This document shows, in pieces, positions 1-64,000 of a DNA stretch of 64,000 nucleotides. The notes beneath the pieces were generated by a model. The model saw nothing but the letters and a program-made list of their open reading frames with translations, had not been told where the DNA came from and did not search any database. The DNA lies in contig JAMCPI010000016.1 in assembly GCA_023379805.1 (NCBI GenBank), positions 8,514 to 72,513 of the forward strand, in the 5' to 3' direction. Position 1 is the stretch's first letter; each line of letters opens with the position of its first letter. This DNA is from Nitrososphaerota archaeon. Its GTDB lineage: Archaea > Thermoproteota > Nitrososphaeria > Nitrososphaerales > JACPRH01. The position numbers were made by a program, and so were the translations under genes.

Positions 1-1099
1 TTCGGCCGCTGTGCGAAGAAAAGTCGAAGCGTTTCACTTGGGATTTGACTTTCCGCGGCTTGCCGTTGATCAATGTTATTCCTTTCTCAAGAAGCGTTCG
101 ACCGGGGGTTCCGGGGACCTGGAACGATACTATACATATCGCGTTTTTAGGTCCACGGGCGATCTCGTTGTTGTAGAAGACGGCTGAACCACCTACAAGC
201 ATCCCTGCTGGAGCAATTATTACGCCCGGCTGCTTCACTACGCGTCTACGTTGGCTCCAGCTTGTCATCATATCGACGCTTCCTATGCTCTTCTTGTATA
301 AATCGGGATCTTTCAGGAATTCTTGGTGTCTCAGCAGCACATCGTTTGTCTTAAGGGCCATTCCATCCATTGCAACAGGGTAGGGAAAGTTCTTCTTTCT
401 GAGAACACATGCCATTTCCTGAGCTCTTCCTACAGCGAATGCTGGGACAAGGGCGGTTCCTCCCTGCTCAACAATCTCTTTCAAGAATGCAACGAACTCA
501 TCCTCAACCTTTTCACGCGGCGGATGATCAGCGGTCGCGTAGGTGCTCTCCGTGATGATTATGTCAGTTTCGTCCCAATCAGTGTCAGCTCCGCGCTGGA
601 GATTGGTTTCGTCGATCTTGAAATCACCTGTGTAAAGCACGCTCTTCTTGCCGTTATCGAGTCGAACAATCGAAGAGCCGGGTATGTGGCCCGCGTCAAG
701 GAATTTGACGGTGAACTCACCCATCTGAGACTCGTCTCCGGTCTTGAAGCCCTGCGCTCTCTTCATCATGTTCATTAGATCGAGATACTCAAAGGGGAGG
801 TAGAACCCTGATAGCTGAATAAAGTCCTCGATTAATAGGCGACTTAGCTCAAGAGTTAGGCTCGTGGAGTGCATCTCCACCCCGTTTCCGAGAAAGAATA
901 GCGGCGTAGCACCTGAATGATCAAGGTGTGAATGTGTGAGGACTATCCCATCTACATCCTTCGGTTTCACGTGAATTGGAAACGCAGGTTCTCTTCCAAC
1001 GAGCACCCCGAAGTCCAAAAGTACACGCGTTTTTTCTCCTTTAACCAGAAAAGCTGACCTGCCGACCTGTTGTGCGGCACCTAGAACAGAAACTTCCAT
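1..1099 (-). CDS. beta-CASP / metallo-beta-lactamase-fold RNA-processing nuclease (aCPSF2 or RNase J-like); 3' end runs off the window
   Basis: Not in the ORF track because there is no stop inside the window. My reverse-strand translation from ATG (complement of 1097-1099) reads MEVSVLGAAQQVGRSAFLVKGEKTRVLLDFG...DGIVLTHSHLDHSGATP (HxHxDH motif)...FLDAGHIPGSS...ITESTYA...ALVPAFAVGRAQE. It stays open to position 1. The listed + ORF 323..778 is its antisense shadow. Confidence 0.8.
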   Translation of the reverse strand, partial: MEVSVLGAAQQVGRSAFLVKGEKTRVLLDFGVLVGREPAFPIHVKPKDVDGIVLTHSHLDHSGATPLFFLGNGVEMHSTSLTLELSRLLIEDFIQLSGFYLPFEYLDLMNMMKRAQGFKTGDESQMGEFTVKFLDAGHIPGSSIVRLDNGKKSVLYTGDFKIDETNLQRGADTDWDETDIIITESTYATADHPPREKVEDEFVAFLKEIVEQGGTALVPAFAVGRAQEMACVLRKKNFPYPVAMDGMALKTNDVLLRHQEFLKDPDLYKKSIGSVDMMTSWSQRRRVVKQPGVIIAPAGMLVGGSAVFYNNEIARGPKNAICIVSFQVPGTPGRTLLEKGITLINGKPRKVKSQVKRFDFSSHSGR

Positions 1100-1175
1100 T
1101 CGTTTTTTACATCCTTACTGTATTTAGACGACAACCTTTTGAAGAACCATTCTTAAAGCTTTGCTAGTGTAACGA

Positions 1176-1877
1176 ATGGTACTCAAGATAATTCCCGAGT
1201 CCGTGGGCTTTAAAGATTATTCCTTAATCACAGGATTTCACGGAATAGGTGCAACTGGTTACTGGACGGTAAAATACCTCATCCAGAAGCTTAAAGCCGA
1301 GCGCATAGCGTTCGTAGACTCAAACATCATCGCACCTATTACCTCGACCGAAGAGGGCCGCATCACCACACCCTGTGAATTCTTCAAAAAAGACAACCTC
1401 ATCTTCTTCAAAGTTGAAGCACCGCCCTACAAACCGGAGGACATGGAGTTCTTCAGGGATCTAGCCGACTTTGTGATTAGAGCAGGCTTCAAGGAAGCGG
1501 CGTTGATCGGAGGATTAGACTCACGACTAAGACGAGACAACAGCACCTTCCGTCTCGTCAAGACTTCTGCATACAAAGCGGAGAAAGATCTAGTAAACGC
1601 TCCCATCCTCGAAGAAGGCCAGATCATCGTCGGGCCAGTCTCGGTCCTACTCAACAGGTTTGAAGCGTACAGCTTCCCAGCTTACTCGATACTCTCATAC
1701 GCCTCAGCTGAACGAGTTGATCCACGTGCAGCTGCAGCAGCAATAAACATACTGTCGAAACACTTCGGTTTCGAAGTCGATCTCCAACCTCTGCTAAAGG
1801 GTGCCGAGGTGCTGGAGTCTGAGATAGAGAAGCATGAAGCGCATCTGCGAAGACAAAGCGAAAACATCTACACTTAA
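1176..1877 (+). CDS. PAC2-family proteasome assembly chaperone (PbaB-like)
   Basis: 233 aa. ITGFHGIGATGYWTVKYLIQKL resembles the G-x-G-x-G N-terminal signature of archaeal PAC2/PbaB proteins (from memory). The C-terminus ...ENIYT fits a hydrophobic-Tyr-X (HbYX) proteasome-docking motif. Confidence 0.6.
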   Translation: MVLKIIPESVGFKDYSLITGFHGIGATGYWTVKYLIQKLKAERIAFVDSNIIAPITSTEEGRITTPCEFFKKDNLIFFKVEAPPYKPEDMEFFRDLADFVIRAGFKEAALIGGLDSRLRRDNSTFRLVKTSAYKAEKDLVNAPILEEGQIIVGPVSVLLNRFEAYSFPAYSILSYASAERVDPRAAAAAINILSKHFGFEVDLQPLLKGAEVLESEIEKHEAHLRRQSENIYT

Positions 1878-3475
1878 CAGGTGCTGCTGTCTCGAAGCGC
1901 TGAAACCGCGGCCTCAGCAGGATTATCCGCTGTATCGACGACGCGAACATCAATAACGCCTTTCAAACCCTCAGCTACCGCTCTAGAGTAAACGTCATTC
2001 ACATAAACCACAACACGCGAAAAACCATTTTGCCCAACAACCTTCCTAATCTCCTCGACGACTCCGGGTGAAGGCGTTACAGCGTCTGACCGAATAGCAC
2101 TCTCATACTGCGCCAACGGATAGATGTCTGAAATCTCAACTGGAACCAAGCCGTAAGGATGAATTAGGAAGCAGACCTGAACCCCCCGAGACGCCTCACC
2201 CAGCGCCTTCATAATAGAAGAGTACAATTGAGATTTAACGGATGGTCTGACATCCGGCTCAGGAAGCAGAAGCAGCATCGGCTTCCGAAACTCAACATCA
2301 TTAACAAGTCTATGACGGTGGCGTATAACCTGCGGCCGATTCTCATCAGCTGCATCAATGAAGAATACTCCTTTGGACTGGTAGAGCGCTGTCCCATCTT
2401 CAAGCAAATCGCGGTATTGCGTTAAGCTCTGGAAAGCCTCCCATAGCCTAGGGTGGCACCTTGCCTTTGATCCTAGATGCTCCCACAACCTGCCCTCCCT
2501 AATGGCCTCCTTGCACTCATCGACCGACTTCTTCAGCAGGTAGAGGTTGTGCACCGCTATGCTATCACACCGCTTATGGTCAGGCAGCCTCCTCAACTCA
2601 TCCAGTGATGTTGATGTGCAGACTGGGCAAGCGCAGCTCAGATAGGAGAGATCCTTCAGCTTAACCGTCCCCGTGTCAGTAAGATACCTGTCTTCACGAG
2701 CGTAAAGCATGTATGAAGCGGAGTCGAACAGGTCGCAGCCAAGCGCAACAGCTAATGGTATGGTAAGCGGGTGGCCTGCACCGAAAAGATGGAACGGCTG
2801 TTCCATCGGCAGATTCTTCTTAGCTGCAACAATCATCGAGGCCAATAGCCGGAACTTATAGGCCTCCATTACTACGGTTGGGCTGCCCAGAGCATACACA
2901 TCAAAACCCATCTTACCTGTCTCCCTAGCGGACTGCTCAACCAAATCAACATGAATACCACCTTGAACCGGTCCAGTCCAGAGCATGTCGCGCCGACTCT
3001 TCACAGCCAGCGTCCTTTTATCTCGCCGGAGCGTTTCCTCAACGGTCTCCTCAGCGTACCACCGCGCTGTCTGTGATCCGGTGGGTTTGTCAAGCACTAC
3101 CGCTATATCTGAGCCTATCTCTTCCTCAAAGTGAGCCATAGACTCCGGAGAAACATCCACGTCACCATACTCCAAGACCTGATAGCCGCCTGAGTCGGTC
3201 ATTACTGTGCCGTCAAAACCTATCGTTCGATGTATCCCGTTTTTCCTTACCGCCTCGCCTCCGCTCTTCATCGCGATGTAAGCGTTAGTCATAACTGCTG
3301 AGAAACCGATTTTGCGAATATAATCGGGTGGCACCGTTTGGTAAAGAGGGTGAATAACCGGTAACAGTGCCGGAGTCTCGACTACGCCGCTCTTGGTTCT
3401 TAGCCGCCCAATCCTCCCAGCTAAATCGGTAGCCTTGACCTCAAACACGTTGTTATACTCACCTTTAGACTCCAT
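1874..3475 (-). CDS. tgtA: archaeosine tRNA-guanine(15) transglycosylase
   Basis: 533 aa. The N-terminus FEVKATDLAGRIGRLRTKSGVVETPALLPVIHP and the zinc site SCACPVC are typical of archaeal TGT. It overlaps the convergent PAC2 gene end by 4 nt. Confidence 0.9.
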   Translation of the reverse strand: MESKGEYNNVFEVKATDLAGRIGRLRTKSGVVETPALLPVIHPLYQTVPPDYIRKIGFSAVMTNAYIAMKSGGEAVRKNGIHRTIGFDGTVMTDSGGYQVLEYGDVDVSPESMAHFEEEIGSDIAVVLDKPTGSQTARWYAEETVEETLRRDKRTLAVKSRRDMLWTGPVQGGIHVDLVEQSARETGKMGFDVYALGSPTVVMEAYKFRLLASMIVAAKKNLPMEQPFHLFGAGHPLTIPLAVALGCDLFDSASYMLYAREDRYLTDTGTVKLKDLSYLSCACPVCTSTSLDELRRLPDHKRCDSIAVHNLYLLKKSVDECKEAIREGRLWEHLGSKARCHPRLWEAFQSLTQYRDLLEDGTALYQSKGVFFIDAADENRPQVIRHRHRLVNDVEFRKPMLLLLPEPDVRPSVKSQLYSSIMKALGEASRGVQVCFLIHPYGLVPVEISDIYPLAQYESAIRSDAVTPSPGVVEEIRKVVGQNGFSRVVVYVNDVYSRAVAEGLKGVIDVRVVDTADNPAEAAVSALRDSSTC

Positions 3476-3561
3476 CTTTCTTCTTTTACTTGCTTGCTGC
3501 GGAACCTCCGCAGCTTACTTTTACACCTATCTGCCAGAGACGCTGCGCGTTATTACTGCGG

Positions 3562-3975
3562 CTACTTTTCTTTGACGAATTCGTTGTAGACCGCTTTAAC
3601 TCGGTCAGCCGCGAGCCCGCCTCCTTCGACTACGCCGTTCTCGGTGACCTTGATTTTATCCATGACTATGATTGCTCCGATGTCCTCTCTTACCTTGACG
3701 AGGCCTGGGAATACTCGGCTTAACCGTTCAGCAAGAGCCTTTAGATCAAAGGGCTGCTCAACAAGCCGTATCTCTTTAACGAAGGTTCCGTTGATCACTA
3801 CCTTGAACACCTTGTCACCTGCGCCGAAGAGATCGTCAAGTATAAGATTCAGTTTCTCATCAATGCCTTTTAGGTTCCCTTGATACTTCTTACCTTCAGA
3901 GGTCTCAACCTCAACTCTCCTACCGACAATAGAGACCATTTCATCACTAAATTTTCGAAAGACAGCTGAAGACAA
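3562..3975 (-). CDS. Sm-like (Lsm) RNA-binding protein with a C-terminal extension
   Basis: 137 aa. Sm1-like VEVETSEGKKYQGNLKGIDEKLNLILDD and Sm2-like VVINGTFVKEIRLVE, followed by an extra domain of about 65 aa. Confidence 0.6.
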   Translation of the reverse strand: MSSAVFRKFSDEMVSIVGRRVEVETSEGKKYQGNLKGIDEKLNLILDDLFGAGDKVFKVVINGTFVKEIRLVEQPFDLKALAERLSRVFPGLVKVREDIGAIIVMDKIKVTENGVVEGGGLAADRVKAVYNEFVKEK

Positions 3976-4083
3976 CTACAATTCACCTTTTACACCTATC
4001 TCTCCAAAGAATAGGGTTAAAAAGTATGTGCCACCCCCGCCGAGAATCTGCAGAACTTCACTCAGCTACCGGGTTATAGACAA

Positions 4084-5091
4084 TTAATCTTCAGAAGGAT
4101 ACTCAGATAGGAATGTCTGATCACTCTTCAACGGTCTAGCATTATAACCCAGCGTTCTCAGATGAGCTGCGAACTCATCGGCGAAGCCGTGAACCGTGTA
4201 TACCTTGTACGGATCGCACTGTCGAACCATCTCGACAAGATCGTTAAAGTCGCAGTGATCACTCAGGGTGAAGGCGTGGTCTACGCCTCGCATGTACTTG
4301 TAACGCGGTTCGACGCTCCAACCTGAGAAGGCAACCGAGACGGCGCCGTACCTCTGCTTTAACCTAGCCATTATCTGCCGGCTTCCGCCGTTCATCGGCG
4401 CAATCAGAATCCACGGCTTTCTTCCCAACTGCCCCTCCTCCGCAGCCTCGTCGAAGGGTTGCAGATCGCTTCGCAGCTTGACTCCTAGATCTATGTATGC
4501 TTGGTTTATCTCGAAGATGGATTTGTGGAGATAGATTGGATCCCAGCTTGAGAAGAGATCGGAGAGGATCTGCGCCTTCCCGAGTGTGTAACCCATTAAA
4601 ACAACAGGTATCCCCCTTGAAAACAAATCAGCTATCAGCTCGTTAACTCGCCGCATTGTCTCTTCAACTGGTGGGAAAACATAGTTGCGCTTCCCGAAGG
4701 TGCTCTCCATAATCAGAGTACCACATTTAACTGGTTGGCATCCCCGCATGAAGCTTCGCGACTTTAACGCAAAGTCGCCCGTGTAATACACATCGTCGCC
4801 TATCAGAAGGCCTCGTGAACCGAGAATATGGCCCGACTCTATCATCTTGAGATTGTTAGGCATCTGCTCTGCAATGTTGATTGTGACGCCTCGCTTAGCA
4901 GCTAGGAGTGCCGTCTCCTTGGTTGCAAGAATACTTCCTGTGGAGCCTATGCCCTTCATATGGTCGATATGAGCGTGAGATATGAAGGTGAAATCAGCCT
5001 TACCTACTCTATCCGGATCTAAGCTGATTTTCCGACCGTCATACTCGATGGTGATACCGTTGCTTGAAGTAATTGTCATCGGAGCCTTCAA
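4084..5091 (-). CDS. metallo-beta-lactamase-fold (beta-CASP-like) nuclease/hydrolase
   Basis: 335 aa. FISHAHIDHMKG (HxHxDH), ESGHILGS, and a C-terminal ...TLSDHCDFNDL...VYTVHG as in short beta-CASP exonucleases. Confidence 0.7.
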   Translation of the reverse strand: MKAPMTITSSNGITIEYDGRKISLDPDRVGKADFTFISHAHIDHMKGIGSTGSILATKETALLAAKRGVTINIAEQMPNNLKMIESGHILGSRGLLIGDDVYYTGDFALKSRSFMRGCQPVKCGTLIMESTFGKRNYVFPPVEETMRRVNELIADLFSRGIPVVLMGYTLGKAQILSDLFSSWDPIYLHKSIFEINQAYIDLGVKLRSDLQPFDEAAEEGQLGRKPWILIAPMNGGSRQIMARLKQRYGAVSVAFSGWSVEPRYKYMRGVDHAFTLSDHCDFNDLVEMVRQCDPYKVYTVHGFADEFAAHLRTLGYNARPLKSDQTFLSEYPSED

Positions 5092-5131
5092 AACTTTCTC
5101 GGGCCTAGCCCGAGGGCCGCTTCGTGCTGAT

Positions 5132-5746
5132 TTAAGAGTTTGTGATTCTCGGCGTCGCTAACTCTTTAGCGGATTCATGCAGCGGCATCCTGATCTGCAG
5201 TTCCACTCTGAAATCTTCTATCTTCGCCTTCACCAAAGATGCTCCTAAGCCGCCGAAGATCGCTGAGACAAACTCGCTGATGAATATAGACCACTTTCTA
5301 TTAATGCCGTGGTGAAGAGTGATGTCCCATATGCTCTTCCTCTTCTCTATCTTTGCTTCGAACAGGTTTGCTCTTCTCCCAAAGATCTCTTGAACTAGCT
5401 TCACCGCATTGTCCAAAGTATGATCCATTCCAAAGTTTGCAAGGGTCCTCTCCGGTTGCTCCCGCCCCAAGATTCGTCCAATCCTTCTCACTGTTTGGTC
5501 GGGGATCTGATTGAAAGCCATGCCAATGAAAAATGCATTAACAGTAATCGCTCTTGACCGTTTTATATGGCGGTAAAACGATAAATGATCCTCAAGCACA
5601 TCATTTACGAGATACTCTAGCGAAAGGCCGCTAAGCTTCGCCTCAACAGCGAGCTTACGTAGAACCCTATCGTCAACGTTAACGGTTCCAACTGTCGTAC
5701 TCGCTATCACCTGTTGTACAAATGCGATTATAACCCTATAACTCAA
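5132..5746 (-). CDS. hypothetical protein, possible N-terminal ribbon-helix-helix
   Basis: 204 aa ORF. VNVDDRVLRKLAVEAKLSGLSLEYLVNDVLEDHL looks like a strand-helix-helix. I recognise no family. Confidence 0.5.
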   Translation of the reverse strand: MSYRVIIAFVQQVIASTTVGTVNVDDRVLRKLAVEAKLSGLSLEYLVNDVLEDHLSFYRHIKRSRAITVNAFFIGMAFNQIPDQTVRRIGRILGREQPERTLANFGMDHTLDNAVKLVQEIFGRRANLFEAKIEKRKSIWDITLHHGINRKWSIFISEFVSAIFGGLGASLVKAKIEDFRVELQIRMPLHESAKELATPRITNS

Positions 5747-6141
5747 TGTATGATCAAGATGAACAAAACGCGACTGGCTATATTATTTGAATAATTGCTT
5801 AACTAGTCGAAAGAAATCAAATAATGTTTATTGATAATTGAAATAGAGTAGATAATTTGCTAGCTGGTTGGCAGATAATTTGTATTACTTTTGTTTAGTG
5901 TGGCTGCTGCCGGCTTTAATTTGTTGCCTCCTCGATGAAGAGATAAACTCCGTTAAAGATCCACAAAATCACTGAATACTCCAAGCATTACATGCCAATT
6001 ACATTAAAATATTACAATATTTACGATCCTAACACTATTCAACACTCACCGTGACCGCTAATCGGAATTAACGCCGATGGGTGCGCTAGCTAACAGTTTT
6101 GGATTAGAATTATATAGTCAGAACATGTATTCAGCTGTGTT

Positions 6142-7365
6142 ATGACCATCAAAATCGGCTTAATCGGTAAAACGAACACCGGCAAGACGACATTCTTCAA
6201 CTCAGCCACATTAAAAGCAGCTGAGGTGTCCAACTACCCGTTCACCACCAAAAGCCCAAACATAGGCATCGCTCAAACAGCAACCATATGCGTCCACAAG
6301 GAGCTCAATGTCAAAGACAACCCCATAAACTCCCAATGCATAGACGGCTGGAGAGCCATTCCAGTCGAAATCATAGATCTACCCGGACTCATCAAAGGCG
6401 CATGGACTGGCAAAGGCTTGGGAAACCAGTTCCTCTCAGTCGCAGCTCAATCAGACGCCCTCCTACACATAGTTGACGCATCAGGCGGCATAGACGCCGA
6501 AGGCCGAATAACCGAGCCGGGAGCCGGAGACCCAGTAGCAGACCTCGGAGACATCGAGGAGGAGATGGTCATGTGGTACGTCAAACTCATCGAAGGCAAC
6601 CGAGATCGCATCATACGAGGACTACACGCAGACCACACCATAACAACCGGCATGATGGAAGTCCTAGCCGGCATCGGAGTAAACCCAAGTCACATCCAGA
6701 TGGCCCTAGATGAAACCAAGCTCAACGAAGAGGACTTTCCCAACTGGAACGCAGACTCACTGAAACAGTTCGCCTGGATCCTCCGTGACATCTCAAAACC
6801 AACGCTAATCGTAGCGAACAAAATGGATCTCGAAGGCTCAGCTGAGAACTTCAAACGCATCAGAGAGCAGTACAATGACATGATCGTAGTACCTGCAAGC
6901 GCAGAAGCGGAGCTAACTCTAAGGCTCGCAGAACAGAAACACCTAATCAGATACCTACCCGGACAAGAACGTTTCGACGTCCTAGATCAAACAAACTTAA
7001 GCGAAAAACAGCGATGGGCACTATCCTACATCCGGCAAGCAGTACTAGGGGAATACATGCGAACAGGAGTACAATTCGCAATAAACGTAGCAGTATTCAA
7101 ACTCCTAAAAATGAACACAGTCTACCCCGTCCAAAACCCTGAGAAACTCTCAGACAAACGAGGAAACATTCTACCCGACGTATACCTACTCCCAGCAGGC
7201 TCAACAGTCACAGACCTAGCCAAAGAAGTACACAGCGACCTAGCAAGAGGACTACTCTACGCCATCGACGCAAGAACCGGCCTACAGCTACCAACCAACT
7301 ACCAAATCAAAGACAGAGACGTACTCTCAATAGTATCTGCAGCACGAAAGAAAACCCAAACATAG
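6142..7365 (+). CDS. Obg/DRG-class GTPase with a C-terminal TGS-like domain
   Basis: 407 aa. G1 GKTNTGKTT, G3 DLPG, G4 ANKMD. The C-terminal ...YQIKDRDVLSIV is TGS-like. Confidence 0.8.
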   Translation: MTIKIGLIGKTNTGKTTFFNSATLKAAEVSNYPFTTKSPNIGIAQTATICVHKELNVKDNPINSQCIDGWRAIPVEIIDLPGLIKGAWTGKGLGNQFLSVAAQSDALLHIVDASGGIDAEGRITEPGAGDPVADLGDIEEEMVMWYVKLIEGNRDRIIRGLHADHTITTGMMEVLAGIGVNPSHIQMALDETKLNEEDFPNWNADSLKQFAWILRDISKPTLIVANKMDLEGSAENFKRIREQYNDMIVVPASAEAELTLRLAEQKHLIRYLPGQERFDVLDQTNLSEKQRWALSYIRQAVLGEYMRTGVQFAINVAVFKLLKMNTVYPVQNPEKLSDKRGNILPDVYLLPAGSTVTDLAKEVHSDLARGLLYAIDARTGLQLPTNYQIKDRDVLSIVSAARKKTQT

Positions 7366-7945
7366 AAACCCCAACAAACACACAGGTAAAGACCCCACTT
7401 CCCCACCTTCCCTACTATCTACCCGCCCTGCGAAAACACAACAGATTCAATACAGTAAACAACACCTAAAATAACCGCGCATACAATTCCAACATATATT
7501 CCACAAAAATTCTTGGGGGATAATCTTGCAACCCAAAACAACTCTTTTAGCAAACACTGCAAGCCCCGAACTTTAGTCCAAGCAGATCGCTTAGAACAAC
7601 AGCTCAGTTCTTAACCAGCTTTCATCAGTATATGTATCCTCCTCCCAGTATTTTTAGCAGGCGTGCGTGCGCGAAGAGGGATAATGCAATTTTAACAAAG
7701 AAGCGAAGCATAACCATATCTGCATAGTAACTTGCATACAATTGTAAATACTCCGAGAAGACATGTAACTCTAGGCAAAAGATGCATTAAGACGATGCAA
7801 TTTAGAAGCATATAGAGTAGTTCTAACCGCTTCTAACCTATTCTTTCCAAATCAACTAGATGTGCTGAAGCAGCAAGATCCGTAATGCCTTGCGAAATGT
7901 TTTAAAGCGGTTTTAAACGGCCTAGCTAAACGCCTTATCTTAAAA

Positions 7946-9031
7946 TTGAGCATCAAAAAACATTCGCAAAAGAAAAAGGAAGAACATGCCGCTCGAACCC
8001 CTGACAAATCCGGCAACGATCTTCTAACAACCCCTGTAAAACACTACAACCACCGTCAGGTATCAAACACCGCTGAACTAATAGAATCATTCCAGGGAAC
8101 AGCCTTCCAGAGCCGAAACCTCGCACGCTGCCTAGACGTAATGCTAGACATGCTGCAAGACAAAGACCGCCCAACAGTATTCCTAGCGCTCGCAGGCGCA
8201 ATGGTCCCAGGCGGACTACGCCAAACCATACGCGACATGATAGACATCAACATCGTAGATGTCTTAGTCTCCACAGGCGCAAACCTATACCACGATCTGC
8301 ATGAAGCAATGGGTTTCCACCACTACCTCGCCCAAACAGAGGTACCGGATGTCGAGCTGGCCAAGATGCGTATCGATAGAATCTTTGACGTATACGCCTC
8401 AGACCGCGAGTTCAACCACTCCGACCTCTTCATTAAAAAATTCGCCGACTCACTCAACCCTAGACGCTACTCCACCCGAGAATTCCTATACCTGCTCGGC
8501 TCAAAGCTCAAAGACGAAAACTCCGTGCTCAAAACCGCTGCGAAGAAGAACGTACCAGTCTTCTGCCCAGCAATAGCTGACTCATCGATTGGAATGTCCC
8601 TCACTTGGCACACCCAAGAACGACGTGACGCTGGACGTGAACCTATAGTGATAGACACTATTCAAGACAACCTTGAAATTTTGAAGGTAAAGATGGCGGC
8701 GAAGAAAACCGCTGCGATCCACATCGGAGGCGGAGTACCAAAGAACTATATCCAGCAAATCACCCCAATGGCAGGAATAATGGGCTTAGAAACACCGCCG
8801 CATGCCTACGGCATCGCAATCACCACAGACGACCCGAAGTGGGGTGGACTTTCAGGCTGCACCTTCAAAGAAAGCCAATCCTGGGGCAAATACACTGGTG
8901 ACGCTCACTTCTCCACAGTCTACATGGATGCCACAATCGGTCTACCTCTACTCTTCAAAGCCGCAGTCGAAAGGAAAGCAACCTGGTACAACCGCGAGCC
9001 GCTGCAAATAGACTGGTTAAAAAGCAGGTAA
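7946..9031 (+). CDS. dys: deoxyhypusine synthase
   Basis: 361 aa. FQSRNLARCLDVMLDML...FLALAGAMVPGGLR...VSTGANLYHD...IHIGGGVPKNY are typical DHS blocks. The start codon is uncertain (TTG at 7946). Confidence 0.9.
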   Translation: MSIKKHSQKKKEEHAARTPDKSGNDLLTTPVKHYNHRQVSNTAELIESFQGTAFQSRNLARCLDVMLDMLQDKDRPTVFLALAGAMVPGGLRQTIRDMIDINIVDVLVSTGANLYHDLHEAMGFHHYLAQTEVPDVELAKMRIDRIFDVYASDREFNHSDLFIKKFADSLNPRRYSTREFLYLLGSKLKDENSVLKTAAKKNVPVFCPAIADSSIGMSLTWHTQERRDAGREPIVIDTIQDNLEILKVKMAAKKTAAIHIGGGVPKNYIQQITPMAGIMGLETPPHAYGIAITTDDPKWGGLSGCTFKESQSWGKYTGDAHFSTVYMDATIGLPLLFKAAVERKATWYNREPLQIDWLKSR

Positions 9032-9059
9032 ATAAAGCGCCCTGTGGACGGTCTGACGA

Positions 9060-10016
9060 ATGGACTTCATCCTGCTAGACATCCTCACAATTGTGGGGCT
9101 CTCACTCTTCGAAATTGTGAGCAGTATCGACAACGCAGTGATAAACGCGGATGTCCTAGCAACTGTATCAAAGAAGGCTAGACGATGGTTTCTAACTTGG
9201 GGAATATTCTCAGCAGTATTCCTGATGAGAGGTGCTCTCCCACTCCTGATAGTGTATTCATTGAACCCTAGCCTTAGCCTCCAAGAAACAGCTGCACGTG
9301 CATTTAGTTCCGATCCAGCCATCATTGCGGCTGTCGAGGAGTCCGCTCCGCCCCTATTAATGGCTGGAGGCGTGTTTCTGGTCTTCCTCTTCTTCCACTG
9401 GATATTTCTGGAGCCGAAGCATTACGGCTTAATCGGAGAGGCTTACATCCATAAGAAAGGAGTCTGGTTCTACGCAGTAGTCTCGATAATGCTGACTTTG
9501 CTCATCTGGTTCTCAATACAGGCGGATCCATTGGTGGCTTTCGGCGCATCTGTGGGCTCCAGCATCTTCTTCATCACTCACGGCTTCAGGCAGAACGCTG
9601 AGCAGAGGGAACGGGAGCTGCTTGGAAACAGGAATATGAGCGATGTGAGTAAGATATTGTATCTGGAGGTAATCGACGCCTCTTTCTCGATAGACGGCGT
9701 TGTAGGCGCTTTCGCATTCACCTTTTCAATCCTCTTCATATTAATCGGCAACGGAATAGGCGCCATCGCAGTGCGAAACATCACCATAAGAAATATTGAG
9801 AACGTCAAGAAGTACAAGTATCTGAAAAACGGAGCAATGTACTCAATTGCTTTCCTTGGCACCGTTATGGTCGCGAACTCATTCAGGATTAAGCTACCTG
9901 AATGGATATCTCCAATCGCAACCATCGTAGTAATGGCTTACTTCTTCCAGAAATCAAGAAGTGAGCTAAAAAAATATAAAGAGCCAAGCTCAGACGCCTC
10001 CAGCAAATCCCATTAA
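9060..10016 (+). CDS. DUF475 / TerC-like integral membrane protein
   Basis: 318 aa and multi-TM. LSLFEIVSSIDNAVINADVL and EVIDASFSIDGVVGAFAF are the paired DUF475-type motifs (from memory). Confidence 0.6.
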   Translation: MDFILLDILTIVGLSLFEIVSSIDNAVINADVLATVSKKARRWFLTWGIFSAVFLMRGALPLLIVYSLNPSLSLQETAARAFSSDPAIIAAVEESAPPLLMAGGVFLVFLFFHWIFLEPKHYGLIGEAYIHKKGVWFYAVVSIMLTLLIWFSIQADPLVAFGASVGSSIFFITHGFRQNAEQRERELLGNRNMSDVSKILYLEVIDASFSIDGVVGAFAFTFSILFILIGNGIGAIAVRNITIRNIENVKKYKYLKNGAMYSIAFLGTVMVANSFRIKLPEWISPIATIVVMAYFFQKSRSELKKYKEPSSDASSKSH

Positions 10017-10027
10017 TGCCACACCTA

Positions 10028-11260
10028 CTACTGCTCTAACTCGACCTTACTCATATGAAATAATGGTTTGGCGAAGACCTGTCGAAGCAGCAGAGGCGTA
10101 ATCAGCGTCGTAGCCATGATAACTGTCAACAGGGCCGCATAGGAGTTCTGCTCAAGAATACCTGTGGTCAAACCAATACCTGCCACTATGAACCCCACCT
10201 CACCTCTCGACACCATACCTACCCCAACCCGCAGCCCCCTATCCGCGTCGCGTAGAAACGCCATTGCAGGCAGACCGCAACCCAAGATTTTGCTCGCAAC
10301 CGCAATTAAGAGCAACGCCAAGAAAAGCGGGATACTCATACTCGGGATTTGACCAACGTCAAGCTGCATCCCGATATACGCGAAGAAAATCGGGCCGAAT
10401 ATCAGCCTAAGCTTCTCAACATACTCCTTGACTCTACCAATAAAACGCGAGCCTGCAGTAGCCATCCCCGCGGCGAAGGCTCCTACAATCGGTGACAGGC
10501 CAAATGCCGCCGCTACAGCTGAGAGGCCAAAGCAGCCTGCTGTAGCCGCAGCCTCGGTTATCCCCTCAGTCTTCGAGAGCTTCGTGATGTTGATGAAGCG
10601 TGGAATAATGAATATCGCTCCGAGAAGAAGCGCCATCCAGATGAGCAGAGCTTGACCCGTCAACAAAGCAATATTGGATATCTCAGGTGTACCCCCGCCT
10701 TGGAAGAGCGAAGTGGCTATGGATAGCACAGCCAGCCCCAACACATCATCTATCACAGCCGCGTTCACAATAATCTTCGCCTCCCCCGTACCCATCTTCC
10801 CCAGCTCCTCCAGCGCAGTAACTGTGACAGCGATGCTTGTCGCGGTCAACGCGACGCCTAGCAGAACCGCGGTATGCCACTCATATCCGAGGTAAGCCGC
10901 TAAGAAATACGCTGAGAAGAACGGCACCACTACACCTGACGCCGCTACTGTAAATGAAGAGAGACCGGTTGCGCGCAGCTCACCGAAGGTAATCTGAAGC
11001 CCTGCAGCAAACAGGATAATGATGCTGCCTATCTGCGCAAAAGCTGAGAGAAGAACGTTAAACTCCACCGCCGGCAAACCAAAATTAATCATCGTGCCGC
11101 CCAAGGCGTAGGGCCCTAGAAAGATACCAGCAGAAATCTCCCCTATGACCGCAGGAACATTAACTCGCTGGCAGAGATCACCCAAAATCTTCGCTACAAA
11201 GATGATGACGCTAATCACGACTACTGTGCCCAGCACATCTACCCCAGCAGCAGCGGGCAT
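10028..11260 (-). CDS. monovalent cation:proton antiporter (CPA2, Kef/NapA type)
   Basis: 410 aa with about 12 TM segments. LPAVIGEISAGIFLGP and ...AAVIDDVLGL... are typical of Na+/H+ exchanger-family proteins. Confidence 0.8.
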   Translation of the reverse strand: MPAAAGVDVLGTVVVISVIIFVAKILGDLCQRVNVPAVIGEISAGIFLGPYALGGTMINFGLPAVEFNVLLSAFAQIGSIIILFAAGLQITFGELRATGLSSFTVAASGVVVPFFSAYFLAAYLGYEWHTAVLLGVALTATSIAVTVTALEELGKMGTGEAKIIVNAAVIDDVLGLAVLSIATSLFQGGGTPEISNIALLTGQALLIWMALLLGAIFIIPRFINITKLSKTEGITEAAATAGCFGLSAVAAAFGLSPIVGAFAAGMATAGSRFIGRVKEYVEKLRLIFGPIFFAYIGMQLDVGQIPSMSIPLFLALLLIAVASKILGCGLPAMAFLRDADRGLRVGVGMVSRGEVGFIVAGIGLTTGILEQNSYAALLTVIMATTLITPLLLRQVFAKPLFHMSKVELEQ

Positions 11261-11317
11261 ATCCTTGTCAGTCAGGCCTTACTGTCCATTCCCGATATAT
11301 TCTATCCGCTTGATTAG

Positions 11318-12718
11318 CTACTGTTTCTTTACAATCTTCCAAGTGGCGCCCTCAGGCGTATCCTCCAGCACAACACCACGTGCCAGAAGTTCAGCCCGAA
11401 TCTTGTCTGCTTTCGCCCAGTCACGTTTCTTTCTAGCCTCCTCCCTCTCCTCAATAAGCCTGCGCAGATCCTCTGGCAGCTCCTCTCCCTTAGTCTCCAG
11501 CACACCAAGCACCGTATCAAGCCTGAGCATTACATCGCGAATCTCCTGTAAATCCTTCTCAGAAGCCCCCGAATTGGCGATTAACCTATTGGTTTCACGG
11601 ATAAAGTCAAAGGCCGCGGCCAAGGCTTCAGGAATGCCAAGATCGTTATCCATCGCCTCCTCAAACCTTCTCAGAACCTCTACGCACCTGTCGTGAATAT
11701 CTGGGTTAGATGCGCCATGCTCAACAGTTTTTAGTCTGTGCAAAAAGTCGTCGAGTCGCTGCAGCGATGCTTCAGCCTGCTTCAAACCTGCCTCTGTAAA
11801 GTTGAGCTGCGTCCGGTAATGTGCAGTCAAGAGAAGATATCGTATGGTTCTGCCGCTGAATCCTTTGCTCAGGATGTCGCGGACTGTAAGGATGTTTCCG
11901 AGGGACTTGGACATCTTCTGCCCCTCAATCATCAAATGTTCAACATGAACCCAGTAGTTTACAAACTTCTTCCCAGTAGCGGCTTCAGCCTGAGCAATCT
12001 CATTCTCATGGTGAGGGAAAATCAGATCTATTCCGCCTGAATGAATATCAAAGGTTTCTCCAAGATACCGTGTAGACATAGCGGAGCACTCAATATGCCA
12101 GCCTGGCCGACCCTTCCCAATCTCTGTCTCCCAGAACACGTCACCATCCTCCTCATCCCAAGCCTTCCAGAGAGCAAAGTCACGAGCCTCATCCTTATAC
12201 TCATCAGCTTCAACCCTGGCCTGCCTCTGCACATTCTTTGCCTTGATACCGGAAAGCTCACCGTAATTCTTGAACTTCGAAATATCAAAGTAAACTGAGC
12301 CGCCGCGCTGATACGCAACCCCCTTCTCAAGAAGCACCTTCACAAGCCTAACCATATCACCAATATGTGTCGTCGCCCTCGGATACTGCTCAGCCCGCTC
12401 AATCCGCAGCGTATCCAAATCCTTGAAAAACGCCTCAGCATACCTGTCGGTGTACTTCTGCAAACTAACACCTTCACGCCGAGAACCACGAATCGTCTTA
12501 TCATCCACATCAGTCAAATTCATAACCTGAGTCACCTTATACCCTTTAAACTTCAGATACCTTCTCAAAAGATCCTGCGCCATAAAAGTACGAAAATTCC
12601 CAATATGTCCATAATCATACACAGTAGGCCCACACGTATAGATCCCTACTTGACCCTCCACAATCGGCACAAACTCCTCCACTCTCCGACCAAACGTGTT
12701 GTAAAGCATCAGCACCAT
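11318..12718 (-). CDS. cysS: cysteine--tRNA ligase
   Basis: 466 aa. Class I HIGH motif (YDYGHIGNFRTF) and KMSKS (GQKMSKSLGN). GWHIECSAM is the zinc/cysteine-binding block. Confidence 0.95.
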   Translation of the reverse strand: MVLMLYNTFGRRVEEFVPIVEGQVGIYTCGPTVYDYGHIGNFRTFMAQDLLRRYLKFKGYKVTQVMNLTDVDDKTIRGSRREGVSLQKYTDRYAEAFFKDLDTLRIERAEQYPRATTHIGDMVRLVKVLLEKGVAYQRGGSVYFDISKFKNYGELSGIKAKNVQRQARVEADEYKDEARDFALWKAWDEEDGDVFWETEIGKGRPGWHIECSAMSTRYLGETFDIHSGGIDLIFPHHENEIAQAEAATGKKFVNYWVHVEHLMIEGQKMSKSLGNILTVRDILSKGFSGRTIRYLLLTAHYRTQLNFTEAGLKQAEASLQRLDDFLHRLKTVEHGASNPDIHDRCVEVLRRFEEAMDNDLGIPEALAAAFDFIRETNRLIANSGASEKDLQEIRDVMLRLDTVLGVLETKGEELPEDLRRLIEEREEARKKRDWAKADKIRAELLARGVVLEDTPEGATWKIVKKQ

Positions 12719-12870
12719 ACAGATACCCTGCCCCCATCACCGTTATGCACCTCACCTCCACACAGCGAAGTTAAGAGTTTCCCCTCACACTCCAGTCAAA
12801 GCAAAATCCAGCTAGACATCTCACGGGCGAGTAGAAGTGCTTTAATGCGAGGCTGAACCAACACTGGATT

Positions 12871-13140
12871 ATGACCTCAATACCGGGACAACCCCCAATG
12901 GGGCGGTTTGTAAACCACAAGACGCTTAAAGAGGGATGGACCTACATCTCAACAAGCGACGGCAACGTCATCGGCTTAAAAATCTCAGTGACCAAAGTGG
13001 TCAAGATGCAGAACCCAGACGGCTCACCCCTGATAAACCCCGACGGCACACCCGCCTACTACGTAATGTCCTCAAACATCCTCAGAGTCTTAACCCGTGA
13101 AGAGTGGGATGAAGTCAAACGCGACGAACTACCCGAGTAA
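12871..13140 (+). CDS. hypothetical small protein
   Basis: 89 aa ORF with no overlapping competitor. No recognisable motif. Confidence 0.4.
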   Translation: MTSIPGQPPMGRFVNHKTLKEGWTYISTSDGNVIGLKISVTKVVKMQNPDGSPLINPDGTPAYYVMSSNILRVLTREEWDEVKRDELPE

Positions 13141-13230
13141 ACAACCGACAGAAAGTCCGACAAACGGCTAGAGTAACCACTAAATAAGTAAAAATAATAA
13201 AAAAGATTCTGAGACTAGCAGCCTACGAGG

Positions 13231-13311
13231 CTACCAATCCTCATCTTCAGCATCTTCTTCGGACTCGAAGTCTTCTTCTTCCATGTCATCTTCTGATGAA
13301 TACTCTGACAT
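13231..13311 (-). CDS. possible 26-aa hyper-acidic micro-protein
   Basis: My own translation gives MSEYSSEDDMEEEDFESEEDAEDEDW*. It is preceded by GGGTGAGAAGG (GGTGA Shine-Dalgarno-like) directly upstream of the ATG. It is below the ORF-track size cutoff. Confidence 0.3.
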   Translation of the reverse strand: MSEYSSEDDMEEEDFESEEDAEDEDW

Positions 13312-13565
13312 CCTTCTCACCCATGAGAGCCGTCTCCCTTCTTATCGTTGATTTAACCTTTCTGAACGCCTTCGTCCGCTCAGATTAAGGCCCGAGAGAT
13401 CTCTCTACAGCATTAATACAAAGGTATAATTTATATGATGCGCTCGGCTCGCCTACGCCGATGGTCATGATGAAAGGCGATCGCCTTTATCAAACCGCGT
13501 TTTAGCCGCGGATTAGACCCGTTGACCCAGTTAACCCCTTTCTTCACCTTACATGTTGAAAAGAG

Positions 13566-14786
13566 GTGCAGTCGATTTTGACCGATAGCATCGTAATAAA
13601 ATTCGGTGGATCCGTATTGAAGGATGAAGCTACCATCGGAAAGGCCGCCGACATGGTTCGAGATGTTTACGAGCATGGTCTCAGACCTGTTGTAGTTGTC
13701 TCTGCACTGAAAGGCACCACCGATAACCTTCTAAACCTAGCCAAAAAGATAGATCCTGAAACCCCTGATGAGCTTATGGATCAGATTCTATCGATGGGTG
13801 AACGGACAAGCGCACGCGTCTTCGCTGTTGCCCTAAAATCAAAGGGCTTGACACCTGTGCTTGTAGATCCTGAGTTCGCGAACTGGCCCATCATCACCGA
13901 TGACCGACATCTCGACGCAAACCCGATCTACAGGGAGACAGAAGAAGCCGTGCAACGTAAAATTCAGCCACTCCTTGACGAAGGGAAGACCCCTGTTGTC
14001 TGCGGATTCATCGGGAAGACACATTCAGGCGAGCTGACAACTCTAGGACGAGGTGGAAGCGACACAACCGGTCTCATCCTCGGGAGCTGCTTAAAATCTC
14101 GGGAGATCGTGCTTGTAAAGGATGTGGAAACGATATTTTCAAGCGACCCTGACGTTGTCGAGAACCCTGTTCCAATCCAAACGCTTAACTCAGAGGAGGC
14201 TTACCTGCTGAGCTCAGGTGGAGCCAAGTTCCTACACTCAAAGGCACTCAGCTACAACCGCAGCGGTGTAAGGATCAGAATCGCGAGTCTTGAAGGCGGC
14301 GGCCGCTCAGGCACCATTATTGACGGCGGTGCCCTAGATTTAGTGGTAGAGCAATCCCCTGACCCAGTTACAATGGTCACTATCATCGGCGAGAAGGCGC
14401 TTGACGCGGAGCAGATCCGCAGCTTAATGACAGGTGTCACCGAGTCAGGCGGCAACATTCTTTCCCTGACGCTCGACCCAAAGTCAACTATCCTGTATGT
14501 GGTGCAAGGAAAGAATTTGGCGGATCGTCTTCACAAACTGGTGATTGGGAACAAGCTGGGAAAGGCGCTGAGCTTCTTCGAGAACCTTAGAATGGTCAAT
14601 ATAAAAGGCCCAGCTCTCGAAACTGCACCAGGAATGATTCAGCGGGTGACGCAGCCGCTCGCACGCAGCAACATCAACGTATTCGGTCTTGTAACTATAA
14701 GCTCCTCTATCCGCATATTCGTCTCGAAGGACAAGGCGGATAAAGCAGTGGAAATGTTAAGAGCCGCCCTTCTTGCACTAAAGTAA
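13566..14786 (+). CDS. aspartate kinase (amino-acid kinase domain plus ACT domains)
   Basis: 406 aa. IVIKFGGSVL...VVVVSALKGTTDNLL...GRGGSDTTG, with two C-terminal ACT-like repeats. The start is uncertain (GTG 13566 or TTG 13578). Confidence 0.8.
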   Translation: MQSILTDSIVIKFGGSVLKDEATIGKAADMVRDVYEHGLRPVVVVSALKGTTDNLLNLAKKIDPETPDELMDQILSMGERTSARVFAVALKSKGLTPVLVDPEFANWPIITDDRHLDANPIYRETEEAVQRKIQPLLDEGKTPVVCGFIGKTHSGELTTLGRGGSDTTGLILGSCLKSREIVLVKDVETIFSSDPDVVENPVPIQTLNSEEAYLLSSGGAKFLHSKALSYNRSGVRIRIASLEGGGRSGTIIDGGALDLVVEQSPDPVTMVTIIGEKALDAEQIRSLMTGVTESGGNILSLTLDPKSTILYVVQGKNLADRLHKLVIGNKLGKALSFFENLRMVNIKGPALETAPGMIQRVTQPLARSNINVFGLVTISSSIRIFVSKDKADKAVEMLRAALLALK

Positions 14787-14847
14787 AAAGTGAATAATTG
14801 TTAAGTATAGGGCTGGTTTGTTGATATGACTATCAGAGGTATCGCAA

Positions 14848-15639
14848 ATGGTCTTCGGTAGAGATATTAGATTAAACAGAATTACTCGGAACGGTCGAAT
14901 AATTTGCGTCACTCTCGACCATGGAGTGAGCTCCGGCCCCCTCCAGGGAATTCAAGACATTGGTGACACCATCGCCAAGGTAGAAGAGGGCGGCGCCACA
15001 ACTATACTTGTTCACAAAGGCATCATCCGCTCCCTGCCCGCGCCTCGAAACGTAGGAGTCATCATGCATCTCTCAGCCAGCACCAGCTTAGGACTGGCAC
15101 CGAACCAGAAGATGCAGATCGCAACAGTAGAGGAGGCAATCAGGCTTGGCGCAGACGCAGTATCAGTCCACATTAACGTAGGCGGTAAAGAGGAGCCGGA
15201 GATGCTTGCGAAGCTCGGCCGCGTCTCCGACGAATGCGATCGCTGGGGCTTTCCCTGCATAGCTATGATGTACCCGAGGGGCGAAAATGTTCCCAATCCT
15301 CATGACCCTGAAAAGGTCGCTCACGCTGCCCGCATCGGCGCTGAGCTAGGCGCGGACATCGTGAAGACCGTCTATACCGGAGACCCTGACTCTTTCAAAA
15401 CAGTGGTCAAGAGCTGCCCTGTTCCAGTAGCAATCGCAGGCGGACCTAAAACTAAGAACGATCAAGAGGCGCTTGAAATGGTTAGAGAAGCTATGGATGC
15501 GGGGGCAATCGGCGTAACCTTCGGCAGAAACATCTTCCAACACCCCGACCCAACCAAGATGGTCAGCGCTCTATTCGCCCTCGTAATGGAGAACGCCTCG
15601 GTAGACGAAGCGCTGGAGGTCCTGTCTGGAAGTGCCTGA
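14848..15639 (+). CDS. aroA': 2-amino-3,7-dideoxy-D-threo-hept-6-ulosonate (ADH) synthase, DhnA-type class I aldolase
   Basis: 263 aa. VTLDHGVSSGP, GADAVSVHINVG, ADIVKT (Schiff-base Lys context), FGRNIFQH. It lies immediately upstream of DHQ synthase II. Confidence 0.8.
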   Translation: MVFGRDIRLNRITRNGRIICVTLDHGVSSGPLQGIQDIGDTIAKVEEGGATTILVHKGIIRSLPAPRNVGVIMHLSASTSLGLAPNQKMQIATVEEAIRLGADAVSVHINVGGKEEPEMLAKLGRVSDECDRWGFPCIAMMYPRGENVPNPHDPEKVAHAARIGAELGADIVKTVYTGDPDSFKTVVKSCPVPVAIAGGPKTKNDQEALEMVREAMDAGAIGVTFGRNIFQHPDPTKMVSALFALVMENASVDEALEVLSGSA

Positions 15640-16708
15640 ACCTAAAGAAATCGTCATCCAGCCTCAAACCGACCGCGAACACCTCTCAAGCTTTGTAAAA
15701 ACGGTCACTAAAACCGGGGTAAAACTCTTCATCTGCAGCCCAAGCGAAGTCTCGACGGTGAAAACCGCGGGCAGCGTCGCAGCTGCACCCTCGGAGAAAG
15801 CGGACATCTTCCTCGCATCAAACCTCAAAGACGCTGAGGCTAAACGCAAGGAAGGACGACGGTTTGCACTGAAAATCAAGGTTAACGGAAACGAGGATGT
15901 AGATGAGGCCATCTCAGCTGCGAAGCTGGGTGCTGAAGCTGTAGTTGTTGAGACCGGGGATTGGAAAATTATCCCGCTGGAAAACCTGATAGCAGGTATC
16001 CGCCGACACACCAACACCCGGATCTACGCCAAAGTAGACTCAGTAGAAGAGATACCTACGATGTTCGCCGTCCTAGAAATGGGTGTGGATGGCGTAGTCC
16101 TCTCAACAGGGAATCAAAGCGATGTGGAGCGCGCCTCGAAACACCTCTCAAGCCTCGGTCGAGTGGGGCTGATCCCGGCTAAAGTAACCGAAGTGAAGAA
16201 TGTGGGTGTAGGCGACAGAGCCTGCATCGACACCGCTTCAATGCTGAACCTAGGAGAAGGAATCCTAGTGGGCAGCCAAGCTAAAGTGCTCTTCCTAGTC
16301 CATAACGAGTCATCGGGCTCAAAATTCACCTCCCCAAGACCGTTCAGAGTCAACGCGGGCTCGATCCACAGCTACACATTGACACCGAACGGAAAAACCC
16401 GATACCTGTCTGAGCTTGAATCCGGCGATGAAGTTTTAGCTGTTGACAAAGACGGCAAAACGAGAACTGTAGTGGTTGGCAGAGTGAAGATTGAACGCCG
16501 CCCACTAACATTGATCAAGGCATCGTATCAAGGAGGCTCTGGAAGCGTGCTTCTCCAGAACGCTGAGACGATTCCGCTAGTCGGCAAAGAAGGACAGCGG
16601 ATACCGGTTACATCACTGAAGATTGGGGACGAGATTCTCGTACGGCTCGGCGAAGTCTCAGGTCGACACTTCGGAACAGCTGTAGACGAATTCGTGCTGG
16701 AAAAATGA
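15632..16708 (+). CDS. aroB': 3-dehydroquinate synthase II (archaeal type)
   Basis: 358 aa. VVVETGDWKIIPLENLIA and ...FRVNAGSIHSY... are typical of the DHQS-II family. It overlaps the upstream gene by 8 nt. Confidence 0.85.
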   Translation: MPEPKEIVIQPQTDREHLSSFVKTVTKTGVKLFICSPSEVSTVKTAGSVAAAPSEKADIFLASNLKDAEAKRKEGRRFALKIKVNGNEDVDEAISAAKLGAEAVVVETGDWKIIPLENLIAGIRRHTNTRIYAKVDSVEEIPTMFAVLEMGVDGVVLSTGNQSDVERASKHLSSLGRVGLIPAKVTEVKNVGVGDRACIDTASMLNLGEGILVGSQAKVLFLVHNESSGSKFTSPRPFRVNAGSIHSYTLTPNGKTRYLSELESGDEVLAVDKDGKTRTVVVGRVKIERRPLTLIKASYQGGSGSVLLQNAETIPLVGKEGQRIPVTSLKIGDEILVRLGEVSGRHFGTAVDEFVLEK

Positions 16709-16723
16709 AGTGAGCATCCTGAG

Positions 16724-17413
16724 ATGGCTGGATATGGTGGGCTACCGAAGATTTGCACAGCTATACCCGCATCCAGCATCGCGGCGCTACAAACAAACTT
16801 GGAGAAGGCCTTCAAATACGGTTCAGACTATGCTGAGATACGGTTTGATTATCTCAACAACATCAACTTCAAGAAGATAACTCCTCCGCTGAAGCCGTAT
16901 GCTGCGCGATGCGTCTACACTTGCCGCAGATATAGTGAGGGAGGTCACTTCAACGGCAAGGAGGATGCTAGGCGGAACATTCTGAAGAGGTTGGCGGAGC
17001 AGCACCCAGCCTATGTCGATGTGGAGCTAAGCACCGTAAGGGAGGCGCCCAACCTTGTAAATAGCCTGAGGTCAAGCGGGACAAAAATCATTGTTTCATG
17101 GCACAATTTCGATGAAACACCGAGCCAAGATGTACTGCGTAAAGCCTACTCAGATGCAGCTAGCTTCGGAGATGTCGCTAAGATAATCACCTTCGCACAC
17201 AGGTTCAGAGACAACAGCTCGGTTCTGTCGCTCTACAACTCGGCGGAGAAAGGGCGGTTAATCGCCTTCTGCATGGGTGAGTCAGGTATCCTCTCCAGGG
17301 TACTCTGCCCGCTGCTAGGTAGCCCCTTTACATACGCTTCCTTGGAGGATGAGAAGACAGCTCCGGGGCAAATCCCGCTTAAGGAGCTCAAGGAGTTCTA
17401 TGCCACCATCTAA
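16724..17413 (+). CDS. aroD: type I 3-dehydroquinate dehydratase
   Basis: 229 aa. AEIRFDYL...VDVEL...IVSWHNF...AKIITFA...IAFCMGESG pattern of type I DHQase. Confidence 0.85.
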   Translation: MAGYGGLPKICTAIPASSIAALQTNLEKAFKYGSDYAEIRFDYLNNINFKKITPPLKPYAARCVYTCRRYSEGGHFNGKEDARRNILKRLAEQHPAYVDVELSTVREAPNLVNSLRSSGTKIIVSWHNFDETPSQDVLRKAYSDAASFGDVAKIITFAHRFRDNSSVLSLYNSAEKGRLIAFCMGESGILSRVLCPLLGSPFTYASLEDEKTAPGQIPLKELKEFYATI

Positions 17414-18281
17414 GACTAACTGCATCGTAGACTCTAAGACCCGTCTCTGCTGCCTCATCGGCGACCCCGTGATACAATCCCCATCACCTGAAATGCATAA
17501 CTTCGCCTTCCAATCAGCGGATCTCAACTATGTCTACCTCGCCTTCAGAGTACCTGCTAAACAGCTCAGCGAAGCCGTGAAAGGGCTCCGAGCAATAAAT
17601 GCAAGAGGATTCAACATCACGATACCCCACAAGCAATCAGTCGTCAAGCTGCTAGACGATCTAGACGAACTCGCAGCCAACTTAGGCGCAGTCAACACCG
17701 TCGTCAACGAGAACGGCCGCCTACTCGGCACCAACACCGACGTTGAAGGCTTCATAAGACCGCTTCTAGAACGCGAGCGCTCCCTGAACGATAGACGCGT
17801 AATCATCCTAGGCGCAGGCGGAGCGGCCCGAGCATGCATCGCGGGACTCATCCAAGAGAGATGCACCGACCTCGTTATCCTGAACCGGAGCGTAGATAGA
17901 GCTGAACATATGGTTTCAGATATGCAGCGCAAGTTCACCTTTAACGCAGAGGTAGCTAAACTCGACGAGGCCAGTCTCAAGAAGAAGATCGGCTCCAGGA
18001 ATCTCATCGTGAACACGACACCCATCGGCATGTACCCAAACCTAGGGGAAAGCCCAGTGCCTAGGAACCTCATCCAGAAGGATCAGATAATATACGATAT
18101 AGTGTACAAACCTGTCAAGACGAAGCTCATCCGATACGCTGAGGATGCTGGTGCAACAGTGGTGTACGGATATGAGATGTTGGTTGAGCAGGCCGCTAAA
18201 GCCTTTAGCCTCTGGACTGGGAGTGAGTCCCCGAAGAATAGTATGAAGCGCATCGTTCTCCAGCGGCTGGAGTCGAGCTAA
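17400..18281 (+). CDS. aroE: shikimate 5-dehydrogenase
   Basis: The ORF track begins at 17349, but the in-frame ATG at 17400 (MPPSKTNCIVDSKTRLCCLIGDPVIQSPSPEMHN...) gives the canonical N-terminus and a 14-nt overlap with aroD. NITIPHK, GTNTD and ILGAGGAARA are present. Confidence 0.9.
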   Translation: MPPSKTNCIVDSKTRLCCLIGDPVIQSPSPEMHNFAFQSADLNYVYLAFRVPAKQLSEAVKGLRAINARGFNITIPHKQSVVKLLDDLDELAANLGAVNTVVNENGRLLGTNTDVEGFIRPLLERERSLNDRRVIILGAGGAARACIAGLIQERCTDLVILNRSVDRAEHMVSDMQRKFTFNAEVAKLDEASLKKKIGSRNLIVNTTPIGMYPNLGESPVPRNLIQKDQIIYDIVYKPVKTKLIRYAEDAGATVVYGYEMLVEQAAKAFSLWTGSESPKNSMKRIVLQRLESS

Positions 18282-18282
18282 A

Positions 18283-19158
18283 TTGAAGGGTCGCGCAGTA
18301 GCTCACGGCGCAGTCTCAATAGTTAACGCAATATCGACATGGAAGGGCGCCGCACTAGGTGTAAACCTCAAAACCGAAGCCGAAGTCAGGATCCAACATA
18401 CGCGAGGCAACACAAAGATACTCTTCGAAGGTGACGCTGCGAAAGACTCCATACTGGCTGAAATTACTGTGAAGGAGGTACTCCGCCGCTTCAGCGAAGA
18501 ACCATTCGAAGTTACTGTGGCAACAAAATCAGAAATACCTGCCGGTAAAGGTTTGAAGAGTTCAAGCACCGCGTCTAACGCAGTCGCCCTAGCCACCCTG
18601 TCTGCTCTCGGAAAGAAGGATATTGATGACCTTTCGATCGTTAATCTAGGTGTGGATGCTTCGCTCAAAGCAGGTGTAACCATCACAGGTGCTTTTGACG
18701 ATGCCTGTGCCAGCTACTTCGGTGGCTTCGTGGTTACAGATAACAAGGAGAGAAAACTCTTGAGGAAAGAGGTTGCCCCCACTAACATCGTAATTCTGTT
18801 CTACGTACCGGAGGAGCGTATTTACACGAAAGATTTTGATAAAAGTAAGATTACCCCATTTAAAGCGGAGGTATTGAAAGCGTTCAACCTAGCGCTACGC
18901 GGCGAGTACTGGAAGGCGATGACCATGAATGGACAGATACACTCAACCGCGCTCGGTCTCACCTTGAAACCGGCGAAGTCAGCTCTAGACGCCGGCGCAC
19001 TGGCCTCGGGACTCTCCGGTACCGGTCCTGCCGTAGCAGCTGTCTGCCGCTCAGACACGGTGCGGATGGTGAAGGCTGGATGGCGAGATTTACCCGGTAC
19101 AGTTATTGAGACCCTTGTAAACAATTCAGTGGCGGAGGGAGAGGGTTCATCTAGTTGA
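18283..19158 (+). CDS. archaeal GHMP-kinase-type shikimate kinase
   Basis: 291 aa. AHGAVSIVNAISTWKGAALGVNL and the GHMP motif PAGKGLKSSSTASNA. Confidence 0.85.
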   Translation: MKGRAVAHGAVSIVNAISTWKGAALGVNLKTEAEVRIQHTRGNTKILFEGDAAKDSILAEITVKEVLRRFSEEPFEVTVATKSEIPAGKGLKSSSTASNAVALATLSALGKKDIDDLSIVNLGVDASLKAGVTITGAFDDACASYFGGFVVTDNKERKLLRKEVAPTNIVILFYVPEERIYTKDFDKSKITPFKAEVLKAFNLALRGEYWKAMTMNGQIHSTALGLTLKPAKSALDAGALASGLSGTGPAVAAVCRSDTVRMVKAGWRDLPGTVIETLVNNSVAEGEGSSS

Positions 19159-20444
19159 AGGTCAAGATTAAGCCATCCAAACTGCAAGGTAGTCTAACTG
19201 CGCCGCCTAGCAAAAGCTACACCCATCGCGCTGTGCTATTGGCAAGCCTCTGCAACGGAAGCTCAACCGTAATCAATCCCCTAATCTCAAGAGACACTCA
19301 AGCCACGATCGACGCCTGCAGAGCCCTAGGTGCATCGATCTCAGGTGAGGAGAAGATGGGCGTTAAAGGACGGTTACCGCTAGCAGTACCCAGCAATGTA
19401 GTCAATGTTGAGAACTCTGGAACAACTCTCCGGCTGATGACAAGCGCTGCAGCACTAACCGAGAAAGGCTACACCGTGTTCACAGGCGATGAAAGCGTTA
19501 GGCAGAGACCGATGCAACCACTCTTAGATGCGCTTCACAAGATTGGGGTAAGAAGCTGGTCGCTTAGGCTGAACGGCTGCGCCCCTGTTATCGTCGAGGG
19601 AGGCGGAATACAAGGTGGGGAGGTTACAATACCGGGAAGCATCTCTTCGCAGTTCATCTCCTCACTTCTAATTTCATCTGCAATGGCGAACAAAGAGACA
19701 GTAGTTAAGATAGAAGGTAAACTGGTCTCTAGACCTTACCTTGACGCGACACTGAAGATGATGGAGATATTCGGCGGCAAAGTGTCTGGAAAAAATACGG
19801 GTATCTTCAGGATACCTGCACGGCAACGATACGCATCGACCTCGTTCAGAGTCCCCGGCGACTTCAGCTCAGGCTCCTTCGCGTTAGCCGGCGGTGCACT
19901 GAGCGGCGGCAAGGTTTCTGTCGACGGCTTCGACTTTACCCTTCCGCAGGGTGACGGGGTGATTGTGGATATCCTGAAGAAGATGGGTGCAGCCGTCACG
20001 GTCGATATCAAACAGGGACGAATCGGGGTTAAAGGTGGAAACAGCCTAGGCGGAGGCAGATTTGACCTCTCAGATACCCCTGATCTGCTCCCTGTTGTCG
20101 CGGTGCTGGGTTGCCGGAGCGAAGGCGAGGTTCTGATAACCGGAGTCAAACACGCTAGGTTCAAGGAAACTGACAGAATCGCGGTGTTAGCTGAGGAGCT
20201 TCCGAAGCTAGGTGTTCAAGTGGAGGAGCTGGACGACGGTCTAAAAATAACTGGGGCTCGTCGCTTCAAGAAATGTACCCTCAATTCTCATGACGATCAC
20301 CGTATGGCAATGATATTTGCTATAGCCGGCTTCGCATCTGAAGAAGGCTGCGTGATAGAGGGTTTCGAATCGGTGGACGTCTCCTACCCTACATTCAGAG
20401 AAGATATACAGGCGCTAGGCGGCAAGATTGAGGCGATCGAGTAA
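19155..20444 (+). CDS. aroA: 3-phosphoshikimate 1-carboxyvinyltransferase (EPSP synthase)
   Basis: 429 aa. PPSKSYTHRA, NSGTTLRL, DHRMAM. 4-nt overlap with the upstream gene. Confidence 0.9.
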   Translation: MKVKIKPSKLQGSLTAPPSKSYTHRAVLLASLCNGSSTVINPLISRDTQATIDACRALGASISGEEKMGVKGRLPLAVPSNVVNVENSGTTLRLMTSAAALTEKGYTVFTGDESVRQRPMQPLLDALHKIGVRSWSLRLNGCAPVIVEGGGIQGGEVTIPGSISSQFISSLLISSAMANKETVVKIEGKLVSRPYLDATLKMMEIFGGKVSGKNTGIFRIPARQRYASTSFRVPGDFSSGSFALAGGALSGGKVSVDGFDFTLPQGDGVIVDILKKMGAAVTVDIKQGRIGVKGGNSLGGGRFDLSDTPDLLPVVAVLGCRSEGEVLITGVKHARFKETDRIAVLAEELPKLGVQVEELDDGLKITGARRFKKCTLNSHDDHRMAMIFAIAGFASEEGCVIEGFESVDVSYPTFREDIQALGGKIEAIE

Positions 20445-21547
20445 TGGCTGGAAACATCTTGGGCGAACGGTTCGTGCTAGTAAGCTTCGGAGAAAGCCAT
20501 GGCAAGGCCGTCGGAGCTGTTGTAGACGGATGCCCAGCCGGACTACCTCTAACCGAAGATGACATTCAACGTGAACTTGATCTCAGACGACCCGGAACCT
20601 CTCCAGTAGCAACCCCTAGAACTGAAGCAGACAAGGTGGAGATACTATCAGGTGTCTTCAACGGCCACACTGAAGGAAGCCCAATCTGCCTAATAACCAG
20701 AAATACGGACATAGACTCACGACCCTACGAGAAGATCAGGAACCTGCCGAGACCCGGCCATGCGGACTATGTTGCCCGAATGAAGTACGGTGGCTTCAAC
20801 GATTACCGGGGAGGTGGCCGCTTCTCAGCGCGAAGAACAACGGCTTACGTCATGGGTGGAGCAGTCGCGAAGAAGCTGCTTCTCAAGACACTTGGAACCA
20901 AGATAGTTGCGTACACCGTCGAAATCGGCGGAGTCAAAGCGGAGTCAGTCAAATTTGAACAGGCTGAAGCGCATCGCTACGACAACGAAGTTAGATGTCC
21001 CGATACTGTTGCTGCTGAATCTATGAAGCGCAGAATCATGGACGTGAAGGGGAATGGAGACAGCGTCGGCGGCATAGTTGAGTGCGTTGCACAGGGAGTA
21101 CCCCTAGGACTGGGTGAGCCCTGCTTCTCAGCGCTGGACTCAGATCTGGCGCGAGCAATGCTTTCGCTTCCAGCAGCTAAAGGCGTCGACTTCGGCTCAG
21201 GCTTCGAGGGCTCTAAACTGCTCGGCTCAGAAAACAACGATCCTCTAACGGTGAACAGAGAGGGACGGGTTGTTCCGACATCCAATAACGCCGGAGGCAT
21301 ACTAGGTGGTCTTTCAAGCGGTATGCCGATCGTGCTGCGAGTTGCCTTCAAACCTGTATCCTCAATAGCTAAGCCCCAGCGAACAGTGAATCTGGAGACG
21401 ATGCGTGAAGATGATCTGATAGTGCCCGGTAGACACGATCCCTGTGTTGTTCCTCGAGTTATCCCTATCGTGGAGTCTCTTGTGGCCGCTGTGCTCGCTG
21501 ATCACGCTTTGCGCGCCCAGATGATCCCGCCTGTCCTCAGGGGCTGA
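20444..21547 (+). CDS. aroC: chorismate synthase
   Basis: 367 aa. FGESHGKAVGAVVDGCPAG, RPGHADY, GGGRFSARRT, GRHDPCV. The start overlaps the aroA stop by 1 nt. Confidence 0.95.
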   Translation: MAGNILGERFVLVSFGESHGKAVGAVVDGCPAGLPLTEDDIQRELDLRRPGTSPVATPRTEADKVEILSGVFNGHTEGSPICLITRNTDIDSRPYEKIRNLPRPGHADYVARMKYGGFNDYRGGGRFSARRTTAYVMGGAVAKKLLLKTLGTKIVAYTVEIGGVKAESVKFEQAEAHRYDNEVRCPDTVAAESMKRRIMDVKGNGDSVGGIVECVAQGVPLGLGEPCFSALDSDLARAMLSLPAAKGVDFGSGFEGSKLLGSENNDPLTVNREGRVVPTSNNAGGILGGLSSGMPIVLRVAFKPVSSIAKPQRTVNLETMREDDLIVPGRHDPCVVPRVIPIVESLVAAVLADHALRAQMIPPVLRG

Positions 21548-21551
21548 ATAT

Positions 21552-22961
21552 GTGAAAGTGACCGGGAAAGAAGAAGAGGAGGAATCGTTGACAGGTGTTA
21601 GACGCGAAATTCAACGAGTTACAGAGGAGATTCTCAAGCTAACTGCGGAGCGGATGCGGCTGAGCAGAGAAGTAGGTCGCATCAAAGAAGCAAAGAGGCT
21701 GCCTGTAGAAGACATCGCAGTTGAGAACCGGCTCCGCGCAGCAGTTAAAGAAAAAAGCCTTGAACTGGGCGTAGACCAAGACTTTGCTCTCCGCCTCCTA
21801 AACCTGCTGATTGCTCAATCGGTCGATGTTCAACGAGACACAGTCACAAAAAGTGATGTCTCACCAACCGCAATCAGCCAATGGGCGAGACGGCTAGAGA
21901 TAAAAGGCCGAACAATCATTCATCTCGAAACTGGAGAACCTGACTTTCCCACCCCTAAACCGGTAGTGGAGGCGCTGAAAACTGCTGTGAATGAGGGCCG
22001 CACAGGATACAACGATGCAGCAGGCGTTCAACCTCTGAGAGAGGCGGTGGCGGAGCATCTAAACCGGAAGCTCGGCACCGGCCTAACCGCTGATGAAGTT
22101 CTAATTACACACGGAGCGCGCTTCGGGCTTTACCTAGCATTATCAGTCACCTTGAAGCCGGGCGGCGGAGCACTCCTCTTTGAACCATCCTATCCAGCCT
22201 ACAGACGAATAGTAGACCTGTTCGAGGGGCGACCAATCGCGGTTCGCACCATCCTTGAGAACAATTGGACACCTGACATAAGTACTGTCAAAGAGGCTCT
22301 TGACGAGCGCCCAGACGTAACGATCCTGAATTACCCTAGCAACCCAACAGGCAAAATCCTAGATAACAACACTTTTCAGGCAGTTTTTGAGCGTGCAGCG
22401 AGAAATGACGTACCAGTGATTAGTGATGAAGTGTACCGTGACTACTCTTTCAAACCGTGCCCAAGCGTCTTGGAGTACCCAGGCTGCAGATCAATAATGC
22501 TCTCATCTTTCTCCAAGAGCTACAGCATGACCGGCTTCCGAATCGGGTACGCCGTCGCCTCGAAGGAGGATGTTGCGCGGATGAGCCGCCTGCAGGGCTT
22601 AGCGTTAACCTGTATCCCAGAGTTCATCCAGCGCGCAGCCATCAAAGCACTCGAATGCGAGAAGGAGCTGACAGCTAACGTCGAGAAGATGCGTAGACGC
22701 GTCAAGTACGCCGCTAAACTGCTAGACAATCTTCCAGCCACCTGCTACCTACCTGACGGTGGGCTCTACCTCTTCCTCAGGATTGATAAACCGGGCTTCG
22801 ACAGCGAGAAATACGCCTCCAGTCTTCTTGAGAAGCACAGCGTCGCAGTAACACCTGGAACCGCCTTCGGAAACTACCGCAACTACCTCAGAATCTCGCT
22901 TTGCCAGCCTGAAGAACAGTTGAAAGAAGCCTTCGGGAAAATGGAGGAGACCTTGAATTGA
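21552..22961 (+). CDS. chorismate mutase (AroQ-type, N-terminal ~95 aa) fused to a class I PLP aminotransferase
   Basis: 469 aa. The N-terminal part LTGVRREIQRVTEEILKLTAERMRLSREVGRIKEAKRLPVEDIAVENR... is AroQ helix-bundle-like. The rest has GEPDFPTP, NYPSNPTG and SFSKSYSMTGFRIGY (PLP-lysine block). Confidence 0.8.
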   Translation: MKVTGKEEEEESLTGVRREIQRVTEEILKLTAERMRLSREVGRIKEAKRLPVEDIAVENRLRAAVKEKSLELGVDQDFALRLLNLLIAQSVDVQRDTVTKSDVSPTAISQWARRLEIKGRTIIHLETGEPDFPTPKPVVEALKTAVNEGRTGYNDAAGVQPLREAVAEHLNRKLGTGLTADEVLITHGARFGLYLALSVTLKPGGGALLFEPSYPAYRRIVDLFEGRPIAVRTILENNWTPDISTVKEALDERPDVTILNYPSNPTGKILDNNTFQAVFERAARNDVPVISDEVYRDYSFKPCPSVLEYPGCRSIMLSSFSKSYSMTGFRIGYAVASKEDVARMSRLQGLALTCIPEFIQRAAIKALECEKELTANVEKMRRRVKYAAKLLDNLPATCYLPDGGLYLFLRIDKPGFDSEKYASSLLEKHSVAVTPGTAFGNYRNYLRISLCQPEEQLKEAFGKMEETLN

Positions 22962-23827
22962 AGGTTGCAGTAATAGGCGCAGCGGGACGTATGGGTCGCT
23001 GGTTCACTGGCTACTTCACTGAGAAGAAGATGGAGACCACCATCTACGACATTGACACTAAACACGCGGAGGAGACTGCGGCAGCCTACAAGGCTAGGTT
23101 GGCGAAAGATCTGAACAGCGCAGTTGCAGACGCTGATGTCATAATCGTCTCGGTACCTATCTCCGCCACATCAGATATCGTCTCTCAGGTGTTGAAGATA
23201 GCTAAACGGGGAGCAGTCGTGGCGGAGATTACATCATTCAAGCAGAGCATCCTTCCCAGTCTGAAGCAGGTGAAAAGAAGCGACGTCAAGATACTGTCGA
23301 TTCACCCAATGTTCGGGCACGGCGCAAAAAGCCTATCAGGCCATCGTATTGTCATTGTTCCGCTTAGAGACGCTGCAGAAGAGGCTGATTTGACCCGAAA
23401 ACTCTTCCCAGAGGCTGAGGTAATCTCAGCATCAGCTGAAGCGCATGACTCAGCAATGGCCACAGTCCTCTCTCTCACTCACTTCACTAACCTAGCCTTC
23501 GCAGCAGCCCTCCCTGACGATGGTATCGAAAAGATCAGGCAGCTATCAGGAACCTCATTCAACATGCAGATGACGCTGGCGGAGTCAATTCTGCAGGACG
23601 ACCCGGAGTTTCTAGCCGCTCTTCAAGTCGACGGCAAAAACACGTCTGTGTTAATTGGGCGCCTAGTGCAGGAAGCTGAGGCGCTGCTAGCACTAGTAGA
23701 AGGCAAGAATAAGCGTGAACTCGCTGCCAAGATAAGAAGCCTGCAGCAGAAGATGAAGAAGGATCCTGAATTCGAAAAGGCTTACAAGAAAATGTACGAC
23801 ATAATGGACATCCTTCTCGAAAGCTGA
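22958..23827 (+). CDS. tyrA: prephenate/arogenate dehydrogenase
   Basis: 289 aa. Rossmann MKVAVIGAAGRMGRW, then SIHPMFG and the ...LTHF... block. 4-nt overlap with the fusion gene. Confidence 0.85.
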   Translation: MKVAVIGAAGRMGRWFTGYFTEKKMETTIYDIDTKHAEETAAAYKARLAKDLNSAVADADVIIVSVPISATSDIVSQVLKIAKRGAVVAEITSFKQSILPSLKQVKRSDVKILSIHPMFGHGAKSLSGHRIVIVPLRDAAEEADLTRKLFPEAEVISASAEAHDSAMATVLSLTHFTNLAFAAALPDDGIEKIRQLSGTSFNMQMTLAESILQDDPEFLAALQVDGKNTSVLIGRLVQEAEALLALVEGKNKRELAAKIRSLQQKMKKDPEFEKAYKKMYDIMDILLES

Positions 23828-23832
23828 TACAA

Positions 23833-24378
23833 ATGATTCCGCGCGTCATAATACCTGTTTGGCTTGGTCTAATCATAGAGCTGGTAGGCATATTCTTAGG
23901 CGTCGTGTTTCTAACGCAGGCAACTCCCGCCAACCCGCTGCTGATCAACCTAATCCTACTAGGAATAGCATTCCTAATGTTCTGGTACTTTCCGCACTCG
24001 CTCTCACACTACATAGTTGGCAGACTTCTAGGCATACGGTTCAACCACTACTATCTGCACGTCTCGGGGATGAGCCGCATCGACAACTCATTCCTAGCAT
24101 GGACTGGAAGGTTGATGCCGATGTTAGGAGTCAAGGCTGACAGAAGTAGCCTACGCAACGTAACACCGGATAGGCGGGCAGCTATGTATGGTGCCGGCGT
24201 GACAGTTTCAATGATAGCGCCGGTAATCTGCATTTATGTCGCCTTCGCAATCGGAGCGCCCTACATAGGGCTCCTGCTCACAGCAGTCCTTGTCGGAAAC
24301 GGGCTGTTCACAGTCTATTTTAGTGGAAAGGTGGGTGACATATCTAAAGCAACTAAAGCCCGCTTCTCCAAGCAATAG
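23833..24378 (+). CDS. hypothetical membrane protein
   Basis: 181 aa with about 5 hydrophobic segments. No family recognised. Confidence 0.5.
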   Translation: MIPRVIIPVWLGLIIELVGIFLGVVFLTQATPANPLLINLILLGIAFLMFWYFPHSLSHYIVGRLLGIRFNHYYLHVSGMSRIDNSFLAWTGRLMPMLGVKADRSSLRNVTPDRRAAMYGAGVTVSMIAPVICIYVAFAIGAPYIGLLLTAVLVGNGLFTVYFSGKVGDISKATKARFSKQ

Positions 24379-24399
24379 TTTGGCTTTGTTTTTGCTTAC

Positions 24400-24687
24400 T
24401 CAGAGTCTTAAGCCGAATGACTCTGCGAACGTCTCAAACTGGGAGTACGCGCTCAGAAACTCTTCGCCTTTACCGCTTATCCTGTATTTCTGAACCTTGC
24501 CTTTAGTGGCTTCGTCAAGCAGTCCTGCGGTAACCAGTTCGCGTAGGAGCTTCGCCAACCTGTTGTAAGGCAGGTTTGCGCTTCTGATTATCATTGTGAC
24601 GCCGGCGCCGCCCTCATCGTTGTAGCCGTACTCTTTTGTGGCCTTCAGGATGTCTGCGATGATTTTAACCTGAGTTCTGTATATCAT
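24400..24687 (-). CDS. small winged-helix DNA-binding protein
   Basis: 95 aa. YRTQVKIIADILKA...LPYNRLAKLLRELVTAGLL...KYRISGKGEEFL is a wHTH pattern. It is a paralog of 51876..52226. Confidence 0.6.
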   Translation of the reverse strand: MIYRTQVKIIADILKATKEYGYNDEGGAGVTMIIRSANLPYNRLAKLLRELVTAGLLDEATKGKVQKYRISGKGEEFLSAYSQFETFAESFGLRL

Positions 24688-24689
24688 GC

Positions 24690-25352
24690 TTAGCGACCGC
24701 CTCCGAGCGTGACGTACTTCACCACAGGAATGTAAAGCGTCGAGAAGCCTATGACCTTTATCACCAGTGAAGTTAGGAGAATTATCGTAGCGGTCGGATA
24801 CAGGAAGCTAGCCCACCTCACAAACTCTGCTGAAGCAATCATTCCAAGTCCGACTGCAATCCCCAATGTCTCAAAGCGTCGATCTCTCATATACGCTAGA
24901 ACAGTCTCGATTAAACCGTAGAGGAGAAAGTAAAGTGAGATAGACTTTAACGCGTCAACCGGTGTAATATCTGGCAGTGCTAGTGCAGGAAGACCTATTC
25001 CAACCATTCTCCTCGCATTCATCATATGCGAGAACGCCAAGAAGAAGTAGCCTGCTGTCTCAAGAAAAGACGCTGCTACAACCAGCACAGAAATGGCTAG
25101 TGTAACATAAGGTAGCACACCGATGTTCGCTAACCCAATTATGCCTGAAAGAGCAAATCCGCCGCCCAACAGAATAAACGAGAGCGTGAGCCTAAGCATC
25201 GTTGGGCTGCTTGTATCCTTGTAGCCGCGGTACGAGACGTAGGCTACAGAGAAACCAATAAAGGCTCCTACAAGCTGGAGGAAGTCTTCAAACACCACTA
25301 GACTGCCTTCCGAAAGCAATTTACCGATCCAGAAGAGAAACGACTGTAGCAT
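24690..25352 (-). CDS. hypothetical polytopic membrane protein
   Basis: 220 aa with 6-7 TM segments. There is a 2-nt gap to the downstream wHTH gene, so it is probably co-transcribed. Confidence 0.55.
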   Translation of the reverse strand: MLQSFLFWIGKLLSEGSLVVFEDFLQLVGAFIGFSVAYVSYRGYKDTSSPTMLRLTLSFILLGGGFALSGIIGLANIGVLPYVTLAISVLVVAASFLETAGYFFLAFSHMMNARRMVGIGLPALALPDITPVDALKSISLYFLLYGLIETVLAYMRDRRFETLGIAVGLGMIASAEFVRWASFLYPTATIILLTSLVIKVIGFSTLYIPVVKYVTLGGGR

Positions 25353-25398
25353 ATAAAAGGCTTTTTAGTCTATTCGATAAGACAGTCGGGTCAATTTT

Positions 25399-27453
25399 TT
25401 ATATTATATAATTTTTATGTTTTTCGGCTCTATGGATTTTCCCTTCTATTTTTCCATTTGCGATAATTTTACCGGTTTCGGCTGTTGCCTCTAATCCGGG
25501 CATTTTTTGTCGGAGATCCGCTTGAAACTCCTTCGACCTAAGCACTTCAAGGAACCGTTTCACCACATCCTTACTGGAGCTGCTCACGGGGATTAGGAAG
25601 TCGTACATCTCGTCTGCCACAGGGATGAAGTCTAGCCCGTAGAAGTACGCCACCGTCCGGATTCCTAGTCCAACATCCGCCCGTCTCTGCGCAACAGCCG
25701 CCGCCACCGCGGAGTGAGACTTGGCCTCTACATCGTATCCCTGGATCCGACGTTTCACCTCGTCAAAACTGATGTCTTCAGACTCTGCTAGTTTCTTCAG
25801 ACGGATATCTGCTAGAACTCTTGTTCCTGCGCCGAGGTTCCGGTTAATGTAGATTACATCGCTTCGAAGCAGGTCTTTAAAGTCCTGTATCTTCTTGGGA
25901 TTCCCCTTGGCTACTATCAGCCCCTGCTCACGATTATATCCTCGCACCAGCAGCGCCCGACCCTTCAAACCGAAGTGTGCAATGAACGGTACGTTGTACT
26001 CGCCTGAGGCTTCGTCGAGAAGATGAACCCCCGCGATATCCGCCTCTCCCCGCTCAACCGCTCTAAAACCTCCGACTGAGCCGTTGTTCACCACCTTGTA
26101 GGTAAGGTTCGGAGATGTGTCTCGTAGTCGCTGTAGAAGTAGATCGACGCCGGTGCAGTGACTTCCCATGAAAATCAGGTCAGCCGGGCGAAGCTCGGAG
26201 CTGAGCAGCCTTACATTGACCTTCTCCCCTTCGTCGAGAAACTCCTGATTCTTCGGAATATCGATGTATCCATCAGCCAACGCCAAAGAGCTGATGGCTC
26301 CTGAGCCCAGTCCAACCGGATAGACCACATATCCTCGTCTGGACGATATCAGGTGAACCGGAAGCAGCTCCCGTCTACCCTTCTCAGAAAAGATTCTACC
26401 TGCAGTTCTAGCCTCAACCAACGGCGCTTCCCGCGTCTCCGGTAGACCTGCCATTCGCCGTACAATTGGTACCACGACTAAATGGAATATCATTAACGCA
26501 GATGTCGGATAGCCCGGTAAACCAATGATAGGCTTACTATTTACTGCAGCGATAATGGTTGGTTTTCCAGGCTTCACACTCAACCCGTGAACCAGGATGC
26601 CTGGTGAACCCATATCCCCGATAATGCGGTACAGGATGTCTCCTGCGCCCGCGGATGTGCTTCCAGACGTAAGGATGAGATCAGCCTGTTGAAGCGCGTC
26701 GGTGACAGTCTGCTTAATCGTCTTAGGATCGTCCCTCACTATGCGCGGCTCAAGCGGGACTCCGCCGTTCTCCAAGATTGAAGCAGATATACTGCTAGAA
26801 TTGATATCGTATATCTGGGCTTGACCCAGCTTCTCACCGGGTTGAACTAACTCGTTACCTGTCGAGATGACAGCCACCCTAGGCTTCCGGTAAACCTTGA
26901 TACTCTTATGCCCAACCGCCGCCAGGACACCAACCTCTCTAGGCGATACTCTCTGTCCGCGTCGCAGAACTAGCTCGCCGGTCATAATGTCGCTTCCAGC
27001 AGACATAACGTTCTCACCAGGGGAAACCGCCTTAAACACATTGAGGGTATCTCCGTTGGACTGAGTGTACTCAACCATTACCACAGCGTTAGCGCCACGC
27101 GGCATATCTGCGCCGGTTCCTACTTCTACAGCCTCTCCTGACCTGACCTGACTGACAGATTTATCCCCGGGTTGAGAAACACCAGTTAATCGTAGTTTGA
27201 TAGGGCTGTCCTCCTTGGCTTCAAAGGTATCTGAAGCCTTGACCGCGTACCCATCCATAGTCACACGATCAAAACCCGGTACATCAACGGATGAGACAAC
27301 ATCTTGGGCGAGGACGCGGCCATACGCTTCAAGCAGCGAAACCTCCTCCGCACCTACTGGCTCAATCCTGCAGTAATCCTCTAGTTTGCTAAGCGCCTCC
27401 TCAGCAGAGGTTAGCGTTTTGAAAATTTTACGCCCAGACAACGTATAACTCAC
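25399..27453 (-). CDS. moeA: molybdopterin molybdenumtransferase MoeA fused to a C-terminal periplasmic-binding-protein-like domain
   Basis: 684 aa. MoeA blocks (RVTMDGYAV, ISTGNEL, TSGSTSAGAGD, GLPGYPTSA) are followed by about 270 aa with a PBP-like pattern (IFMGSHCTG...GVHLLD...). Confidence 0.85.
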   Translation of the reverse strand: MSYTLSGRKIFKTLTSAEEALSKLEDYCRIEPVGAEEVSLLEAYGRVLAQDVVSSVDVPGFDRVTMDGYAVKASDTFEAKEDSPIKLRLTGVSQPGDKSVSQVRSGEAVEVGTGADMPRGANAVVMVEYTQSNGDTLNVFKAVSPGENVMSAGSDIMTGELVLRRGQRVSPREVGVLAAVGHKSIKVYRKPRVAVISTGNELVQPGEKLGQAQIYDINSSSISASILENGGVPLEPRIVRDDPKTIKQTVTDALQQADLILTSGSTSAGAGDILYRIIGDMGSPGILVHGLSVKPGKPTIIAAVNSKPIIGLPGYPTSALMIFHLVVVPIVRRMAGLPETREAPLVEARTAGRIFSEKGRRELLPVHLISSRRGYVVYPVGLGSGAISSLALADGYIDIPKNQEFLDEGEKVNVRLLSSELRPADLIFMGSHCTGVDLLLQRLRDTSPNLTYKVVNNGSVGGFRAVERGEADIAGVHLLDEASGEYNVPFIAHFGLKGRALLVRGYNREQGLIVAKGNPKKIQDFKDLLRSDVIYINRNLGAGTRVLADIRLKKLAESEDISFDEVKRRIQGYDVEAKSHSAVAAAVAQRRADVGLGIRTVAYFYGLDFIPVADEMYDFLIPVSSSSKDVVKRFLEVLRSKEFQADLRQKMPGLEATAETGKIIANGKIEGKIHRAEKHKNYII

Positions 27454-28655
27454 CTAGCCCTGTTTCGCCTTACCTTCAACGGGCGGAGCAGCACAACCTC
27501 AACTTCCTCACCCTCATCCACGCCTTCACTGTCCTCAGGAATAATCAGCAAGCCATCAGCCTGCGTCAAACTCGATATAACTCCTGCGCCAGACGCCATA
27601 ATCGGCTCAGCAACCAGCCTCACCCCCTCGCCCGCACCAGCTTCCACAAGCCTTACGCGAACAAAAGTTCTCAACCCACCCGGAGCAGCCACCCGCCTAG
27701 CCATCTTGGCCAGAACCGTCGGCTCAACATCCACATCAGTACCCAAGAAACGGGCGAGCAAAGGCCTAACAATAACCCGGAACGCAAAAGCATTAGAAAC
27801 TGGGTAACCCGGAAGCGAAACAACCGGTTTCCCATCAACAACAGCAAGCCCAGTCGGATACCCTGGGCGCAGAGAGATACCGTGAACAAGCATCCCTGGC
27901 TCACCGAGAGTAGCCAAAATACCGGGCACTAAATCCCGCTCACCCACGGAAGTCCCTGCCGAGATGAGAACAACATCTGCTGAGGATAGAGCCCGCTTCA
28001 GCCGCTCCTTAATGTCTTCAGCATCATCTCTGACAATCCCGAGGTCAAACGGTTCTCCACCAGCCTCAAGCAACGCAGCCTTGATGATGTGACGATTAAT
28101 ATCGTAAATCTTGCCCTCCGTTTTCTCCTCTCCGGGATCAATTAGCTCATCCCCCGTGGAGATTACAGCAACTCGTGGTCTCATTACGACAGGAACCTCG
28201 GCTACGCCCAGCGCCGCAATAATGCCAATATCCTGTGGTCTAATCCTAGTGCCTCTCCGAACAACTATCTGTCCCTTTTTCACATCTTCACCTCTCTTCG
28301 CAACGTTTTGACCCGGCACCACCGGCTTCACAACCTGCAAACGGTTCCCGGACACTCGAGTATACTCAACCATAACAACCGCATCCACACCTCCTCTAGG
28401 CAGATACGATCCGGTCGCAACCGCTGCGGCTTCTCCCCGACCAACCTTGATGTTCGGGGTTTCACCAATTCTTACTCTACCAGTGATTCTGAGTTCAGCA
28501 GGGTTGGTTTCCGATGCGCCGAAGGTGTCTTCAGCTGTGACTGCGTAGCCATCCATCGCGGATCTGTCCGCTGACGGGATATCGGTGTTCGAGGTGAGGT
28601 CTGAAGCCAGAACTCGGTGTAAGGACTCGTCAAGAGGAATGGTTTCTCCTCTCAT
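27450..28655 (-). CDS. moeA: molybdopterin molybdenumtransferase MoeA (second paralog)
   Basis: 401 aa. RSAMDGYAV, ISTGDEL, SAGTSVGERD, SLPGYPVSN. 4-nt overlap with the downstream moeA. Family-like sequence continues upstream of the ATG (see findings). Confidence 0.85.
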   Translation of the reverse strand: MRGETIPLDESLHRVLASDLTSNTDIPSADRSAMDGYAVTAEDTFGASETNPAELRITGRVRIGETPNIKVGRGEAAAVATGSYLPRGGVDAVVMVEYTRVSGNRLQVVKPVVPGQNVAKRGEDVKKGQIVVRRGTRIRPQDIGIIAALGVAEVPVVMRPRVAVISTGDELIDPGEEKTEGKIYDINRHIIKAALLEAGGEPFDLGIVRDDAEDIKERLKRALSSADVVLISAGTSVGERDLVPGILATLGEPGMLVHGISLRPGYPTGLAVVDGKPVVSLPGYPVSNAFAFRVIVRPLLARFLGTDVDVEPTVLAKMARRVAAPGGLRTFVRVRLVEAGAGEGVRLVAEPIMASGAGVISSLTQADGLLIIPEDSEGVDEGEEVEVVLLRPLKVRRNRAR

Positions 28656-28817
28656 TTCTGGTCGTTTTAACGCCTTGAATAGAGATGTAAGGGCTTCGTC
28701 GATAGGTGTGTATTGTTTAAAGCCCTTCGTCTTGGTATCTGAGAAGACTTTGCACCTCGTTATGAAGTACCGGAGGCCTCCGTAAAAGCGTTACCGGAAT
28801 CCTAACTCCTCGGTAAT

Positions 28818-29048
28818 CTACTTCAAGAACGCGTAGATTAGGAATGCAAGACTAATGATAATCAGTATGGGGCTGGTCATGAACACGAAGCCGTCCTGCC
28901 TGTACACATAGAGAATTATCCAAGGCACGCGACCCAGTATATTCTGCATATTCAGGGATCTGGCGAGAAGAGGCAGCATCACCAGTATAATGCCTAACAG
29001 TATGAGCATAATGCCCAGTGCAGTGAATACGCCTCCTTCCTGAGCCAC
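28818..29048 (-). CDS. hypothetical small membrane protein (2 TM)
   Basis: 76 aa with two clear hydrophobic helices. Confidence 0.4.
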   Translation of the reverse strand: MAQEGGVFTALGIMLILLGIILVMLPLLARSLNMQNILGRVPWIILYVYRQDGFVFMTSPILIIISLAFLIYAFLK

Positions 29049-29110
29049 CTTCTAGGCGAACCTCCCCACACTATTTTCCGGCACAAATAGAATTAAGCTT
29101 AACTGGTCAG

Positions 29111-29599
29111 CTAATAGATAGACGGTTGGCTTGAGAAGTCTTGCGATGCTGCCTCTTCATCTATTATTTCTTCGAGCTTCTGGAAGTAGAGTCGAGTAGC
29201 CATCGGCATATCAGGAAGGTTTCGGTTAATCGCCTCTATAACATGTTTGACTGCTCTTCGGCTTGACTTCAACTGAAACTTCATTGGGAGAACCGGATCC
29301 TGAACCACTTGAATACTGTCACGAAGCTTCTCAGGACAGGCCTCCTTAGCCTCCGCCTCGATAATCTTGTACCAGTTACCGATGATATTCGGGTCCAGCC
29401 CCAGCTTAGCGTCCTGAATAATCTCCGATAGCCTATCTAAAACCTTAGATGAGATATCATTTTCCATCCCTTCAAAACCCTGAGTAGCGTATTGCTGCAA
29501 GCTACTTCTTAAAACTCTAGGTCGAAAGATCTTCACACTATTCTGTATCATCTTCACGCAGCTTCTCAGTTCATCTGATAACTCAACGTAAAACCTCAC
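29111..29599 (-). CDS. hypothetical protein
   Basis: 162 aa ORF that looks helical. No motif recognised. Confidence 0.45.
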   Translation of the reverse strand: MRFYVELSDELRSCVKMIQNSVKIFRPRVLRSSLQQYATQGFEGMENDISSKVLDRLSEIIQDAKLGLDPNIIGNWYKIIEAEAKEACPEKLRDSIQVVQDPVLPMKFQLKSSRRAVKHVIEAINRNLPDMPMATRLYFQKLEEIIDEEAASQDFSSQPSIY

Positions 29600-30216
29600 T
29601 TAGCGTTGGAAGGACAAACACCAGCTCAAGCCACAGGAATAGACGTTAACGGCAAAAACAAGTGGTTAGAGTTACTTGAGAAAAGCCTCAACAATAATTA
29701 AATGGCCCCATCTTTACGATACAGCTTGAGAGCAAATGAAGCTAAAACTGACAATATTTTTTTGTGGCTAGCCTTATTCTTATCATAGAAGGATTAAATC
29801 TAATAAATGATTCTGAGTTTCTCCGTCATTATCAAAATGGGGAAGTAATTTGCCCCGGCTTTTTTTACCTCACAATGCAAATACTATCCATACGAATACC
29901 CAATCAAAAGAGCGGAGTACTGGATAGGTCTATACGCGTCTATAACCAGTCTTATTCCTCTAGGTATTGGAGCTTTCATGCTATACAAGAGTCGTTCTAC
30001 TAGCCATCACCCGAAATGAAGCGCCCTAATGGATCACCCGAAGATGAAGCAATACCCTTGACAATTGTTAAAAACTTAAATAGCCTCGAATGAACAGAAT
30101 AGACTGCAAATGCGTGTAGATCTGCAAAAAGACTTCGTTAACGACGATCTAGAACACGGCTTCCTCTGCACATCTTCTTGTCTTATCTTCGGTCTATCTG
30201 ATACCGTGAGGTTGAA

Positions 30217-30528
30217 TTGATGGCCGAGATTTGCACTAACTGTGGACTTCCCATGGATCTCTGTGTCTGCGAGGAGCTGGAAAAGGAGGAGACGAGGATA
30301 GTTGTTCGTCTCGAAATGAGGCGTTTCAAAAAACCTACTACGATGATCGAGGGACTGAACCCCAAACGAACCGATCTAGACCGGATTGCTCAACGTCTCA
30401 AGAGCCGATTCGCCTGCGGCGGTACTGCAAAGAACGGGTACATTCTGCTTCAAGGCGATCACCGCGATACGATACGTGATGAGCTTGTCAGGCTCGGTTT
30501 CAACGATACATCCATCGAGGTTCAGTAG
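30217..30528 (+). CDS. sui1: translation initiation factor aSUI1 (eIF1 homolog)
   Basis: 103 aa. N-terminal CTNCGLPMDLCVC, then RRFKKPTTMIEGL...LKSRFACGGTAKNGYILLQGDHRD is the classic SUI1 block. Confidence 0.9.
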   Translation: MMAEICTNCGLPMDLCVCEELEKEETRIVVRLEMRRFKKPTTMIEGLNPKRTDLDRIAQRLKSRFACGGTAKNGYILLQGDHRDTIRDELVRLGFNDTSIEVQ

Positions 30529-30536
30529 GCTGAGTT

Positions 30537-30731
30537 ATGCCTTCTTCGGACGGGGAGGAATCTCCCCCTCGGGTCAGCATTCATTGGCGGCTTTCAAAGA
30601 AGAAGAAAATCTGCCCTAAATGCCTCAACGAGCTGAAGGTGGCTTCATCACTGGGCGGGTGGCTTCTTCCACAGGAGTACGTCTGTGGATCCTGCGGCTA
30701 CCGAGGCTCAGTCGCTTTGGAGCGAGATTAA
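30537..30731 (+). CDS. possible zinc-ribbon miniprotein
   Basis: 64 aa. CPKC...(21 aa)...CGSCG, a four-Cys ribbon arrangement. Confidence 0.4.
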   Translation: MPSSDGEESPPRVSIHWRLSKKKKICPKCLNELKVASSLGGWLLPQEYVCGSCGYRGSVALERD

Positions 30732-30803
30732 CAGCTGAGATTTTAAGCTGGCCGATCCTAGTACTGATAGACAAACAGGTAGGAAGGTAGGTGTATCTGA
30801 AGC

Positions 30804-31862
30804 ATGTCGAACGGCAGTAGAAGTAGTAGTGGCAGCAGTAACAATGCGCCTTTAGAGGCAACCGCCACTTACGCCTATGCTTTCTCTGCACTTTGTGTCG
30901 CAATGATCGGCGCGATGTTTCTGGCTTTTATGATTGGAGGGTACACCGTCTTTAACAGCGGATTAGGAAGCCGGGAGGCCGCGAACCCGGTTACGTTCGT
31001 CCCGATCTTCATCTTCGGAGCTCCCCTCCCATTTTTCTCCTCAATCAGCTTGGCGGATATCTTCGCGGGACTCTGGGCTATTTACATCATACTCTTCACA
31101 ATTGTCCTGAATGGTCCTAAGCAGTCCTTTGTAGGCGTAATCAGGAAGATTAAGGCAACAAGTACTTTCTCGTTCTACGACAACAGTGCACTGGTTGTTA
31201 TCACCTCCTTCTCAGTGCTCATGGTTGCTTTCTTAGCGATAGACTTTCTGCAGGGACTAATAGGCGTCCCTACTGGTACAATTCCTGAGAACCCGCCCAT
31301 CAGATCCTTTACACTGATGTCTTGGGCTCCTATCTCCGAGGAGATTGGTTTCCGAGTTACCCTGATTGGAGGGGTCGCTCTGATAGTGCTGCTAAGCCAA
31401 GGCCGTGGCCTTAAATCTCTGAAGGTGCTCTGGCATCCTTCGCGAGCCTTCGAAGAGTTCGGTTTACGCCGAGTCGATTACATATCGGTGATCTACTTCG
31501 CCATTGTGGTCTCAAGCCTATTCTTTGGTGCTGCTCACATAATATACAATTCATCATGGGAAATAGGAAAGGTACCTACCGCGGCTATCGCCGGCTTCGT
31601 AATCGGATGGGTTTACTTCAAGAACGGCTTCCCAGCGTCTGTTCTTCTTCACTGGTCCTTCAACTTTCTCAGCGGCTCATACGTCTACTTCTCCTGCGCA
31701 CTGTCCAGCGCAGCAGGTCGATGTGAAGACGTAGCCCAGAACAGCCTACTAGTCAACTCCTTCGAAGCGCTAATCGTCACCACCGGCATACTCGGTATCG
31801 GTATGCTCATGCTTAACCTAGTAGTTAAGCGACGCTGGAAACAGATAGATGTCACAGTTTAG
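30804..31862 (+). CDS. CPBP-family intramembrane glutamic endopeptidase (CAAX protease/Abi type)
   Basis: 352 aa and polytopic. Motif 1 SEEIGFR (EExxxR), motif 2 FFGAAHI (FxxxH), motif 3 HWSFN. Confidence 0.75.
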   Translation: MSNGSRSSSGSSNNAPLEATATYAYAFSALCVAMIGAMFLAFMIGGYTVFNSGLGSREAANPVTFVPIFIFGAPLPFFSSISLADIFAGLWAIYIILFTIVLNGPKQSFVGVIRKIKATSTFSFYDNSALVVITSFSVLMVAFLAIDFLQGLIGVPTGTIPENPPIRSFTLMSWAPISEEIGFRVTLIGGVALIVLLSQGRGLKSLKVLWHPSRAFEEFGLRRVDYISVIYFAIVVSSLFFGAAHIIYNSSWEIGKVPTAAIAGFVIGWVYFKNGFPASVLLHWSFNFLSGSYVYFSCALSSAAGRCEDVAQNSLLVNSFEALIVTTGILGIGMLMLNLVVKRRWKQIDVTV

Positions 31863-32028
31863 AAACAAGCTACTATCCAAGACTACCCCACTAAGCTCTC
31901 TACCTGAACCTACAAAGGCGAGTTTGTCACATATCGAACGAAAGTTAACGGTGCCTCGGTCTGGATGCGAAGAAATTTTAAAGGACAGCTCTTTCTTGTT
32001 AATTCATAGATGAAGGTAAACCAAATAC

Positions 32029-34149
32029 ATGGCTTACGATAAACCGCCAAAGATTCGAAAACGTGATGGCCGAGTTGTTACGTTTGAGCCTGAGAAAATT
32101 GCTAACGCGATCTACAAGGCCATGCAAAGCGTAGGTCAGGGAAGCCAAAAAGATGCTGAGCGGCTAGCGAAGAAAGTCACTCAATCGGTCGCGGCGGAGT
32201 TCAAGCAATCAATACCATCAGTCGAAGACGTTCAGGACCATGTAGAAGAAACATTAATCGAAGAAGGATTCGACAAGACCGCCAAATCATACATACTGTA
32301 TCGTAGACGAAGAACCGAGATACGTGAAGCAAAACGGTTTTTCGGCGTCACCGACGACCTAAAGCTAACTGTAAACGCAGCCAGCGTTTTGGAGAAACGC
32401 TACCTCCTCAAAGACGAGCTTGGAAACGTGATTGAAACTCCGAAGGAAATGTGCCGTAGAGTCGCAAAATCGGTAGCGGCCGCCGAAGCAAAGTACGACA
32501 GCAAAGCCGTAGCCACGACCGAGGAGTCCTTTTATAGAATCATCGCGAACCTAGAGTTCATCCCAAACTCTCCGACACTTATGAATGCAGGAACACCCGT
32601 AGGACAGCTCGCCGCCTGCTTCGTTCTCCCAGTTGGAGACTCGATAAAACAGATTTTTGACGCAGTAAAATACATGGCTATTATTCACCAGACCGGCGGA
32701 GGAACAGGCTTCTCATTCTCACACCTCCGACCCAGAGGCGACGTAGTGAAGACAACTCACGGCATAGCCTCAGGGCCAGTCTCCTTCATGCGTGTCTTCG
32801 ACACCGCCTCAGACGTCATCAAGCAAGGCGGCCGGCGGAGAGGCGCAAATATGGGTATACTTAGCGCAGATCATCCTGATATCCTCGAGTTCATACGGTC
32901 AAAGTCGAGAGAAAATTTTCTCTCCAACTTCAACATCTCAGTCTCGGTGACAGACGAGTTTATGCGCAGAGCAGAACTGCAGGAACCTTACGATTTAATC
33001 AACCCGCGAAGCGGCGAAACGATCAGTAGCCTATTTGCTAGAGATGTTCTGAACCTGATGGTGACAATGGCTTGGTCAACAGGAGACCCCGGTGCAGTAT
33101 TCATCGACGAGATTAACCGACATAACCCCACACCTAAGCTCGGAGCAATCGAGAGCACTAACCCCTGTGGAGAGCAGCCGCTTCTACCGTATGAGTCCTG
33201 TAACCTAGGCTCGATCAACCTTGCACGTCTTGTCTCAGACGGTGAGCTAAGCTGGGACAGACTGCGCGAAATAGTCAGCGTCGCGGTGCACTTCCTAGAT
33301 AACGTGATAGATGTTAGCAACTACCCGCTTACACAAATTGCTGAGGTGACTAGGGGGAACAGAAAGATCGGTTTAGGAGTGATGGGCTTTGCAGAGATGC
33401 TGATTCAAATGGGGATACCGTACGACACAGACGATGCGTTGCAGATGGGTGAAAAGGTGATGGCCTTCATCACGGAAGAGGCTCGTAAGAAGTCTGTTGA
33501 GCTAGGTGAGATGCGGGGATCATTCCTCAACTTCGAGGAAAGCACCTGGCGAGCACAAGGCTTCAAGCATCTGAGAAACGCTACAGTCACAACAGTAGCT
33601 CCCACAGGCACAATCTCCATCATCGCGGGCTGCTCAAGCGGAATTGAGCCGCTCTTCGCAGTCTCATTCATCAGAAATGTTCTCGAAGGCACCCGTTTAG
33701 TTGAGTCAAACCCTGTATTCGAGAAAGTTGCGAAGGAACGGAGCTTCTATAGTCAAGACCTCATGATGGAGATAGCTAGAAAAGGCTCAATCCAAACCAT
33801 AGAGGGTATACCTGCTGACGTGAAGAGGCTATTCGTAACCGCTATGGACATTGCTCCTGAGTGGCACGTCAAAATGCAGGCCGCCTTCCAGAAGCATGTG
33901 GATAACGCCGTCTCAAAAACCGTCAATCTGCCTCACAACGCCGCGATAGAAGAGGTGAGCGACATCTATCGACTGGCACACCGGTTAAAATGCAAAGGCA
34001 TAACCATCTACAGATACGGCAGCAAACCCGAGCAGGTGCTTTACATCGGCAGCGAAATAGGTCGACAGCAAGGTGAAACTCGCGAATATGTCGGTGCTCA
34101 AGCCGAATATGCGGGCGGCTGCCCTACACCGGGCTGCGATAGCTACTGA
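32029..34149 (+). CDS. nrdJ: adenosylcobalamin-dependent (class II) ribonucleotide reductase with an N-terminal ATP-cone
   Basis: 706 aa. ATP-cone KIRKRDGRVVTFEPEKIANAI, active-site TNPCGEQPL, CNLGSINL, and C-terminal Cys residues. Confidence 0.9.
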   Translation: MAYDKPPKIRKRDGRVVTFEPEKIANAIYKAMQSVGQGSQKDAERLAKKVTQSVAAEFKQSIPSVEDVQDHVEETLIEEGFDKTAKSYILYRRRRTEIREAKRFFGVTDDLKLTVNAASVLEKRYLLKDELGNVIETPKEMCRRVAKSVAAAEAKYDSKAVATTEESFYRIIANLEFIPNSPTLMNAGTPVGQLAACFVLPVGDSIKQIFDAVKYMAIIHQTGGGTGFSFSHLRPRGDVVKTTHGIASGPVSFMRVFDTASDVIKQGGRRRGANMGILSADHPDILEFIRSKSRENFLSNFNISVSVTDEFMRRAELQEPYDLINPRSGETISSLFARDVLNLMVTMAWSTGDPGAVFIDEINRHNPTPKLGAIESTNPCGEQPLLPYESCNLGSINLARLVSDGELSWDRLREIVSVAVHFLDNVIDVSNYPLTQIAEVTRGNRKIGLGVMGFAEMLIQMGIPYDTDDALQMGEKVMAFITEEARKKSVELGEMRGSFLNFEESTWRAQGFKHLRNATVTTVAPTGTISIIAGCSSGIEPLFAVSFIRNVLEGTRLVESNPVFEKVAKERSFYSQDLMMEIARKGSIQTIEGIPADVKRLFVTAMDIAPEWHVKMQAAFQKHVDNAVSKTVNLPHNAAIEEVSDIYRLAHRLKCKGITIYRYGSKPEQVLYIGSEIGRQQGETREYVGAQAEYAGGCPTPGCDSY

Positions 34150-34173
34150 TATCTGCATCCTCTTCACCAGCAG

Positions 34174-34584
34174 TTGACGTTGAAACCATCTGAACTGGTC
34201 AGTGCACCACGCGGCCTGCTAAAGGTCTTCATCATCGACCTAGCTTCAAAGTACCCTGTAAGCGGGATAGAGGTAACCGAGCAGGTTGGAGCGCTAAGTA
34301 AAGGTGTCTGGAAGCCAAGCCCAGGATCAATCTACTACATCTTGAAGGAACTTGTGTCGAAGAAGCGGCTTTCAGAAATATACACGCCTGACAAAGGCGT
34401 AAAGAAGTACGTCGCCACAGAGAAAGGCTTAGAGGACTTAAGGCTCTTCCGCAGCTTCGGCAACGAGATCCTGCAGAAACAGGCTGCGTTTATGTCACTT
34501 ACCTCTCAACTCATTCAAGACGAGGCGGCAACAAAAGCTTTGAACATCTACATCTCAGAGCTTAAAAAATCGGAGAAACCTTAA
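34174..34584 (+). CDS. PadR-family transcriptional regulator
   Basis: 136 aa. VSGIEVTEQVGALSKGVWKPSPGSIYYILKELVSKKRL is a PadR wHTH pattern. Confidence 0.7.
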   Translation: MTLKPSELVSAPRGLLKVFIIDLASKYPVSGIEVTEQVGALSKGVWKPSPGSIYYILKELVSKKRLSEIYTPDKGVKKYVATEKGLEDLRLFRSFGNEILQKQAAFMSLTSQLIQDEAATKALNIYISELKKSEKP

Positions 34585-34702
34585 ACAGGCTCGCCCAGCC
34601 TCGCTTTGACTAGCTGAGTCAAGAGTCGGTTGAAACAGCAGTTCCGCCTAATTTCTACTGGTTCCTTTAATACCGCTTGACTCTATGTATCTACCTAGTT
34701 AG

Positions 34703-35716
34703 GTGATTGAACTGGAAGACAGAGTCGCGCTGTTAACAATCGTTCTAGCTGCAATACTGGCTGCAGGGATAACCGCGCTAGTTCAACCCGGAATCACTCA
34801 AAACTTAATCGCATCAACTGGGCGACCAACATCTACATCCACGGTAACATCAACCACAGTTTCAACAACAATCATATTGACCTCGACAAAAGTAACAAAT
34901 ACTGAGACAATTACAACAGCCACCACAAGCACAAGCACAGTCACAGCGACAGCAACTGTTACAGTCACCTCAACTGTAACGACCACTGTCACAGCAACAG
35001 CCACAACCACGACTACGAAAACTACTGTAGGCGCGCCCGGTGGAAACGCTTCGGCTACACCGCAGATCGCATCAATAGATCTGATCTCTATTCAGAACGG
35101 TAGAGCCGCAGCTTGGAGCAAAACCACCCTCTCAATATTAATCACAACCAACAGTGTAGCCACGTCAGCCCCAGACGTTCAGGCTGTCAACGCAGCAGGC
35201 GGAGCCATCAATCAATGGCGAAGCGCCATCGCGCAGTTCACGAAAAACTACACGCAGTACGCCTATCTCAACAAGTTAACATTCAAGATTTACGTTCAAG
35301 GAGTAAACGACACAGCCCTGAAAAGCAAACCCGATATCAGGATACTATTCACCGACACATTACCTTCACTCCTCGGTGACACCCAACTGCTAATAATGAA
35401 CACACCTCTAATCGGCAGCGTTAACGCAACAGTCGCCGTGCAGGGGCTCAATACACAAGGCGTACAAAACGTATTAGTCCACGAATTCGGACACGCCCTC
35501 GGACTCAACCACACCAGCATCAACATCGATGCGATGTACGGTGAACGAGAGAAAACAGCGGTAAGCGGAGAAAAACTCTGCCCCTCCACCCTAGACCTCT
35601 ACGCACTAGCATCAATCTACCAGTGGATCCCCAAGGTAATCTACACCCCATACAGCGGTACCTCTGTCACCTTACCGCAAACTATTACCTACCAAACCAT
35701 ATCATGCGGCAAATAA
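34703..35716 (+). CDS. membrane-anchored matrixin-like (metzincin) zinc metalloprotease with a Thr/Ser/Val-rich linker
   Basis: 337 aa. N-terminal TM (LLTIVLAAILAAGITALV), about 90 aa of T/S/V low complexity, and the metzincin motif VHEFGHALGLNHTS (HExxHxxGxxH). Confidence 0.75.
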   Translation: MIELEDRVALLTIVLAAILAAGITALVQPGITQNLIASTGRPTSTSTVTSTTVSTTIILTSTKVTNTETITTATTSTSTVTATATVTVTSTVTTTVTATATTTTTKTTVGAPGGNASATPQIASIDLISIQNGRAAAWSKTTLSILITTNSVATSAPDVQAVNAAGGAINQWRSAIAQFTKNYTQYAYLNKLTFKIYVQGVNDTALKSKPDIRILFTDTLPSLLGDTQLLIMNTPLIGSVNATVAVQGLNTQGVQNVLVHEFGHALGLNHTSINIDAMYGEREKTAVSGEKLCPSTLDLYALASIYQWIPKVIYTPYSGTSVTLPQTITYQTISCGK

Positions 35717-35831
35717 GCAATAATCCCAAGAAATAGGCCTCACCACTATTGCAGTGACGCTTCCTGAATGCTACCCGCACTGATTCTGCAAACGTAGTAC
35801 GGCACCAACAGGTGTACGATATATTACAATG

Positions 35832-36011
35832 AACCAAAACAATCTTTGAGTTTCGAAAATGTGGCGTTAATAACTATCTATGGATGCCTGAAGATGCTGT
35901 ATCAGGTATCCATCCTCCCTTTTTTCTAATTTAACATCATAATAGTTAGTTCAAGGATGATGGAACTTGCCTTTACATAACGAGTTTAGGAAATTTCATG
36001 GGCTCAACTGT
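35832..36011 (+). repeat. non-coding repeat family, copy 1 (conserved hairpin plus T-run)
   Basis: aaccaaaacaatctttgagtttcgaaaatgtggcgttaataac..., then hairpin 35882-35891/35902-35911 (ggatgcctga/tcaggtatcc), a T-run, then ...gagtttaggaaatttcatgggctcaac. Aligns with 39004-39138. Confidence 0.8.
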
Positions 36012-36056
36012 TCATAAGATCCTCTAGTTTTTCAGTACATGGATGGACCGAGCCTG

Positions 36057-36845
36057 TTACAAGTTATCGACTACCATGTTCGGTTCAAAATCAAAGCCTG
36101 CTGCCATCAGGTCGCTTATGAATTTTGGTAAATCCTTGAACTGTAAGAAATAGTTACTTTGTAGATGAGGTGAGCTTTCTTCATGTTTAACTGCAATAGA
36201 AATATCCGCAGCTTCAAAGGCGGAATTATCCATTTCCGAATCACCTAGATACATTACTAGTTCATCATCACCTATCTTTAGCTCCTTCTTCAGCTTTGCA
36301 AAGGACTCACCCTTGTTAATTTCGACTGCATAGATGTCTACAAACGGATCGTATTTCGATTCAACCACATACAACCCCGCCTCACTGCATTGTTTAGTGA
36401 TAGTTTCAATTTTCGATACAGCACTACTTTTATTATGCGCCATTCTCCAATCAATACAAAATGCGGCCAGCAGTCCACCACTCGTAGTCTTTCTCTCAAA
36501 GAACACCTCTGTTTCACTACGCATACTTACCGGCATCATCTTCGACAACGCGGCTTCGTACGCCTTTTCGATTACCCTTGTGCGTTCTTTGATTCTATCA
36601 TCTACAACAATTATGCCTTCACTTAGCTGTATCTCTAACCCGCCTATTGCGGAAATCGCTCTGGCAAATGGAACTCGCTTCTTGATAAACTTAAGATCTT
36701 TCGTGGTGATGATTGCAACAGGGATTTTCTGACTGACAAAAGTAAGGATGCGCATCATCTTAGGTGGGATGAACGCTTTTTCTCTAGGCACATGCATTGG
36801 GCTAAGTGTTCCATCATAATCAGAGAATAGCGCACCTATCTTCAA
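36057..36845 (-). CDS. HAD-IIB sugar-phosphate phosphatase (trehalose-phosphatase-like)
   Basis: 262 aa. N-terminal ALFSDYDGTLSP (DxDGTL nucleophile motif) and C-terminal LGDSEMDNSAF (HAD motif IV). Confidence 0.7.
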   Translation of the reverse strand: MKIGALFSDYDGTLSPMHVPREKAFIPPKMMRILTFVSQKIPVAIITTKDLKFIKKRVPFARAISAIGGLEIQLSEGIIVVDDRIKERTRVIEKAYEAALSKMMPVSMRSETEVFFERKTTSGGLLAAFCIDWRMAHNKSSAVSKIETITKQCSEAGLYVVESKYDPFVDIYAVEINKGESFAKLKKELKIGDDELVMYLGDSEMDNSAFEAADISIAVKHEESSPHLQSNYFLQFKDLPKFISDLMAAGFDFEPNMVVDNL

Positions 36846-36919
36846 TCAAAGTCGCCTGTTTTTTCAAATAATCTTAAGGAAGAAATAAATATACCGGCTA
36901 CTATTTCGGGAATAGAAAA

Positions 36920-38758
36920 ATGCGCCTGCACAAGCGAATAGGCATTATAATGTACCAAACAAGTTTCAGCAAAGGCCAAGAGCTTGTGGCGCAGAGAATG
37001 GTGGCGAATTTTATCAAGCACGGTCACGACGCCTTTCTCATCACCAGCAATTACCATGACGGGAAAGAAGTTTTCCCCACCGGCTCCATACCTCCAGAGA
37101 AAAGCTATGTTTATGCGCAAGACACGGAGCTCGGCATCCCAGTTATAAGGGTAGACAGCTCAACATCTAAATGGCCTCCGCGAAGAATCTCATTCAAAGA
37201 CTTCGTTCACACCTTGGAGAAAATCGTAAACGACTTCCACCTTAACGTTTTGATAACACACAGCACTTTGTGGAACGGGCCTGAGGAGACCGCAAAATTC
37301 GTAGAGTGGAGACGTCACATCAGATCTCTGGGCGGCTACAAGGATCCTTTAGTGTTCTGCCAGATGTCTCATTATATGGAGGCTTCACCGAAGAGATACT
37401 CAATACTTGAACGCTCATTCAGGCTAGCGTGGAATAAATTCTCGTTATCACAGGTGCTCCACGCTGCGAATATTGTCCTTGTCACGACGCCGTTTGAGGG
37501 GGATGCACAGGTGAAGATGGGTGCAAGCCGCGAGAAATGTGTATTATTCCCCGGAGGCATAGACGAAGAATCTTTCGCGAAGTTTGCATCGCTGGGTCCA
37601 GGAGAGATTCGCCAGCGTTTAAACCTGCAGAAGGGCGCTCAGATCGTATCCTATCTTGGTACGATTGAGGACCGCAAAAATCCTAAAGCAGTTCTAGAGG
37701 TCGCTAAGAAGCTGCAGCATCGGAAAGATATTCACTTCGTTATTGCGGGCAGAGGCGACTCCGAGTACGCGGACGAAATAAAGGCGACCGCTGAAACTCT
37801 GCCCAACGTTACCTATCTGGGAGAGCTAAGTGAAAAAGAGAAGATACAGCTAATTAAGGCATCTTACCTCAACATAATCCTGAGCCGCCTAGAGGGAATC
37901 GGGCTTTCCCAACTTGAATTTATGTTTCAAGGCACTCCTGTGATCACTTCGGCAATGGGCGGCCAGTCCTGGCTAATCAGGCACAATCAGGAAGGTATTC
38001 ATGTAAAGGGGCCTGACGATGTAGAAGGAGCTTTGCAGGCCATAGTGGATCTCATGGACAACCCCCGGCAGTGGCTAAGGCTTTCTGCGAATGCTAAGAA
38101 CAGAGTGAAAGAGTTCACCTTTTCAAAAATAATAAGTGACCTGGATCTTGCGATAACAGGAGAACTTGAAAAGGAAAGTGGACTATCGGGCCTTCCCGCA
38201 GAGGTTCGAGATACTTTTACCGAACCTGAGCAGGTTGTAAAGACATGGTCGCATGGTTCCCGGAAGGTTGTGGCCACGAATTACGGGCTGTTCATCCAAC
38301 ATGGCTGGTTGTCAAGAAGGACGCTGGAGCTTCCTTACAAAAGTATTAACTCCATAGAGCACATCAGGCGGTACGCTTGGAAAACTCTTCTCTTTGGTTC
38401 TCTCCTCTCGACATTCCTCTTCGTTGAACCTTATTTACGCCCAATCTTTTCAAGAACTCTCCTATCGAGAATAGGGCAACTGGCCCAGACGGCTTTTCCC
38501 AACATCGCTTTACAATTCGATCTGCCAGACACATTTACAAATAATCTCCCGTTAATCCCTATATCCATAGCAATGGTCGTCTTCACCATTCAAGCTCGTA
38601 AAGGCTTCGCTCTTCACGGTGCGTCAATTAAGCCGGTCTACCTGCCGCGCCCATTTGTAGATATCATAAAATACATCAAGAGCATGGAAAACAATAATGT
38701 TAGCGTCAACATATCGTCCAAGAAAAATGACACTTTGAGTATAGAAAATAACTTTTAG
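36920..38758 (+). CDS. GT4-family (GT-B) glycosyltransferase with a ~200-aa C-terminal membrane-associated extension
   Basis: 612 aa. YLGTIEDRKNP...VIAGRGD...LSRLEGIGLSQLEFMFQGTPVITSAMGG (E-x7-E region) is typical of GT4. The tail has ...YGLFIQHGWLSRRTLELPYKSINSIE (bPH-like) plus two hydrophobic segments. The start may be the internal ATG at 36950. Confidence 0.75.
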   Translation: MRLHKRIGIIMYQTSFSKGQELVAQRMVANFIKHGHDAFLITSNYHDGKEVFPTGSIPPEKSYVYAQDTELGIPVIRVDSSTSKWPPRRISFKDFVHTLEKIVNDFHLNVLITHSTLWNGPEETAKFVEWRRHIRSLGGYKDPLVFCQMSHYMEASPKRYSILERSFRLAWNKFSLSQVLHAANIVLVTTPFEGDAQVKMGASREKCVLFPGGIDEESFAKFASLGPGEIRQRLNLQKGAQIVSYLGTIEDRKNPKAVLEVAKKLQHRKDIHFVIAGRGDSEYADEIKATAETLPNVTYLGELSEKEKIQLIKASYLNIILSRLEGIGLSQLEFMFQGTPVITSAMGGQSWLIRHNQEGIHVKGPDDVEGALQAIVDLMDNPRQWLRLSANAKNRVKEFTFSKIISDLDLAITGELEKESGLSGLPAEVRDTFTEPEQVVKTWSHGSRKVVATNYGLFIQHGWLSRRTLELPYKSINSIEHIRRYAWKTLLFGSLLSTFLFVEPYLRPIFSRTLLSRIGQLAQTAFPNIALQFDLPDTFTNNLPLIPISIAMVVFTIQARKGFALHGASIKPVYLPRPFVDIIKYIKSMENNNVSVNISSKKNDTLSIENNF

Positions 38759-38817
38759 CTCTAAACCATTGCATATCATCAACAGCGACTAATATACGTC
38801 GATCATTGGTTTATCCG

Positions 38818-38934
38818 GTGAAGGTAGCAAGCCAGATTGCAAAGAGCAACGAAGCTGAGTTGACGTTACTGCACGTCTTGGTATTACCATGGGCTGCCTA
38901 TTCTGGAGACGTATCTTATCCTGTTAGGGTTTAG
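38818..38934 (+). pseudogene. possible relic of a universal-stress-protein (UspA-like) gene
   Basis: My own translation gives VKVASQIAKSNEAELTLLHVLVLPWAAYSGDVSYPVRV*. It resembles the ...A..lA...ga.l.llhV region of USPs but lacks the first strand and everything after about residue 40. Confidence 0.3.
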
Positions 38935-39000
38935 GTAACTCTTCGTTTGGTTTGTGTGAAAGAGGCGTGTTCTTGACCAGCCGATAAGTTACCTAAACCC
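38927..39000. repeat. 14-bp perfect inverted repeat (stem-loop) abutting repeat copy 2
   Basis: gggtttaggtaact (38927-38940) and agttacctaaaccc (38987-39000), separated by 46 nt. Confidence 0.8.
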
Positions 39001-39003
39001 AGA

Positions 39004-39138
39004 AACCAAAACAATCTTTTGAGTTTCGAAAATGTGGCGCTAATAACAATGGATACCTGAAAATGTATCGGGTATCCACCCTCATTTTTTCTTCTAAATT
39101 CCCACACCCATCAGTTTAAAGTTCATGGGCCAACCAGG
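39004..39138 (+). repeat. non-coding repeat family, copy 2
   Basis: aaccaaaacaatcttttgagtttcgaaaatgtggcgctaataac..., then hairpin 39051-39060/39068-39077 (ggatacctga/tcgggtatcc), a T-run, then ...cagtttaaagttcatgggccaac. Confidence 0.8.
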
Positions 39139-39439
39139 ATTGGCACTTAGCTAGGTTCTGATTTCGGATTTTTGCCTGGCAAACAGCAAACTGTTGACCA
39201 ACTATTAGTAACTAACAAGTCAACTTTAAGTGAAATGCCGAGGGCAGAATTTGGAACGGCAATTGCGTGCCGAGACACCAACGATAATCTTAGGTGGCAA
39301 GTGAATGGATGGGTGGGTGCAGGCATGTGGCTCCTGCACCCTGTAGGGAAAATACTGACCAGCTTGTCACCTGAGCCGCCACAACCCCCCCGCTCGGAAT
39401 CAATGCATTTGTGGAGCTAGCGTAATCGATTGATTTTTC

Positions 39440-39476
39440 CAATAAAATAGGGGAGACGATCCTTACAAGATCGTCT
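39440..39476 (-). terminator. hairpin plus T-rich tract downstream of PQQ-repeat gene 1
   Basis: On the minus strand, AGACGATC-ttgtaag-GATCGTCT is followed by cccctattttatt. A similar hairpin follows the paralog. Confidence 0.5.
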
Positions 39477-39485
39477 ATACATCTG

Positions 39486-41762
39486 TTACTTCTTCCGCAT
39501 CGCCAGTACTGCTGCGCCAATGATTGCGATGACAGCTATTCCGACTGCCGCATAAGTTACTTCTGAGGGTAGTCCTGTTGTCTGTGTTACTTGTGATGTT
39601 ACTGTTGAGGTTTGAGCTGGTTGTGTTGAGGTGATTGTGGTTGCTTTTGTGGCAGTGGTTACGCTTGTTGTCGCTGACGTGGTTGTTACTGTGGTTGTTG
39701 CGGTGGTGCTTGAAGTGGCTGTAGTCGTAGAGGTTGCAGTGGTGGTTGTGACTAATGTGGAGACCGATGTTGTAGTTACTGTTGAGGTGATTGCTTGGCC
39801 TGCCGGTTTGTCGGATAGTCCTATGGCCATTAGTGTGCCAGGGACTGTAGGTTGTCCACCTAGTCCGTATCTTGGGTCTCCTGCCGCTATTGCTTGTGGC
39901 CCGGTCATTAGGAATATTTTTGAGTCTCCTGCTGAGTCTTTGCCTATAGTTGTTCCGATTACTACTGGTGCACCGATATTCATTTCTCTGAGCATCTTAC
40001 CGTTGTCTTTGTCGAGGAACCTTACTTTGCCGTCTGTGAAGCCTGAGAAGACCATTCCTCCTGTGACGACGATAGCTGCTCTCTGATGACTGTAGCTGTA
40101 GAACCATGACCATTTCACTTTCCCTGTAGCTATGTCTCTAGCGACGATTGTCGAGTTCGCGATTGGATAGTTTCTTACAGTGAAGAGATTCCCGCCCTGA
40201 ATATAGGGACTCTCCAGCAGTACAGTTCTCTGTAGAGCATCTTCGTAGAGGATTATTGCCTGCCCGTCAGGATCGTAGGACATGTCTGTTGCGAAGATAC
40301 CATTGGTCCAAGCTGGATACACTTCAGCCGGTAATGTGTGGTGTTCTCCCTTTTCACCCGGTTTGGTGGCGGGCCAGCTTATCCAGTTCCATTCTCTCAT
40401 GTCGTGGTAGCTCTTAGGATCGGGCATGTATGTCCTGATGCCGTCGGGCGGAGGTTTAGCTGCAGCTGCGCCTACCTGTCCCCTAGCAACTTGGTCTGGT
40501 ATTACATCTACCTTGTACTTTGGCTTACCTGAAGCTGCATCCATTACGTAGAAGATGCCTTCCTTGCAGCCCTTCACGTAGACTTTGCCTAATGCCTTGC
40601 TGTCGATTAGCATGCCGCTCCAGTTACAGTCATAGTCATACGGATCATGTGGGAATGGCTGTAGCCACCAGACTCGTTTGCCCTGATTCAGGTCAATGGC
40701 CATTATAGTGCTACCGTAGAGTCTTGGTCCAGGTGCGAGAGACATGTTTGAGTATGGTCCTTGGTTGCCAGTGCTTGTGTATAGTATACCTGTATCCTCA
40801 TCTACTACTGGTTGGCCCCAGTTGGCTGTTACTCCAGCCCATTTGCTTATTGGCTCTCCTGGTAATCCCCAGTCCCATTCGAGTCCCTTCTGGTTCACAG
40901 CTGCTACTTCGCTGCACGGAACATCTCTGAAGTAGCCTATGCTGCATTCTTGCAGTGCCCAGTCTTTTACTGGAGTGTCATACGGTGGAGATTCGAAGAC
41001 TCGCCAGAGGACGTTGTAAGGTGGATCCATGCTGATGCCCATTGTGACGTGTCGGGCATCGGGTGCGGTGAGTGTGCTGTGCATCGTGCCGGGTAAGATG
41101 TAGATGAACATATGGCCTTTTTCATAAGTCATCAGGTTCGCTGAGTTAGCTAGACCCATGTTCCCCATGTATTGATACAGGTTACCAGGTATGTTTGCGC
41201 AGAGGTCGTTAACGCGGAACTTCTCCTTTCCGTTATTAGCGTCGATGCCGTAGAAGTCGCATGCAATACCATAATCCAGTATTGCATCTCCGCCTGCCCA
41301 GTATCTGATGCCGTGTGAATGAATAGGCATTGCTACTTTCACGGGTAGCCGCTTCTTCACTGCCTCTATGTCGATGGTGTAGTCATAGACCCATTGCTGT
41401 TTACCGGTCTTTGCGTCTACCGCGTATGTTCTCTTGTAATTAGTCATTACGTAGACTTTGCCGTTATGGACGATTGGTGGGGTGGACGATCCTTCTCCCG
41501 GGTTAGCTGCCTGCATACCTGCAGGTGCTAGTGACTTGCCTCCGATAGGGAAGATCCACTTTACTTCTAGATTGTTGACGTTGTCCTTGTTGATCTGTGT
41601 CTGTGGGCTGTAGTTCTGAGCCCATGAGTTACCGTTGACATTCTGCCAGTCTATGCCATCATTTGCTAGTGGTGCTGCGAATGCTAGTGTTGGTGTGAAT
41701 GTGCTGAATGCCAGTATTACAAGTATTATACAGTTAGTTATCCAATATTTGCTTGATAACAT
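39486..41762 (-). CDS. secreted PQQ-repeat beta-propeller (quinoprotein-dehydrogenase-like) protein with a Thr-rich stalk and C-terminal TM anchor
   Basis: 758 aa. Signal-like N-terminus, repeated A-x-D-x-x-T/S-G-K-x-x-W units (AVDAKTGKQQW, VMDAASGKPKY, ARDIATGKVKW, FLDKDNGKML), about 90 aa of T/S/A/V low complexity, then GLPSEVTYAAVGIAVIAIIGAAVLAMRKK. Confidence 0.8.
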   Translation of the reverse strand: MLSSKYWITNCIILVILAFSTFTPTLAFAAPLANDGIDWQNVNGNSWAQNYSPQTQINKDNVNNLEVKWIFPIGGKSLAPAGMQAANPGEGSSTPPIVHNGKVYVMTNYKRTYAVDAKTGKQQWVYDYTIDIEAVKKRLPVKVAMPIHSHGIRYWAGGDAILDYGIACDFYGIDANNGKEKFRVNDLCANIPGNLYQYMGNMGLANSANLMTYEKGHMFIYILPGTMHSTLTAPDARHVTMGISMDPPYNVLWRVFESPPYDTPVKDWALQECSIGYFRDVPCSEVAAVNQKGLEWDWGLPGEPISKWAGVTANWGQPVVDEDTGILYTSTGNQGPYSNMSLAPGPRLYGSTIMAIDLNQGKRVWWLQPFPHDPYDYDCNWSGMLIDSKALGKVYVKGCKEGIFYVMDAASGKPKYKVDVIPDQVARGQVGAAAAKPPPDGIRTYMPDPKSYHDMREWNWISWPATKPGEKGEHHTLPAEVYPAWTNGIFATDMSYDPDGQAIILYEDALQRTVLLESPYIQGGNLFTVRNYPIANSTIVARDIATGKVKWSWFYSYSHQRAAIVVTGGMVFSGFTDGKVRFLDKDNGKMLREMNIGAPVVIGTTIGKDSAGDSKIFLMTGPQAIAAGDPRYGLGGQPTVPGTLMAIGLSDKPAGQAITSTVTTTSVSTLVTTTTATSTTTATSSTTATTTVTTTSATTSVTTATKATTITSTQPAQTSTVTSQVTQTTGLPSEVTYAAVGIAVIAIIGAAVLAMRKK

Positions 41763-41899
41763 CTTCGAGCAACATATCTTCTAGTCAGATATAAGGTGGG
41801 GTAAGACGGTATCCATACGACCAATTGCTTGATCTAAAGAGGCATGCGCATCGAAATTACGGGCTAGTGAACTTAGGCAATTATTGAGATGATGGAATA

Positions 41900-41940
41900 A
41901 AAAAGAAGGGAGCGACGATCCTTGTTCAAGACCGTCCGCT
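41900..41940 (-). terminator. imperfect hairpin plus T-run downstream of PQQ-repeat gene 2
   Basis: On the minus strand, gcggacggtcttgaacaaggatcgtcgc is followed by tcccttctttttt. Confidence 0.4.
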
Positions 41941-41953
41941 ACCATTATTACTG

Positions 41954-43750
41954 CTACTTCTTTCGCATTACTAGTACTGCTGCTGCGGCAATAGCTATTA
42001 CAGCTACTCCGATTGCTGCGTAGGTTACTTCTGAGGGTAGTCCTGATGTTTCGGTTACTGATGAGACTACTGTGGTTGTTTGAGTTTGTGCCGGTTGTGT
42101 TGATGTTACTGTGGTGGTGGCTGTGGTTGCGGATGTGGTCGTCAGTACGGATGTGGCGATACTTGTGCTTGTCTGGGTGGTTGTCATAGTTGTTGTCTTT
42201 GCTTGGGAGCTTGCTCGTAGACCTATGCCAACTAACGCTCCACCTGGACTGGCAGTGCTTGGTTTTGCACCTGCATTGACAGCTACGACTATCATTGAGT
42301 TACCGGCGCTATCTTTGCCTACTGAAGGTCCTGTGGGTATTTGGGAGCCGAGATTGAGCTTGTATATCTGTTTGCCTGTGTCTTTATCGAGGAAGGCCAG
42401 GTTTCCATCGTAAGATACTATGACCATGCCGCCTGTGACTGGTCTTTGTGTTCCGCTCATGCGTCGCTCGGATCCGGGGAATGGGCCCCAGGTCCATTTG
42501 ACTTTACCAGTGAGGGCGTCTTGTGCGTAGAATGTGCCGTTTTCTGATGCGCCTGTTTTAACTATCATCCATGAGGCTTTTCCTTGAGATGAGGCTAATT
42601 CGAGATCCCAGGTTTTCATGTATTCTGGTGTTAGGTACGCAAAGGAGTAGATTGTGCCTGCCCCGTCGGTTGATGATTCTCCGACCATGCCGCTGTGACC
42701 TAAAGGTAGGAGGACATTATTTTTGTCACATTTTGCACAGTTTCTTCCCACATCGGTCATCTCCATTTTTCCTGCTCCTGCCCACGGTAGAGTAAGCATC
42801 TCTTTGAAGCCTTCCCAGTTACCTGTGACGTGGTTGTACGTTGGTAAGCGATCTTTGTCGAGAACTGGTGCGGGATCGTAAATTATGTTTGCTCTGAACT
42901 TTTCACCGTATAGCGAAGTGATTGGGTCAAATCTCCTCAAAGGTTTGCCTGTGGCAGCATCGATGTAATTCAGAATTCCGTCTTTGCACGCTTTTACTAG
43001 AGCCTTTCCAGTGGTTCCTAGTCCTGGAACTTCTATAAGCATGGGGGAGTAGAATCCACAGTCCATGTCGTATGGGTCGTGCGGATATTCTGAGACCCAC
43101 CACTTCATTTTACCCTTACTCAAGTCGAAGGCTACTAGGCTGCTGCCGTATAGATTTGGTCCTGGCCTAGAAGTGAGGTTTGAGTAGGGACTCTGGTTGC
43201 CGGTCGCTATGTACATTGTATCGGTGTCCTCGTCAATTATTGGCATACCCCAAGTTGCACTTACACCGTTGAGTTTGTGCGGAGGTTGTCCAGGTACTGC
43301 TTGCCAGTCGTATTCAAGCAGGGATTTGTCGCGCTGCGCCACTGTTTGACAAGGAGTGGTCACGAAGTAGCCAATATCACAGTTTTCTAGCGCCCAATCC
43401 TTGGTAGGCTTGTCCTGAGGTGGTTGTAAGAATACTCTCCAGACTATTTGCTTTGTATCCATATCCATGCCGCCAATCCAGTTTCTGAATGAGGAAAAGT
43501 CACCCTGTAGGCTGCCGTATAGACCCACGATGTACTGATTCCCTTTATCCCAAGTAGCTATTTCGGCTGTACCGATGCTTCCTATTAGTGCGTTAGGTGC
43601 CTGTTTGTAGATACTGCCAGGAACATTCAAACAGAGATCAGTGATCCTGAAATTCTCTTTACCTGTATCGGCGTTTATTGAGTAGAAGTCGCAAGCTATT
43701 CCACCTATCAGTATAGCGTTTCCTTTTTCCCAATATCGGAAGGGTTCTGT
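41954..43750 (-). pseudogene. 5'-truncated paralog of the PQQ-repeat beta-propeller protein
   Basis: The frame is open upstream of the track's TTG start. My translation reads *TEPFRYWEKGNAILIGGIACDFYSINADTGKENFRITDLCLNVPG..., which aligns with residues ~152 onward of the 758-aa neighbour (IRYWAGGDAILDYGIACDFYGIDANNGKEKFRVNDLCANIPG). The signal peptide and about 150 aa are missing. The in-frame stop (43751-43753) lies inside the transposon end. Confidence 0.7.
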
Positions 43751-43767
43751 CTAGTTAAGGTACATAG
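43743..43767 (+). repeat. left terminal inverted repeat of the transposon
   Basis: GGTTCTGTCTAGTTAAGGTACATAG. Imperfect pairing extends about 9 nt further outward. Confidence 0.85.
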
Positions 43768-43775
43768 TATAAATA
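43768..43775 (+). promoter_or_regulatory. TATA-box-like element for the S8 peptidase operon
   Basis: tataaata is centred about 32 nt upstream of the TTG start at 43803. This fits a (near-)leaderless archaeal transcript. Confidence 0.4.
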
Positions 43776-43802
43776 TGCGAGCATTTACAAAGCCTGTCAA
43801 GA

Positions 43803-45974
43803 TTGGGCATTAAATCCTCTAAACAAGATGATTTCATAATCGTATCTCCGCATCCAATTTCAGTTACAAGAGAGATAGTTGGAGGAGGCGCGCCCATACC
43901 TGATGATGAAAAGAAGAAAATCAGGGATGAGATTGATGGCAGGCACCTTGACAAAAAGATACATTCGACATCATCCGCGCTCAGGGATAAGGAACTTCAT
44001 GATGAAAGCAAAATCTATTTTATAGCTGAAACCACCCCAAAAGCCACTGCCTCGCAAATAGACTCTGCACTAACGACGCTCAAAGCTGAAGTTCACTCAC
44101 ATCTTGGTAAAGAACACAAGTTGCTACTGGTATCTGCGCCACAAATTACGCTTGACCACTACATCTTTAAGGGTCTGCCACTAGCAGTTAAGAAACCGTT
44201 TGTTGATTTTCGGCCTCTCGAGTTAAAGGAGCAAATCAGCGAAGATATTCTGGATGATAGCAATTGGACTAATGAAGCTAAACCTTTGGTAATACACCTA
44301 ATCCCTAACGTAGATACGCGCCGAACCGAGCGTTACTTTAAGGAATTGGCACAGTATTTTGAAACCAATAAGGTGCCGATACTCTGGAAAACACCGGTTG
44401 AGTACGGCGCACTAATAGTAGTAATGAATGGTAAAGTAGCTAAGAATCTACTAGAGCAGTCAAATTACATCTTTAAGATTCATCGCGTGCCTCGCGGTAT
44501 CCTCACGACTATACCTCGTGACGGTTCTGTGAAAATACCACGCATTAAAGCCAAGTCTTCATCTGTTGAATTAGCGCCCACTTCCTCTGCTAATGCATTA
44601 CCTGTTGTATGCGTGGCAGATAGTGGTGTGGATATAATACCAGCTCTTTCAGGCCATATTGTTGGACGAAAGAAATACCCTAATTTTGGTAGTCCAGATG
44701 ATGGCAGAGATCCAAGAGGCCATGGAACGCCAATTGCATGTCTTGTAGTTCATGGCGAATGTAATGGTTCTCCTAATGGGAACCCCAGAGCCAGAATAAT
44801 ATCGCATAAGATCTATTCGGATCAGAACAGGGACGATGCCCTTCAAGGGATGTTTGAAGCGATAAGAGAGAACTCATCGGAATCAAAAATATTCGTTTCG
44901 TCAGTAAACTTTGAAAACGCGGATCATGCTTTGCCAACTTTTGCTCTACTGGATAAAATAATTCAAGAGCGTAACATCTGTTTTGTGTCCAGTGCAGGCA
45001 ATATAGACGATGAATTGAAGGAGGTAATAGACCGATACCCAACATATATTCAGAATTACCATGTTCTTCACCCAGCTCAGAATGCACATGTCATAGGGGT
45101 AGGTTCGATTGCGAGAAAGGCGAATGCGGATTCGGTAGCGCGGCGTGGCGAGCTTTCGCCTTTTACTAGATGTGGCAAGACTCTTAAGAAGCTATACGAT
45201 GTTTGCAAGCCAGATATCGCAGAACACGGTGGTAACATCTGCCACAACTTTCACACAAGCGAGATAGGCGTATCCTCATTCTGTAAAAATGGTGACCCAT
45301 CTGATGACTTTGCGGGTACAAGCTTTTCAGCACCGCTTATAGCTGGGCGACTAGCCGAGATTGTAGCTAAGTATGGGCACCGTATAAGAAATGCTGAGAC
45401 GTTCAAGGCAGTCCTATTCATGTTCTGCGATAATCGCAATCTCGCATGCTGTGGACATGGCACGCCTCAACATACTCTTGGAGCAGAACCCGATAGCGCT
45501 GTTTTCGTATCAGAAGGGAATATTCGCCTCTCAGACCTTACCATAAAGGGTTCAGAAACCGAATACTGGGATGAAATAACTATCGGCGTTCCCAAGGGCG
45601 TTAGGGAACTCGAAATATGCTTGGTTCATTCCGATGATTATAACGGAATGAGCGAACCAAGCTTGGACACGTATCTTGAAGTCGAAGCTTGGAAAACTGG
45701 ACGAGAAAACTCTCCAGTTGATCCCACCTACGCATCCCCGCGAAAATCGTACGTTAGGTTTCTAAGCTGGAATTTCAAGACCCATAGTATGGAAGGTCAA
45801 TGGAGGCTTAAGATCATCCCACAAACAACAGAAATCATGAACCATCGCGAGAGAAAAGGCATTACAGTGAGGTATGGATGCGTAATCAAGCTGACATCCC
45901 GTAGCGCGATAACTACCACAACTTTGACAAATCTTGCTCAGCAACAAATGCGGAGATGGGGCTTAACCAGATGA
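43803..45974 (+). CDS. cytoplasmic S8-family (subtilisin-like) serine peptidase with an unknown ~260-aa N-terminal region and a ~170-aa C-terminal domain
   Basis: 723 aa. Catalytic triad contexts VVCVADSGVD (Asp), PRGHGTPIA (His), FAGTSFSAPLIAG (Ser), and oxyanion SSAGNID. No signal peptide or TM. The segment before the catalytic domain (ILWKTPVEYGALIVVMNGKVAKNLLEQSNYIFKIHRVP) looks like a subtilase I9-type prodomain. TTG start. Confidence 0.85.
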   Translation: MGIKSSKQDDFIIVSPHPISVTREIVGGGAPIPDDEKKKIRDEIDGRHLDKKIHSTSSALRDKELHDESKIYFIAETTPKATASQIDSALTTLKAEVHSHLGKEHKLLLVSAPQITLDHYIFKGLPLAVKKPFVDFRPLELKEQISEDILDDSNWTNEAKPLVIHLIPNVDTRRTERYFKELAQYFETNKVPILWKTPVEYGALIVVMNGKVAKNLLEQSNYIFKIHRVPRGILTTIPRDGSVKIPRIKAKSSSVELAPTSSANALPVVCVADSGVDIIPALSGHIVGRKKYPNFGSPDDGRDPRGHGTPIACLVVHGECNGSPNGNPRARIISHKIYSDQNRDDALQGMFEAIRENSSESKIFVSSVNFENADHALPTFALLDKIIQERNICFVSSAGNIDDELKEVIDRYPTYIQNYHVLHPAQNAHVIGVGSIARKANADSVARRGELSPFTRCGKTLKKLYDVCKPDIAEHGGNICHNFHTSEIGVSSFCKNGDPSDDFAGTSFSAPLIAGRLAEIVAKYGHRIRNAETFKAVLFMFCDNRNLACCGHGTPQHTLGAEPDSAVFVSEGNIRLSDLTIKGSETEYWDEITIGVPKGVRELEICLVHSDDYNGMSEPSLDTYLEVEAWKTGRENSPVDPTYASPRKSYVRFLSWNFKTHSMEGQWRLKIIPQTTEIMNHRERKGITVRYGCVIKLTSRSAITTTTLTNLAQQQMRRWGLTR

Positions 45975-46594
45975 TTAATTCGAATGATGTTCGTCCTTCA
46001 ACCAAGGTAGTAGGCCAATTTGAAGAGATCATAATTGCTCAACTGGTAAATCATTTCACGTCTCTTGGGTATAGTGCTATCCCCCATGCTAGATTCAACA
46101 TCGCTTGGGGCAGTATTCTTTCAGATCTAGATGTTTTGCTGATAAAAGGTAACTCACTAACCGTTATAGAAGTCAAATCTAAACACGACAATATAGCGCG
46201 TGCAAGACGCCAGTTAAGGGGGATTGCTGATTACATAGATTATGCATATGTTGCAACAGACAAGATACTAAAGCGATGGGATGAGCCTAAAGTAGGATTG
46301 CTATTTGTCGATAAGAAAGGCGTTAAGTTAGTAGTGCATGCTAAGCAATTTACGAGCAGACCCTCTGCTAGGTCTCTTGTGGCTCTACAAAAGAAGTGCC
46401 TCCTTCGCTTCTTAGGTTATAGAAACTACAATTACATGCGGAAATTCAACATAGCCGAGCAGATTAGAGGCGCAGGAGAGGCGAAATCGTTACGCCAATG
46501 TTTGAGTGAAGTAGTGGTTTGTGGCCAGCGCTGTGATTTAGACTGCCCTGTTTGGAACTTTATTGCCCAGAACTCTCAGAAACCCCAGAGCTAG
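45956..46594 (+). CDS. PD-(D/E)xK (restriction-endonuclease/Hjc-like fold) nuclease-like protein
   Basis: 212 aa. FEEIIIAQL (helix with Glu), SDLDVLLI (Asp) and VIEVKSK (E-x-K) appear in the canonical order and spacing. It overlaps the S8 gene. An alternative in-frame ATG at 45971 gives an ATGA start/stop overlap. Confidence 0.6.
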   Translation: MGLNQMINSNDVRPSTKVVGQFEEIIIAQLVNHFTSLGYSAIPHARFNIAWGSILSDLDVLLIKGNSLTVIEVKSKHDNIARARRQLRGIADYIDYAYVATDKILKRWDEPKVGLLFVDKKGVKLVVHAKQFTSRPSARSLVALQKKCLLRFLGYRNYNYMRKFNIAEQIRGAGEAKSLRQCLSEVVVCGQRCDLDCPVWNFIAQNSQKPQS

Positions 46595-46895
46595 ATTTCT
46601 GAATCTTACCCCTAATTCGCCGCTCCCATTCGTCGTACCCAACTACGCCTTTCTCTTCCAGAAGCTCGACTAATGAGGTTAACATAGTGTCGTGCATCCG
46701 TACCTCTTGCTTAACTTGATCAGTCTCGCTTGCGATGCCCTCAACTTTGAAAGAGGGTAGAAGGATGCCCTTATCGGATAGGTGAGCAATTACGATGTTT
46801 CGGATAACTTCTGAATCGCCATCGCCTAGCGTTCCTTTCAGCTCGTCTATGACCTTCCAAACGCCTTCTGGAAGTGATACTAGTGCGCGCCTCAT
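46560..46895 (-). CDS. ribbon-helix-helix (CopG-like) protein
   Basis: I place the start at the internal ATG (MRRALVSLPEGVWKVIDELKGTLGDGDSEVIRNIVIAHL is an RHH pattern). That ATG overlaps the transposase TGA as ATGA (46892-46895). The 3' end overlaps the convergent nuclease-like gene by 35 nt. Confidence 0.55.
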   Translation of the reverse strand: MRRALVSLPEGVWKVIDELKGTLGDGDSEVIRNIVIAHLSDKGILLPSFKVEGIASETDQVKQEVRMHDTMLTSLVELLEEKGVVGYDEWERRIRGKIQKSSSGVSESSGQ

Positions 46896-47782
46896 GCTCT
46901 CACCACTAACTCCATAGCGTGTCCCGCTATCTTTTCTTGCTTTGTCTTTTCGGTTGTGGCTAGTCTTATCAGGTTCTTCCACCCTTTCACTTCTATGCCT
47001 GCCGCTTGAGCTGGCGTCATCTTTATGCTTTGGTGTTCGCGGCAGAAGTTATAGTGAGTGACCCAGCCATCTAAGAGAGCTTGAGCGGTTGCCTTGCTCT
47101 TTAATCCTCTCATCGGCTTTGTTCTATCCTTAAGTGATCCGTGTAACCTCTCTACTATGTTGTTTGTCTCTCTCGCACGTATGCCTACACGCTTGACTAG
47201 CTCAGGCTGACTAACCTTGTTTGGATTACCGAAGGCAAACCTAAAGGCGTCATCGTAGGTGTTTGAGCCGTCCACAAAGATTGCGTTTGGTTGCGGGTTG
47301 CATCCTTCCTTAATACGCTTGAATTGCTGATATGTTTCGGCTAGGCTTCTACTGTTTGACAGGTATGATGCGACTAGAAAGCGGGTTTCCTCATCGATTG
47401 CCTCCCAGAACCACCTATTCGAGCCGTCAATCTTTACTACGGTTTCATCGTGGTGGATTTTGCCTGATACGGTGGGTGTTAAGGTTCTTGCGTATTCAGC
47501 TGCTAATGCGCTGAACTTCTGAACCCATATCCAGATTGTTCCCTGATTTACTTCTTCTCCTAAGATGTCTCTTAGCTGTCTCTGAACTTTGCGAACCGAT
47601 AATCCTTCAAAGTATAGGTTCATCGCGGCAACCACGATATGCTGGTTAACTCTCATTCGTGGTAATTCGTTTCCATTGTCAACAAAGTGGTGTCCACATT
47701 CTTTGCATAGGTAGCGCTGAAGGTTGCCCTTCATACCGTGCTTAACCACATCTGCGCTTTGGCAGAATTTGCAGGTCGCCAT
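46892..47782 (-). CDS. IS6-family DDE transposase with an N-terminal zinc-ribbon
   Basis: 296 aa. CKFCQS...QRYLCKECGHHF (zinc ribbon). DDE blocks HHDETVVKIDG...WFWEAID, IFVDGSNTYDDAF, ETNNIVERLHGSLKDRTKPMRGLKS, matching the IS6/IS26-type pattern (from memory). Confidence 0.85.
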   Translation of the reverse strand: MATCKFCQSADVVKHGMKGNLQRYLCKECGHHFVDNGNELPRMRVNQHIVVAAMNLYFEGLSVRKVQRQLRDILGEEVNQGTIWIWVQKFSALAAEYARTLTPTVSGKIHHDETVVKIDGSNRWFWEAIDEETRFLVASYLSNSRSLAETYQQFKRIKEGCNPQPNAIFVDGSNTYDDAFRFAFGNPNKVSQPELVKRVGIRARETNNIVERLHGSLKDRTKPMRGLKSKATAQALLDGWVTHYNFCREHQSIKMTPAQAAGIEVKGWKNLIRLATTEKTKQEKIAGHAMELVVRA

Positions 47783-47960
47783 CTTCTTCCCCGTATATCA
47801 GTTATATATCACACTATATATGTATATCTAAAGTATATTAAAAACATATCAGTGTTGCCGTAGGTGAATGTTGGTTCATTGATACATGGAACGGGATTCT
47901 TGATTTGAGCATCAGTATGGTATCGCATTTTTATACCAGCTCCGTTAAGGTCGAATAAAA

Positions 47961-49043
47961 TTGAAGAATCAACGGTTACAACGATATTACAGTAAAGTGA
48001 ATCCGCACATCCAGCCTTACAAATTTAGCACGGTCATAATTTACTTCTTGCTCATAGCCAATTTAGTAGCGGCCACGTTATGGTTACTCAAGTCTAACAA
48101 TGCGGTTGTTTCGATTGCGCCAACCGCTATACTATATCTTGCAGAGGCAAATGGAGTCGCGTTTGCCTTCGTCTTCTCTATCGGCATATACGTGATGAGA
48201 AGGTCTGACGAGATAATATCAGAAAGAATGCCCTTATTCGGATACTACACGATTTGTTACATCATCCTTTTCGTGGCAAGCATAGTCATGCCAATAATCG
48301 CCTCAACAGTTACCGAACTAATCCCTTTGGCTATTTCTCTAAGCGTAGTTTCGCTAGCTCTAATTCCATTCACGTTTGACAAATTCAGGTACAGACTTTC
48401 TCCTAGCTCAATACTCGGGTTCGTGTACAAGAATGCTAAGGAAAAAATCGCTTTGGGCGACTTAGATGGAGCTTGGAGTTACGCTGTAGAGATGGATAGA
48501 ATTGCAAAGGTCATTCATAATGACAATGTTGATCAGTTTGCCAATACTCTCGCGTTAATGCTGGTTGTTATGAACGATGGGGAAGTCGCGCTTAAGGACA
48601 AAAACCAAAAGGTGACCTTTCGTGGTGAGAACCATCCTCACTATTGGATTGACGTTTTCAGATTAAGGTTAACTTGGATTGGTCAGGTGGTGGTAGATGA
48701 TTTTCTTGCTTTTGAGAGGGTCTGCATTGAGGTTGTGGCTAATAAAAACTTCAAAACTTACAGATTCGCTCGCACCGAATACAACATGTCTTTAGTGACA
48801 ATTTGGATGTTGTGCCATTTTGCATTCAAAAGAGGATACACCGAAAGCGCTGAAAAAGCTCTACGTCTCGCTATCCGTGAAAGCGTCGCATCCATGGCGC
48901 TCCCATCATTTGCATTAACCGTACCTGAAGACGAATTCTTAGAATCTGTTGATGGACTTATGTTTTCAAATCCAGATTTAACCCCGCAACTTGTAGCGCT
49001 GAAAACTGACTTCCTTGCACTCAAAGAAAAGAAACAAGGTTAG
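47961..49043 (+). CDS. hypothetical membrane protein (4-5 N-terminal TM segments plus a ~210-aa soluble helical domain)
   Basis: 360 aa. AT-rich codon usage like the rest of the transposon. No family recognised. Confidence 0.55.
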   Translation: MKNQRLQRYYSKVNPHIQPYKFSTVIIYFLLIANLVAATLWLLKSNNAVVSIAPTAILYLAEANGVAFAFVFSIGIYVMRRSDEIISERMPLFGYYTICYIILFVASIVMPIIASTVTELIPLAISLSVVSLALIPFTFDKFRYRLSPSSILGFVYKNAKEKIALGDLDGAWSYAVEMDRIAKVIHNDNVDQFANTLALMLVVMNDGEVALKDKNQKVTFRGENHPHYWIDVFRLRLTWIGQVVVDDFLAFERVCIEVVANKNFKTYRFARTEYNMSLVTIWMLCHFAFKRGYTESAEKALRLAIRESVASMALPSFALTVPEDEFLESVDGLMFSNPDLTPQLVALKTDFLALKEKKQG

Positions 49044-49055
49044 AACCATTACGAT

Positions 49056-49080
49056 CTATGTACCTTAACTAGACAGAACC
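49056..49080 (-). repeat. right terminal inverted repeat of the transposon
   Basis: ctatgtaccttaactagacagaacc is the reverse complement of 43743-43767. Confidence 0.85.
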
Positions 49081-49088
49081 GTTTCCGA

Positions 49089-49104
49089 AAACCAAAACAA
49101 TCTT
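49089..49104 (+). repeat. partial third copy of the start of the non-coding repeat family
   Basis: aaaccaaaacaatctt matches the first ~15 nt of copies 1 and 2 only. It lies directly after the transposon end. Confidence 0.4.
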
Positions 49105-49158
49105 ATACGCCTATTTATTCTGGAAGTACAGCGAAAAAGTCAATATCAAGGTGATTAG

Positions 49159-49401
49159 ATGGAAACCAAATACACCGTCAAGATAACTACAAAGGACAAG
49201 CCTGCACGGATCTCAAAAGAGGTTCAAGAAGGCCTAAAGGGTGTTTTAAGCGCCAAGAAGGTACGTGAAATGAAGCTCGAATACGTAGACTGCCCAGTCC
49301 TTCAACGTGAAGCCCCCTTCCTTGAATGCTTCGTCTGCCCAAACCACATTCGACGGTACAAGGGCGAGGTTCACTGCGCCGGCAACCCACTACCTCAATA
49401 A
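49159..49401 (+). CDS. hypothetical small Cys-containing protein
   Basis: 80 aa. C-x12-C-x2-C-x12-C spacing. It overlaps antisense ORFs of similar size, so coding status is uncertain. Confidence 0.35.
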   Translation: METKYTVKITTKDKPARISKEVQEGLKGVLSAKKVREMKLEYVDCPVLQREAPFLECFVCPNHIRRYKGEVHCAGNPLPQ

Positions 49402-50231
49402 AGCCGTCCACAACGCAAAACACAAGCGCAGCCAGCCTCAAACGGCTCCTACCTTATATCTCCTCACGTCCACCGCTTGCTTCGCAGATGCCGCTTTTTG
49501 TTACCTTGCTACGCCCCATCTTCGACGCTGCGCAAGGTCAACCCGCATCTTCTGCTCATCCGAAAGATTCTCCCCACAGGACTTGTGATACGGACTCAAC
49601 CTGTTATTCTGATCCAAACGGTAAAGAACATCTTCCCGCTTCACATCCTTGCATTGACACATACAGAGACCCACCGCACAAATCATAATTAAACCGATCG
49701 GCTCACCGCAGACTCCCAACTATACCCAAAACTAACCAATAATCTTCACCATTCTACCAATTACATTTTAATTATCAATCAACAACTTTCAGCTCCGAAC
49801 GACCCTTCCACCATTTCTAACATACTAACAAAAGGAATCACTGGGATGTAGTCTTGCAAGCCGGCGTCATGGATCCTTGCAACTCATGCAGCAGTAGGTA
49901 CTCTACTTGATGCAAATCCAGTAATGCAACAACTGGTTTTCTACAGGCATTTCTATCCTTTTTAAACCTCCCCCCTCGGCCTATGGCAGCACTGGTGCCG
50001 GCGCACCAAGGCGTACTAGTTTAACCAAAAAAACATTACAAGTAATCAACCGCCTAAGGTCGATAAAGATATCGTTAACTCCACCTATCAAAGCTCAAGA
50101 AATGCCGCATCTATCCTATCTGGAAGATATGATCAGCGAGCTGGACTCCTTTCCTGCCTGCATCGCACCAATATGCGCAAAGCAATCTAAGCGTCTAAAG
50201 TCAAAAAATGTATGTGGATTCAATGGGGCGA

Positions 50232-50948
50232 GATGTTGTTAGGATAAGCCGTTGAGTAGCACCCAGTTGTAGGTGGCTGTGAATGCTTCTAGGAATATCG
50301 TTATGGATTGTATAGTTGAGCGGTAGGGGAAGTTGTTGTAGAAGCGTTTTAGCTTGGCCTTGAGGATGCCGAACCATCTTTCGATGCGGTTCCTCATACC
50401 AAAGGTTTCATGCCTGAACTAACTGGTCTCATGCCTATACTCTAGGCCAAGCCTCTTGAATGCTTCCGGATACCAAGGCCCCTTATCCACTAGGAACAAA
50501 GGCTTGTTGGCGCAGTACTGGAGAACCTGTTTGAGGAAGAGTTCAGAGTCGAGAATGCTTCTAGCAAAGCTGCATCTGACTGCTAGGATTTCCTTAGAAT
50601 CAACATCTCGGGCTGCCCAGATGAATATCTGCTGCCCAACCAGCTTAGTCTTGGTCTCATCCACAGCAACCGCTCTTCGACTCTTCTTCTCAGGCTCAGG
50701 GAAAGCCTTCCTCAACGCAATGAACGCATCCCTAACACTGACGTAAGAGATGCTTCCACCCATCATCTCAGAAGCCTTTCGATACGACAGGCCTGCAAAG
50801 CACAACATAGCAGCCAATACCTTGCTCTCAGCAGGAACCTTATTCCTCTGAAACACACCTGACTCCCTAACCCTACTAACCACCACCTCAAGAGCACACA
50901 TAGGATTACAATACGCACAGAACCGTAAAACCCTATCCTAACAACATC
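50232..50948. mobile_element. IS6-like insertion sequence (717 bp) with 14-bp perfect TIRs and an 8-bp target-site duplication
   Basis: TIRs are gatgttgttaggat (50232-50245) and atcctaacaacatc (50935-50948). The flanking direct repeat is tggggcga (50224-50231 and 50949-50956). Confidence 0.8.
50239..50901 (-). pseudogene. IS6-family DDE transposase interrupted by an in-frame TAG inside a 21-nt tandem duplication
   Basis: The track ORF ends ...GLEYRHETS*. The same frame continues FRHETFGMRNRIERWFGILKAKLKRFYNNFPYRSTIQSITIFLEAFTATYNWVLLNGLS* (my translation). DDE blocks are AVDETKTKL, LFLVDKGPWY, NRIERWF. The duplicated tcatgcct lies at 50408 and 50429. Confidence 0.8.
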
Positions 50949-51004
50949 TGGGGCGATGCCGAAATGCTTTTCGGTAACCACCAATTATCTCATCGAGATG
51001 CGAT

Positions 51005-51385
51005 TTGGCCCGCTGCCCCGAATGTGGAACAGAAAACCAGACACCTACTAGAACGTGGAGAGTGCTAGATGAACCGACGCAAGCCGGTCGTTTTACGGAG
51101 AGAAGCGTAGGTATCTTTCAATGCACCCGTTGCGGAGCAGTTTTTCCCCAAGTTGTGGGTCGACGACGTCTAGCCATCATCGATGCCGACGAGTATCTCA
51201 AGCTGCAGAAAGAACTGGAGAATCTTCGGGCTGAGAACGCGAAGCTAAGGGATGATGCGGACCTGGGTCATCTACAGACATCAGTAGAGGCCCTAGAAAA
51301 AGAGGTCTCAGCCCTCCAGAATGAGAAGAAGGAGCTTGAAGCCCGTCTTGCTCAAGGTAACGGAAGCTTAGACCAAGTTCCGTAG
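51005..51385 (+). CDS. zinc-ribbon plus coiled-coil protein
   Basis: 126 aa. CPECG...(25 aa)...CTRCG, then a heptad-rich tail (LQKELENLRAENAKLRDD...LEKEVSALQNEKKELEARL). TTG start. Confidence 0.5.
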   Translation: MARCPECGTENQTPTRTWRVLDEPTQAGRFTERSVGIFQCTRCGAVFPQVVGRRRLAIIDADEYLKLQKELENLRAENAKLRDDADLGHLQTSVEALEKEVSALQNEKKELEARLAQGNGSLDQVP

Positions 51386-51699
51386 CGAACTGGGGAGCTC
51401 TGACCCGTAGAAGGTACATTCTGCACAGGCTTAGTAGACTCGACTGCTTGAGCGGGCTTTTGCGCGGCTGGCTTCGCCTGCTGCTGCATCATCATCTGTT
51501 CTTCCAGCTTACCTTTCACGGTTCTTAGTTGAGCAACCTCATCTTCAAGCACCTTAGCTTTCTTTTCAAGGGTGGCCGTTGCAATCTGCTCCTTGATTCT
51601 AGCTACCTCCTGCTGCAGATTCATCTTCTCCTCTTCAAGCTTCTTGACTCTTGATTCTAACTCGACACGTCGACTAACAGGTTGAGGAGCATTTTCCAT
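51352..51699 (-). CDS. coiled-coil protein
   Basis: 115 aa. VELESRVKKLEEEKMNLQQEVARIKEQIATATLEKKAKVLEDEVAQLRTVKGKLEEQ, then a Q/A/P-rich tail. It converges on and overlaps the previous gene by 34 nt. Confidence 0.5.
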   Translation of the reverse strand: MENAPQPVSRRVELESRVKKLEEEKMNLQQEVARIKEQIATATLEKKAKVLEDEVAQLRTVKGKLEEQMMMQQQAKPAAQKPAQAVESTKPVQNVPSTGQSSPVRYGTWSKLPLP

Positions 51700-51875
51700 A
51701 ACTATTCTACTCTCCCATTCTGGAGCTGGCCTAGTGAACCTTTTACATGCGTTGCGAAAAGAATTTGATTAAAACCTAAAACGAACTATACCTAAACACA
51801 TCTTCAGCCAAGACTAAGGTATATTGCAGCGCTGAACCAGACATTCGGATAAGTATATTTTTGGTCAGTAGCTCT

Positions 51876-52226
51876 TCAGATACGCTCAGGCTCTTTTGTC
51901 TTAACCAACTTCTTTGCCGGTTGTCGCCGCTGCCCTTCGAGAAGGTTTAACGCCGTGGTAATGCTCTTCTGAAGCTTCTCACCCTTCTCCGTAACCACAT
52001 ACAGGTTAGGTCGGCTCGGGTTCCGCTTCAGCAGATCCCTATTAGTAAGCTGCTCAAGAAGCAGCTTGGCCCGGGCGTAACTCAAACTGCACTCCCTGAT
52101 TATTCGAGTGATGTTGGCGCCAGGATCCTCGCACTGCTGGAGAATGTCCATAACTATCTCTAAACGACTCCGATACTTCCATCTTTCACTCTCCGGTCGC
52201 GAGGTTGTAGTCGCCAACAGCAGCAA
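51876..52226 (-). CDS. small winged-helix DNA-binding protein (paralog of 24400..24687)
   Basis: 116 aa. YRSRLEIVMDILQQ...LSYARAKLLLEQLTNRDLL...LYVVTEKGEKL parallels YRTQVKIIADILKA...YNRLAKLLRELVTAGLL...KYRISGKGEEF. Confidence 0.6.
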   Translation of the reverse strand: MLLLATTTSRPESERWKYRSRLEIVMDILQQCEDPGANITRIIRECSLSYARAKLLLEQLTNRDLLKRNPSRPNLYVVTEKGEKLQKSITTALNLLEGQRRQPAKKLVKTKEPERI

Positions 52227-52447
52227 ACCCCAGTCTCAATATATCATTACGTAACAAGAACATATAACATTTAATGTAACACCAACCCATCTAAATCCAG
52301 AATACTCATCCTAATCTTTCCTCATCCAGCAACCTTTTCCAGCCTTAACGCTGATCAACAAATAAGTAGGTGCCTCAAGTAATCAGGCGAGGCGAAGAGA
52401 ACTATTTGTCCATCTACCATAAACATCTAAGGGGGTTCAACTAAGAT

Positions 52448-53506
52448 TTGAGCGAAATCAGAAAAGACTACTTCACCAACAGAATATCTTTGGTCTCAAC
52501 AAAAAGAGAACGATTACCCAAACCAAAAACAGAAAATGTGCTAAAAACTCTTGAGAAAAAGACCTTCCCGGACTGCGACTTCTGCCCCGGAAACGAAGAA
52601 AAAACCTCACCAGCCGACATGGTTCTAGTAAAAAAAGAGGGCGCACTGATAAAGCTAAGCGATGAAGAAGGCGAACCTGTGCAGCACTGGGCTGTCAGAG
52701 TCTTCCCAAGCAACAACCCCGCAGTCTCCACAGACCCTTCACCAGCCTACAGCGACCGCCCACTATACAGCGAACCAGCATACGGCCACCACTACATAGT
52801 AGTAGCCACACCCAACCACCTAGAAAGCTTCGCCGAAATGTCCCCCGAGCAGCTATCAAGCGTCCTAACAGTCGTACAGGACAAAGTTAGATGGCTTTAC
52901 GGCCGAAAAAAGGTCTCATACGTAGCAGTCTTCATAGACGCACCGGAAGACTCGAGCAGAACACACGCACACCCACACCTACAGATACTCACACTACCAC
53001 GCCTCCCCCCAATAATCGAGCAAGAGGCGCTCGCCGTCCAAAAATCAATGTACGACCTAGGCATCTGCCCAATGTGCACCGTAGTCAACGTAGAAACCGG
53101 CGGACCACGACAAATCCTGTCAACAGACCACTTCATCGCCATCGCACCTTGGGCCCCTTCACACGTCTACGAGTTCTGGATCTTTCCCAAGCAACACCAA
53201 ACAAGCTTCCTGAAAGCAACTCAACGCGAAGTAACCGACCTAGCGAAGATACTCAGATGCACACTAGGAGGAATGGCCAAAGCACTCGACGACCCCGCGT
53301 TCAACCTTGTCTTCCACATCTCATCAGAGAAGAAAACAACCCGCCAAGTCCACTGGCACATAGAAGTCTACCCTAAGAAAAGCCGCTGGGGCGGAATAGA
53401 AAGAGGAATGGGCGTCTTCATCAACCCAATCTCACCCGAACAGGTAGCTGAAGATCTAGGCGAATACTCACGACGAGAATTCGCACACATGATCGGAGTA
53501 AAGTAA
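52448..53506 (+). CDS. galT: galactose-1-phosphate uridylyltransferase-family (HIT superfamily) nucleotidyltransferase
   Basis: 352 aa. Zinc motif CDFCPGNE and active-site HAHPHLQI (H-x-H-x-Q), followed by a second half-domain. Confidence 0.85.
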   Translation: MSEIRKDYFTNRISLVSTKRERLPKPKTENVLKTLEKKTFPDCDFCPGNEEKTSPADMVLVKKEGALIKLSDEEGEPVQHWAVRVFPSNNPAVSTDPSPAYSDRPLYSEPAYGHHYIVVATPNHLESFAEMSPEQLSSVLTVVQDKVRWLYGRKKVSYVAVFIDAPEDSSRTHAHPHLQILTLPRLPPIIEQEALAVQKSMYDLGICPMCTVVNVETGGPRQILSTDHFIAIAPWAPSHVYEFWIFPKQHQTSFLKATQREVTDLAKILRCTLGGMAKALDDPAFNLVFHISSEKKTTRQVHWHIEVYPKKSRWGGIERGMGVFINPISPEQVAEDLGEYSRREFAHMIGVK

Positions 53507-53580
53507 GGACTTAAGGCCCCGAAGAGACTACTCGGTAAGCGAATCTGCAGAAGTAGAAGCTGCTGTTGTTCACCTATTAG

Positions 53581-54132
53581 TTAGTCAAACTTCAGCATAT
53601 CAGCTTTAGTTATGATGCCCTTGACCTTCTCTCGCTTAGACACCAGCACTGCCTGAAAGAAATCCATGAACGAGTAAAGGAGCTCCACAGGCGTATCTTC
53701 ACTTACCGTTGGGAACGCATCCTCCATAACATCTCTAACGCTCCTATCAAATATTATTCGAGGATCCTTCGCATCTTCAAGCAGCCTTAGAATAGTCCGC
53801 TCCGAGATGCTGCCAACCGACTTCTCACCCTCAAAGACAGGAAGCTGAGAAATCGAGTGCTGCCGCATCAGCCGAGCAGCCTCCTCCAACCTATCCGTGC
53901 TCCTAACGCTGATAATGTGTTTAGCCATAATGTCCTTCGCCTTCTTAGAATTCCTGCGCTGAATATTCTCTAAGGCATCTGACAACGCCTTCGCCTTCGA
54001 ATAACTAGGATCTATGCTCCCTGACTCAATCTTCGCAATCAACGACTGACTAACCTGAGACAACTCCGCCAGCTGCGATTGCGTAAGTCCAAGCTGTTTA
54101 CGAACAGCCGCAACATCACGAGGCTCAATCAT
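53581..54132 (-). CDS. XRE-type HTH plus tandem CBS-domain regulator
   Basis: I prefer the ATG at 54132 (MIEPRDVAAVRKQLGLTQSQLAELSQVSQSLIAKIESG is HTH_3-like). It is followed by two CBS-like repeats (...HIISVRSTDRLEEAARLMRQHSISQLPV... and ...GIITKADML). Confidence 0.8.
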   Translation of the reverse strand: MIEPRDVAAVRKQLGLTQSQLAELSQVSQSLIAKIESGSIDPSYSKAKALSDALENIQRRNSKKAKDIMAKHIISVRSTDRLEEAARLMRQHSISQLPVFEGEKSVGSISERTILRLLEDAKDPRIIFDRSVRDVMEDAFPTVSEDTPVELLYSFMDFFQAVLVSKREKVKGIITKADMLKFD

Positions 54133-54249
54133 ACCCCAGAATATTTTGTCACCATATTTATTACTTTCTGAATAGCACAAACCCCAACAACAAAATCTCT
54201 AAAATCGCAGTGAAGACCACGCGCAGACACGCACTTTTTCAGCAAAGAT

Positions 54250-54420
54250 ACCATGGAGTCTACACTAAGAAACACCTAGTCTCGACGAATAATCCCTGAT
54301 AAAAAAACAATGGGTGAAAAGAAGCTGCTGGCTCAAGCATAATTTTCAAAATCACCCTACCATCTGATGACTACCCCCGCTCCATAGGCGACCATCAAAC
54401 TCGATATCAAACTTGATGTA
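54250..54420 (+). repeat. module A: accatggAgtct - gtctcgac - A7 - gctgct - GATATC-centred 26-bp palindrome
   Basis: ccatgg 54251, gtctcgac 54279, A-run 54301-54307, gctgct 54324, palindrome catcaaactcgatatcaaacttgatg 54393-54418. Confidence 0.7.
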
Positions 54421-55536
54421 TTCATTTTTCCTAAACCTTTTCCTACACCTCAACAAACCACTTCCACCCGCTAATTAGCGAAAGTCAACTACAACCTTAT
54501 TCTAGATAACACCAGCATTATCAATTCAACAAATAAGAAAAACGAACCAGCTGCTAACCGCAATACCATCTGTCTTTTTACAAAGTCACCAACGATGAAG
54601 ACTATGGCAACAAATCACTCCTAGAATCGTTTCAATAGCGATTAACCTAAGTCTCGATATACACATACTGTTTGTGTTACTCACCTGACTTAGAACCACT
54701 CCGCGCATTAACCCTATGAAATAATAGGTGTACCCTGCTAGCGGAGTAAAGAACGCCCAACTCACTTTACTCCGACCGTATTAAGCCCGTCTCAAGCATG
54801 CACCCAAAGTCAGCCCGCCTATTTTTTCAAGTTTTTTGGTCGACACCGCTTGTTACAACTTACATTCACTCGTATATGAATAGTAAGATTATACATACTT
54901 ATCATATGCTGTGATTTGACGCTTGTTTTGCTGCAGAATACTATCACTTGAAAACTGAACCTAGTGGCTCAGATCTCTATTGACCGCGAGTATAGCTGAA
55001 CTTCGCTTCTATAATCGGACGGGTGGATGTTGACTACCTGAAGTATTACTCGATCAGGGGTAAACTCTCCTTACTCGATGGCTGCGCGGTCGGTGTTATG
55101 TATAGGCGATCAGCGCCCTATCTGGTCCACAAATCACTTTGACGCAGTTTTCTGCTGGATGAGGGTTGTTTTTTTAATGCTGTTAGGTTTGGTCAGCTCC
55201 TTTGTTCTTGTTTAGTTAGTGTGCCGCCTTTTTTCGTCGGATCCTGTAGAATCGATAAGTCTGGTAGATCAAGGTGGTTTCCATTTTTTCAGGGTTGGTT
55301 TTTGGTCGTTGATGTAAAAGCATCATTGGCGGTATGGCAATATTTGTTTGGCATAGGATGGTGATTGCTTGCCGCTATTGCTAGCTAATGATGGTTTTCT
55401 ATACATAAGGGGTTTAGCGACTTTGGAAGTTCGTTGATGTTTTTGTATCAATATCATCTTCCTGCTTTACTTGAGCGGATTCGTGCACATGTGGGTTTTT
55501 TACGCGTAATTTGTTGGCTTCTTTTTACAGTGTGAC

Positions 55537-55712
55537 ACCATGGGGTCTTGGTTACAATTATGGCCGTCTCGACTGGTTGTTTTTTTGTTGTGGTTTACTG
55601 TTGCTGCTTGACGCGGTGGACTTTGCTTTTACAGGATGTCGCCTCTTGTCATATTTAGTGGTTGGATAGCTTGTAGTAGGTTTTGTCAAGTTTGATATCG
55701 AACTTGATGTTG
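55537..55712 (+). repeat. module B: accatggGgtct - gtctcgac - T7 - gctgct - GATATC-centred 26-bp palindrome
   Basis: ccatgg 55538, gtctcgac 55566, T-run 55580-55586, gctgct 55603, palindrome tgtcaagtttgatatcgaacttgatg 55684-55709. The anchors are in the same order as in module A with near-identical spacing. Confidence 0.7.
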
Positions 55713-55723
55713 GTATGTTGGGC

Positions 55724-56017
55724 TTAACGTATTATTGATATTGCAAAGGCGAGTAGAAGCAGCACCCATCCAACGATGAGGATAATCTTTATGATCTGTT
55801 TGCCTATTGAGACCAGTTCAAGGACTAAGTAGAACGCCGTCAGTGTGATGAGTAGTGTAATTGCATCTGAGTAGAGATTGGCGAGCTGAGGATCTGCTTT
55901 GAACACTGTTTCGTTGAGAATTGTTTGTAGAAACGTTCGAATTAGGTCATAGATTGTTCTTAGAAATGTCAGCAATAGTGTAAGTATGTCAGTTTGGGCT
56001 GTAAAAACTGGAAACAA
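55724..56017 (-). CDS. hypothetical small membrane protein
   Basis: 97 aa with 2-3 hydrophobic helices. Confidence 0.4.
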   Translation of the reverse strand: MFPVFTAQTDILTLLLTFLRTIYDLIRTFLQTILNETVFKADPQLANLYSDAITLLITLTAFYLVLELVSIGKQIIKIILIVGWVLLLLAFAISIIR

Positions 56018-56149
56018 CCCTACTCTACATTATATATGTTGGATGGTTGATTAAAACATTGTGGGTGAGCAGGTACCCTCATGAGATGATATCGATACCT
56101 ACTCAAGCAGTCTACCGACTAACCTTTGAACTGACTTCGCGTTGTTAGA

Positions 56150-56380
56150 CTAGAGTGAGTTAGGCCTGGATGCATATGCCCAGATTGAGACGGCTAGTAT
56201 AGTTATGAGGGAACTCGCCACTCCCGCTACTAACGCGCCGATTATCTGGTTGTTTACATTCATTAGGAACGGTAACGCGGTTACTGCTAGCTCGCTAAGT
56301 GTGGGATACGACAGGTATCCGATGAAGCCGAGCGCGAAACCGGCGAACCAGATGCCCATTAACGCCAAGTATCGACCCAT
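56150..56380 (-). CDS. hypothetical small membrane protein
   Basis: 76 aa with 2-3 hydrophobic helices. Confidence 0.4.
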   Translation of the reverse strand: MGRYLALMGIWFAGFALGFIGYLSYPTLSELAVTALPFLMNVNNQIIGALVAGVASSLITILAVSIWAYASRPNSL

Positions 56381-56528
56381 ATTGATCGAGAAATCACTCC
56401 TTCAATTTTCGATTTATCTAAGTTAAGCAAATTTGCTTTACAGCAAAGTGAACAAACATTGTCAGGATATCCCTTAAATAACTGTGTTAAATTTTAAAAG
56501 CGCAAAGGCGTGTTGGCGGTCATCTTAA

Positions 56529-57530
56529 GTGTCAGTCTCAAGAAAGAATGGTGTTGTTCCTTTGAGGGAGAGTCAAACTGAGTTGAAGGAGACTGAGCGA
56601 AGGTTCACTCGCGAGGTTCTTTCCACAGTAGTGCGAAAGGTGGATGAGGTTCAGGAGCTTCTTCCCACAAGGCTTCCGAATGGTGGTTTCATCTACAAAG
56701 AGATAGATGACTTGAATCTATGTGAGGACAGCCAAGTTTTGCTTAACCATATGTTTGAGCAAGGCTATCTTGAGAAGCGTCCCTCTGAAACTATGCTTGT
56801 TTGCCCCGTCTGTCATGAAGGAAATGTTGTTCCGATACTAAAATGCAAGTCCTGCGGCGCTCTGGCCATAAAGCGTGAACGTCTTATTGAGCACAAGGCT
56901 GGTGGGCATATCCATCCGGAGTCTTCGTTTAAGATTCAAGAGGACAAGATTGTCTGCCCTAGCTGTAGCAGATCGCTGAATTCAACTGAGTGGCGAACTC
57001 TTGGCGCTTGGTTCGTCTGCGCTGAATGCGGTGAACGGCAGGCGCAAATGGCTGCTGAGTTCAAATGCTTGAAGGACAATAATCTCTTCACACCTGTGCT
57101 GGGTGAATTCGTGATGCTTTACAAGTATACCGTGACTGAAAAGGCTAGATCGCTCCTAGGTTTTGATGAGACATCAATTGCTGAAGGTATTGTTAAGGTG
57201 CTTTCGAAGGAAGGTGCGGTTGATCGGAATTTTGCAATCAAGGGGAAAAGCGGTGTCGAGCATGTGTTTGACATCGCGGTTAAGACCAGTGGTAAACATC
57301 TTCTAATCGACGTCGCCTTCTCAAACCAGCCTATCGGAGATGCGGTCGTCCTTGCGAGTTTCGCTAAGACCTTCGAGGTTAAAGGTGAAGACTACCTGCT
57401 CATCATCTGGCCAGAACTCTCTAAATCCGCTCAGAACCTTGTCGATTTCTATAAAATTAACATTATTCAGGGAACAAACCTTGAGTCTATGACTAAAGAA
57501 TTGGAAAAATACGTCGAAGAGCACAAGTAA
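56529..57530 (+). CDS. double zinc-ribbon protein with a C-terminal alpha/beta domain (KaiC-associated output-domain-like)
   Basis: 333 aa. CPVCHEGNVVPILKCKSCG and CPSCSRS...(14 aa)...CAECG. The C-terminal part is IKGKSGVEHVFDIAVKTSGKHLLIDVAF.... It is followed closely by the KaiC-like gene. Confidence 0.6.
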   Translation: MSVSRKNGVVPLRESQTELKETERRFTREVLSTVVRKVDEVQELLPTRLPNGGFIYKEIDDLNLCEDSQVLLNHMFEQGYLEKRPSETMLVCPVCHEGNVVPILKCKSCGALAIKRERLIEHKAGGHIHPESSFKIQEDKIVCPSCSRSLNSTEWRTLGAWFVCAECGERQAQMAAEFKCLKDNNLFTPVLGEFVMLYKYTVTEKARSLLGFDETSIAEGIVKVLSKEGAVDRNFAIKGKSGVEHVFDIAVKTSGKHLLIDVAFSNQPIGDAVVLASFAKTFEVKGEDYLLIIWPELSKSAQNLVDFYKINIIQGTNLESMTKELEKYVEEHK

Positions 57531-57635
57531 GTGGAAAATCTGCGCATCAAACCTCTTTGACTTAACTGTCTACTGGGTGTAACACTGAGGTTATACAGCC
57601 GCTTCAACATGCACAATATTCACGCGTAAAAACAG

Positions 57636-58379
57636 GTGATGAAGGTGCCGAATGAGACTAAACAGGATTCTTCGCATGCGGGCCCAATGCTATTCACGGG
57701 TCTTGAAACGCTAGACCGTATGTTAGGGGGAATCCCTGAAGGTAGTGTCGTAGTGCTGTCAGGTAAACCTGGATCAGGCTTCGACATCTTTGCGCAGCAG
57801 GTGCTTTACAGCCGTGTAACCACCGATGGAGTAAAAGCGCTCTACTTTACGATTGAGCATCCCCCAGAGGATGTTGCTGCTGAAATGTTTTCGCGCAACT
57901 GGAACGTTGAGCAGCTCATGGAGAAAAAGAAATGGGAATTTTTTGACGCGTCCACAATTAGGTCCAATATTCGTAAAGGTGTAGCTAGCCCAAAAGTTCT
58001 GCTCAGCGCGCTCGACGTTTATCATAAGAAGCTTGAGCGGAACGTTTGGTCTGCAATGGACACCTTCTCATACTACCTTATGCATTATGATTTGCAGGAG
58101 GTTATGGGTTATGTGGATGACATTGTTTCAAAGGCGCGTGAAGTCGGTGGGCTACATTTACTTCTAACCGTGGAAGGAATGCTTGACACACAGACAATCA
58201 CCAGCTTAGCCTATCTGACAGATGGTCTATGGACATTCACGTTAGAGTCAGAGCGGGCCGAACCAGTGGGAACGATAAGAATCGAGAAGCTCAGAAGAGC
58301 TGATTACGTGCCTCGCATCATCTCTTACCGAATCTTCGATGAAGGATTATCTATCGAAACCTCCACTCGCATTTCATAG
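57636..58379 (+). CDS. KaiC/RecA-superfamily protein with a degenerate Walker A motif
   Basis: 247 aa. FTGLETLDRMLGGIPEGSVVVLSGKPGSGFDIFAQQ matches the KaiC-like N-terminus, but the P-loop reads GKPGSGFD instead of GxPGxGKT/S. The Walker-B-like stretch is VWSAMDTFS. Confidence 0.75.
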   Translation: MMKVPNETKQDSSHAGPMLFTGLETLDRMLGGIPEGSVVVLSGKPGSGFDIFAQQVLYSRVTTDGVKALYFTIEHPPEDVAAEMFSRNWNVEQLMEKKKWEFFDASTIRSNIRKGVASPKVLLSALDVYHKKLERNVWSAMDTFSYYLMHYDLQEVMGYVDDIVSKAREVGGLHLLLTVEGMLDTQTITSLAYLTDGLWTFTLESERAEPVGTIRIEKLRRADYVPRIISYRIFDEGLSIETSTRIS

Positions 58380-59171
58380 TTGGGCAAAAATTGGTGTGGA
58401 TACCATGGTGTATACGTTAGAAAAGTGGAGTTCTTTGACAGTGATTCTGGTTTGGTGAAAATTGTTTTTCTCGGAACCGGTGATGCTTTCAACACCAACG
58501 GTCGTCTCTTCACATCAGTGCTGGTGGTAAGCAGTTTCTTCAGAATCCTGCTGGACTGCGGGCCACACGTAATATATGCGCTTGAACGACTAGGATATCC
58601 CATCAACTCTGTTACGCACGTTCTTGTCACTCACCTACACGGGGATCACGCAGCAGGTCTCCCCTTCCTACAACTGAATATTACTCACAGGGATCGTGGC
58701 GAGATTACTGTAGTGGGACCGAGTGGCATAGAGGTTTTCATCAAAGAAACTTATTCGCGCTTCTTTAAGATGTCAGACGAGGCACCGTTTAAGTTTGGGC
58801 AACCCAGTGACGGGGATCTGCCGTTTAATCTCCACCACATCGAAGGTTCACACCCTGTCGTAGCCTATATCTACCGGCTTGAAGTTGATGGTAGATCGAT
58901 AGTTTACACCGGAGATACTGCTAAGGTTGATCTGTCCAAGTTTGCGCGAGGCGCAGATCTTCTGATACATGAAGCATCATCGCTTTCACCTAGAGCCGGA
59001 GAGTTCGGTCACTCAACACCCTTCGAAGCGGCTGAGACTGCTGCTTCTTCGAAAGTAGGACAGTTGGCTCTAGTTCATGCTCCAGACTTTCCCCTAGACA
59101 CAGAGAAATCGGTAAAATCGATCTTTCCAGAAACCCTGTTTCCGAAGGATTTTGACAGTATCGAGATATAA
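58380..59171 (+). CDS. metallo-beta-lactamase-fold hydrolase (RNase Z/ElaC-like size)
   Basis: VKIVFLGTGDAFN, VTHLHGDHAAG (HxHxDH), IEGSHP, YTGDT, LIHEAS. The true start is probably the GTG at 58455 (or the adjacent TTG at 58452) rather than the TTG at 58380. Confidence 0.75.
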   Translation: MGKNWCGYHGVYVRKVEFFDSDSGLVKIVFLGTGDAFNTNGRLFTSVLVVSSFFRILLDCGPHVIYALERLGYPINSVTHVLVTHLHGDHAAGLPFLQLNITHRDRGEITVVGPSGIEVFIKETYSRFFKMSDEAPFKFGQPSDGDLPFNLHHIEGSHPVVAYIYRLEVDGRSIVYTGDTAKVDLSKFARGADLLIHEASSLSPRAGEFGHSTPFEAAETAASSKVGQLALVHAPDFPLDTEKSVKSIFPETLFPKDFDSIEI

Positions 59172-59220
59172 TACAAGGAGATGCCTCTAAGATTAACATC
59201 TGTAATGTAAGGGTAGAGTT

Positions 59221-59457
59221 TTACCAGATTGTTTGAGGTTGTCTAGCTGTCCTTGTTCCGACTTCTATCCGTTTACGATCCTTCCCGATCCAGCGGACAG
59301 ATATTAGCCCGTGTATTTCAAGGTGCAGCATGACTTTGTTGAGATCGCGTTCGTTGATGTCTATACCTTTTTTCTTCAGTTCATTTAGGATATCTTCATC
59401 TGAGATGTTGCCTTTCGACTGCACGATCTCGTATACGGTGTTTTTCAGTGGGTGCAC
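59221..59457 (-). CDS. hypothetical small protein, possibly winged-helix
   Basis: 78 aa. ...DEDILNELKKKGIDINERDLNKVMLHLEIHGLISV... is helix-rich. No family recognised. Confidence 0.4.
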   Translation of the reverse strand: MHPLKNTVYEIVQSKGNISDEDILNELKKKGIDINERDLNKVMLHLEIHGLISVRWIGKDRKRIEVGTRTARQPQTIW

Positions 59458-59510
59458 GCATCCTCAGAAGTTTGATGTGGTATTTATTTATGATACCGAT
59501 AAAGCCTAGG

Positions 59511-60524
59511 CTACTTCAGGATGTTAAGCGTCTTATTCGTCATTCGTATCGATTCGTCGCGTGTATATCCGCCTGAAAGAGCTCGAATAGCATCTACGTT
59601 CTCAGGAATTACGATTGCTTCCTGTCCTACCCCCATGTAGAAGTAGAGCTCTCCGTCAATGATATTCACTGAATCCTTCCATATCGCCGCCTCGTACAGG
59701 TCGCTTCGCCACCTACCCATTTCTCGCGCGTAATCAAAGACTTGGCCGGTTGTCTTGAAGCCTTCTCCCTTAGAAACCGTGATTACCCGGGTTGTCCCGT
59801 TCAACACGTCAAGGACCTTTTCCTTCGTCGCGGTTGCATCCCTCAGGGTCACGATTAAAGTGTGAACATGCATGTGCGTAGTGGGTATCTTTAACGCTGC
59901 AGAGATCACCTTGATGTTAGGAAGAACTGTGTTAACATCTGGTCCATGATGCGAAGGGATCTTTGGATCAATAGAGACTGCGTCGATTATTCCCTTCTCA
60001 GGCTCATCCGGATCGGTGGCTCTCCGTGCAATTACGACTCGCGCCAGTTTAACGCCGAAGTTCATGTCCAGTGCGTTGAGAACTCTGCATAAGCCGGTTG
60101 TGTTGCATGAAACGACTCGCACAGAGTTTTTTCCTTCAGCCTTCTCGAAGTCGCATTGGGCTACGAAGGAGACGTCAGCGACCTCCGCATCCTCTCCACC
60201 TTGATAAATGACCTTGCGGCCTAGGCTTCGGTAAATCTCCTGATTAGCTGCTCCGGCGTCCCCAGGTGATGCGTCAACCACAATGTCAACCTCCTTCACA
60301 AGATCTCGAATTTCACCTGCCACTGGTAGCGATGCCTTTTCGAACAATTTGCGGCTTTCGCTGTCAAGTGCATAGATTGGGAAGCCTTTGGAGACAGCTA
60401 TTCTCGCCTTGTAATCCGGGTTCTTCTTGACAATGCCTACAAGCGTCATGTCCGGCTGGGCTGAAACGGCGTCGGCTACGCGTCGTCCAATGACACCGTA
60501 GCCCACTACTCCTATCCGGATCAT
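59511..60524 (-). CDS. gap: archaeal type II glyceraldehyde-3-phosphate dehydrogenase
   Basis: I start at the internal ATG at 60524 (MIRIGVVGYGVIGRRVADAV, Rossmann). It overlaps the pgk stop as ATGA. It has VVSCNTTGL (catalytic Cys) and IPSHHGPDV. The 36-codon N-terminal extension in the track lies inside pgk. Confidence 0.9.
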   Translation of the reverse strand: MIRIGVVGYGVIGRRVADAVSAQPDMTLVGIVKKNPDYKARIAVSKGFPIYALDSESRKLFEKASLPVAGEIRDLVKEVDIVVDASPGDAGAANQEIYRSLGRKVIYQGGEDAEVADVSFVAQCDFEKAEGKNSVRVVSCNTTGLCRVLNALDMNFGVKLARVVIARRATDPDEPEKGIIDAVSIDPKIPSHHGPDVNTVLPNIKVISAALKIPTTHMHVHTLIVTLRDATATKEKVLDVLNGTTRVITVSKGEGFKTTGQVFDYAREMGRWRSDLYEAAIWKDSVNIIDGELYFYMGVGQEAIVIPENVDAIRALSGGYTRDESIRMTNKTLNILK

Positions 60525-61732
60525 TGTGAGTTCCTTCTCGCAGCCCTGTCGAGCGCTTCGAAGAGTGGTAGCTTTTTGCCTGCTAGGAATAGAACTAGGG
60601 CTCCGCCTGCAGTGCTGACGTGGTCGATCCACTCGCGGACTCCGTATCGTTCAAGGGCCGCGGTGAGGTGTCCACCGCTGATAATGGTTGTACCAAGAGA
60701 GGACGCCATTGCTCTTAGAAGCTCTTCAGTGCCTTTTCCAAAGTCAGGATTCTCGAATGCGCCGGGTGGTCCACTCATGAAGACGGTTCCTGAACCGCGG
60801 ATGATGCGTGAGTAGCTATCGATTGTGCGGCTTCCGATGTCTAGAATTGTTTGACCTGGTTTAAGGTCTCTGACAGGTATTTCGAGTCTTGAACCGTTTT
60901 CCTGTATCGCGATATCGACTGGAAGCTCGAATACACCCGGGTAGTCCGCTAGTAGCTGCTTTGCCTTTTTCAGATACTTGTCTTCACTAGGGATACCAAG
61001 CGGATCTTTTATCTGATCTGATGCTTGGAGAAATATGTTGGCAATTAACCCTGTAAGCAGCACTTTGTCTGCTCGCTTATTCTCAATTAAGGTATCTATC
61101 GCTTCAAGACGGTCTGAAATCTTTGCGCCGCCAAGGACTGTAGTGTAGATTCCCTTTGCGATTGTAAGTATTCGGTTAAGCGCCTTTAACTCTTTAGCTA
61201 CTAGTCTTCCTCCGCAGGTTGGTAGAAGCTCTGCGAAACCTACGATTGAAGGAGAGGATCTGTGCGCCGTTGGGAAGGCGTCTAGGACGAATGCGTCGAA
61301 CTGCTTGTATAGTCTTTGAACCATTACAGTGTTTGCAGCATCCTTCGGGGTGAACTCTTGGTTCTCTTCGGCTGCGAGTCGGAGGTTATCTAGCAGAAGG
61401 ACTTCGCCTTCTGAGAGAGAGCCGATTGCTTCTCTTGCAGTTGGGCCGAAGATGTCTTCTACGAATCTAACCTTGTTTCCGAGGAGTTTGCTGAGTGCAG
61501 CGGCGTGCTGGTCAAGGCTGATGAAGTCGTTTCGACCAACTCTGCCTTGATGAGAGGCTACGACTACTTTGGATCGCCTAAGGTCTCTGATTGTGACGGA
61601 TGCCTCAGCTATTCGGTTGAGTTCCATTAGCTTCCCACTTTTCGGGTCTACAGGTGTGTTCATATCAACACGTAGAAGAATGGTTTTTCCTTCCGGCTCT
61701 ATGTCCTCGAGGGCGAGCATTTTTGTGGTCAT
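60521..61732 (-). CDS. pgk: phosphoglycerate kinase
   Basis: 403 aa. RVDMNTPV, VVASHQGRVG, LDNLRL, GGAKISDR, STAGGA. Confidence 0.9.
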   Translation of the reverse strand: MTTKMLALEDIEPEGKTILLRVDMNTPVDPKSGKLMELNRIAEASVTIRDLRRSKVVVASHQGRVGRNDFISLDQHAAALSKLLGNKVRFVEDIFGPTAREAIGSLSEGEVLLLDNLRLAAEENQEFTPKDAANTVMVQRLYKQFDAFVLDAFPTAHRSSPSIVGFAELLPTCGGRLVAKELKALNRILTIAKGIYTTVLGGAKISDRLEAIDTLIENKRADKVLLTGLIANIFLQASDQIKDPLGIPSEDKYLKKAKQLLADYPGVFELPVDIAIQENGSRLEIPVRDLKPGQTILDIGSRTIDSYSRIIRGSGTVFMSGPPGAFENPDFGKGTEELLRAMASSLGTTIISGGHLTAALERYGVREWIDHVSTAGGALVLFLAGKKLPLFEALDRAARRNSQ

Positions 61733-61945
61733 GGAAAATCACTCTATAGATCTGAGTTGCGGTATTCAGTTAGTTTAGGCGCCTTAAAGACTTTTTTAAT
61801 GTAATGTTCGTAGCTATCTAGCAACGATAATCAACCTATTAAGAGTGCGAGTTCGGGCTTAAAAATATGTCGCGACCCTTTACTGCAGAAATTCAATTCC
61901 GTAAAGTACTGAATTGGAGATGTTTATGTTTCTTTACTTGATAAT

Positions 61946-62137
61946 CTAGGTGACCGCGACCTTTCGGTTGATGTGTCGCGGCTTCACTGACTTGGGCTTT
62001 ATCGAGCAGACGTGTCTATCTCGATGTATGAAGCAGTAGGTTGCGGAGCAGTTTTTGCATCGGAAATAGTATCCGGTGCCTAGTCTCTGGCCGCACCATC
62101 CACATACAATTACCGCTGATTCTTGTCCATCGATCAA
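61946..62137 (-). CDS. AN1-like zinc-finger miniprotein
   Basis: 63 aa. CGWCGQRLGTGYYFRCKNCSATYCFIHRDRHVC has the spacing C-x2-C-x11-C-x2-C-x4-C-x2-H-x3-H-x-C. Confidence 0.5.
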   Translation of the reverse strand: MIDGQESAVIVCGWCGQRLGTGYYFRCKNCSATYCFIHRDRHVCSIKPKSVKPRHINRKVAVT

Positions 62138-62515
62138 CTTTATCTATCCGACTCTTCGAGATCGTCCCAGTTTAGCTGGTAATTGTTCGATTTTCGGAAT
62201 CCGTATAATATGTATTGAGTTAATCTTTGACTCTAACTAGATCAAATAAAGTTAACCCTCAGACGATTTGCCGTGGAAATTATAGTGGGTCTGGAGTGAC
62301 TATGGCCAGGTTGTTTTGGGTGTTAGGTTTGCTGAAGATACGAGTTTTTAGCTATCTTGTTCTTACAATGTAATGCTGGGTTGGGGGATTAGTTCAAAAT
62401 GGTTGACTGTACCTGTAAACAAGCCATAGCGTCAGCTAGGCTAGGCGATGAGGCATGAATTGGCGTTGAAGTATCTGCTGCAGTTCACTGGATAATAGGG
62501 ACTCTAGTTTCGAAG

Positions 62516-63481
62516 TTATAGTCGACCGCTTCGTTTTGTGAGGAACGCTTCGATTACTTCAGTCCAGGCTTTGGCGGTGTTCTCAGGGTTGTATCCACCG
62601 CCTCCCATCGCTAAGATGCGGCCTCGGCTGTATTGATGCGCGATTTGATGTAGTTGTTCAGCGGCGTAGCGATGAGCCTTTGGAGTGTATCGGAGGTGGG
62701 TGATTGGGTCGCCCTTCAAGCCATCTCCTCCGCACTGGAAGAGTATCAGGTCAGGTTTGCTGGTCGCTGTGAACTCCTCGACTTCTTTGAAGGCTTTTTC
62801 GAACTGTTCGTCACCTGACTCCGGAGGTAGGGGAATTGATAATTTGGTGCCTTCAGCGTTTCTTCCGCCGCGCTCCTCTCGACGGCCGGTGCCCGGGTAC
62901 AGGTAACGACCATCCTCATGAATATCTGCGATGAAGACCTTCGGATTGTCGTAGAAGGCGTAGAAGACGCCGTCACCGTGATGCGCATCTATATCGACAT
63001 AGAGGATACGGTTCAACCTGTACTTCTGTTTGGCTTTAACGATGGCGATTGCGGCATCGTTGAACACGCAGAAGCCTGCTGCTGAGCCGCTTCTAGCGTG
63101 GTGCAGTCCACCGATCGGGTTGAAGGCATGATCTGCTTTTCCGTTCATTACTAGGCTGAGTCCGAGGAGTGTTGAGCCGACTACACGGCTTGATGCTTCG
63201 AAGACACCTTTGAACGCAGGGGTGTCTCCTTGGTCGAGCAGGCCTACACCGGTTTCTGAGGCGCGTTGAACTAGTGTGATATAATGTTCTGTGTGAAAGA
63301 GGCGCAGGTCTTCATGAGATGCTTCGACAGGATCATATATCTTGACTCCTTCAGTGCCCGGTAGATTTCGGCGCTTCATTTCTGCCCAGAATGCGGTTGC
63401 TCTGTTGCTGGACATCGGGTGTCCTTCTGGGAATGCGTAGGTTGAGGATGTTTCGCCGTAGGTTACGGCTACGGAACACAA
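62516..63481 (-). CDS. histone deacetylase-family (AcuC/acetylpolyamine amidohydrolase-like) protein
   Basis: 321 aa. GGLHHA, VDIDAHHGDGV and QCGGDGLKGDP are classic arginase-fold deacetylase blocks. Confidence 0.85.
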   Translation of the reverse strand: MCSVAVTYGETSSTYAFPEGHPMSSNRATAFWAEMKRRNLPGTEGVKIYDPVEASHEDLRLFHTEHYITLVQRASETGVGLLDQGDTPAFKGVFEASSRVVGSTLLGLSLVMNGKADHAFNPIGGLHHARSGSAAGFCVFNDAAIAIVKAKQKYRLNRILYVDIDAHHGDGVFYAFYDNPKVFIADIHEDGRYLYPGTGRREERGGRNAEGTKLSIPLPPESGDEQFEKAFKEVEEFTATSKPDLILFQCGGDGLKGDPITHLRYTPKAHRYAAEQLHQIAHQYSRGRILAMGGGGYNPENTAKAWTEVIEAFLTKRSGRL

Positions 63482-63488
63482 GGGTTGT

Positions 63489-64000
63489 TTATCGCCTCAT
63501 TAGCGTTGAGGCTATATTTCTGGCCTTCCGAACGTCCTCTTCAGTGTTAATTTGGAAGAGTGAGTTTAGATCGGGGTCCAGCGGCTTTATCTCCTTCTCT
63601 ACGTCGATGAAGCGGATTGCGTTAAGCCAGTCAACGACGTCTTGAGGCGTGGCTGCGTCTTTGTTCGTTTCAAGGGCTCTGAGGAATGATTTTGTACGGT
63701 ACACTGCGAGAAGCGGGTTGACTGATCCATCGGGCCGCTTTGGAATTGCGGCATCGAAGCCTCTGGCGCCTTCGAAGAGCGCGAATATGACGTTGGGTTT
63801 GATGAAGGGTGTGTTGCCCATCATGACGAAGCAGAGTTCTGAGCGGCTTGCCTCCATGCCGATCTTCATTGATGAGAGAATGTTGCCGTTGTTGCTGTTC
63901 TCATCTACGATGATTTTGACGCCGAACGGCGCTATTGCCTCGACGATGCTGAGATCGGGTTCATGGTTGAAGACCACAAATATCTGGTCTACGACGGTCC
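63489..64000 (-). CDS. mobA: MobA-like molybdenum cofactor nucleotidyltransferase; 5' end outside the window
   Basis: The frame is open to the window edge (...VVDQIFVVFNHEPDL...). NGNILSSMKIG, CFVMMGNTPFI and the C-terminal LFQINTEEDVRKA resemble MobA. Confidence 0.6.
   Translation of the reverse strand, partial: TVVDQIFVVFNHEPDLSIVEAIAPFGVKIIVDENSNNGNILSSMKIGMEASRSELCFVMMGNTPFIKPNVIFALFEGARGFDAAIPKRPDGSVNPLLAVYRTKSFLRALETNKDAATPQDVVDWLNAIRFIDVEKEIKPLDPDLNSLFQINTEEDVRKARNIASTLMRR

Follow-up and report, generated by a model that had tools for sequence, protein, structure and literature searches.

The non-coding locus at positions 54136–55723 of the window (the whole 64-kb stretch of DNA analyzed here, from a Nitrososphaerales archaeon) is a cis-acting DNA element rather than a gene. 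Judging from its sequence, it is probably an array of candidate binding sites for dimeric proteins (P1, P2, P3, and a P4 pair) separated by spacers that evolve freely, and Nitrososphaeraceae-type archaea keep it at one chromosomal position. With a confidence that falls somewhat short of even, we read the locus as a chromosomal replication origin of an unusual kind; we infer that replication causes the compositional asymmetry found around it, that a protein binds here, and that initiation takes place here. The locus is a precisely delimited, family-conserved origin candidate, with elements unlike ORBs and with no initiator gene found adjoining it. To our knowledge, Nitrosopumilus maritimus is the only thaumarchaeon with mapped replication origins, those of Nitrososphaera being unmapped. 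Even if the locus is not an origin, its four palindrome classes and its core, free of gaps and exact in spacing, make it an unusual chromosomal cis element in a group of ecological importance.

As originally predicted, the region is exceptional for its length: 54181–55723 (1543 bp) is the largest gap in the window without an ORF of at least 60 aa on either strand, the runner-up measuring 699 bp. Because the start codon of the neighboring HTH-CBS gene is most likely the ATG at 54135, the true non-coding span is 54136–55723. Its features are listed below; a strand is given for the promoter region only.

54136–55723: entire non-coding locus, bounded by the start codon of HTH-CBS and the stop codon of a 97-aa ORF.
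54136–54246, minus strand: HTH-CBS promoter region, containing a ATTCAGAAAGTAAT element and, about 21 nt ahead of the ATG, a TATA-like AATAAATAT.
54247–54261: P1-A, CCATGG-centred palindrome, family consensus TTACCCCATGGGGTAA, often with a T-run and an A-run at its sides.
54262–54392: module A interior, A/C-rich, with A7 at 54301; conservation is only partial, and only at TGATAAAAAAACAATGG.
54393–54419: P2-A, GATATC-centred palindrome made of two adjoining ATC-N6-GAT 12-mers.
54420–54858: left spacer, C/A-rich on the plus strand (GC/AT skew −0.35/+0.13), ending in T6+T6 at 54822–54837.
54859–54917: P3, AT-rich imperfect palindrome TATATGAATAGTAAGATTATACATACTTATCATATG, where both GC and AT skew change sign.
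54918–55243: right spacer, G/T-rich on the plus strand (skew +0.18/−0.31), poorly alignable with relative R1.
55297–55462: island 4 core, a gap-free conserved stretch of about 150 bp that holds P4a, P4b, and invariant motifs.
55309–55326: P4a, TTGATGTAAAAGCATCAT.
55434–55451: P4b, TTGATGTTTTTGTATCAA.
55534–55548: P1-B, second CCATGG palindrome, the insertion point of a 1.1-kb two-gene cassette in R1.
55549–55685: module B interior, T/G-rich, with T7 at 55580; R1 has a diverged version of it past the cassette.
55686–55710: P2-B, near-perfect GATATC palindrome, 14 nt past the stop codon of the 97-aa ORF.

The HTH-CBS promoter region is near-identical in R1 and alignable with that of relative L004, and its TATA-like box resembles those of other gene promoters in the window. 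P1 was considered as the operator of the HTH-CBS regulator and rejected in that role: bathyarchaeial orthologues lack P1 and instead carry ATTC-N7-GAAT-type palindromes at the promoter position.

No hidden coding was detected in the locus, whether among six-frame ORFs, after reassignment of any single stop codon, or by Pfam searches of stop-to-stop peptides. Island 4 likewise holds no small conserved ORF, as there are stops in every frame in several genomes and its variability shows no 3-periodicity. The locus does not behave as an RNA gene either. Neither the window nor the loci of eight relatives gave an Rfam match at the gathering threshold, and below it there were only weak, chance-level matches of C/D-box type. 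For island 4, RNAalifold returned −6.5 kcal/mol, its covariation term was near 0, and no helices other than the invariant palindromes formed; the ten island 4 sequences, folded on both strands (about −2.4 and −0.8 kcal/mol), yielded no consensus RNA fold. These results contradict the suggestion of a pair of convergent structured ncRNAs. That the locus nevertheless contains one or more ncRNA genes, be it a small RNA encoded by island 4 or long RNAs, C/A-rich or G/U-rich, one per half, strikes us as very improbable. Such RNAs would fit the excess of A over T on the centre-pointing strand of both halves, a bias shared by sense strands in much of this genome, the lack of T-runs on the minus strand between 55723 and 54542, which would permit a long leftward transcript, and mild sliding-window folding z-scores (−2.4 to −3.0) on the plus strand at 54580–54980. 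The region with these z-scores is, however, not conserved in R1, the spacers defy alignment between species whose coding DNA is 84% identical, and module B tolerates a 1.1-kb insertion.

When the anchors of the locus were sought in related genomes, its islands were found at the same syntenic place in nine lineages, in a 1.1–2.6 kb gene-poor gap upstream of the HTH-CBS gene. The HTH-CBS proteins of these lineages are as little as 71% identical to that of the window, and more distant orthologues (56–60% identity) lack the segment. The gene order and relative orientations PGK-GAPDH-78aa / segment / HTH-CBS-GalT are shared by the family, with one copy of the locus per genome, and neither P1 nor P4 motifs have other copies in the 64-kb window. 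Conservation is limited to short islands, nearly all of them palindromes, in which the half-sites are invariant and the internal spacers free; this pattern resembles that of DNA sites rather than of a transcript, and the islands are under constraint. The spacers between islands evolve about neutrally, the close pair L004 and L092 differing there at 8–10 sites per 100 nt vs 1–3 in neighboring genes.

The single-copy synteny contradicts another early suggestion, that of a decayed mobile element. P2-A and P2-B, which are 92% complementary and separated by 1.3 kb, might pass for terminal inverted repeats, and IS240-type transposase genes lie 3–8 kb away. Yet a decayed non-autonomous element or neutral leftover DNA would have to hold the same position in nine lineages, with islands under constraint; moreover, searches of the window and of plasmid and phage collections turned up no further copies, and no target-site duplication flanks the P2 sites. 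This explanation is already largely refuted, and we give it hardly any credence.

The locus had been described as two repeated modules, whose anchors and spacings we all verified.

54250 and 55537: anchor ACCATGGRGTCT.
54279 and 55566: anchor GTCTCGAC.
54301 and 55580: homopolymer anchor, A7 vs T7.
54324 and 55603: anchor GCTGCT.
54403 and 55694: anchor GATATC, 152 and 156 nt from CCATGG.

The likeness of the modules is confined to these anchors, with z = 4.8 for the whole modules and z = −0.4 for their interiors. The proposed A/C vs T/G complementarity between the modules did not hold up (z = −0.85) and reflects composition only. Nor was there significant evidence of a large decayed palindrome in which the left half of the locus is the reverse complement of the right half (z = 1.2). 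Recurrence of TTGATGT-type half-sites was borne out: TTGATG/CATCAA occurs 5 times vs about 1.5 expected, and these occurrences belong to the conserved palindromes P2 and P4 as their half-sites.

Two P1 copies bound the segment in every relative but L114, where one was found. In the window, P1-A precedes the HTH-CBS ATG by about 117 nt, and the corresponding distance is 95–117 nt in most relatives, with the exception of L111 (about 870 nt). A third P1 is present in L004, 115 nt upstream of a GalT-like gene and at another rearrangement junction. In viral contigs, the exact 16-bp P1 palindrome has 6 matches, which is approximately chance by estimate. P2-A is kept in R1, L109, L004, L111, and L114; P2-B has an identical copy in R1 and an equivalent second copy in L109. 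The window contains no other GATATC palindromes of 23–26 bp, and 0 are expected in shuffles. Compared with each other, P2-A and P2-B are 92% identical as inverted repeats, slightly above the 84% obtained as direct repeats.

Island 4 is the best-conserved part of the locus. Its P4 pair consists of two TGATR-N6-YATCA palindromes, each with 5–7 bp arms around a 6-bp spacer, that are exactly 125 bp apart in all 9 of 9 lineages, and this spacing is fixed though the GC content of the segment varies from 19% to 42% among genomes. The double palindrome forms a rigid unit of 141 bp and is accompanied by the invariant motifs ATATTTGTTT, RTGATRG, and ATACATAAGGG. The P4-pair pattern is absent from 106 unrelated loci and from the rest of the 64-kb window. 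Island 4 is not AT-rich, and it is situated 430–560 bp from the point at which the skew switches.

The segment between the two P1 copies has one orientation in the window, R1, L109, and L110 and the other in L004, L111, L112/L113, and L114. Since the sisters L109 and L111 (83.5% bootstrap) differ in this respect, at least two inversions have taken place. Within a lineage the orientation is fixed, with all near-identical contigs in agreement, and among relatives the segment is 0.2 or 1.2 kb from the HTH-CBS gene. In R1, the 1.1-kb two-gene cassette sits precisely at the P1-B edge and is oriented to be read from island 4: the R1 junction reads ACCATGGAGT, cassette, CTTGGTTATAATT, and in the window ACCATGGGGT is directly followed by CTTGGTTACAATT. 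No duplicated P1 occurs at the far end of the cassette. Blocks of neighboring genes are inverted or replaced among relatives. The locus tolerates inversion and attracts insertions.

Such events could be the work of a site-specific recombination locus in which P1 and/or P4 are the targets of a tyrosine-type recombinase, whether it resolves chromosomes as dif does, switches by inversion, or is a hot spot for integration. In favor of this explanation, which we consider unlikely, are the two orientations and repeated inversions of the segment, the exact placement of the cassette, the third P1 at a separate junction in L004, the rearranged gene blocks, and the arm–6 bp spacer–arm layout of P4, as in recombinase core sites (dif layout, PMC2958812). 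However, no recombinase or integrase gene adjoins the locus in any relative, the orientation does not vary within a lineage, the far end of the cassette lacks P1, the skew polarity is the opposite of that of a terminus, and Thaumarchaea are reported to be without XerA (PMC2958812). In addition, any two palindrome copies are both direct and inverted repeats, so that rare ordinary recombination could give the same events.

The comparison with bacterial invertons and Xer/dif systems is similarly divided. The locus shares with them a repeat-bounded segment that pairs in inverted orientation and is found both ways round among lineages (the P1 copies acting as inverted repeats), arm–6 bp spacer–arm palindromes, and an insertion at a repeat edge. 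It differs by the lack of a nearby recombinase gene: invertons have a dedicated recombinase and both orientations in one population, whereas the near-identical contigs show a single orientation, and no within-population polymorphism was seen. The segment, of about 0.9–2.6 kb, also has several internal conserved sites. A Xer/dif site is a unique 11-bp arm, 6-bp spacer, 11-bp arm sequence located at the terminus and served by Xer; the P4 arms are 5–7 bp long, P4 occurs twice, and the skew runs counter to the polarity of a dif at the terminus.

The change from C/A-rich to G/T-rich DNA reported earlier for the locus was confirmed and is abrupt. The zero crossings of GC and AT skew both fall at about 54,850–54,950, at P3, and in the R1 and L109 segments they likewise fall at P3; the switch was not seen in the low-GC relatives L112, L004, and L114. 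P3 is 85% identical to its R1 counterpart, and its AGTAAGATTA core is present in L004, L109, L110, and L111. As to the AT-rich stretch claimed for the middle of the locus, the GC minimum of the locus is indeed there (0.24 over 50 bp at 54853), but several ordinary promoter or intergenic regions of the window are as AT-rich or more so. The left spacer is not alignable with R1. The plus strand of the right half carries eight T5–7 runs (T7 at 55169, T6 at 55229, and six more up to 55586), and the minus strand has none.

The asymmetry extends into the flanking genes. At four-fold sites, GC4 skew is −0.55 to −0.69 and AT4 skew +0.51 to +0.68 at 51.8–54.2 kb; at 55.7–64 kb, GC4 is about 0 to +0.36 and AT4 −0.06 to −0.50, with genes on both strands in each interval. 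The sign is maintained in two genes past the right end of the window, and the flanks in R1, L109, and L111 show the same negative-to-positive change. Between 1 and 38.8 kb, genes of both orientations have a uniform GC4 of −0.18 to −0.24, and there is therefore no effect of transcription direction there. A recent inversion breakpoint does not explain the flip, because gene order and orientations are common to the family. The cumulative GC skew reaches its minimum at the locus, and under the general deamination model such a minimum would correspond to the polarity of an origin.

Several observations, beginning with the lack of a switch in the three low-GC relatives, count against an origin. When a single switch is fitted to the gene-level GC4 skew of the whole window, about 37–40 kb is favored over 54.9 kb, because an accessory block, which carries an IS240-type transposase gene and has a transposase fragment at the right end, has reversed or mixed skew. 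Within about 3 kb of the locus the asymmetry far exceeds that found beyond, which a simple replichore-wide bias does not predict. Genes tend to converge on the locus (27 plus vs 18 minus on the left, 3 plus vs 6 minus on the right), whereas co-orientation with the forks of an origin would have them point away from it. A recent survey also cautions that archaeal skews often fail to track replication (PMC12999951).

If the locus is an origin, the AT-rich palindrome P3 or its vicinity would be the place of strand opening, with forks departing in both directions, the plus strand being "leading" and G/T-rich to the right and C/A-rich to the left. An initiator whose gene lies elsewhere might then recognize, or load at, P1, P2, and island 4 with its rigid spacing. 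Three orc1/cdc6 genes are known in Nitrososphaera genomes (PMC4084955). Archaeal origins typically adjoin an initiator gene (PMC4010727), and the mapped Nitrosopumilus origin is reported to adjoin cdc6 and to have ORB repeats (PMC5797428). In agreement with the original prediction, no orc1/cdc6 gene was found beside the locus: Pfam scans of the flanking genes and most larger ORFs of the window, which do not cover every gene, detected no orc1/cdc6, whiP-like, or other initiator gene, and none was found among the ORFs scanned up to 54 kb to the left and about 11 kb to the right (a 15.6-kb contig adds 2.4 kb). The gene tables of the relatives' loci list no initiator gene either.

The origin hypothesis was thus upheld in part: the single-copy, syntenic palindromic islands and the skew flip with origin polarity speak for it, and the missing orc1/cdc6 gene and ORB-type repeats speak against it. 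The locus resembles archaeal oriC regions with ORBs (Pyrococcus oriC, Sulfolobus oriC1/oriC2, haloarchaeal oriC1) in being a long intergenic region, present in single copy at a conserved position, with repeats on both sides of a short AT-rich centre. Two P1 and two P2 copies flank P3, the P4 pair lying on one side, and a switch of origin polarity is found in the spacers around P3 and at the four-fold sites of genes on both strands. Inversions and insertions of variable genes are typical of archaeal origin neighborhoods (review PMC4010727); a core flipped at least twice, with variable genes inserted at its edge, fits such a neighborhood. Unlike these origins, the locus has no orc1/cdc6 or whiP gene found next to it, and its best-conserved part, island 4, is neither AT-rich nor at the switch point. 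The AT-rich centre also counts against an origin, being short and matched in AT content by ordinary promoters. Its four palindrome classes are not ORBs or mini-ORBs; the repeats are perfect palindromes without likeness to these elements in a comparison made without a thaumarchaeal ORB sequence. Sulfolobus oriC3 provides a precedent for origin recognition elements that are neither ORB nor mini-ORB (PMC4010727), but it adjoins its own initiator gene, whiP, and no such candidate was found beside the locus. On a more specific and more tentative version of our reading, the locus would be a Nitrososphaeraceae-specific origin that is unlinked to an initiator gene, uses new palindromic elements (P1, P2, and island 4) instead of ORBs, and has a core that can be flipped around the initiation point without loss of function. 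In that case it would represent a new archaeal replicator architecture and the first origin defined in soil ammonia oxidizers.

The main rival to an origin is still a large regulatory region, as had been proposed at the outset. According to this explanation, which appears rather doubtful to us, the locus is a transcriptional control hub: island 4 comprises back-to-back promoters, with TATA-like AAACAAATAT on the minus strand and TATACATAA on the plus strand and a P4 operator at each start; P1 is the operator of HTH-CBS and in some genomes also of GalT; and P2 and P3 are further operators. Its output would be regulated expression of the flanking genes or short non-functional transcripts. The island 4 motifs resemble the ATAAATAT/TTTAAA boxes upstream of genes in the window and lie 15–26 nt from the P4 palindromes. 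The position of P1 relative to the HTH-CBS ATG in most relatives and to GalT in L004, the orientation of the R1 cassette, and an AT-rich centre typical of promoters point the same way. However, the segment works in either orientation and at either distance from HTH-CBS, the confinement of the P1 and P4 motifs to this locus leaves no regulon visible in the 64 kb, and HTH-CBS orthologues outside the family manage without the segment. Archaeal transcripts heading rightward would be terminated by the eight T5–7 runs that the right half carries on its plus strand, and a hub leaves unexplained why the four-fold-site skew flips in flanking genes of either orientation.

Divergent promoter-operator regions with palindromic operators offer a further parallel. 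In Thermococcales, the TGM motif TATCAC-N5-GTGATA is bound by TrmBL1. The locus departs from this system in the reverse arrangement of its half-sites (TGATA-N6-TATCA), in a motif that is found only here rather than regulon-wide, and in an orientation to the neighboring genes that is not fixed. Common to both are paired TGATA/TATCA half-sites near TATA-like boxes, located beside the gluconeogenic genes for PGK and GAPDH.

As originally noted, neither strand carries an ORF of at least 60 aa between 54181 and 55723, and this gap of 1543 bp is the longest of its kind in the window, the second longest being 699 bp. The ATG at 54135 is the most likely start of the HTH-CBS gene on its left (- strand), since public assemblies include a protein beginning there, and the non-coding span is therefore 54136-55723. 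Two repeated modules of ~175 bp had been described within this region. All of their anchors were found where they had been placed, and the GATATC palindromes are unique within the window, with 0 expected by chance. The likeness of the modules is confined to these anchors: their interiors, compared with shuffles, are no better than chance (z = -0.4), and the suggested complementarity of the two modules is one of composition only (z = -0.85).

A TackOD1 gene, together with the best matches, assigns the window to Nitrososphaerales. We collected nine related lineages by three routes: HTH-CBS proteins identical or similar to that of the window, a single scan of genomes, and a single pattern scan of metagenomes; the loci fetched from these relatives carry L numbers.

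HTH-CBS identity to the window in related lineages.
R1 (L003 with L048/L063): 98% protein, 84% DNA
L109: 83%
L110: 79%
L112/L113: 78%
L111: 76%
L004/L065: 74%
L114/L115: 71%
L092/L042/L087: 93% DNA identity to L004

A gene-poor gap of 1.1-2.6 kb lies upstream of HTH-CBS in all nine lineages, usually with PGK-GAPDH-78aa on one side and HTH-CBS-GalT on the other. No gap was found at two HTH-CBS orthologues located in a different gene neighbourhood (L116 and L117; 60% and 56% identity) or at the bathyarchaeial orthologues. Because of this distribution, the element, taken across these loci, is specific to one family-level clade.

The window and R1 are alignable in islands only.

Sites of the locus and islands aligned between the window and R1.
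HTH-CBS promoter through P1-A inclusive: aligned island
54247-54261 and 55534-55548: P1-A and P1-B, palindrome centred on CCATGG, consensus TTACCCCATGGGGTAA across lineages
54393-54419: P2-A, palindrome centred on GATATC, formed of two ATC-N6-GAT 12-mers; aligned island
54859-54917: P3, imperfect AT-rich palindrome around AGTAAGATTA; central aligned island
55244-55546: aligned 300-bp block with P1-B at its end
55297-55462: island 4, core of ~150 bp with zero gaps in the cross-lineage alignment
55309-55326 and 55434-55451: P4a and P4b, TGATR-N6-YATCA palindromes
55686-55710: P2-B, as P2-A; aligned island together with all sequence beyond

P1 commonly has a T-run on one side and an A-run on the other, for ~40 bp of symmetry in total. 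The P4 pair is spaced by exactly 125 bp in every genome, in a segment with a GC content of 0.19-0.42, and its pattern is absent outside island 4, both in the rest of the window and in the other 106 fetched loci. Between the islands, L004 and L092 show 8-10 differences per 100 nt, versus 1-3 in the neighbouring genes and 1-4 in the 100-nt windows containing P2, P3, or island 4; with such slow islands and fast spacers, function would therefore reside in discrete short sites, the spacers drifting. The HTH-CBS promoter (54150-54184) contains ATTCAGAAAGTAAT beside its TATA box, and bathyarchaeial loci (L005-L013) have ATTCC-N5-GGAAT or TATTC-N7-GAATA palindromes at the equivalent upstream position; the promoter element is probably the regulator's own operator. 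One MAG (GCA_036514475.1) holds two HTH-CBS loci, L003 (98% to the window) and L115 (71%), each with its own island 4, and is either a bin of two mixed species or a genome with two locus copies.

The locus is most safely described as a cis-acting DNA array whose palindromes are candidate protein-binding sites; it is single-copy, restricted to one clade, and neither a protein gene nor an RNA gene. In island 4, no frame is open across all genomes and variability lacks 3-periodicity; in the locus as a whole, no long ORF appears after any single stop-codon reassignment, and Pfam matched none of the longest stop-to-stop peptides. Convergent structured non-coding RNAs had been put forward as an explanation, but Rfam returned nothing at gathering threshold for the window and eight relatives' loci, with only chance-level C/D-box matches at relaxed thresholds, and RNAalifold found no consensus structure on either strand. 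Its sole "helices" were the palindromes, whose invariant stems and variable loops would indicate protein-binding DNA, not RNA hairpins. No tRNA is present, and we consider non-coding RNA genes very unlikely. A decayed mobile element or junk is barely credible; plasmid and phage collections yielded no similar DNA, and the curated RNA and mobile-element resources searched held nothing resembling the array. In the right flank, a weak C/D-box sRNA-like match (55841-55891, + strand; Rfam sR2, 21.5 bits, gathering 42), with one GTGATGA box and two CTGA boxes, lies within and antisense to the 97-aa ORF at 55724-56017, which has no Pfam match; this ORF call may be worth re-examining.

Relative to the flanking genes, the P2-P3-island 4 segment is oriented one way in the window, R1, L109, and L110, and the opposite way in L004, L111, L112/L113, and L114. 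P1 is found at both segment ends in all lineages but L114, where the gene-proximal P1 is the single copy found. L109 and L111, which pair as sisters in a neighbour-joining tree built from HTH-CBS and GalT (bootstrap 83.5%), differ in orientation, so the segment must have inverted at least twice. R1 has an insertion exactly behind ACCATGGAGT of P1-B, a 1.1-kb cassette (L048, reverse complement, 407-1527) comprising two ORFs, one RHH-like (55 aa) and one winged-helix (312 aa); the window's following bases, CTTGGTTACAATT, pick up directly beyond the cassette. In another R1 strain, a GC-rich insert of ~350 nt (L063, reverse complement, 630-975) interrupts the second gene of the cassette. L004 contains a third full P1, T8-CACG-TTTACCCCATGGGATAAAC (7735-7780), situated 115 nt upstream of a GalT-like gene at another rearrangement junction; it adjoins a homologue of the window's 76-aa gene, which the window itself has at the opposite side of the locus. 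Some relatives have the TackOD1-KaiC block beside the segment in inverted form, and some lack it. The inversions, the cassette, and the third P1 mark P1 as a recurrent breakpoint, and the element as one that works in either orientation. A recombination site, whether dif-like, an invertible switch, or a spot for integration, is an improbable account of the locus.

The switch noted from C/A-rich to G/T-rich sequence is real and sharp: GC and AT skews are -0.35 and +0.13 in the left half of the locus, +0.18 and -0.31 in the right half, and both pass zero near 54,850-54,950. In freely evolving spacers, skew this strong should be the product of a mutational asymmetry, which led us to measure four-fold degenerate sites as well.

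Skew at four-fold degenerate sites (GC4, AT4) on the + strand, with genes of both strands alike in each interval.
1-38.8 kb: GC4 -0.18 to -0.24, AT4 +0.13 to +0.22
51.8-54.2 kb (adjoining the locus): GC4 -0.55 to -0.69, AT4 +0.51 to +0.68
55.7-57.6 kb: GC4 about 0 to +0.14, AT4 about -0.49
57.6-64 kb: GC4 +0.13 to +0.36, AT4 -0.06 to -0.25

In the 1-38.8 kb interval, the asymmetry follows the chromosome strand, and the direction of transcription makes no visible difference; such behaviour is unusual in an archaeon. The asymmetry is far stronger less than 3 kb from the locus than farther away, and its sign is retained in two genes just past the window's end. The same pattern is seen in both flanks of R1, in those of L109, and, more weakly, of L111, and within R1 and L109 the segment itself switches near the respective P3; low-GC relatives showed no skew switch. 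A recent inversion breakpoint is not the cause of the flip, because flanking gene order and orientation are common to relatives. The locus is preceded by C/A-rich and followed by G/T-rich sequence, with the cumulative minimum at the locus, a polarity that the usual deamination model expects of an origin. Divergent transcription starting at P3 could produce the same polarity, but eight T5-7 runs on the + strand of the right half should halt archaeal transcription well before the flanking genes. As a further caveat, genes tend to face the locus, not point away from it.

Among functions, a replication origin explains the most, and we propose it tentatively; a promoter-operator hub comes second and is less likely. 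An origin would account for where the asymmetry switches and with what polarity in three lineages, for the symmetric layout about an AT-rich palindrome, for the independence from orientation, and for the unstable neighbourhood. The features first described are confirmed, and the origin likeness suggested for them is partly supported. It fails for two family-defining traits of archaeal origins, an adjacent initiator gene and ORB-like repeats (PMC4010727): Pfam detected no such gene among the scanned ORFs of the window, and the palindromes of the locus do not resemble ORB elements. The AT-rich centre of the locus is unremarkable. The sole mapped thaumarchaeal origin, as stated in PMC5797428, adjoins cdc6. 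Archaeal skews are often unrelated to replication (PMC12999951). Several origins are plausible in the family, given the three orc1/cdc6 genes of N. evergladensis (PMC4084955). Our literature search found no mapped origin for Nitrososphaerales. If an origin, the locus would be a new variant, made of palindromes and not linked to an initiator gene; otherwise, it remains a conserved chromosomal element of an unusual sort.

A one-switch fit of skew over the entire window is best at 37-40 kb, because the accessory block at 39.4-51.5 kb has mixed skew. This block encodes an IS240-type DDE transposase (46892-47782), a transposase fragment (50419-50901), two PQQ-dehydrogenase-like proteins, and one subtilase; compared with other sequence on the left side, its four-fold-site skew is reversed or mixed, a sign that the block may have been inserted or rearranged recently. 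Another non-coding stretch, ~730 bp long (38759-39485; no Rfam match) and with 413 bp free of ORFs of 60 aa or more, separates a glycosyltransferase gene from a PQQ-dehydrogenase-like gene and is located near this best-fit window-scale switch.

Follow-up and report, generated by a model that had tools for sequence, protein, structure and literature searches.

A KaiC-like gene with an aberrant P-loop lies in this Nitrososphaerota archaeon between a gene for a zinc-ribbon protein and a gene for an MBL-fold hydrolase. An earlier note on this DNA took the three for one unit. Here, we ask which of these genes belong together and what a KaiC-like protein of this kind might do. The window is the whole stretch of DNA analysed, 64 kb in length. 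The three open reading frames are where the note had placed them, all on the forward strand. The zinc-ribbon protein, a member of the TackOD1 family (arCOG06883 type), is encoded at 56529–57530 (333 aa), and the single-domain KaiC-like protein at 57636–58379 (247 aa), after the reported spacing of 105 nt. NCBI calls a protein identical to the TackOD1 product at 322 aa, so its true start may be 11 codons downstream of the 56529 start. The MBL reading frame reaches back to a TTG at 58380 (58380–59171, 263 aa), and its apparent junction with the KaiC-like gene, described in the note as gapless, is an artefact of ORF extension. Because homologs measure 237–239 aa, the start is likely the in-frame GTG at 58455, giving a 238-aa product (58455–59171, forward strand) and an intergenic gap of 75 nt after the KaiC-like gene. 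Divergent from the TackOD1 gene is a gene for a predicted membrane protein of 76 aa (56150–56380, reverse strand), recognised by tblastn synteny.

The KaiC-like protein and its P-loop

The 247-aa protein has the KaiC/RecA fold. It matches Pfam KaiC (PF06745) with an E value of 1.7e-24 and 86.9 bits (cutoff 26.6), and its AlphaFold model (pLDDT 85.3) aligns in Foldseek with KaiC CI and PH0284 at TM scores of about 0.7–0.77 and E values of about 1e-14. In sequence and fold alike, the protein matches KaiC, not RadA or Rad51; the NCBI name, “RAD55 family ATPase,” is a generic label. A phmmer search of the PDB with the C-terminal half alone returned nothing useful.

The Walker A motif reads GKPGSGFD, compared to GT(P/S)GTGKT in KaiC (GTSGTGKT), in gapless alignments by phmmer to PDB KaiC chains and by hhalign to KaiC CI. 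The canonical GxxxxGK[ST] is therefore lost, with Phe for the Lys and Asp for the Thr. In the hhalign residue map, KaiC K52 corresponds to F49, T53 to D50, and E78 to H75. Other functional positions are kept, including E74 (KaiC E77), the Walker B D142 (D145), and the trans-acting K218/R220 (K224/R226). Across the family, D142 is invariant, and in the catalytic-Glu pair the first position is kept (Asp in divergent members), while the second is His or Arg. The gapless alignments rule out a different P-loop register. The earlier note had named an intact P-loop in another register as the result that would overturn it; no such register appeared, and its reading of the Lys and Ser/Thr replacement was correct.

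The substitution is not chance. PGSGFD is shared by 21 homolog clusters, the most distant at 42% identity, and 26 of the 30 tabulated loci have it; the other four carry GSGVD, GSGHD, GSGFE, and GSGFDLF. The lysine is also absent from 43 of the 50 nearest representative clusters. Among 70 lysine-less sequences, an acidic residue (Asp or Glu) replaces the Ser/Thr in 39, and 66 consist of a single domain. Heimdall homologs carry GEPGSGFD, extending the clade to Asgard archaea. Both genes are under strong purifying selection, with dN/dS of ~0.07 for the KaiC-like gene and 0.09 for the TackOD1 gene (measured against the related locus L029). A pseudogene or decaying ATPase is ruled out by the dN/dS of 0.07 and by conservation of the motif to 42% identity.

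Given the conserved Phe-Asp in place of the Walker A Lys-Thr, it is reasonable to conclude from the sequence that the protein cannot bind or hydrolyze ATP canonically. The role suggested in the earlier note, that of a scaffold or sensor without canonical ATP turnover, is likewise reasonable given that the loss is conserved. The pocket could still bind a ligand, either a nucleotide in a non-canonical manner or another phosphate compound, because the GxxGSG backbone, Walker B Asp, and first Glu are strongly conserved.

The TackOD1 protein and its C-terminal domain

The 333-aa protein matches Pfam PF18551 (TackOD1) at 66.8 bits (cutoff 32) and an E value of 2.3e-18, over residues 56–186 and model positions 39–172 of 188. 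Its AlphaFold model (pLDDT 79.8) begins with a disordered N-terminus, followed by a small helical or winged-helix-like region (~28–91). The core (~92–202) is a Cys-rich double zinc ribbon formed by four CxxC motifs and bearing an invariant RERLIEHKAGGHIHPE motif, and the C-terminus (~214–332) is a PD-(D/E)xK nuclease-like domain. Alignments show nine invariant cysteines (C92/C95/C106/C109/C143/C146/C164/C167/C180) and three invariant histidines (H122/H127/H129), as well as G239/S241/G242/H245/F247/D248/D261/K280 in the C-terminal part. The two zinc ribbons and the C-terminal alpha/beta domain expected from the sequence are thus borne out by alignment and model. The TackOD1-like and restriction-endonuclease-like matches that the note had proposed looking for were both found.

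In the model, the C-terminal domain has the alpha-beta-beta-beta-alpha-beta core topology of the PD-(D/E)xK superfamily. The top Foldseek matches in the PDB are all nucleases of this superfamily, including AF1548, NucS, Bax1, Can2, Cdn1, and Hjc (top entries 1y88, 2vld, 9u49, 1xmx, 7bdv, 8gy8, 4f0p, and 2eo0). The catalytic D...(D/E)-x-K signature is incomplete. Both D248 and D261 are invariant, yet Ala, Glu, Phe, or Val occupies the +2 position, and the alpha1 Glu is missing. An invariant Lys on the helix that follows, K280, might stand in for the canonical one. As D248, D261, and K280 are all kept, the domain could have nuclease activity with its Lys in a new place, which would render the module enzymatic.

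Synteny of the pair and the place of the MBL gene

In 24 loci, spread over several genomic contexts and two orientations, the TackOD1 gene adjoins the gene for the KaiC variant, and these two genes are a conserved thaumarchaeal pair. In three loci (L001, L002, and L023), representing only three of ~12 distinct lineages with usable flanks, the pair lies inside a type IV pilus (T4P) locus with the gene order Peptidase_A24 ... TackOD1-KaiC-(200 aa)-T2SSE-T2SSF x2. The window itself has no PilB, TadC, or prepilin-peptidase genes in its 64 kb, and a connection with pili could, for this copy, be an ancestral trait, a secondary one, or of no relevance. The 76-aa gene lies directly upstream of the pair in the window and in L022, L024–L026, and L029–L031, according to tblastn. 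Although the block has the opposite orientation with respect to its GalT/CBS and GAPDH/PGK flanks, this gene has remained beside the pair. Its product has no Pfam match and may, in the window's clade only, be a third member of the module.

The MBL protein matches Pfam Lactamase_B_2 with an E value of 4.6e-19 and 69.3 bits (cutoff 27) and contains the motifs THLHGDH, YTGDT, LIHEAS, GHST, and LVH, which supply the superfamily HxHxDH and the downstream metal ligands. It is RNase Z-like but not a true RNase Z. It scores below the NCBIfam RNase_Z cutoffs (122 bits vs 293 for TIGR02651 and 119 vs 252 for NF000801), lacks the flexible arm, and has only 238 aa. Its alignment to the RNase Z structure 1y44 consists of two stretches flanking the missing arm, skipping chain residues ~104–201, while its full-length PDB matches are the short MBL proteins 6kns and 1zkp. 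Its homologs form at least ~100 clusters of 235–242 aa at ≥39% identity among the matches listed.

Conservation of all three genes across archaea, whose failure the note had named as refuting its reading, holds for the first two and fails for the MBL gene, which follows the pair in only four closely related loci (the window, L029, L031, and L035). It is not found after the pair in L022, L024, L025, or L037, nor in any T4P-embedded or convergent locus. Independent MBL contexts are seen in L033, L034, and L115–L117, and GAPDH and PGK are recurring neighbors among relatives. On synteny and the corrected MBL start we reject a three-gene operon with the MBL gene, which is a neighbor of the conserved module and not part of it. 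In the window's clade it could possibly be co-transcribed with the pair, as the genes are co-directional and the intervening gap is 75–126 nt, the upper value being that of L031.

One could still read the genes as a cassette in which the inactive KaiC and TackOD1 proteins regulate or target the MBL protein, a nuclease or cyclic-nucleotide phosphodiesterase, as a new signalling or RNA-processing system. The shared direction and short gaps in the four loci suggest this, as do the complete set of metal-binding motifs in the MBL protein, its weak similarity to cyclic-nucleotide phosphodiesterases and Apyc1, and one distant MBL homolog that adjoins cNMP-binding and cyclase genes (L116). Yet no MBL gene stands beside the pair in 20 of the 24 pair-bearing loci, and in the MAG JACPCU01 the two are on different contigs (the pair on contig 9, L001; the MBL gene on contig 7 beside PGK and GAPDH, L033). 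Moreover, L117 has an MBL-78aa-GAPDH-PGK block but no pair, the MBL family, with 2432 proteins at E ≤ 1e-10, far exceeds those of the pair in size (21 and 12 clusters), and the gapless coupling disappears once the likely MBL start is applied. We regard such a cassette as very unlikely. The pairing of an inactivated KaiC with an MBL enzyme to which the note drew attention is thus a feature of one small group of loci. A defense pair or trio, with a nuclease-like effector, an NTPase-like sensor, and the MBL protein acting against viruses, seems scarcely credible. The mix of domains has a superficial resemblance to defense systems (a Can2/Cdn1-like nuclease fold, a P-loop-derived protein, and the Apyc1-like MBL), and IS-like ORFs occur elsewhere in the window. 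Nonetheless, none of the three proteins has a PADLOC match at E ≤ 0.01, and the pair holds a stable, syntenic chromosomal position among housekeeping genes across genomes. Its distribution is neither patchy nor island-like, and its strong purifying selection and vertical-looking divergence also argue against defense.

A DNA-transaction module deserves more weight, although we still think it unlikely. Here, a Rad55- or Shu-like non-catalytic RecA paralog would work with a zinc-ribbon/winged-helix/PD-(D/E)xK nuclease in recombination, repair, or processing of DNA imported through T4P. This would agree with a RecA-superfamily fold that retains its inter-subunit residues, with a partner combining zinc ribbons and a nuclease fold closest to AF1548, NucS, Bax1, and Hjc, with an Hjc-family gene in the T4P-embedded loci L001 and L002, and with the NCBI name, generic as that is. 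However, repair genes are not consistently nearby, the canonical (D/E)xK Lys and alpha1 Glu are missing, and the matches to KaiC instead of RadA or Rad51 point elsewhere. TackOD1 is also documented as a response-regulator output domain (PMC5847659), which points to signalling.

Proposed module and comparison with known systems

We consider it probable, taking all parts together, that TackOD1 and the inactive KaiC form a two-gene, non-enzymatic regulatory module, found within T4P loci in some relatives, with the MBL gene as a bystander. The module would comprise two genes, perhaps joined in the window's clade by the upstream 76-aa membrane protein. The KaiC-like protein would be an oligomeric scaffold or adaptor that works independently of nucleotide. 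With the inter-subunit Lys/Arg finger and Walker B Asp kept, subunit contacts of the ring type are plausible, and the conserved Asp50 may replace the missing phosphate or Mg site. Adjacency of the genes, the one link between the two proteins, suggests that they are physical partners, with TackOD1 as the effector or sensor half. This partnership would parallel the haloarchaeal HalOD1-iKaiC fusions and the REC-TackOD1 response regulators. Where the pair sits between prepilin peptidase and PilB/TadC genes, the complex would by analogy most likely modulate the T4P assembly ATPase, in the manner of the KaiC-like ArlH, which docks onto its partner ArlI in the archaellum. The pair would, in the window's lineage, have left any pilus locus and landed beside the conserved MBL-78aa-GAPDH-PGK block.

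A more elaborate version, which we find unlikely, holds that the Phe-Asp P-loop is not simply dead. Asp50, sitting in the phosphate/Mg site, would engage Lys218/Arg220 of the neighboring subunit and lock the ring permanently in a “nucleotide-bound-like” state. The obligate TackOD1 partner would switch the ring, for instance by sensing redox state or metal or by binding nucleic acid, making a nucleotide-free KaiC hub that controls pilus assembly or another target.

Setting the MBL gene outside the system corrects a tempting mis-grouping, and there is no new system of inactive KaiC plus MBL. The module of TackOD1 and inactive KaiC that we favor is, as a tightly linked and strongly selected pair, a clean small model in which to ask how inactive KaiC domains operate within the KaiC signalling network proposed for archaea. 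The role of the uncharacterized TackOD1 output domain could be revealed by this module as well, and its place within T4P loci in some Thaumarchaeota offers a concrete, testable target in the PilB-type ATPase. The modest additions made here are the strict pairing, the Phe-Asp signature, and the nuclease-like domain.

Much of the background is already published. PMC5847659 (Galperin et al. 2018) cites Makarova 2017 for the proposal that KaiC-like proteins act as signalling hubs with output domains, so the proposal mentioned in the earlier note is a published one. The same paper describes TackOD1 as an output domain in REC-TackOD1 response regulators and iKaiC as a recognized inactivated domain fused to the output domain HalOD1. 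Like iKaiC as that source uses the term, the window protein has a KaiC/RecA fold with a disrupted nucleotide-binding motif and is linked to a domain that doubles as a response-regulator output; the link is by fusion to HalOD1 in haloarchaea and by a neighboring TackOD1 gene, in 24 loci, here. It differs in being a stand-alone protein of 247 aa, in its conserved Phe-Asp signature, and in being thaumarchaeal with Heimdallarchaeote relatives.

ArlH (FlaH) is likewise a single-domain KaiC-like protein of ~230–250 aa. Its gene neighbors those of a PilB/ArlI-type ATPase and TadC/ArlJ-type membrane proteins, an arrangement also seen in L001, L002, and L023, and the NCBIfam ArlH model aligns to the full length of the window protein (E value of 9.5e-14). 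The Walker A of ArlH, however, is intact, whereas the window protein is missing the Lys and Thr. ArlH binds ATP, autophosphorylates, and needs ATP for its contact with ArlI; in the SaArlH K33A mutant, ATP binding, autophosphorylation, and the interaction with ArlI are all lost (10.1101/2021.03.19.436134). Membership in ArlH or the archaellum is ruled out by the lost Walker A, a score of 51.6 bits against a cutoff of 215 (NF052589), and a window free of arl genes. Nor is this a circadian KaiC proper, which has tandem CI-CII domains of ~500 aa instead of a single 247-aa domain. The NCBIfam circ_KaiC models score 35.9–56.7 bits (cutoffs 408–546), and no kaiB was found near the KaiC-like gene in the window.

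With RNase Z/ElaC (B. subtilis RNase Z 1y44), where its best PDB sequence matches lie, and with the short MBL phosphodiesterases (6kns and BA1088 1zkp), the window MBL shares the fold, HxHxDH, the downstream His/Asp ligands, and HST-type motifs. It lacks the ~50–100-residue flexible arm (exosite) that binds tRNA, is ~238 aa long instead of ~300–320, and falls well under the RNase Z cutoffs. Its link to the KaiC/TackOD1 pair is confined to one narrow clade.

The closest relatives of the TackOD1 half are the arCOG06883 double zinc-ribbon proteins, reported in thaumarchaeal type IV pilus loci (PMC4858521, PMC5847659). Shared features are the PF18551 match, the CxxC-rich core, the thaumarchaeal origin, the T4P context in some relatives, and a length of 333 aa against 330–336 aa for the listed stand-alone proteins. 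Unlike those in pilus loci, the window copy is outside any T4P locus within the 64 kb. It has four CxxC motifs plus one Cys, where PMC5847659 gives eleven conserved cysteines, as five CxxC plus one HxxC, and so looks like a reduced Cys variant. Its C-terminal PD-(D/E)xK-like domain goes without mention in the accessible text of either paper.

The KaiC-like protein and its nucleotide site

The window carries three co-directional ORFs, at exactly the coordinates claimed in the earlier note. They encode a 333-aa TackOD1 protein (56529–57530; Pfam PF18551, E 2.3e-18, 66.8 bits vs a cutoff of 32), a 247-aa KaiC-like protein (57636–58379; PF06745, E 1.7e-24), and an MBL superfamily protein (58380–59171, ORF of 263 aa; Lactamase_B_2, E 4.6e-19). 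That note also read the P-loop of the KaiC-like protein as destroyed, and the register is right: in phmmer alignments to solved KaiC chains, GKPGSGFD falls on G(T)PGTGKT with no gaps across the motif. We aligned the family profile to the KaiC CI domain, using a reference sequence whose numbering agrees with literature positions, and obtained F49=K52, D50=T53, E74=E77, H75=E78, D142=D145, and K218/R220=K224/R226. The protein therefore lacks Lys and Thr of Walker A, along with the second catalytic Glu, but retains the Asp of Walker B (D142), the first Glu (E74), and the inter-subunit Lys/Arg finger (K218/R220). The AlphaFold model (pLDDT 85.3) matches KaiC CI and PH0284 with TM ~0.7–0.77, and the glycine-rich loop with Phe-Asp is the best-conserved segment of the protein.

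The lysine-less state is conserved family-wide and under selection, which supports the "dead KaiC" proposed earlier. PGSGFD[I/M/L]F[A/S]QQ is common to 21 homolog clusters, all Nitrososphaerota metagenomes or MAGs, at identities down to 42%; Asp50 is invariant among them and Phe49 occurs in 20. The dN/dS is 0.07 against L029, an 84%-identical relative. An exhaustive profile search with the family over 1.84 billion representatives gave 1101 proteins at E ≤ 1e-10. The Walker A lysine is missing in 43 of the 50 best representative clusters and in 70 of the best 150. Among these 70, the replacements are diverse (F, A, H, N, S, Y, and others), Asp or Glu takes the Ser/Thr position in 39, and 66 have a single-domain architecture. 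The Heimdallarchaeote homolog in L004 has GEPGSGFD, as does a related locus from a metagenome (L045). This conserved, selected loss across clusters, along with the KaiC fold match, therefore makes the protein a member of a broad, old KaiC-like clade without a canonical nucleotide site. Such inactivated proteins are labelled "iKaiC" in PMC5847659, citing Makarova 2017.

The TackOD1 partner and its genomic setting

Alignment of the TackOD1 protein shows conservation of four CxxC motifs, which make up two zinc ribbons, and of C180; it also shows an invariant motif RERLIEHKAGGHIHPE and a C-terminal domain with invariant G239, S241, G242, H245, F247, D248, D261, and K280. In the model of the protein (pLDDT 79.8), this domain has the topology alpha-beta-beta-beta-alpha-beta-alpha-beta-alpha. 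Its top Foldseek matches are PD-(D/E)xK nucleases only (AF1548, NucS, Cdn1, VC1899, Can2, Bax1, MspJI, the R2 endonuclease domain, and Hjc). D261-V-A lacks the canonical Lys at +2 of the second acidic residue, which leaves nuclease activity of the predicted nuclease-like domain uncertain. The domain is an addition in the stand-alone TackOD1 form, as the Pfam model spans only residues 56–186 and REC-TackOD1 response regulators total 318 aa (PMC5847659). Stand-alone forms in the table of that paper are 330–336 aa.

With the window included, 30 loci encoding the Phe-Asp variant of KaiC were collected by genome scan, metagenome scan, and exact-protein look-ups, and we tabulated their neighbours by tblastn (L handles denote loci of relatives). 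The TackOD1 gene adjoins the variant in 24. It is co-directional in the window, L001, L002, L022–L026, L029–L031, L035–L037, L046, and L049, and convergent in L027, L028, and L038–L043, where it encodes a shorter protein of 241 aa. The other loci are contig ends (L003, L044, L047, L048) or Heimdall-type stand-alone genes (L004, L045).

Two small predicted membrane proteins, of 97 aa (55724–56017, −) and 76 aa (56150–56380, −), have no Pfam match. The 76-aa gene is conserved and always divergent from TackOD1 in the clade outside type IV pilus (T4P) loci, and in the window's clade it has remained beside the pair despite inversion of the block against the flanking genes. The position of the 97-aa gene holds a 97-aa gene in L031 and a 100-aa gene in L029 and L030.

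Between a CBS/HTH gene and these membrane-protein genes, ~1.5 kb (54181–55723) has lower GC (~0.42) and no ORF of at least 60 aa on either strand; ORF-poor spacers of 1.2–1.5 kb occupy the equivalent place in L029, L031, L022, and L024. A conserved core (55299–55571, tightest at 55342–55414) is 68.6% identical in DNA over 274 nt with L029 and 82% over 73 nt with L031, where the proteins share only ~60% identity. Its six frames are all stop-rich, and its plus strand folds into a long hairpin (z = −1.7; three compensatory pairs among three sequences). No Rfam family reached gathering score in the stretch, which may be an ncRNA or regulatory element that has escaped annotation. A weak sR2 C/D-box snoRNA match (55841–55891, +; 21.5 bits vs a gathering score of 42, E 0.067) overlaps the opposite-strand 97-aa ORF and is probably due to chance. 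Transposase-like ORFs (46892–47782, −, Zn-finger/DDE-like, 296 aa; 50419–50901, −, a 160-aa fragment) point to IS elements, or remnants of them, ~6–10 kb upstream of the pair. Two paralogous large secreted proteins (39486–41762, −; 41954–43630, −) have linkers rich in Thr and a membrane anchor at the C-terminus; judged by eye, they are probably beta-propeller and PQQ-dehydrogenase-like.

The MBL gene

Homologs of the MBL protein are 237–239 aa long vs the 263-aa ORF, which points to a start at the in-frame GTG 58455, leaving a predicted 75-nt gap after the KaiC stop. The earlier note tied this gene to the dead KaiC, a link that does not hold. It lies downstream of the pair only in the window, L029, L031, and L035, and is absent there in L022, L024, L025, L037, all T4P-embedded loci, and all convergent loci. 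The MAG JACPCU01 has the pair on contig 9 (L001) and MBL on contig 7 (L033), with a Usp gene on one side and PGK-GAPDH on the other. In L117 the order is MBL-78aa-GAPDH-PGK-HDAC, with no pair upstream, and more distant homologs have other neighbours. The family (2432 proteins at E ≤ 1e-10; ~100 thaumarchaeal clusters at no less than 39% identity among matches listed) is far larger than those of the pair (21 and 12 clusters). The protein is RNase Z-like yet under RNase Z cutoffs (122 vs 293 bits); its alignment to B. subtilis RNase Z omits the flexible-arm region, and it aligns end to end with 6kns and 1zkp, both short MBL hydrolases. From its separate contexts, family size, and RNase Z-like match, MBL is therefore an independent gene of phosphodiesterase type, probably with a housekeeping role, that abuts the pair by coincidence in one lineage.

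L117 has a D5_N/DUF5906 primase-helicase and a DUF559 gene (244–4749) upstream of its MBL-GAPDH-PGK block, at the site that the pair occupies in the window lineage; they resemble a mobile element that has integrated there. The distant MBL homolog in L116 (5001–10720), 41% identical, has as neighbours genes for a cNMP-binding protein, an adenylate/guanylate cyclase, and a sulfate transporter that binds cNMP, a hint that some members of this short MBL family could be cyclic-nucleotide phosphodiesterases.

Pilus loci and a proposed role for the pair

In L001, L002, and L023 the pair is flanked by a prepilin peptidase (Peptidase_A24) on one side and by a T2SSE ATPase and two T2SSF membrane proteins on the other. 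This agrees with PMC4858521, which places arCOG06883 double zinc-ribbon proteins mostly in thaumarchaeal T4P loci and associates KaiC-family proteins with T4P. No T4P genes were found in the 64-kb window. A short way upstream of the prepilin peptidase, L001 (3658–3978) and L002 (585–935) also carry a gene for a nuclease of the Hjc family (PF01870), which gives these pilus loci a second protein with a nuclease fold.

The Walker A mutant K33A of ArlH, a KaiC-like archaellum component, no longer binds ATP or the ArlI ATPase and does not autophosphorylate (10.1101/2021.03.19.436134). By this precedent, the KaiC-like protein of the window would not use ATP canonically. Because the Phe-Asp loop is most conserved and the Lys/Arg finger is kept, we propose that it is an oligomeric adaptor that works independently of nucleotide. 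Its partner would be the TackOD1 protein, which it would bind, and the pair encoded in pilus loci would act on the PilB-type ATPase.

With its nuclease-like domain, the pair could instead be read as a DNA-transaction module, which we consider unlikely. A true three-gene cassette including MBL is very improbable given the scattered contexts of that gene, and a defence system, for which PADLOC returned no matches, seems scarcely credible. For the adaptor reading, haloarchaeal HalOD1-iKaiC fusions are an analogue of the proposed binding, and in REC-TackOD1 the receiver domain holds a regulatory role that we liken to that of the KaiC-like partner. The components and the concept (iKaiC, TackOD1, and arCOG06883 in pilus loci) are already in the literature, so the pair belongs to a known kind of system; our modest additions are that the pairing is strict, that the Phe-Asp signature extends to Asgard archaea, and that the TackOD1 protein carries a nuclease-like domain.
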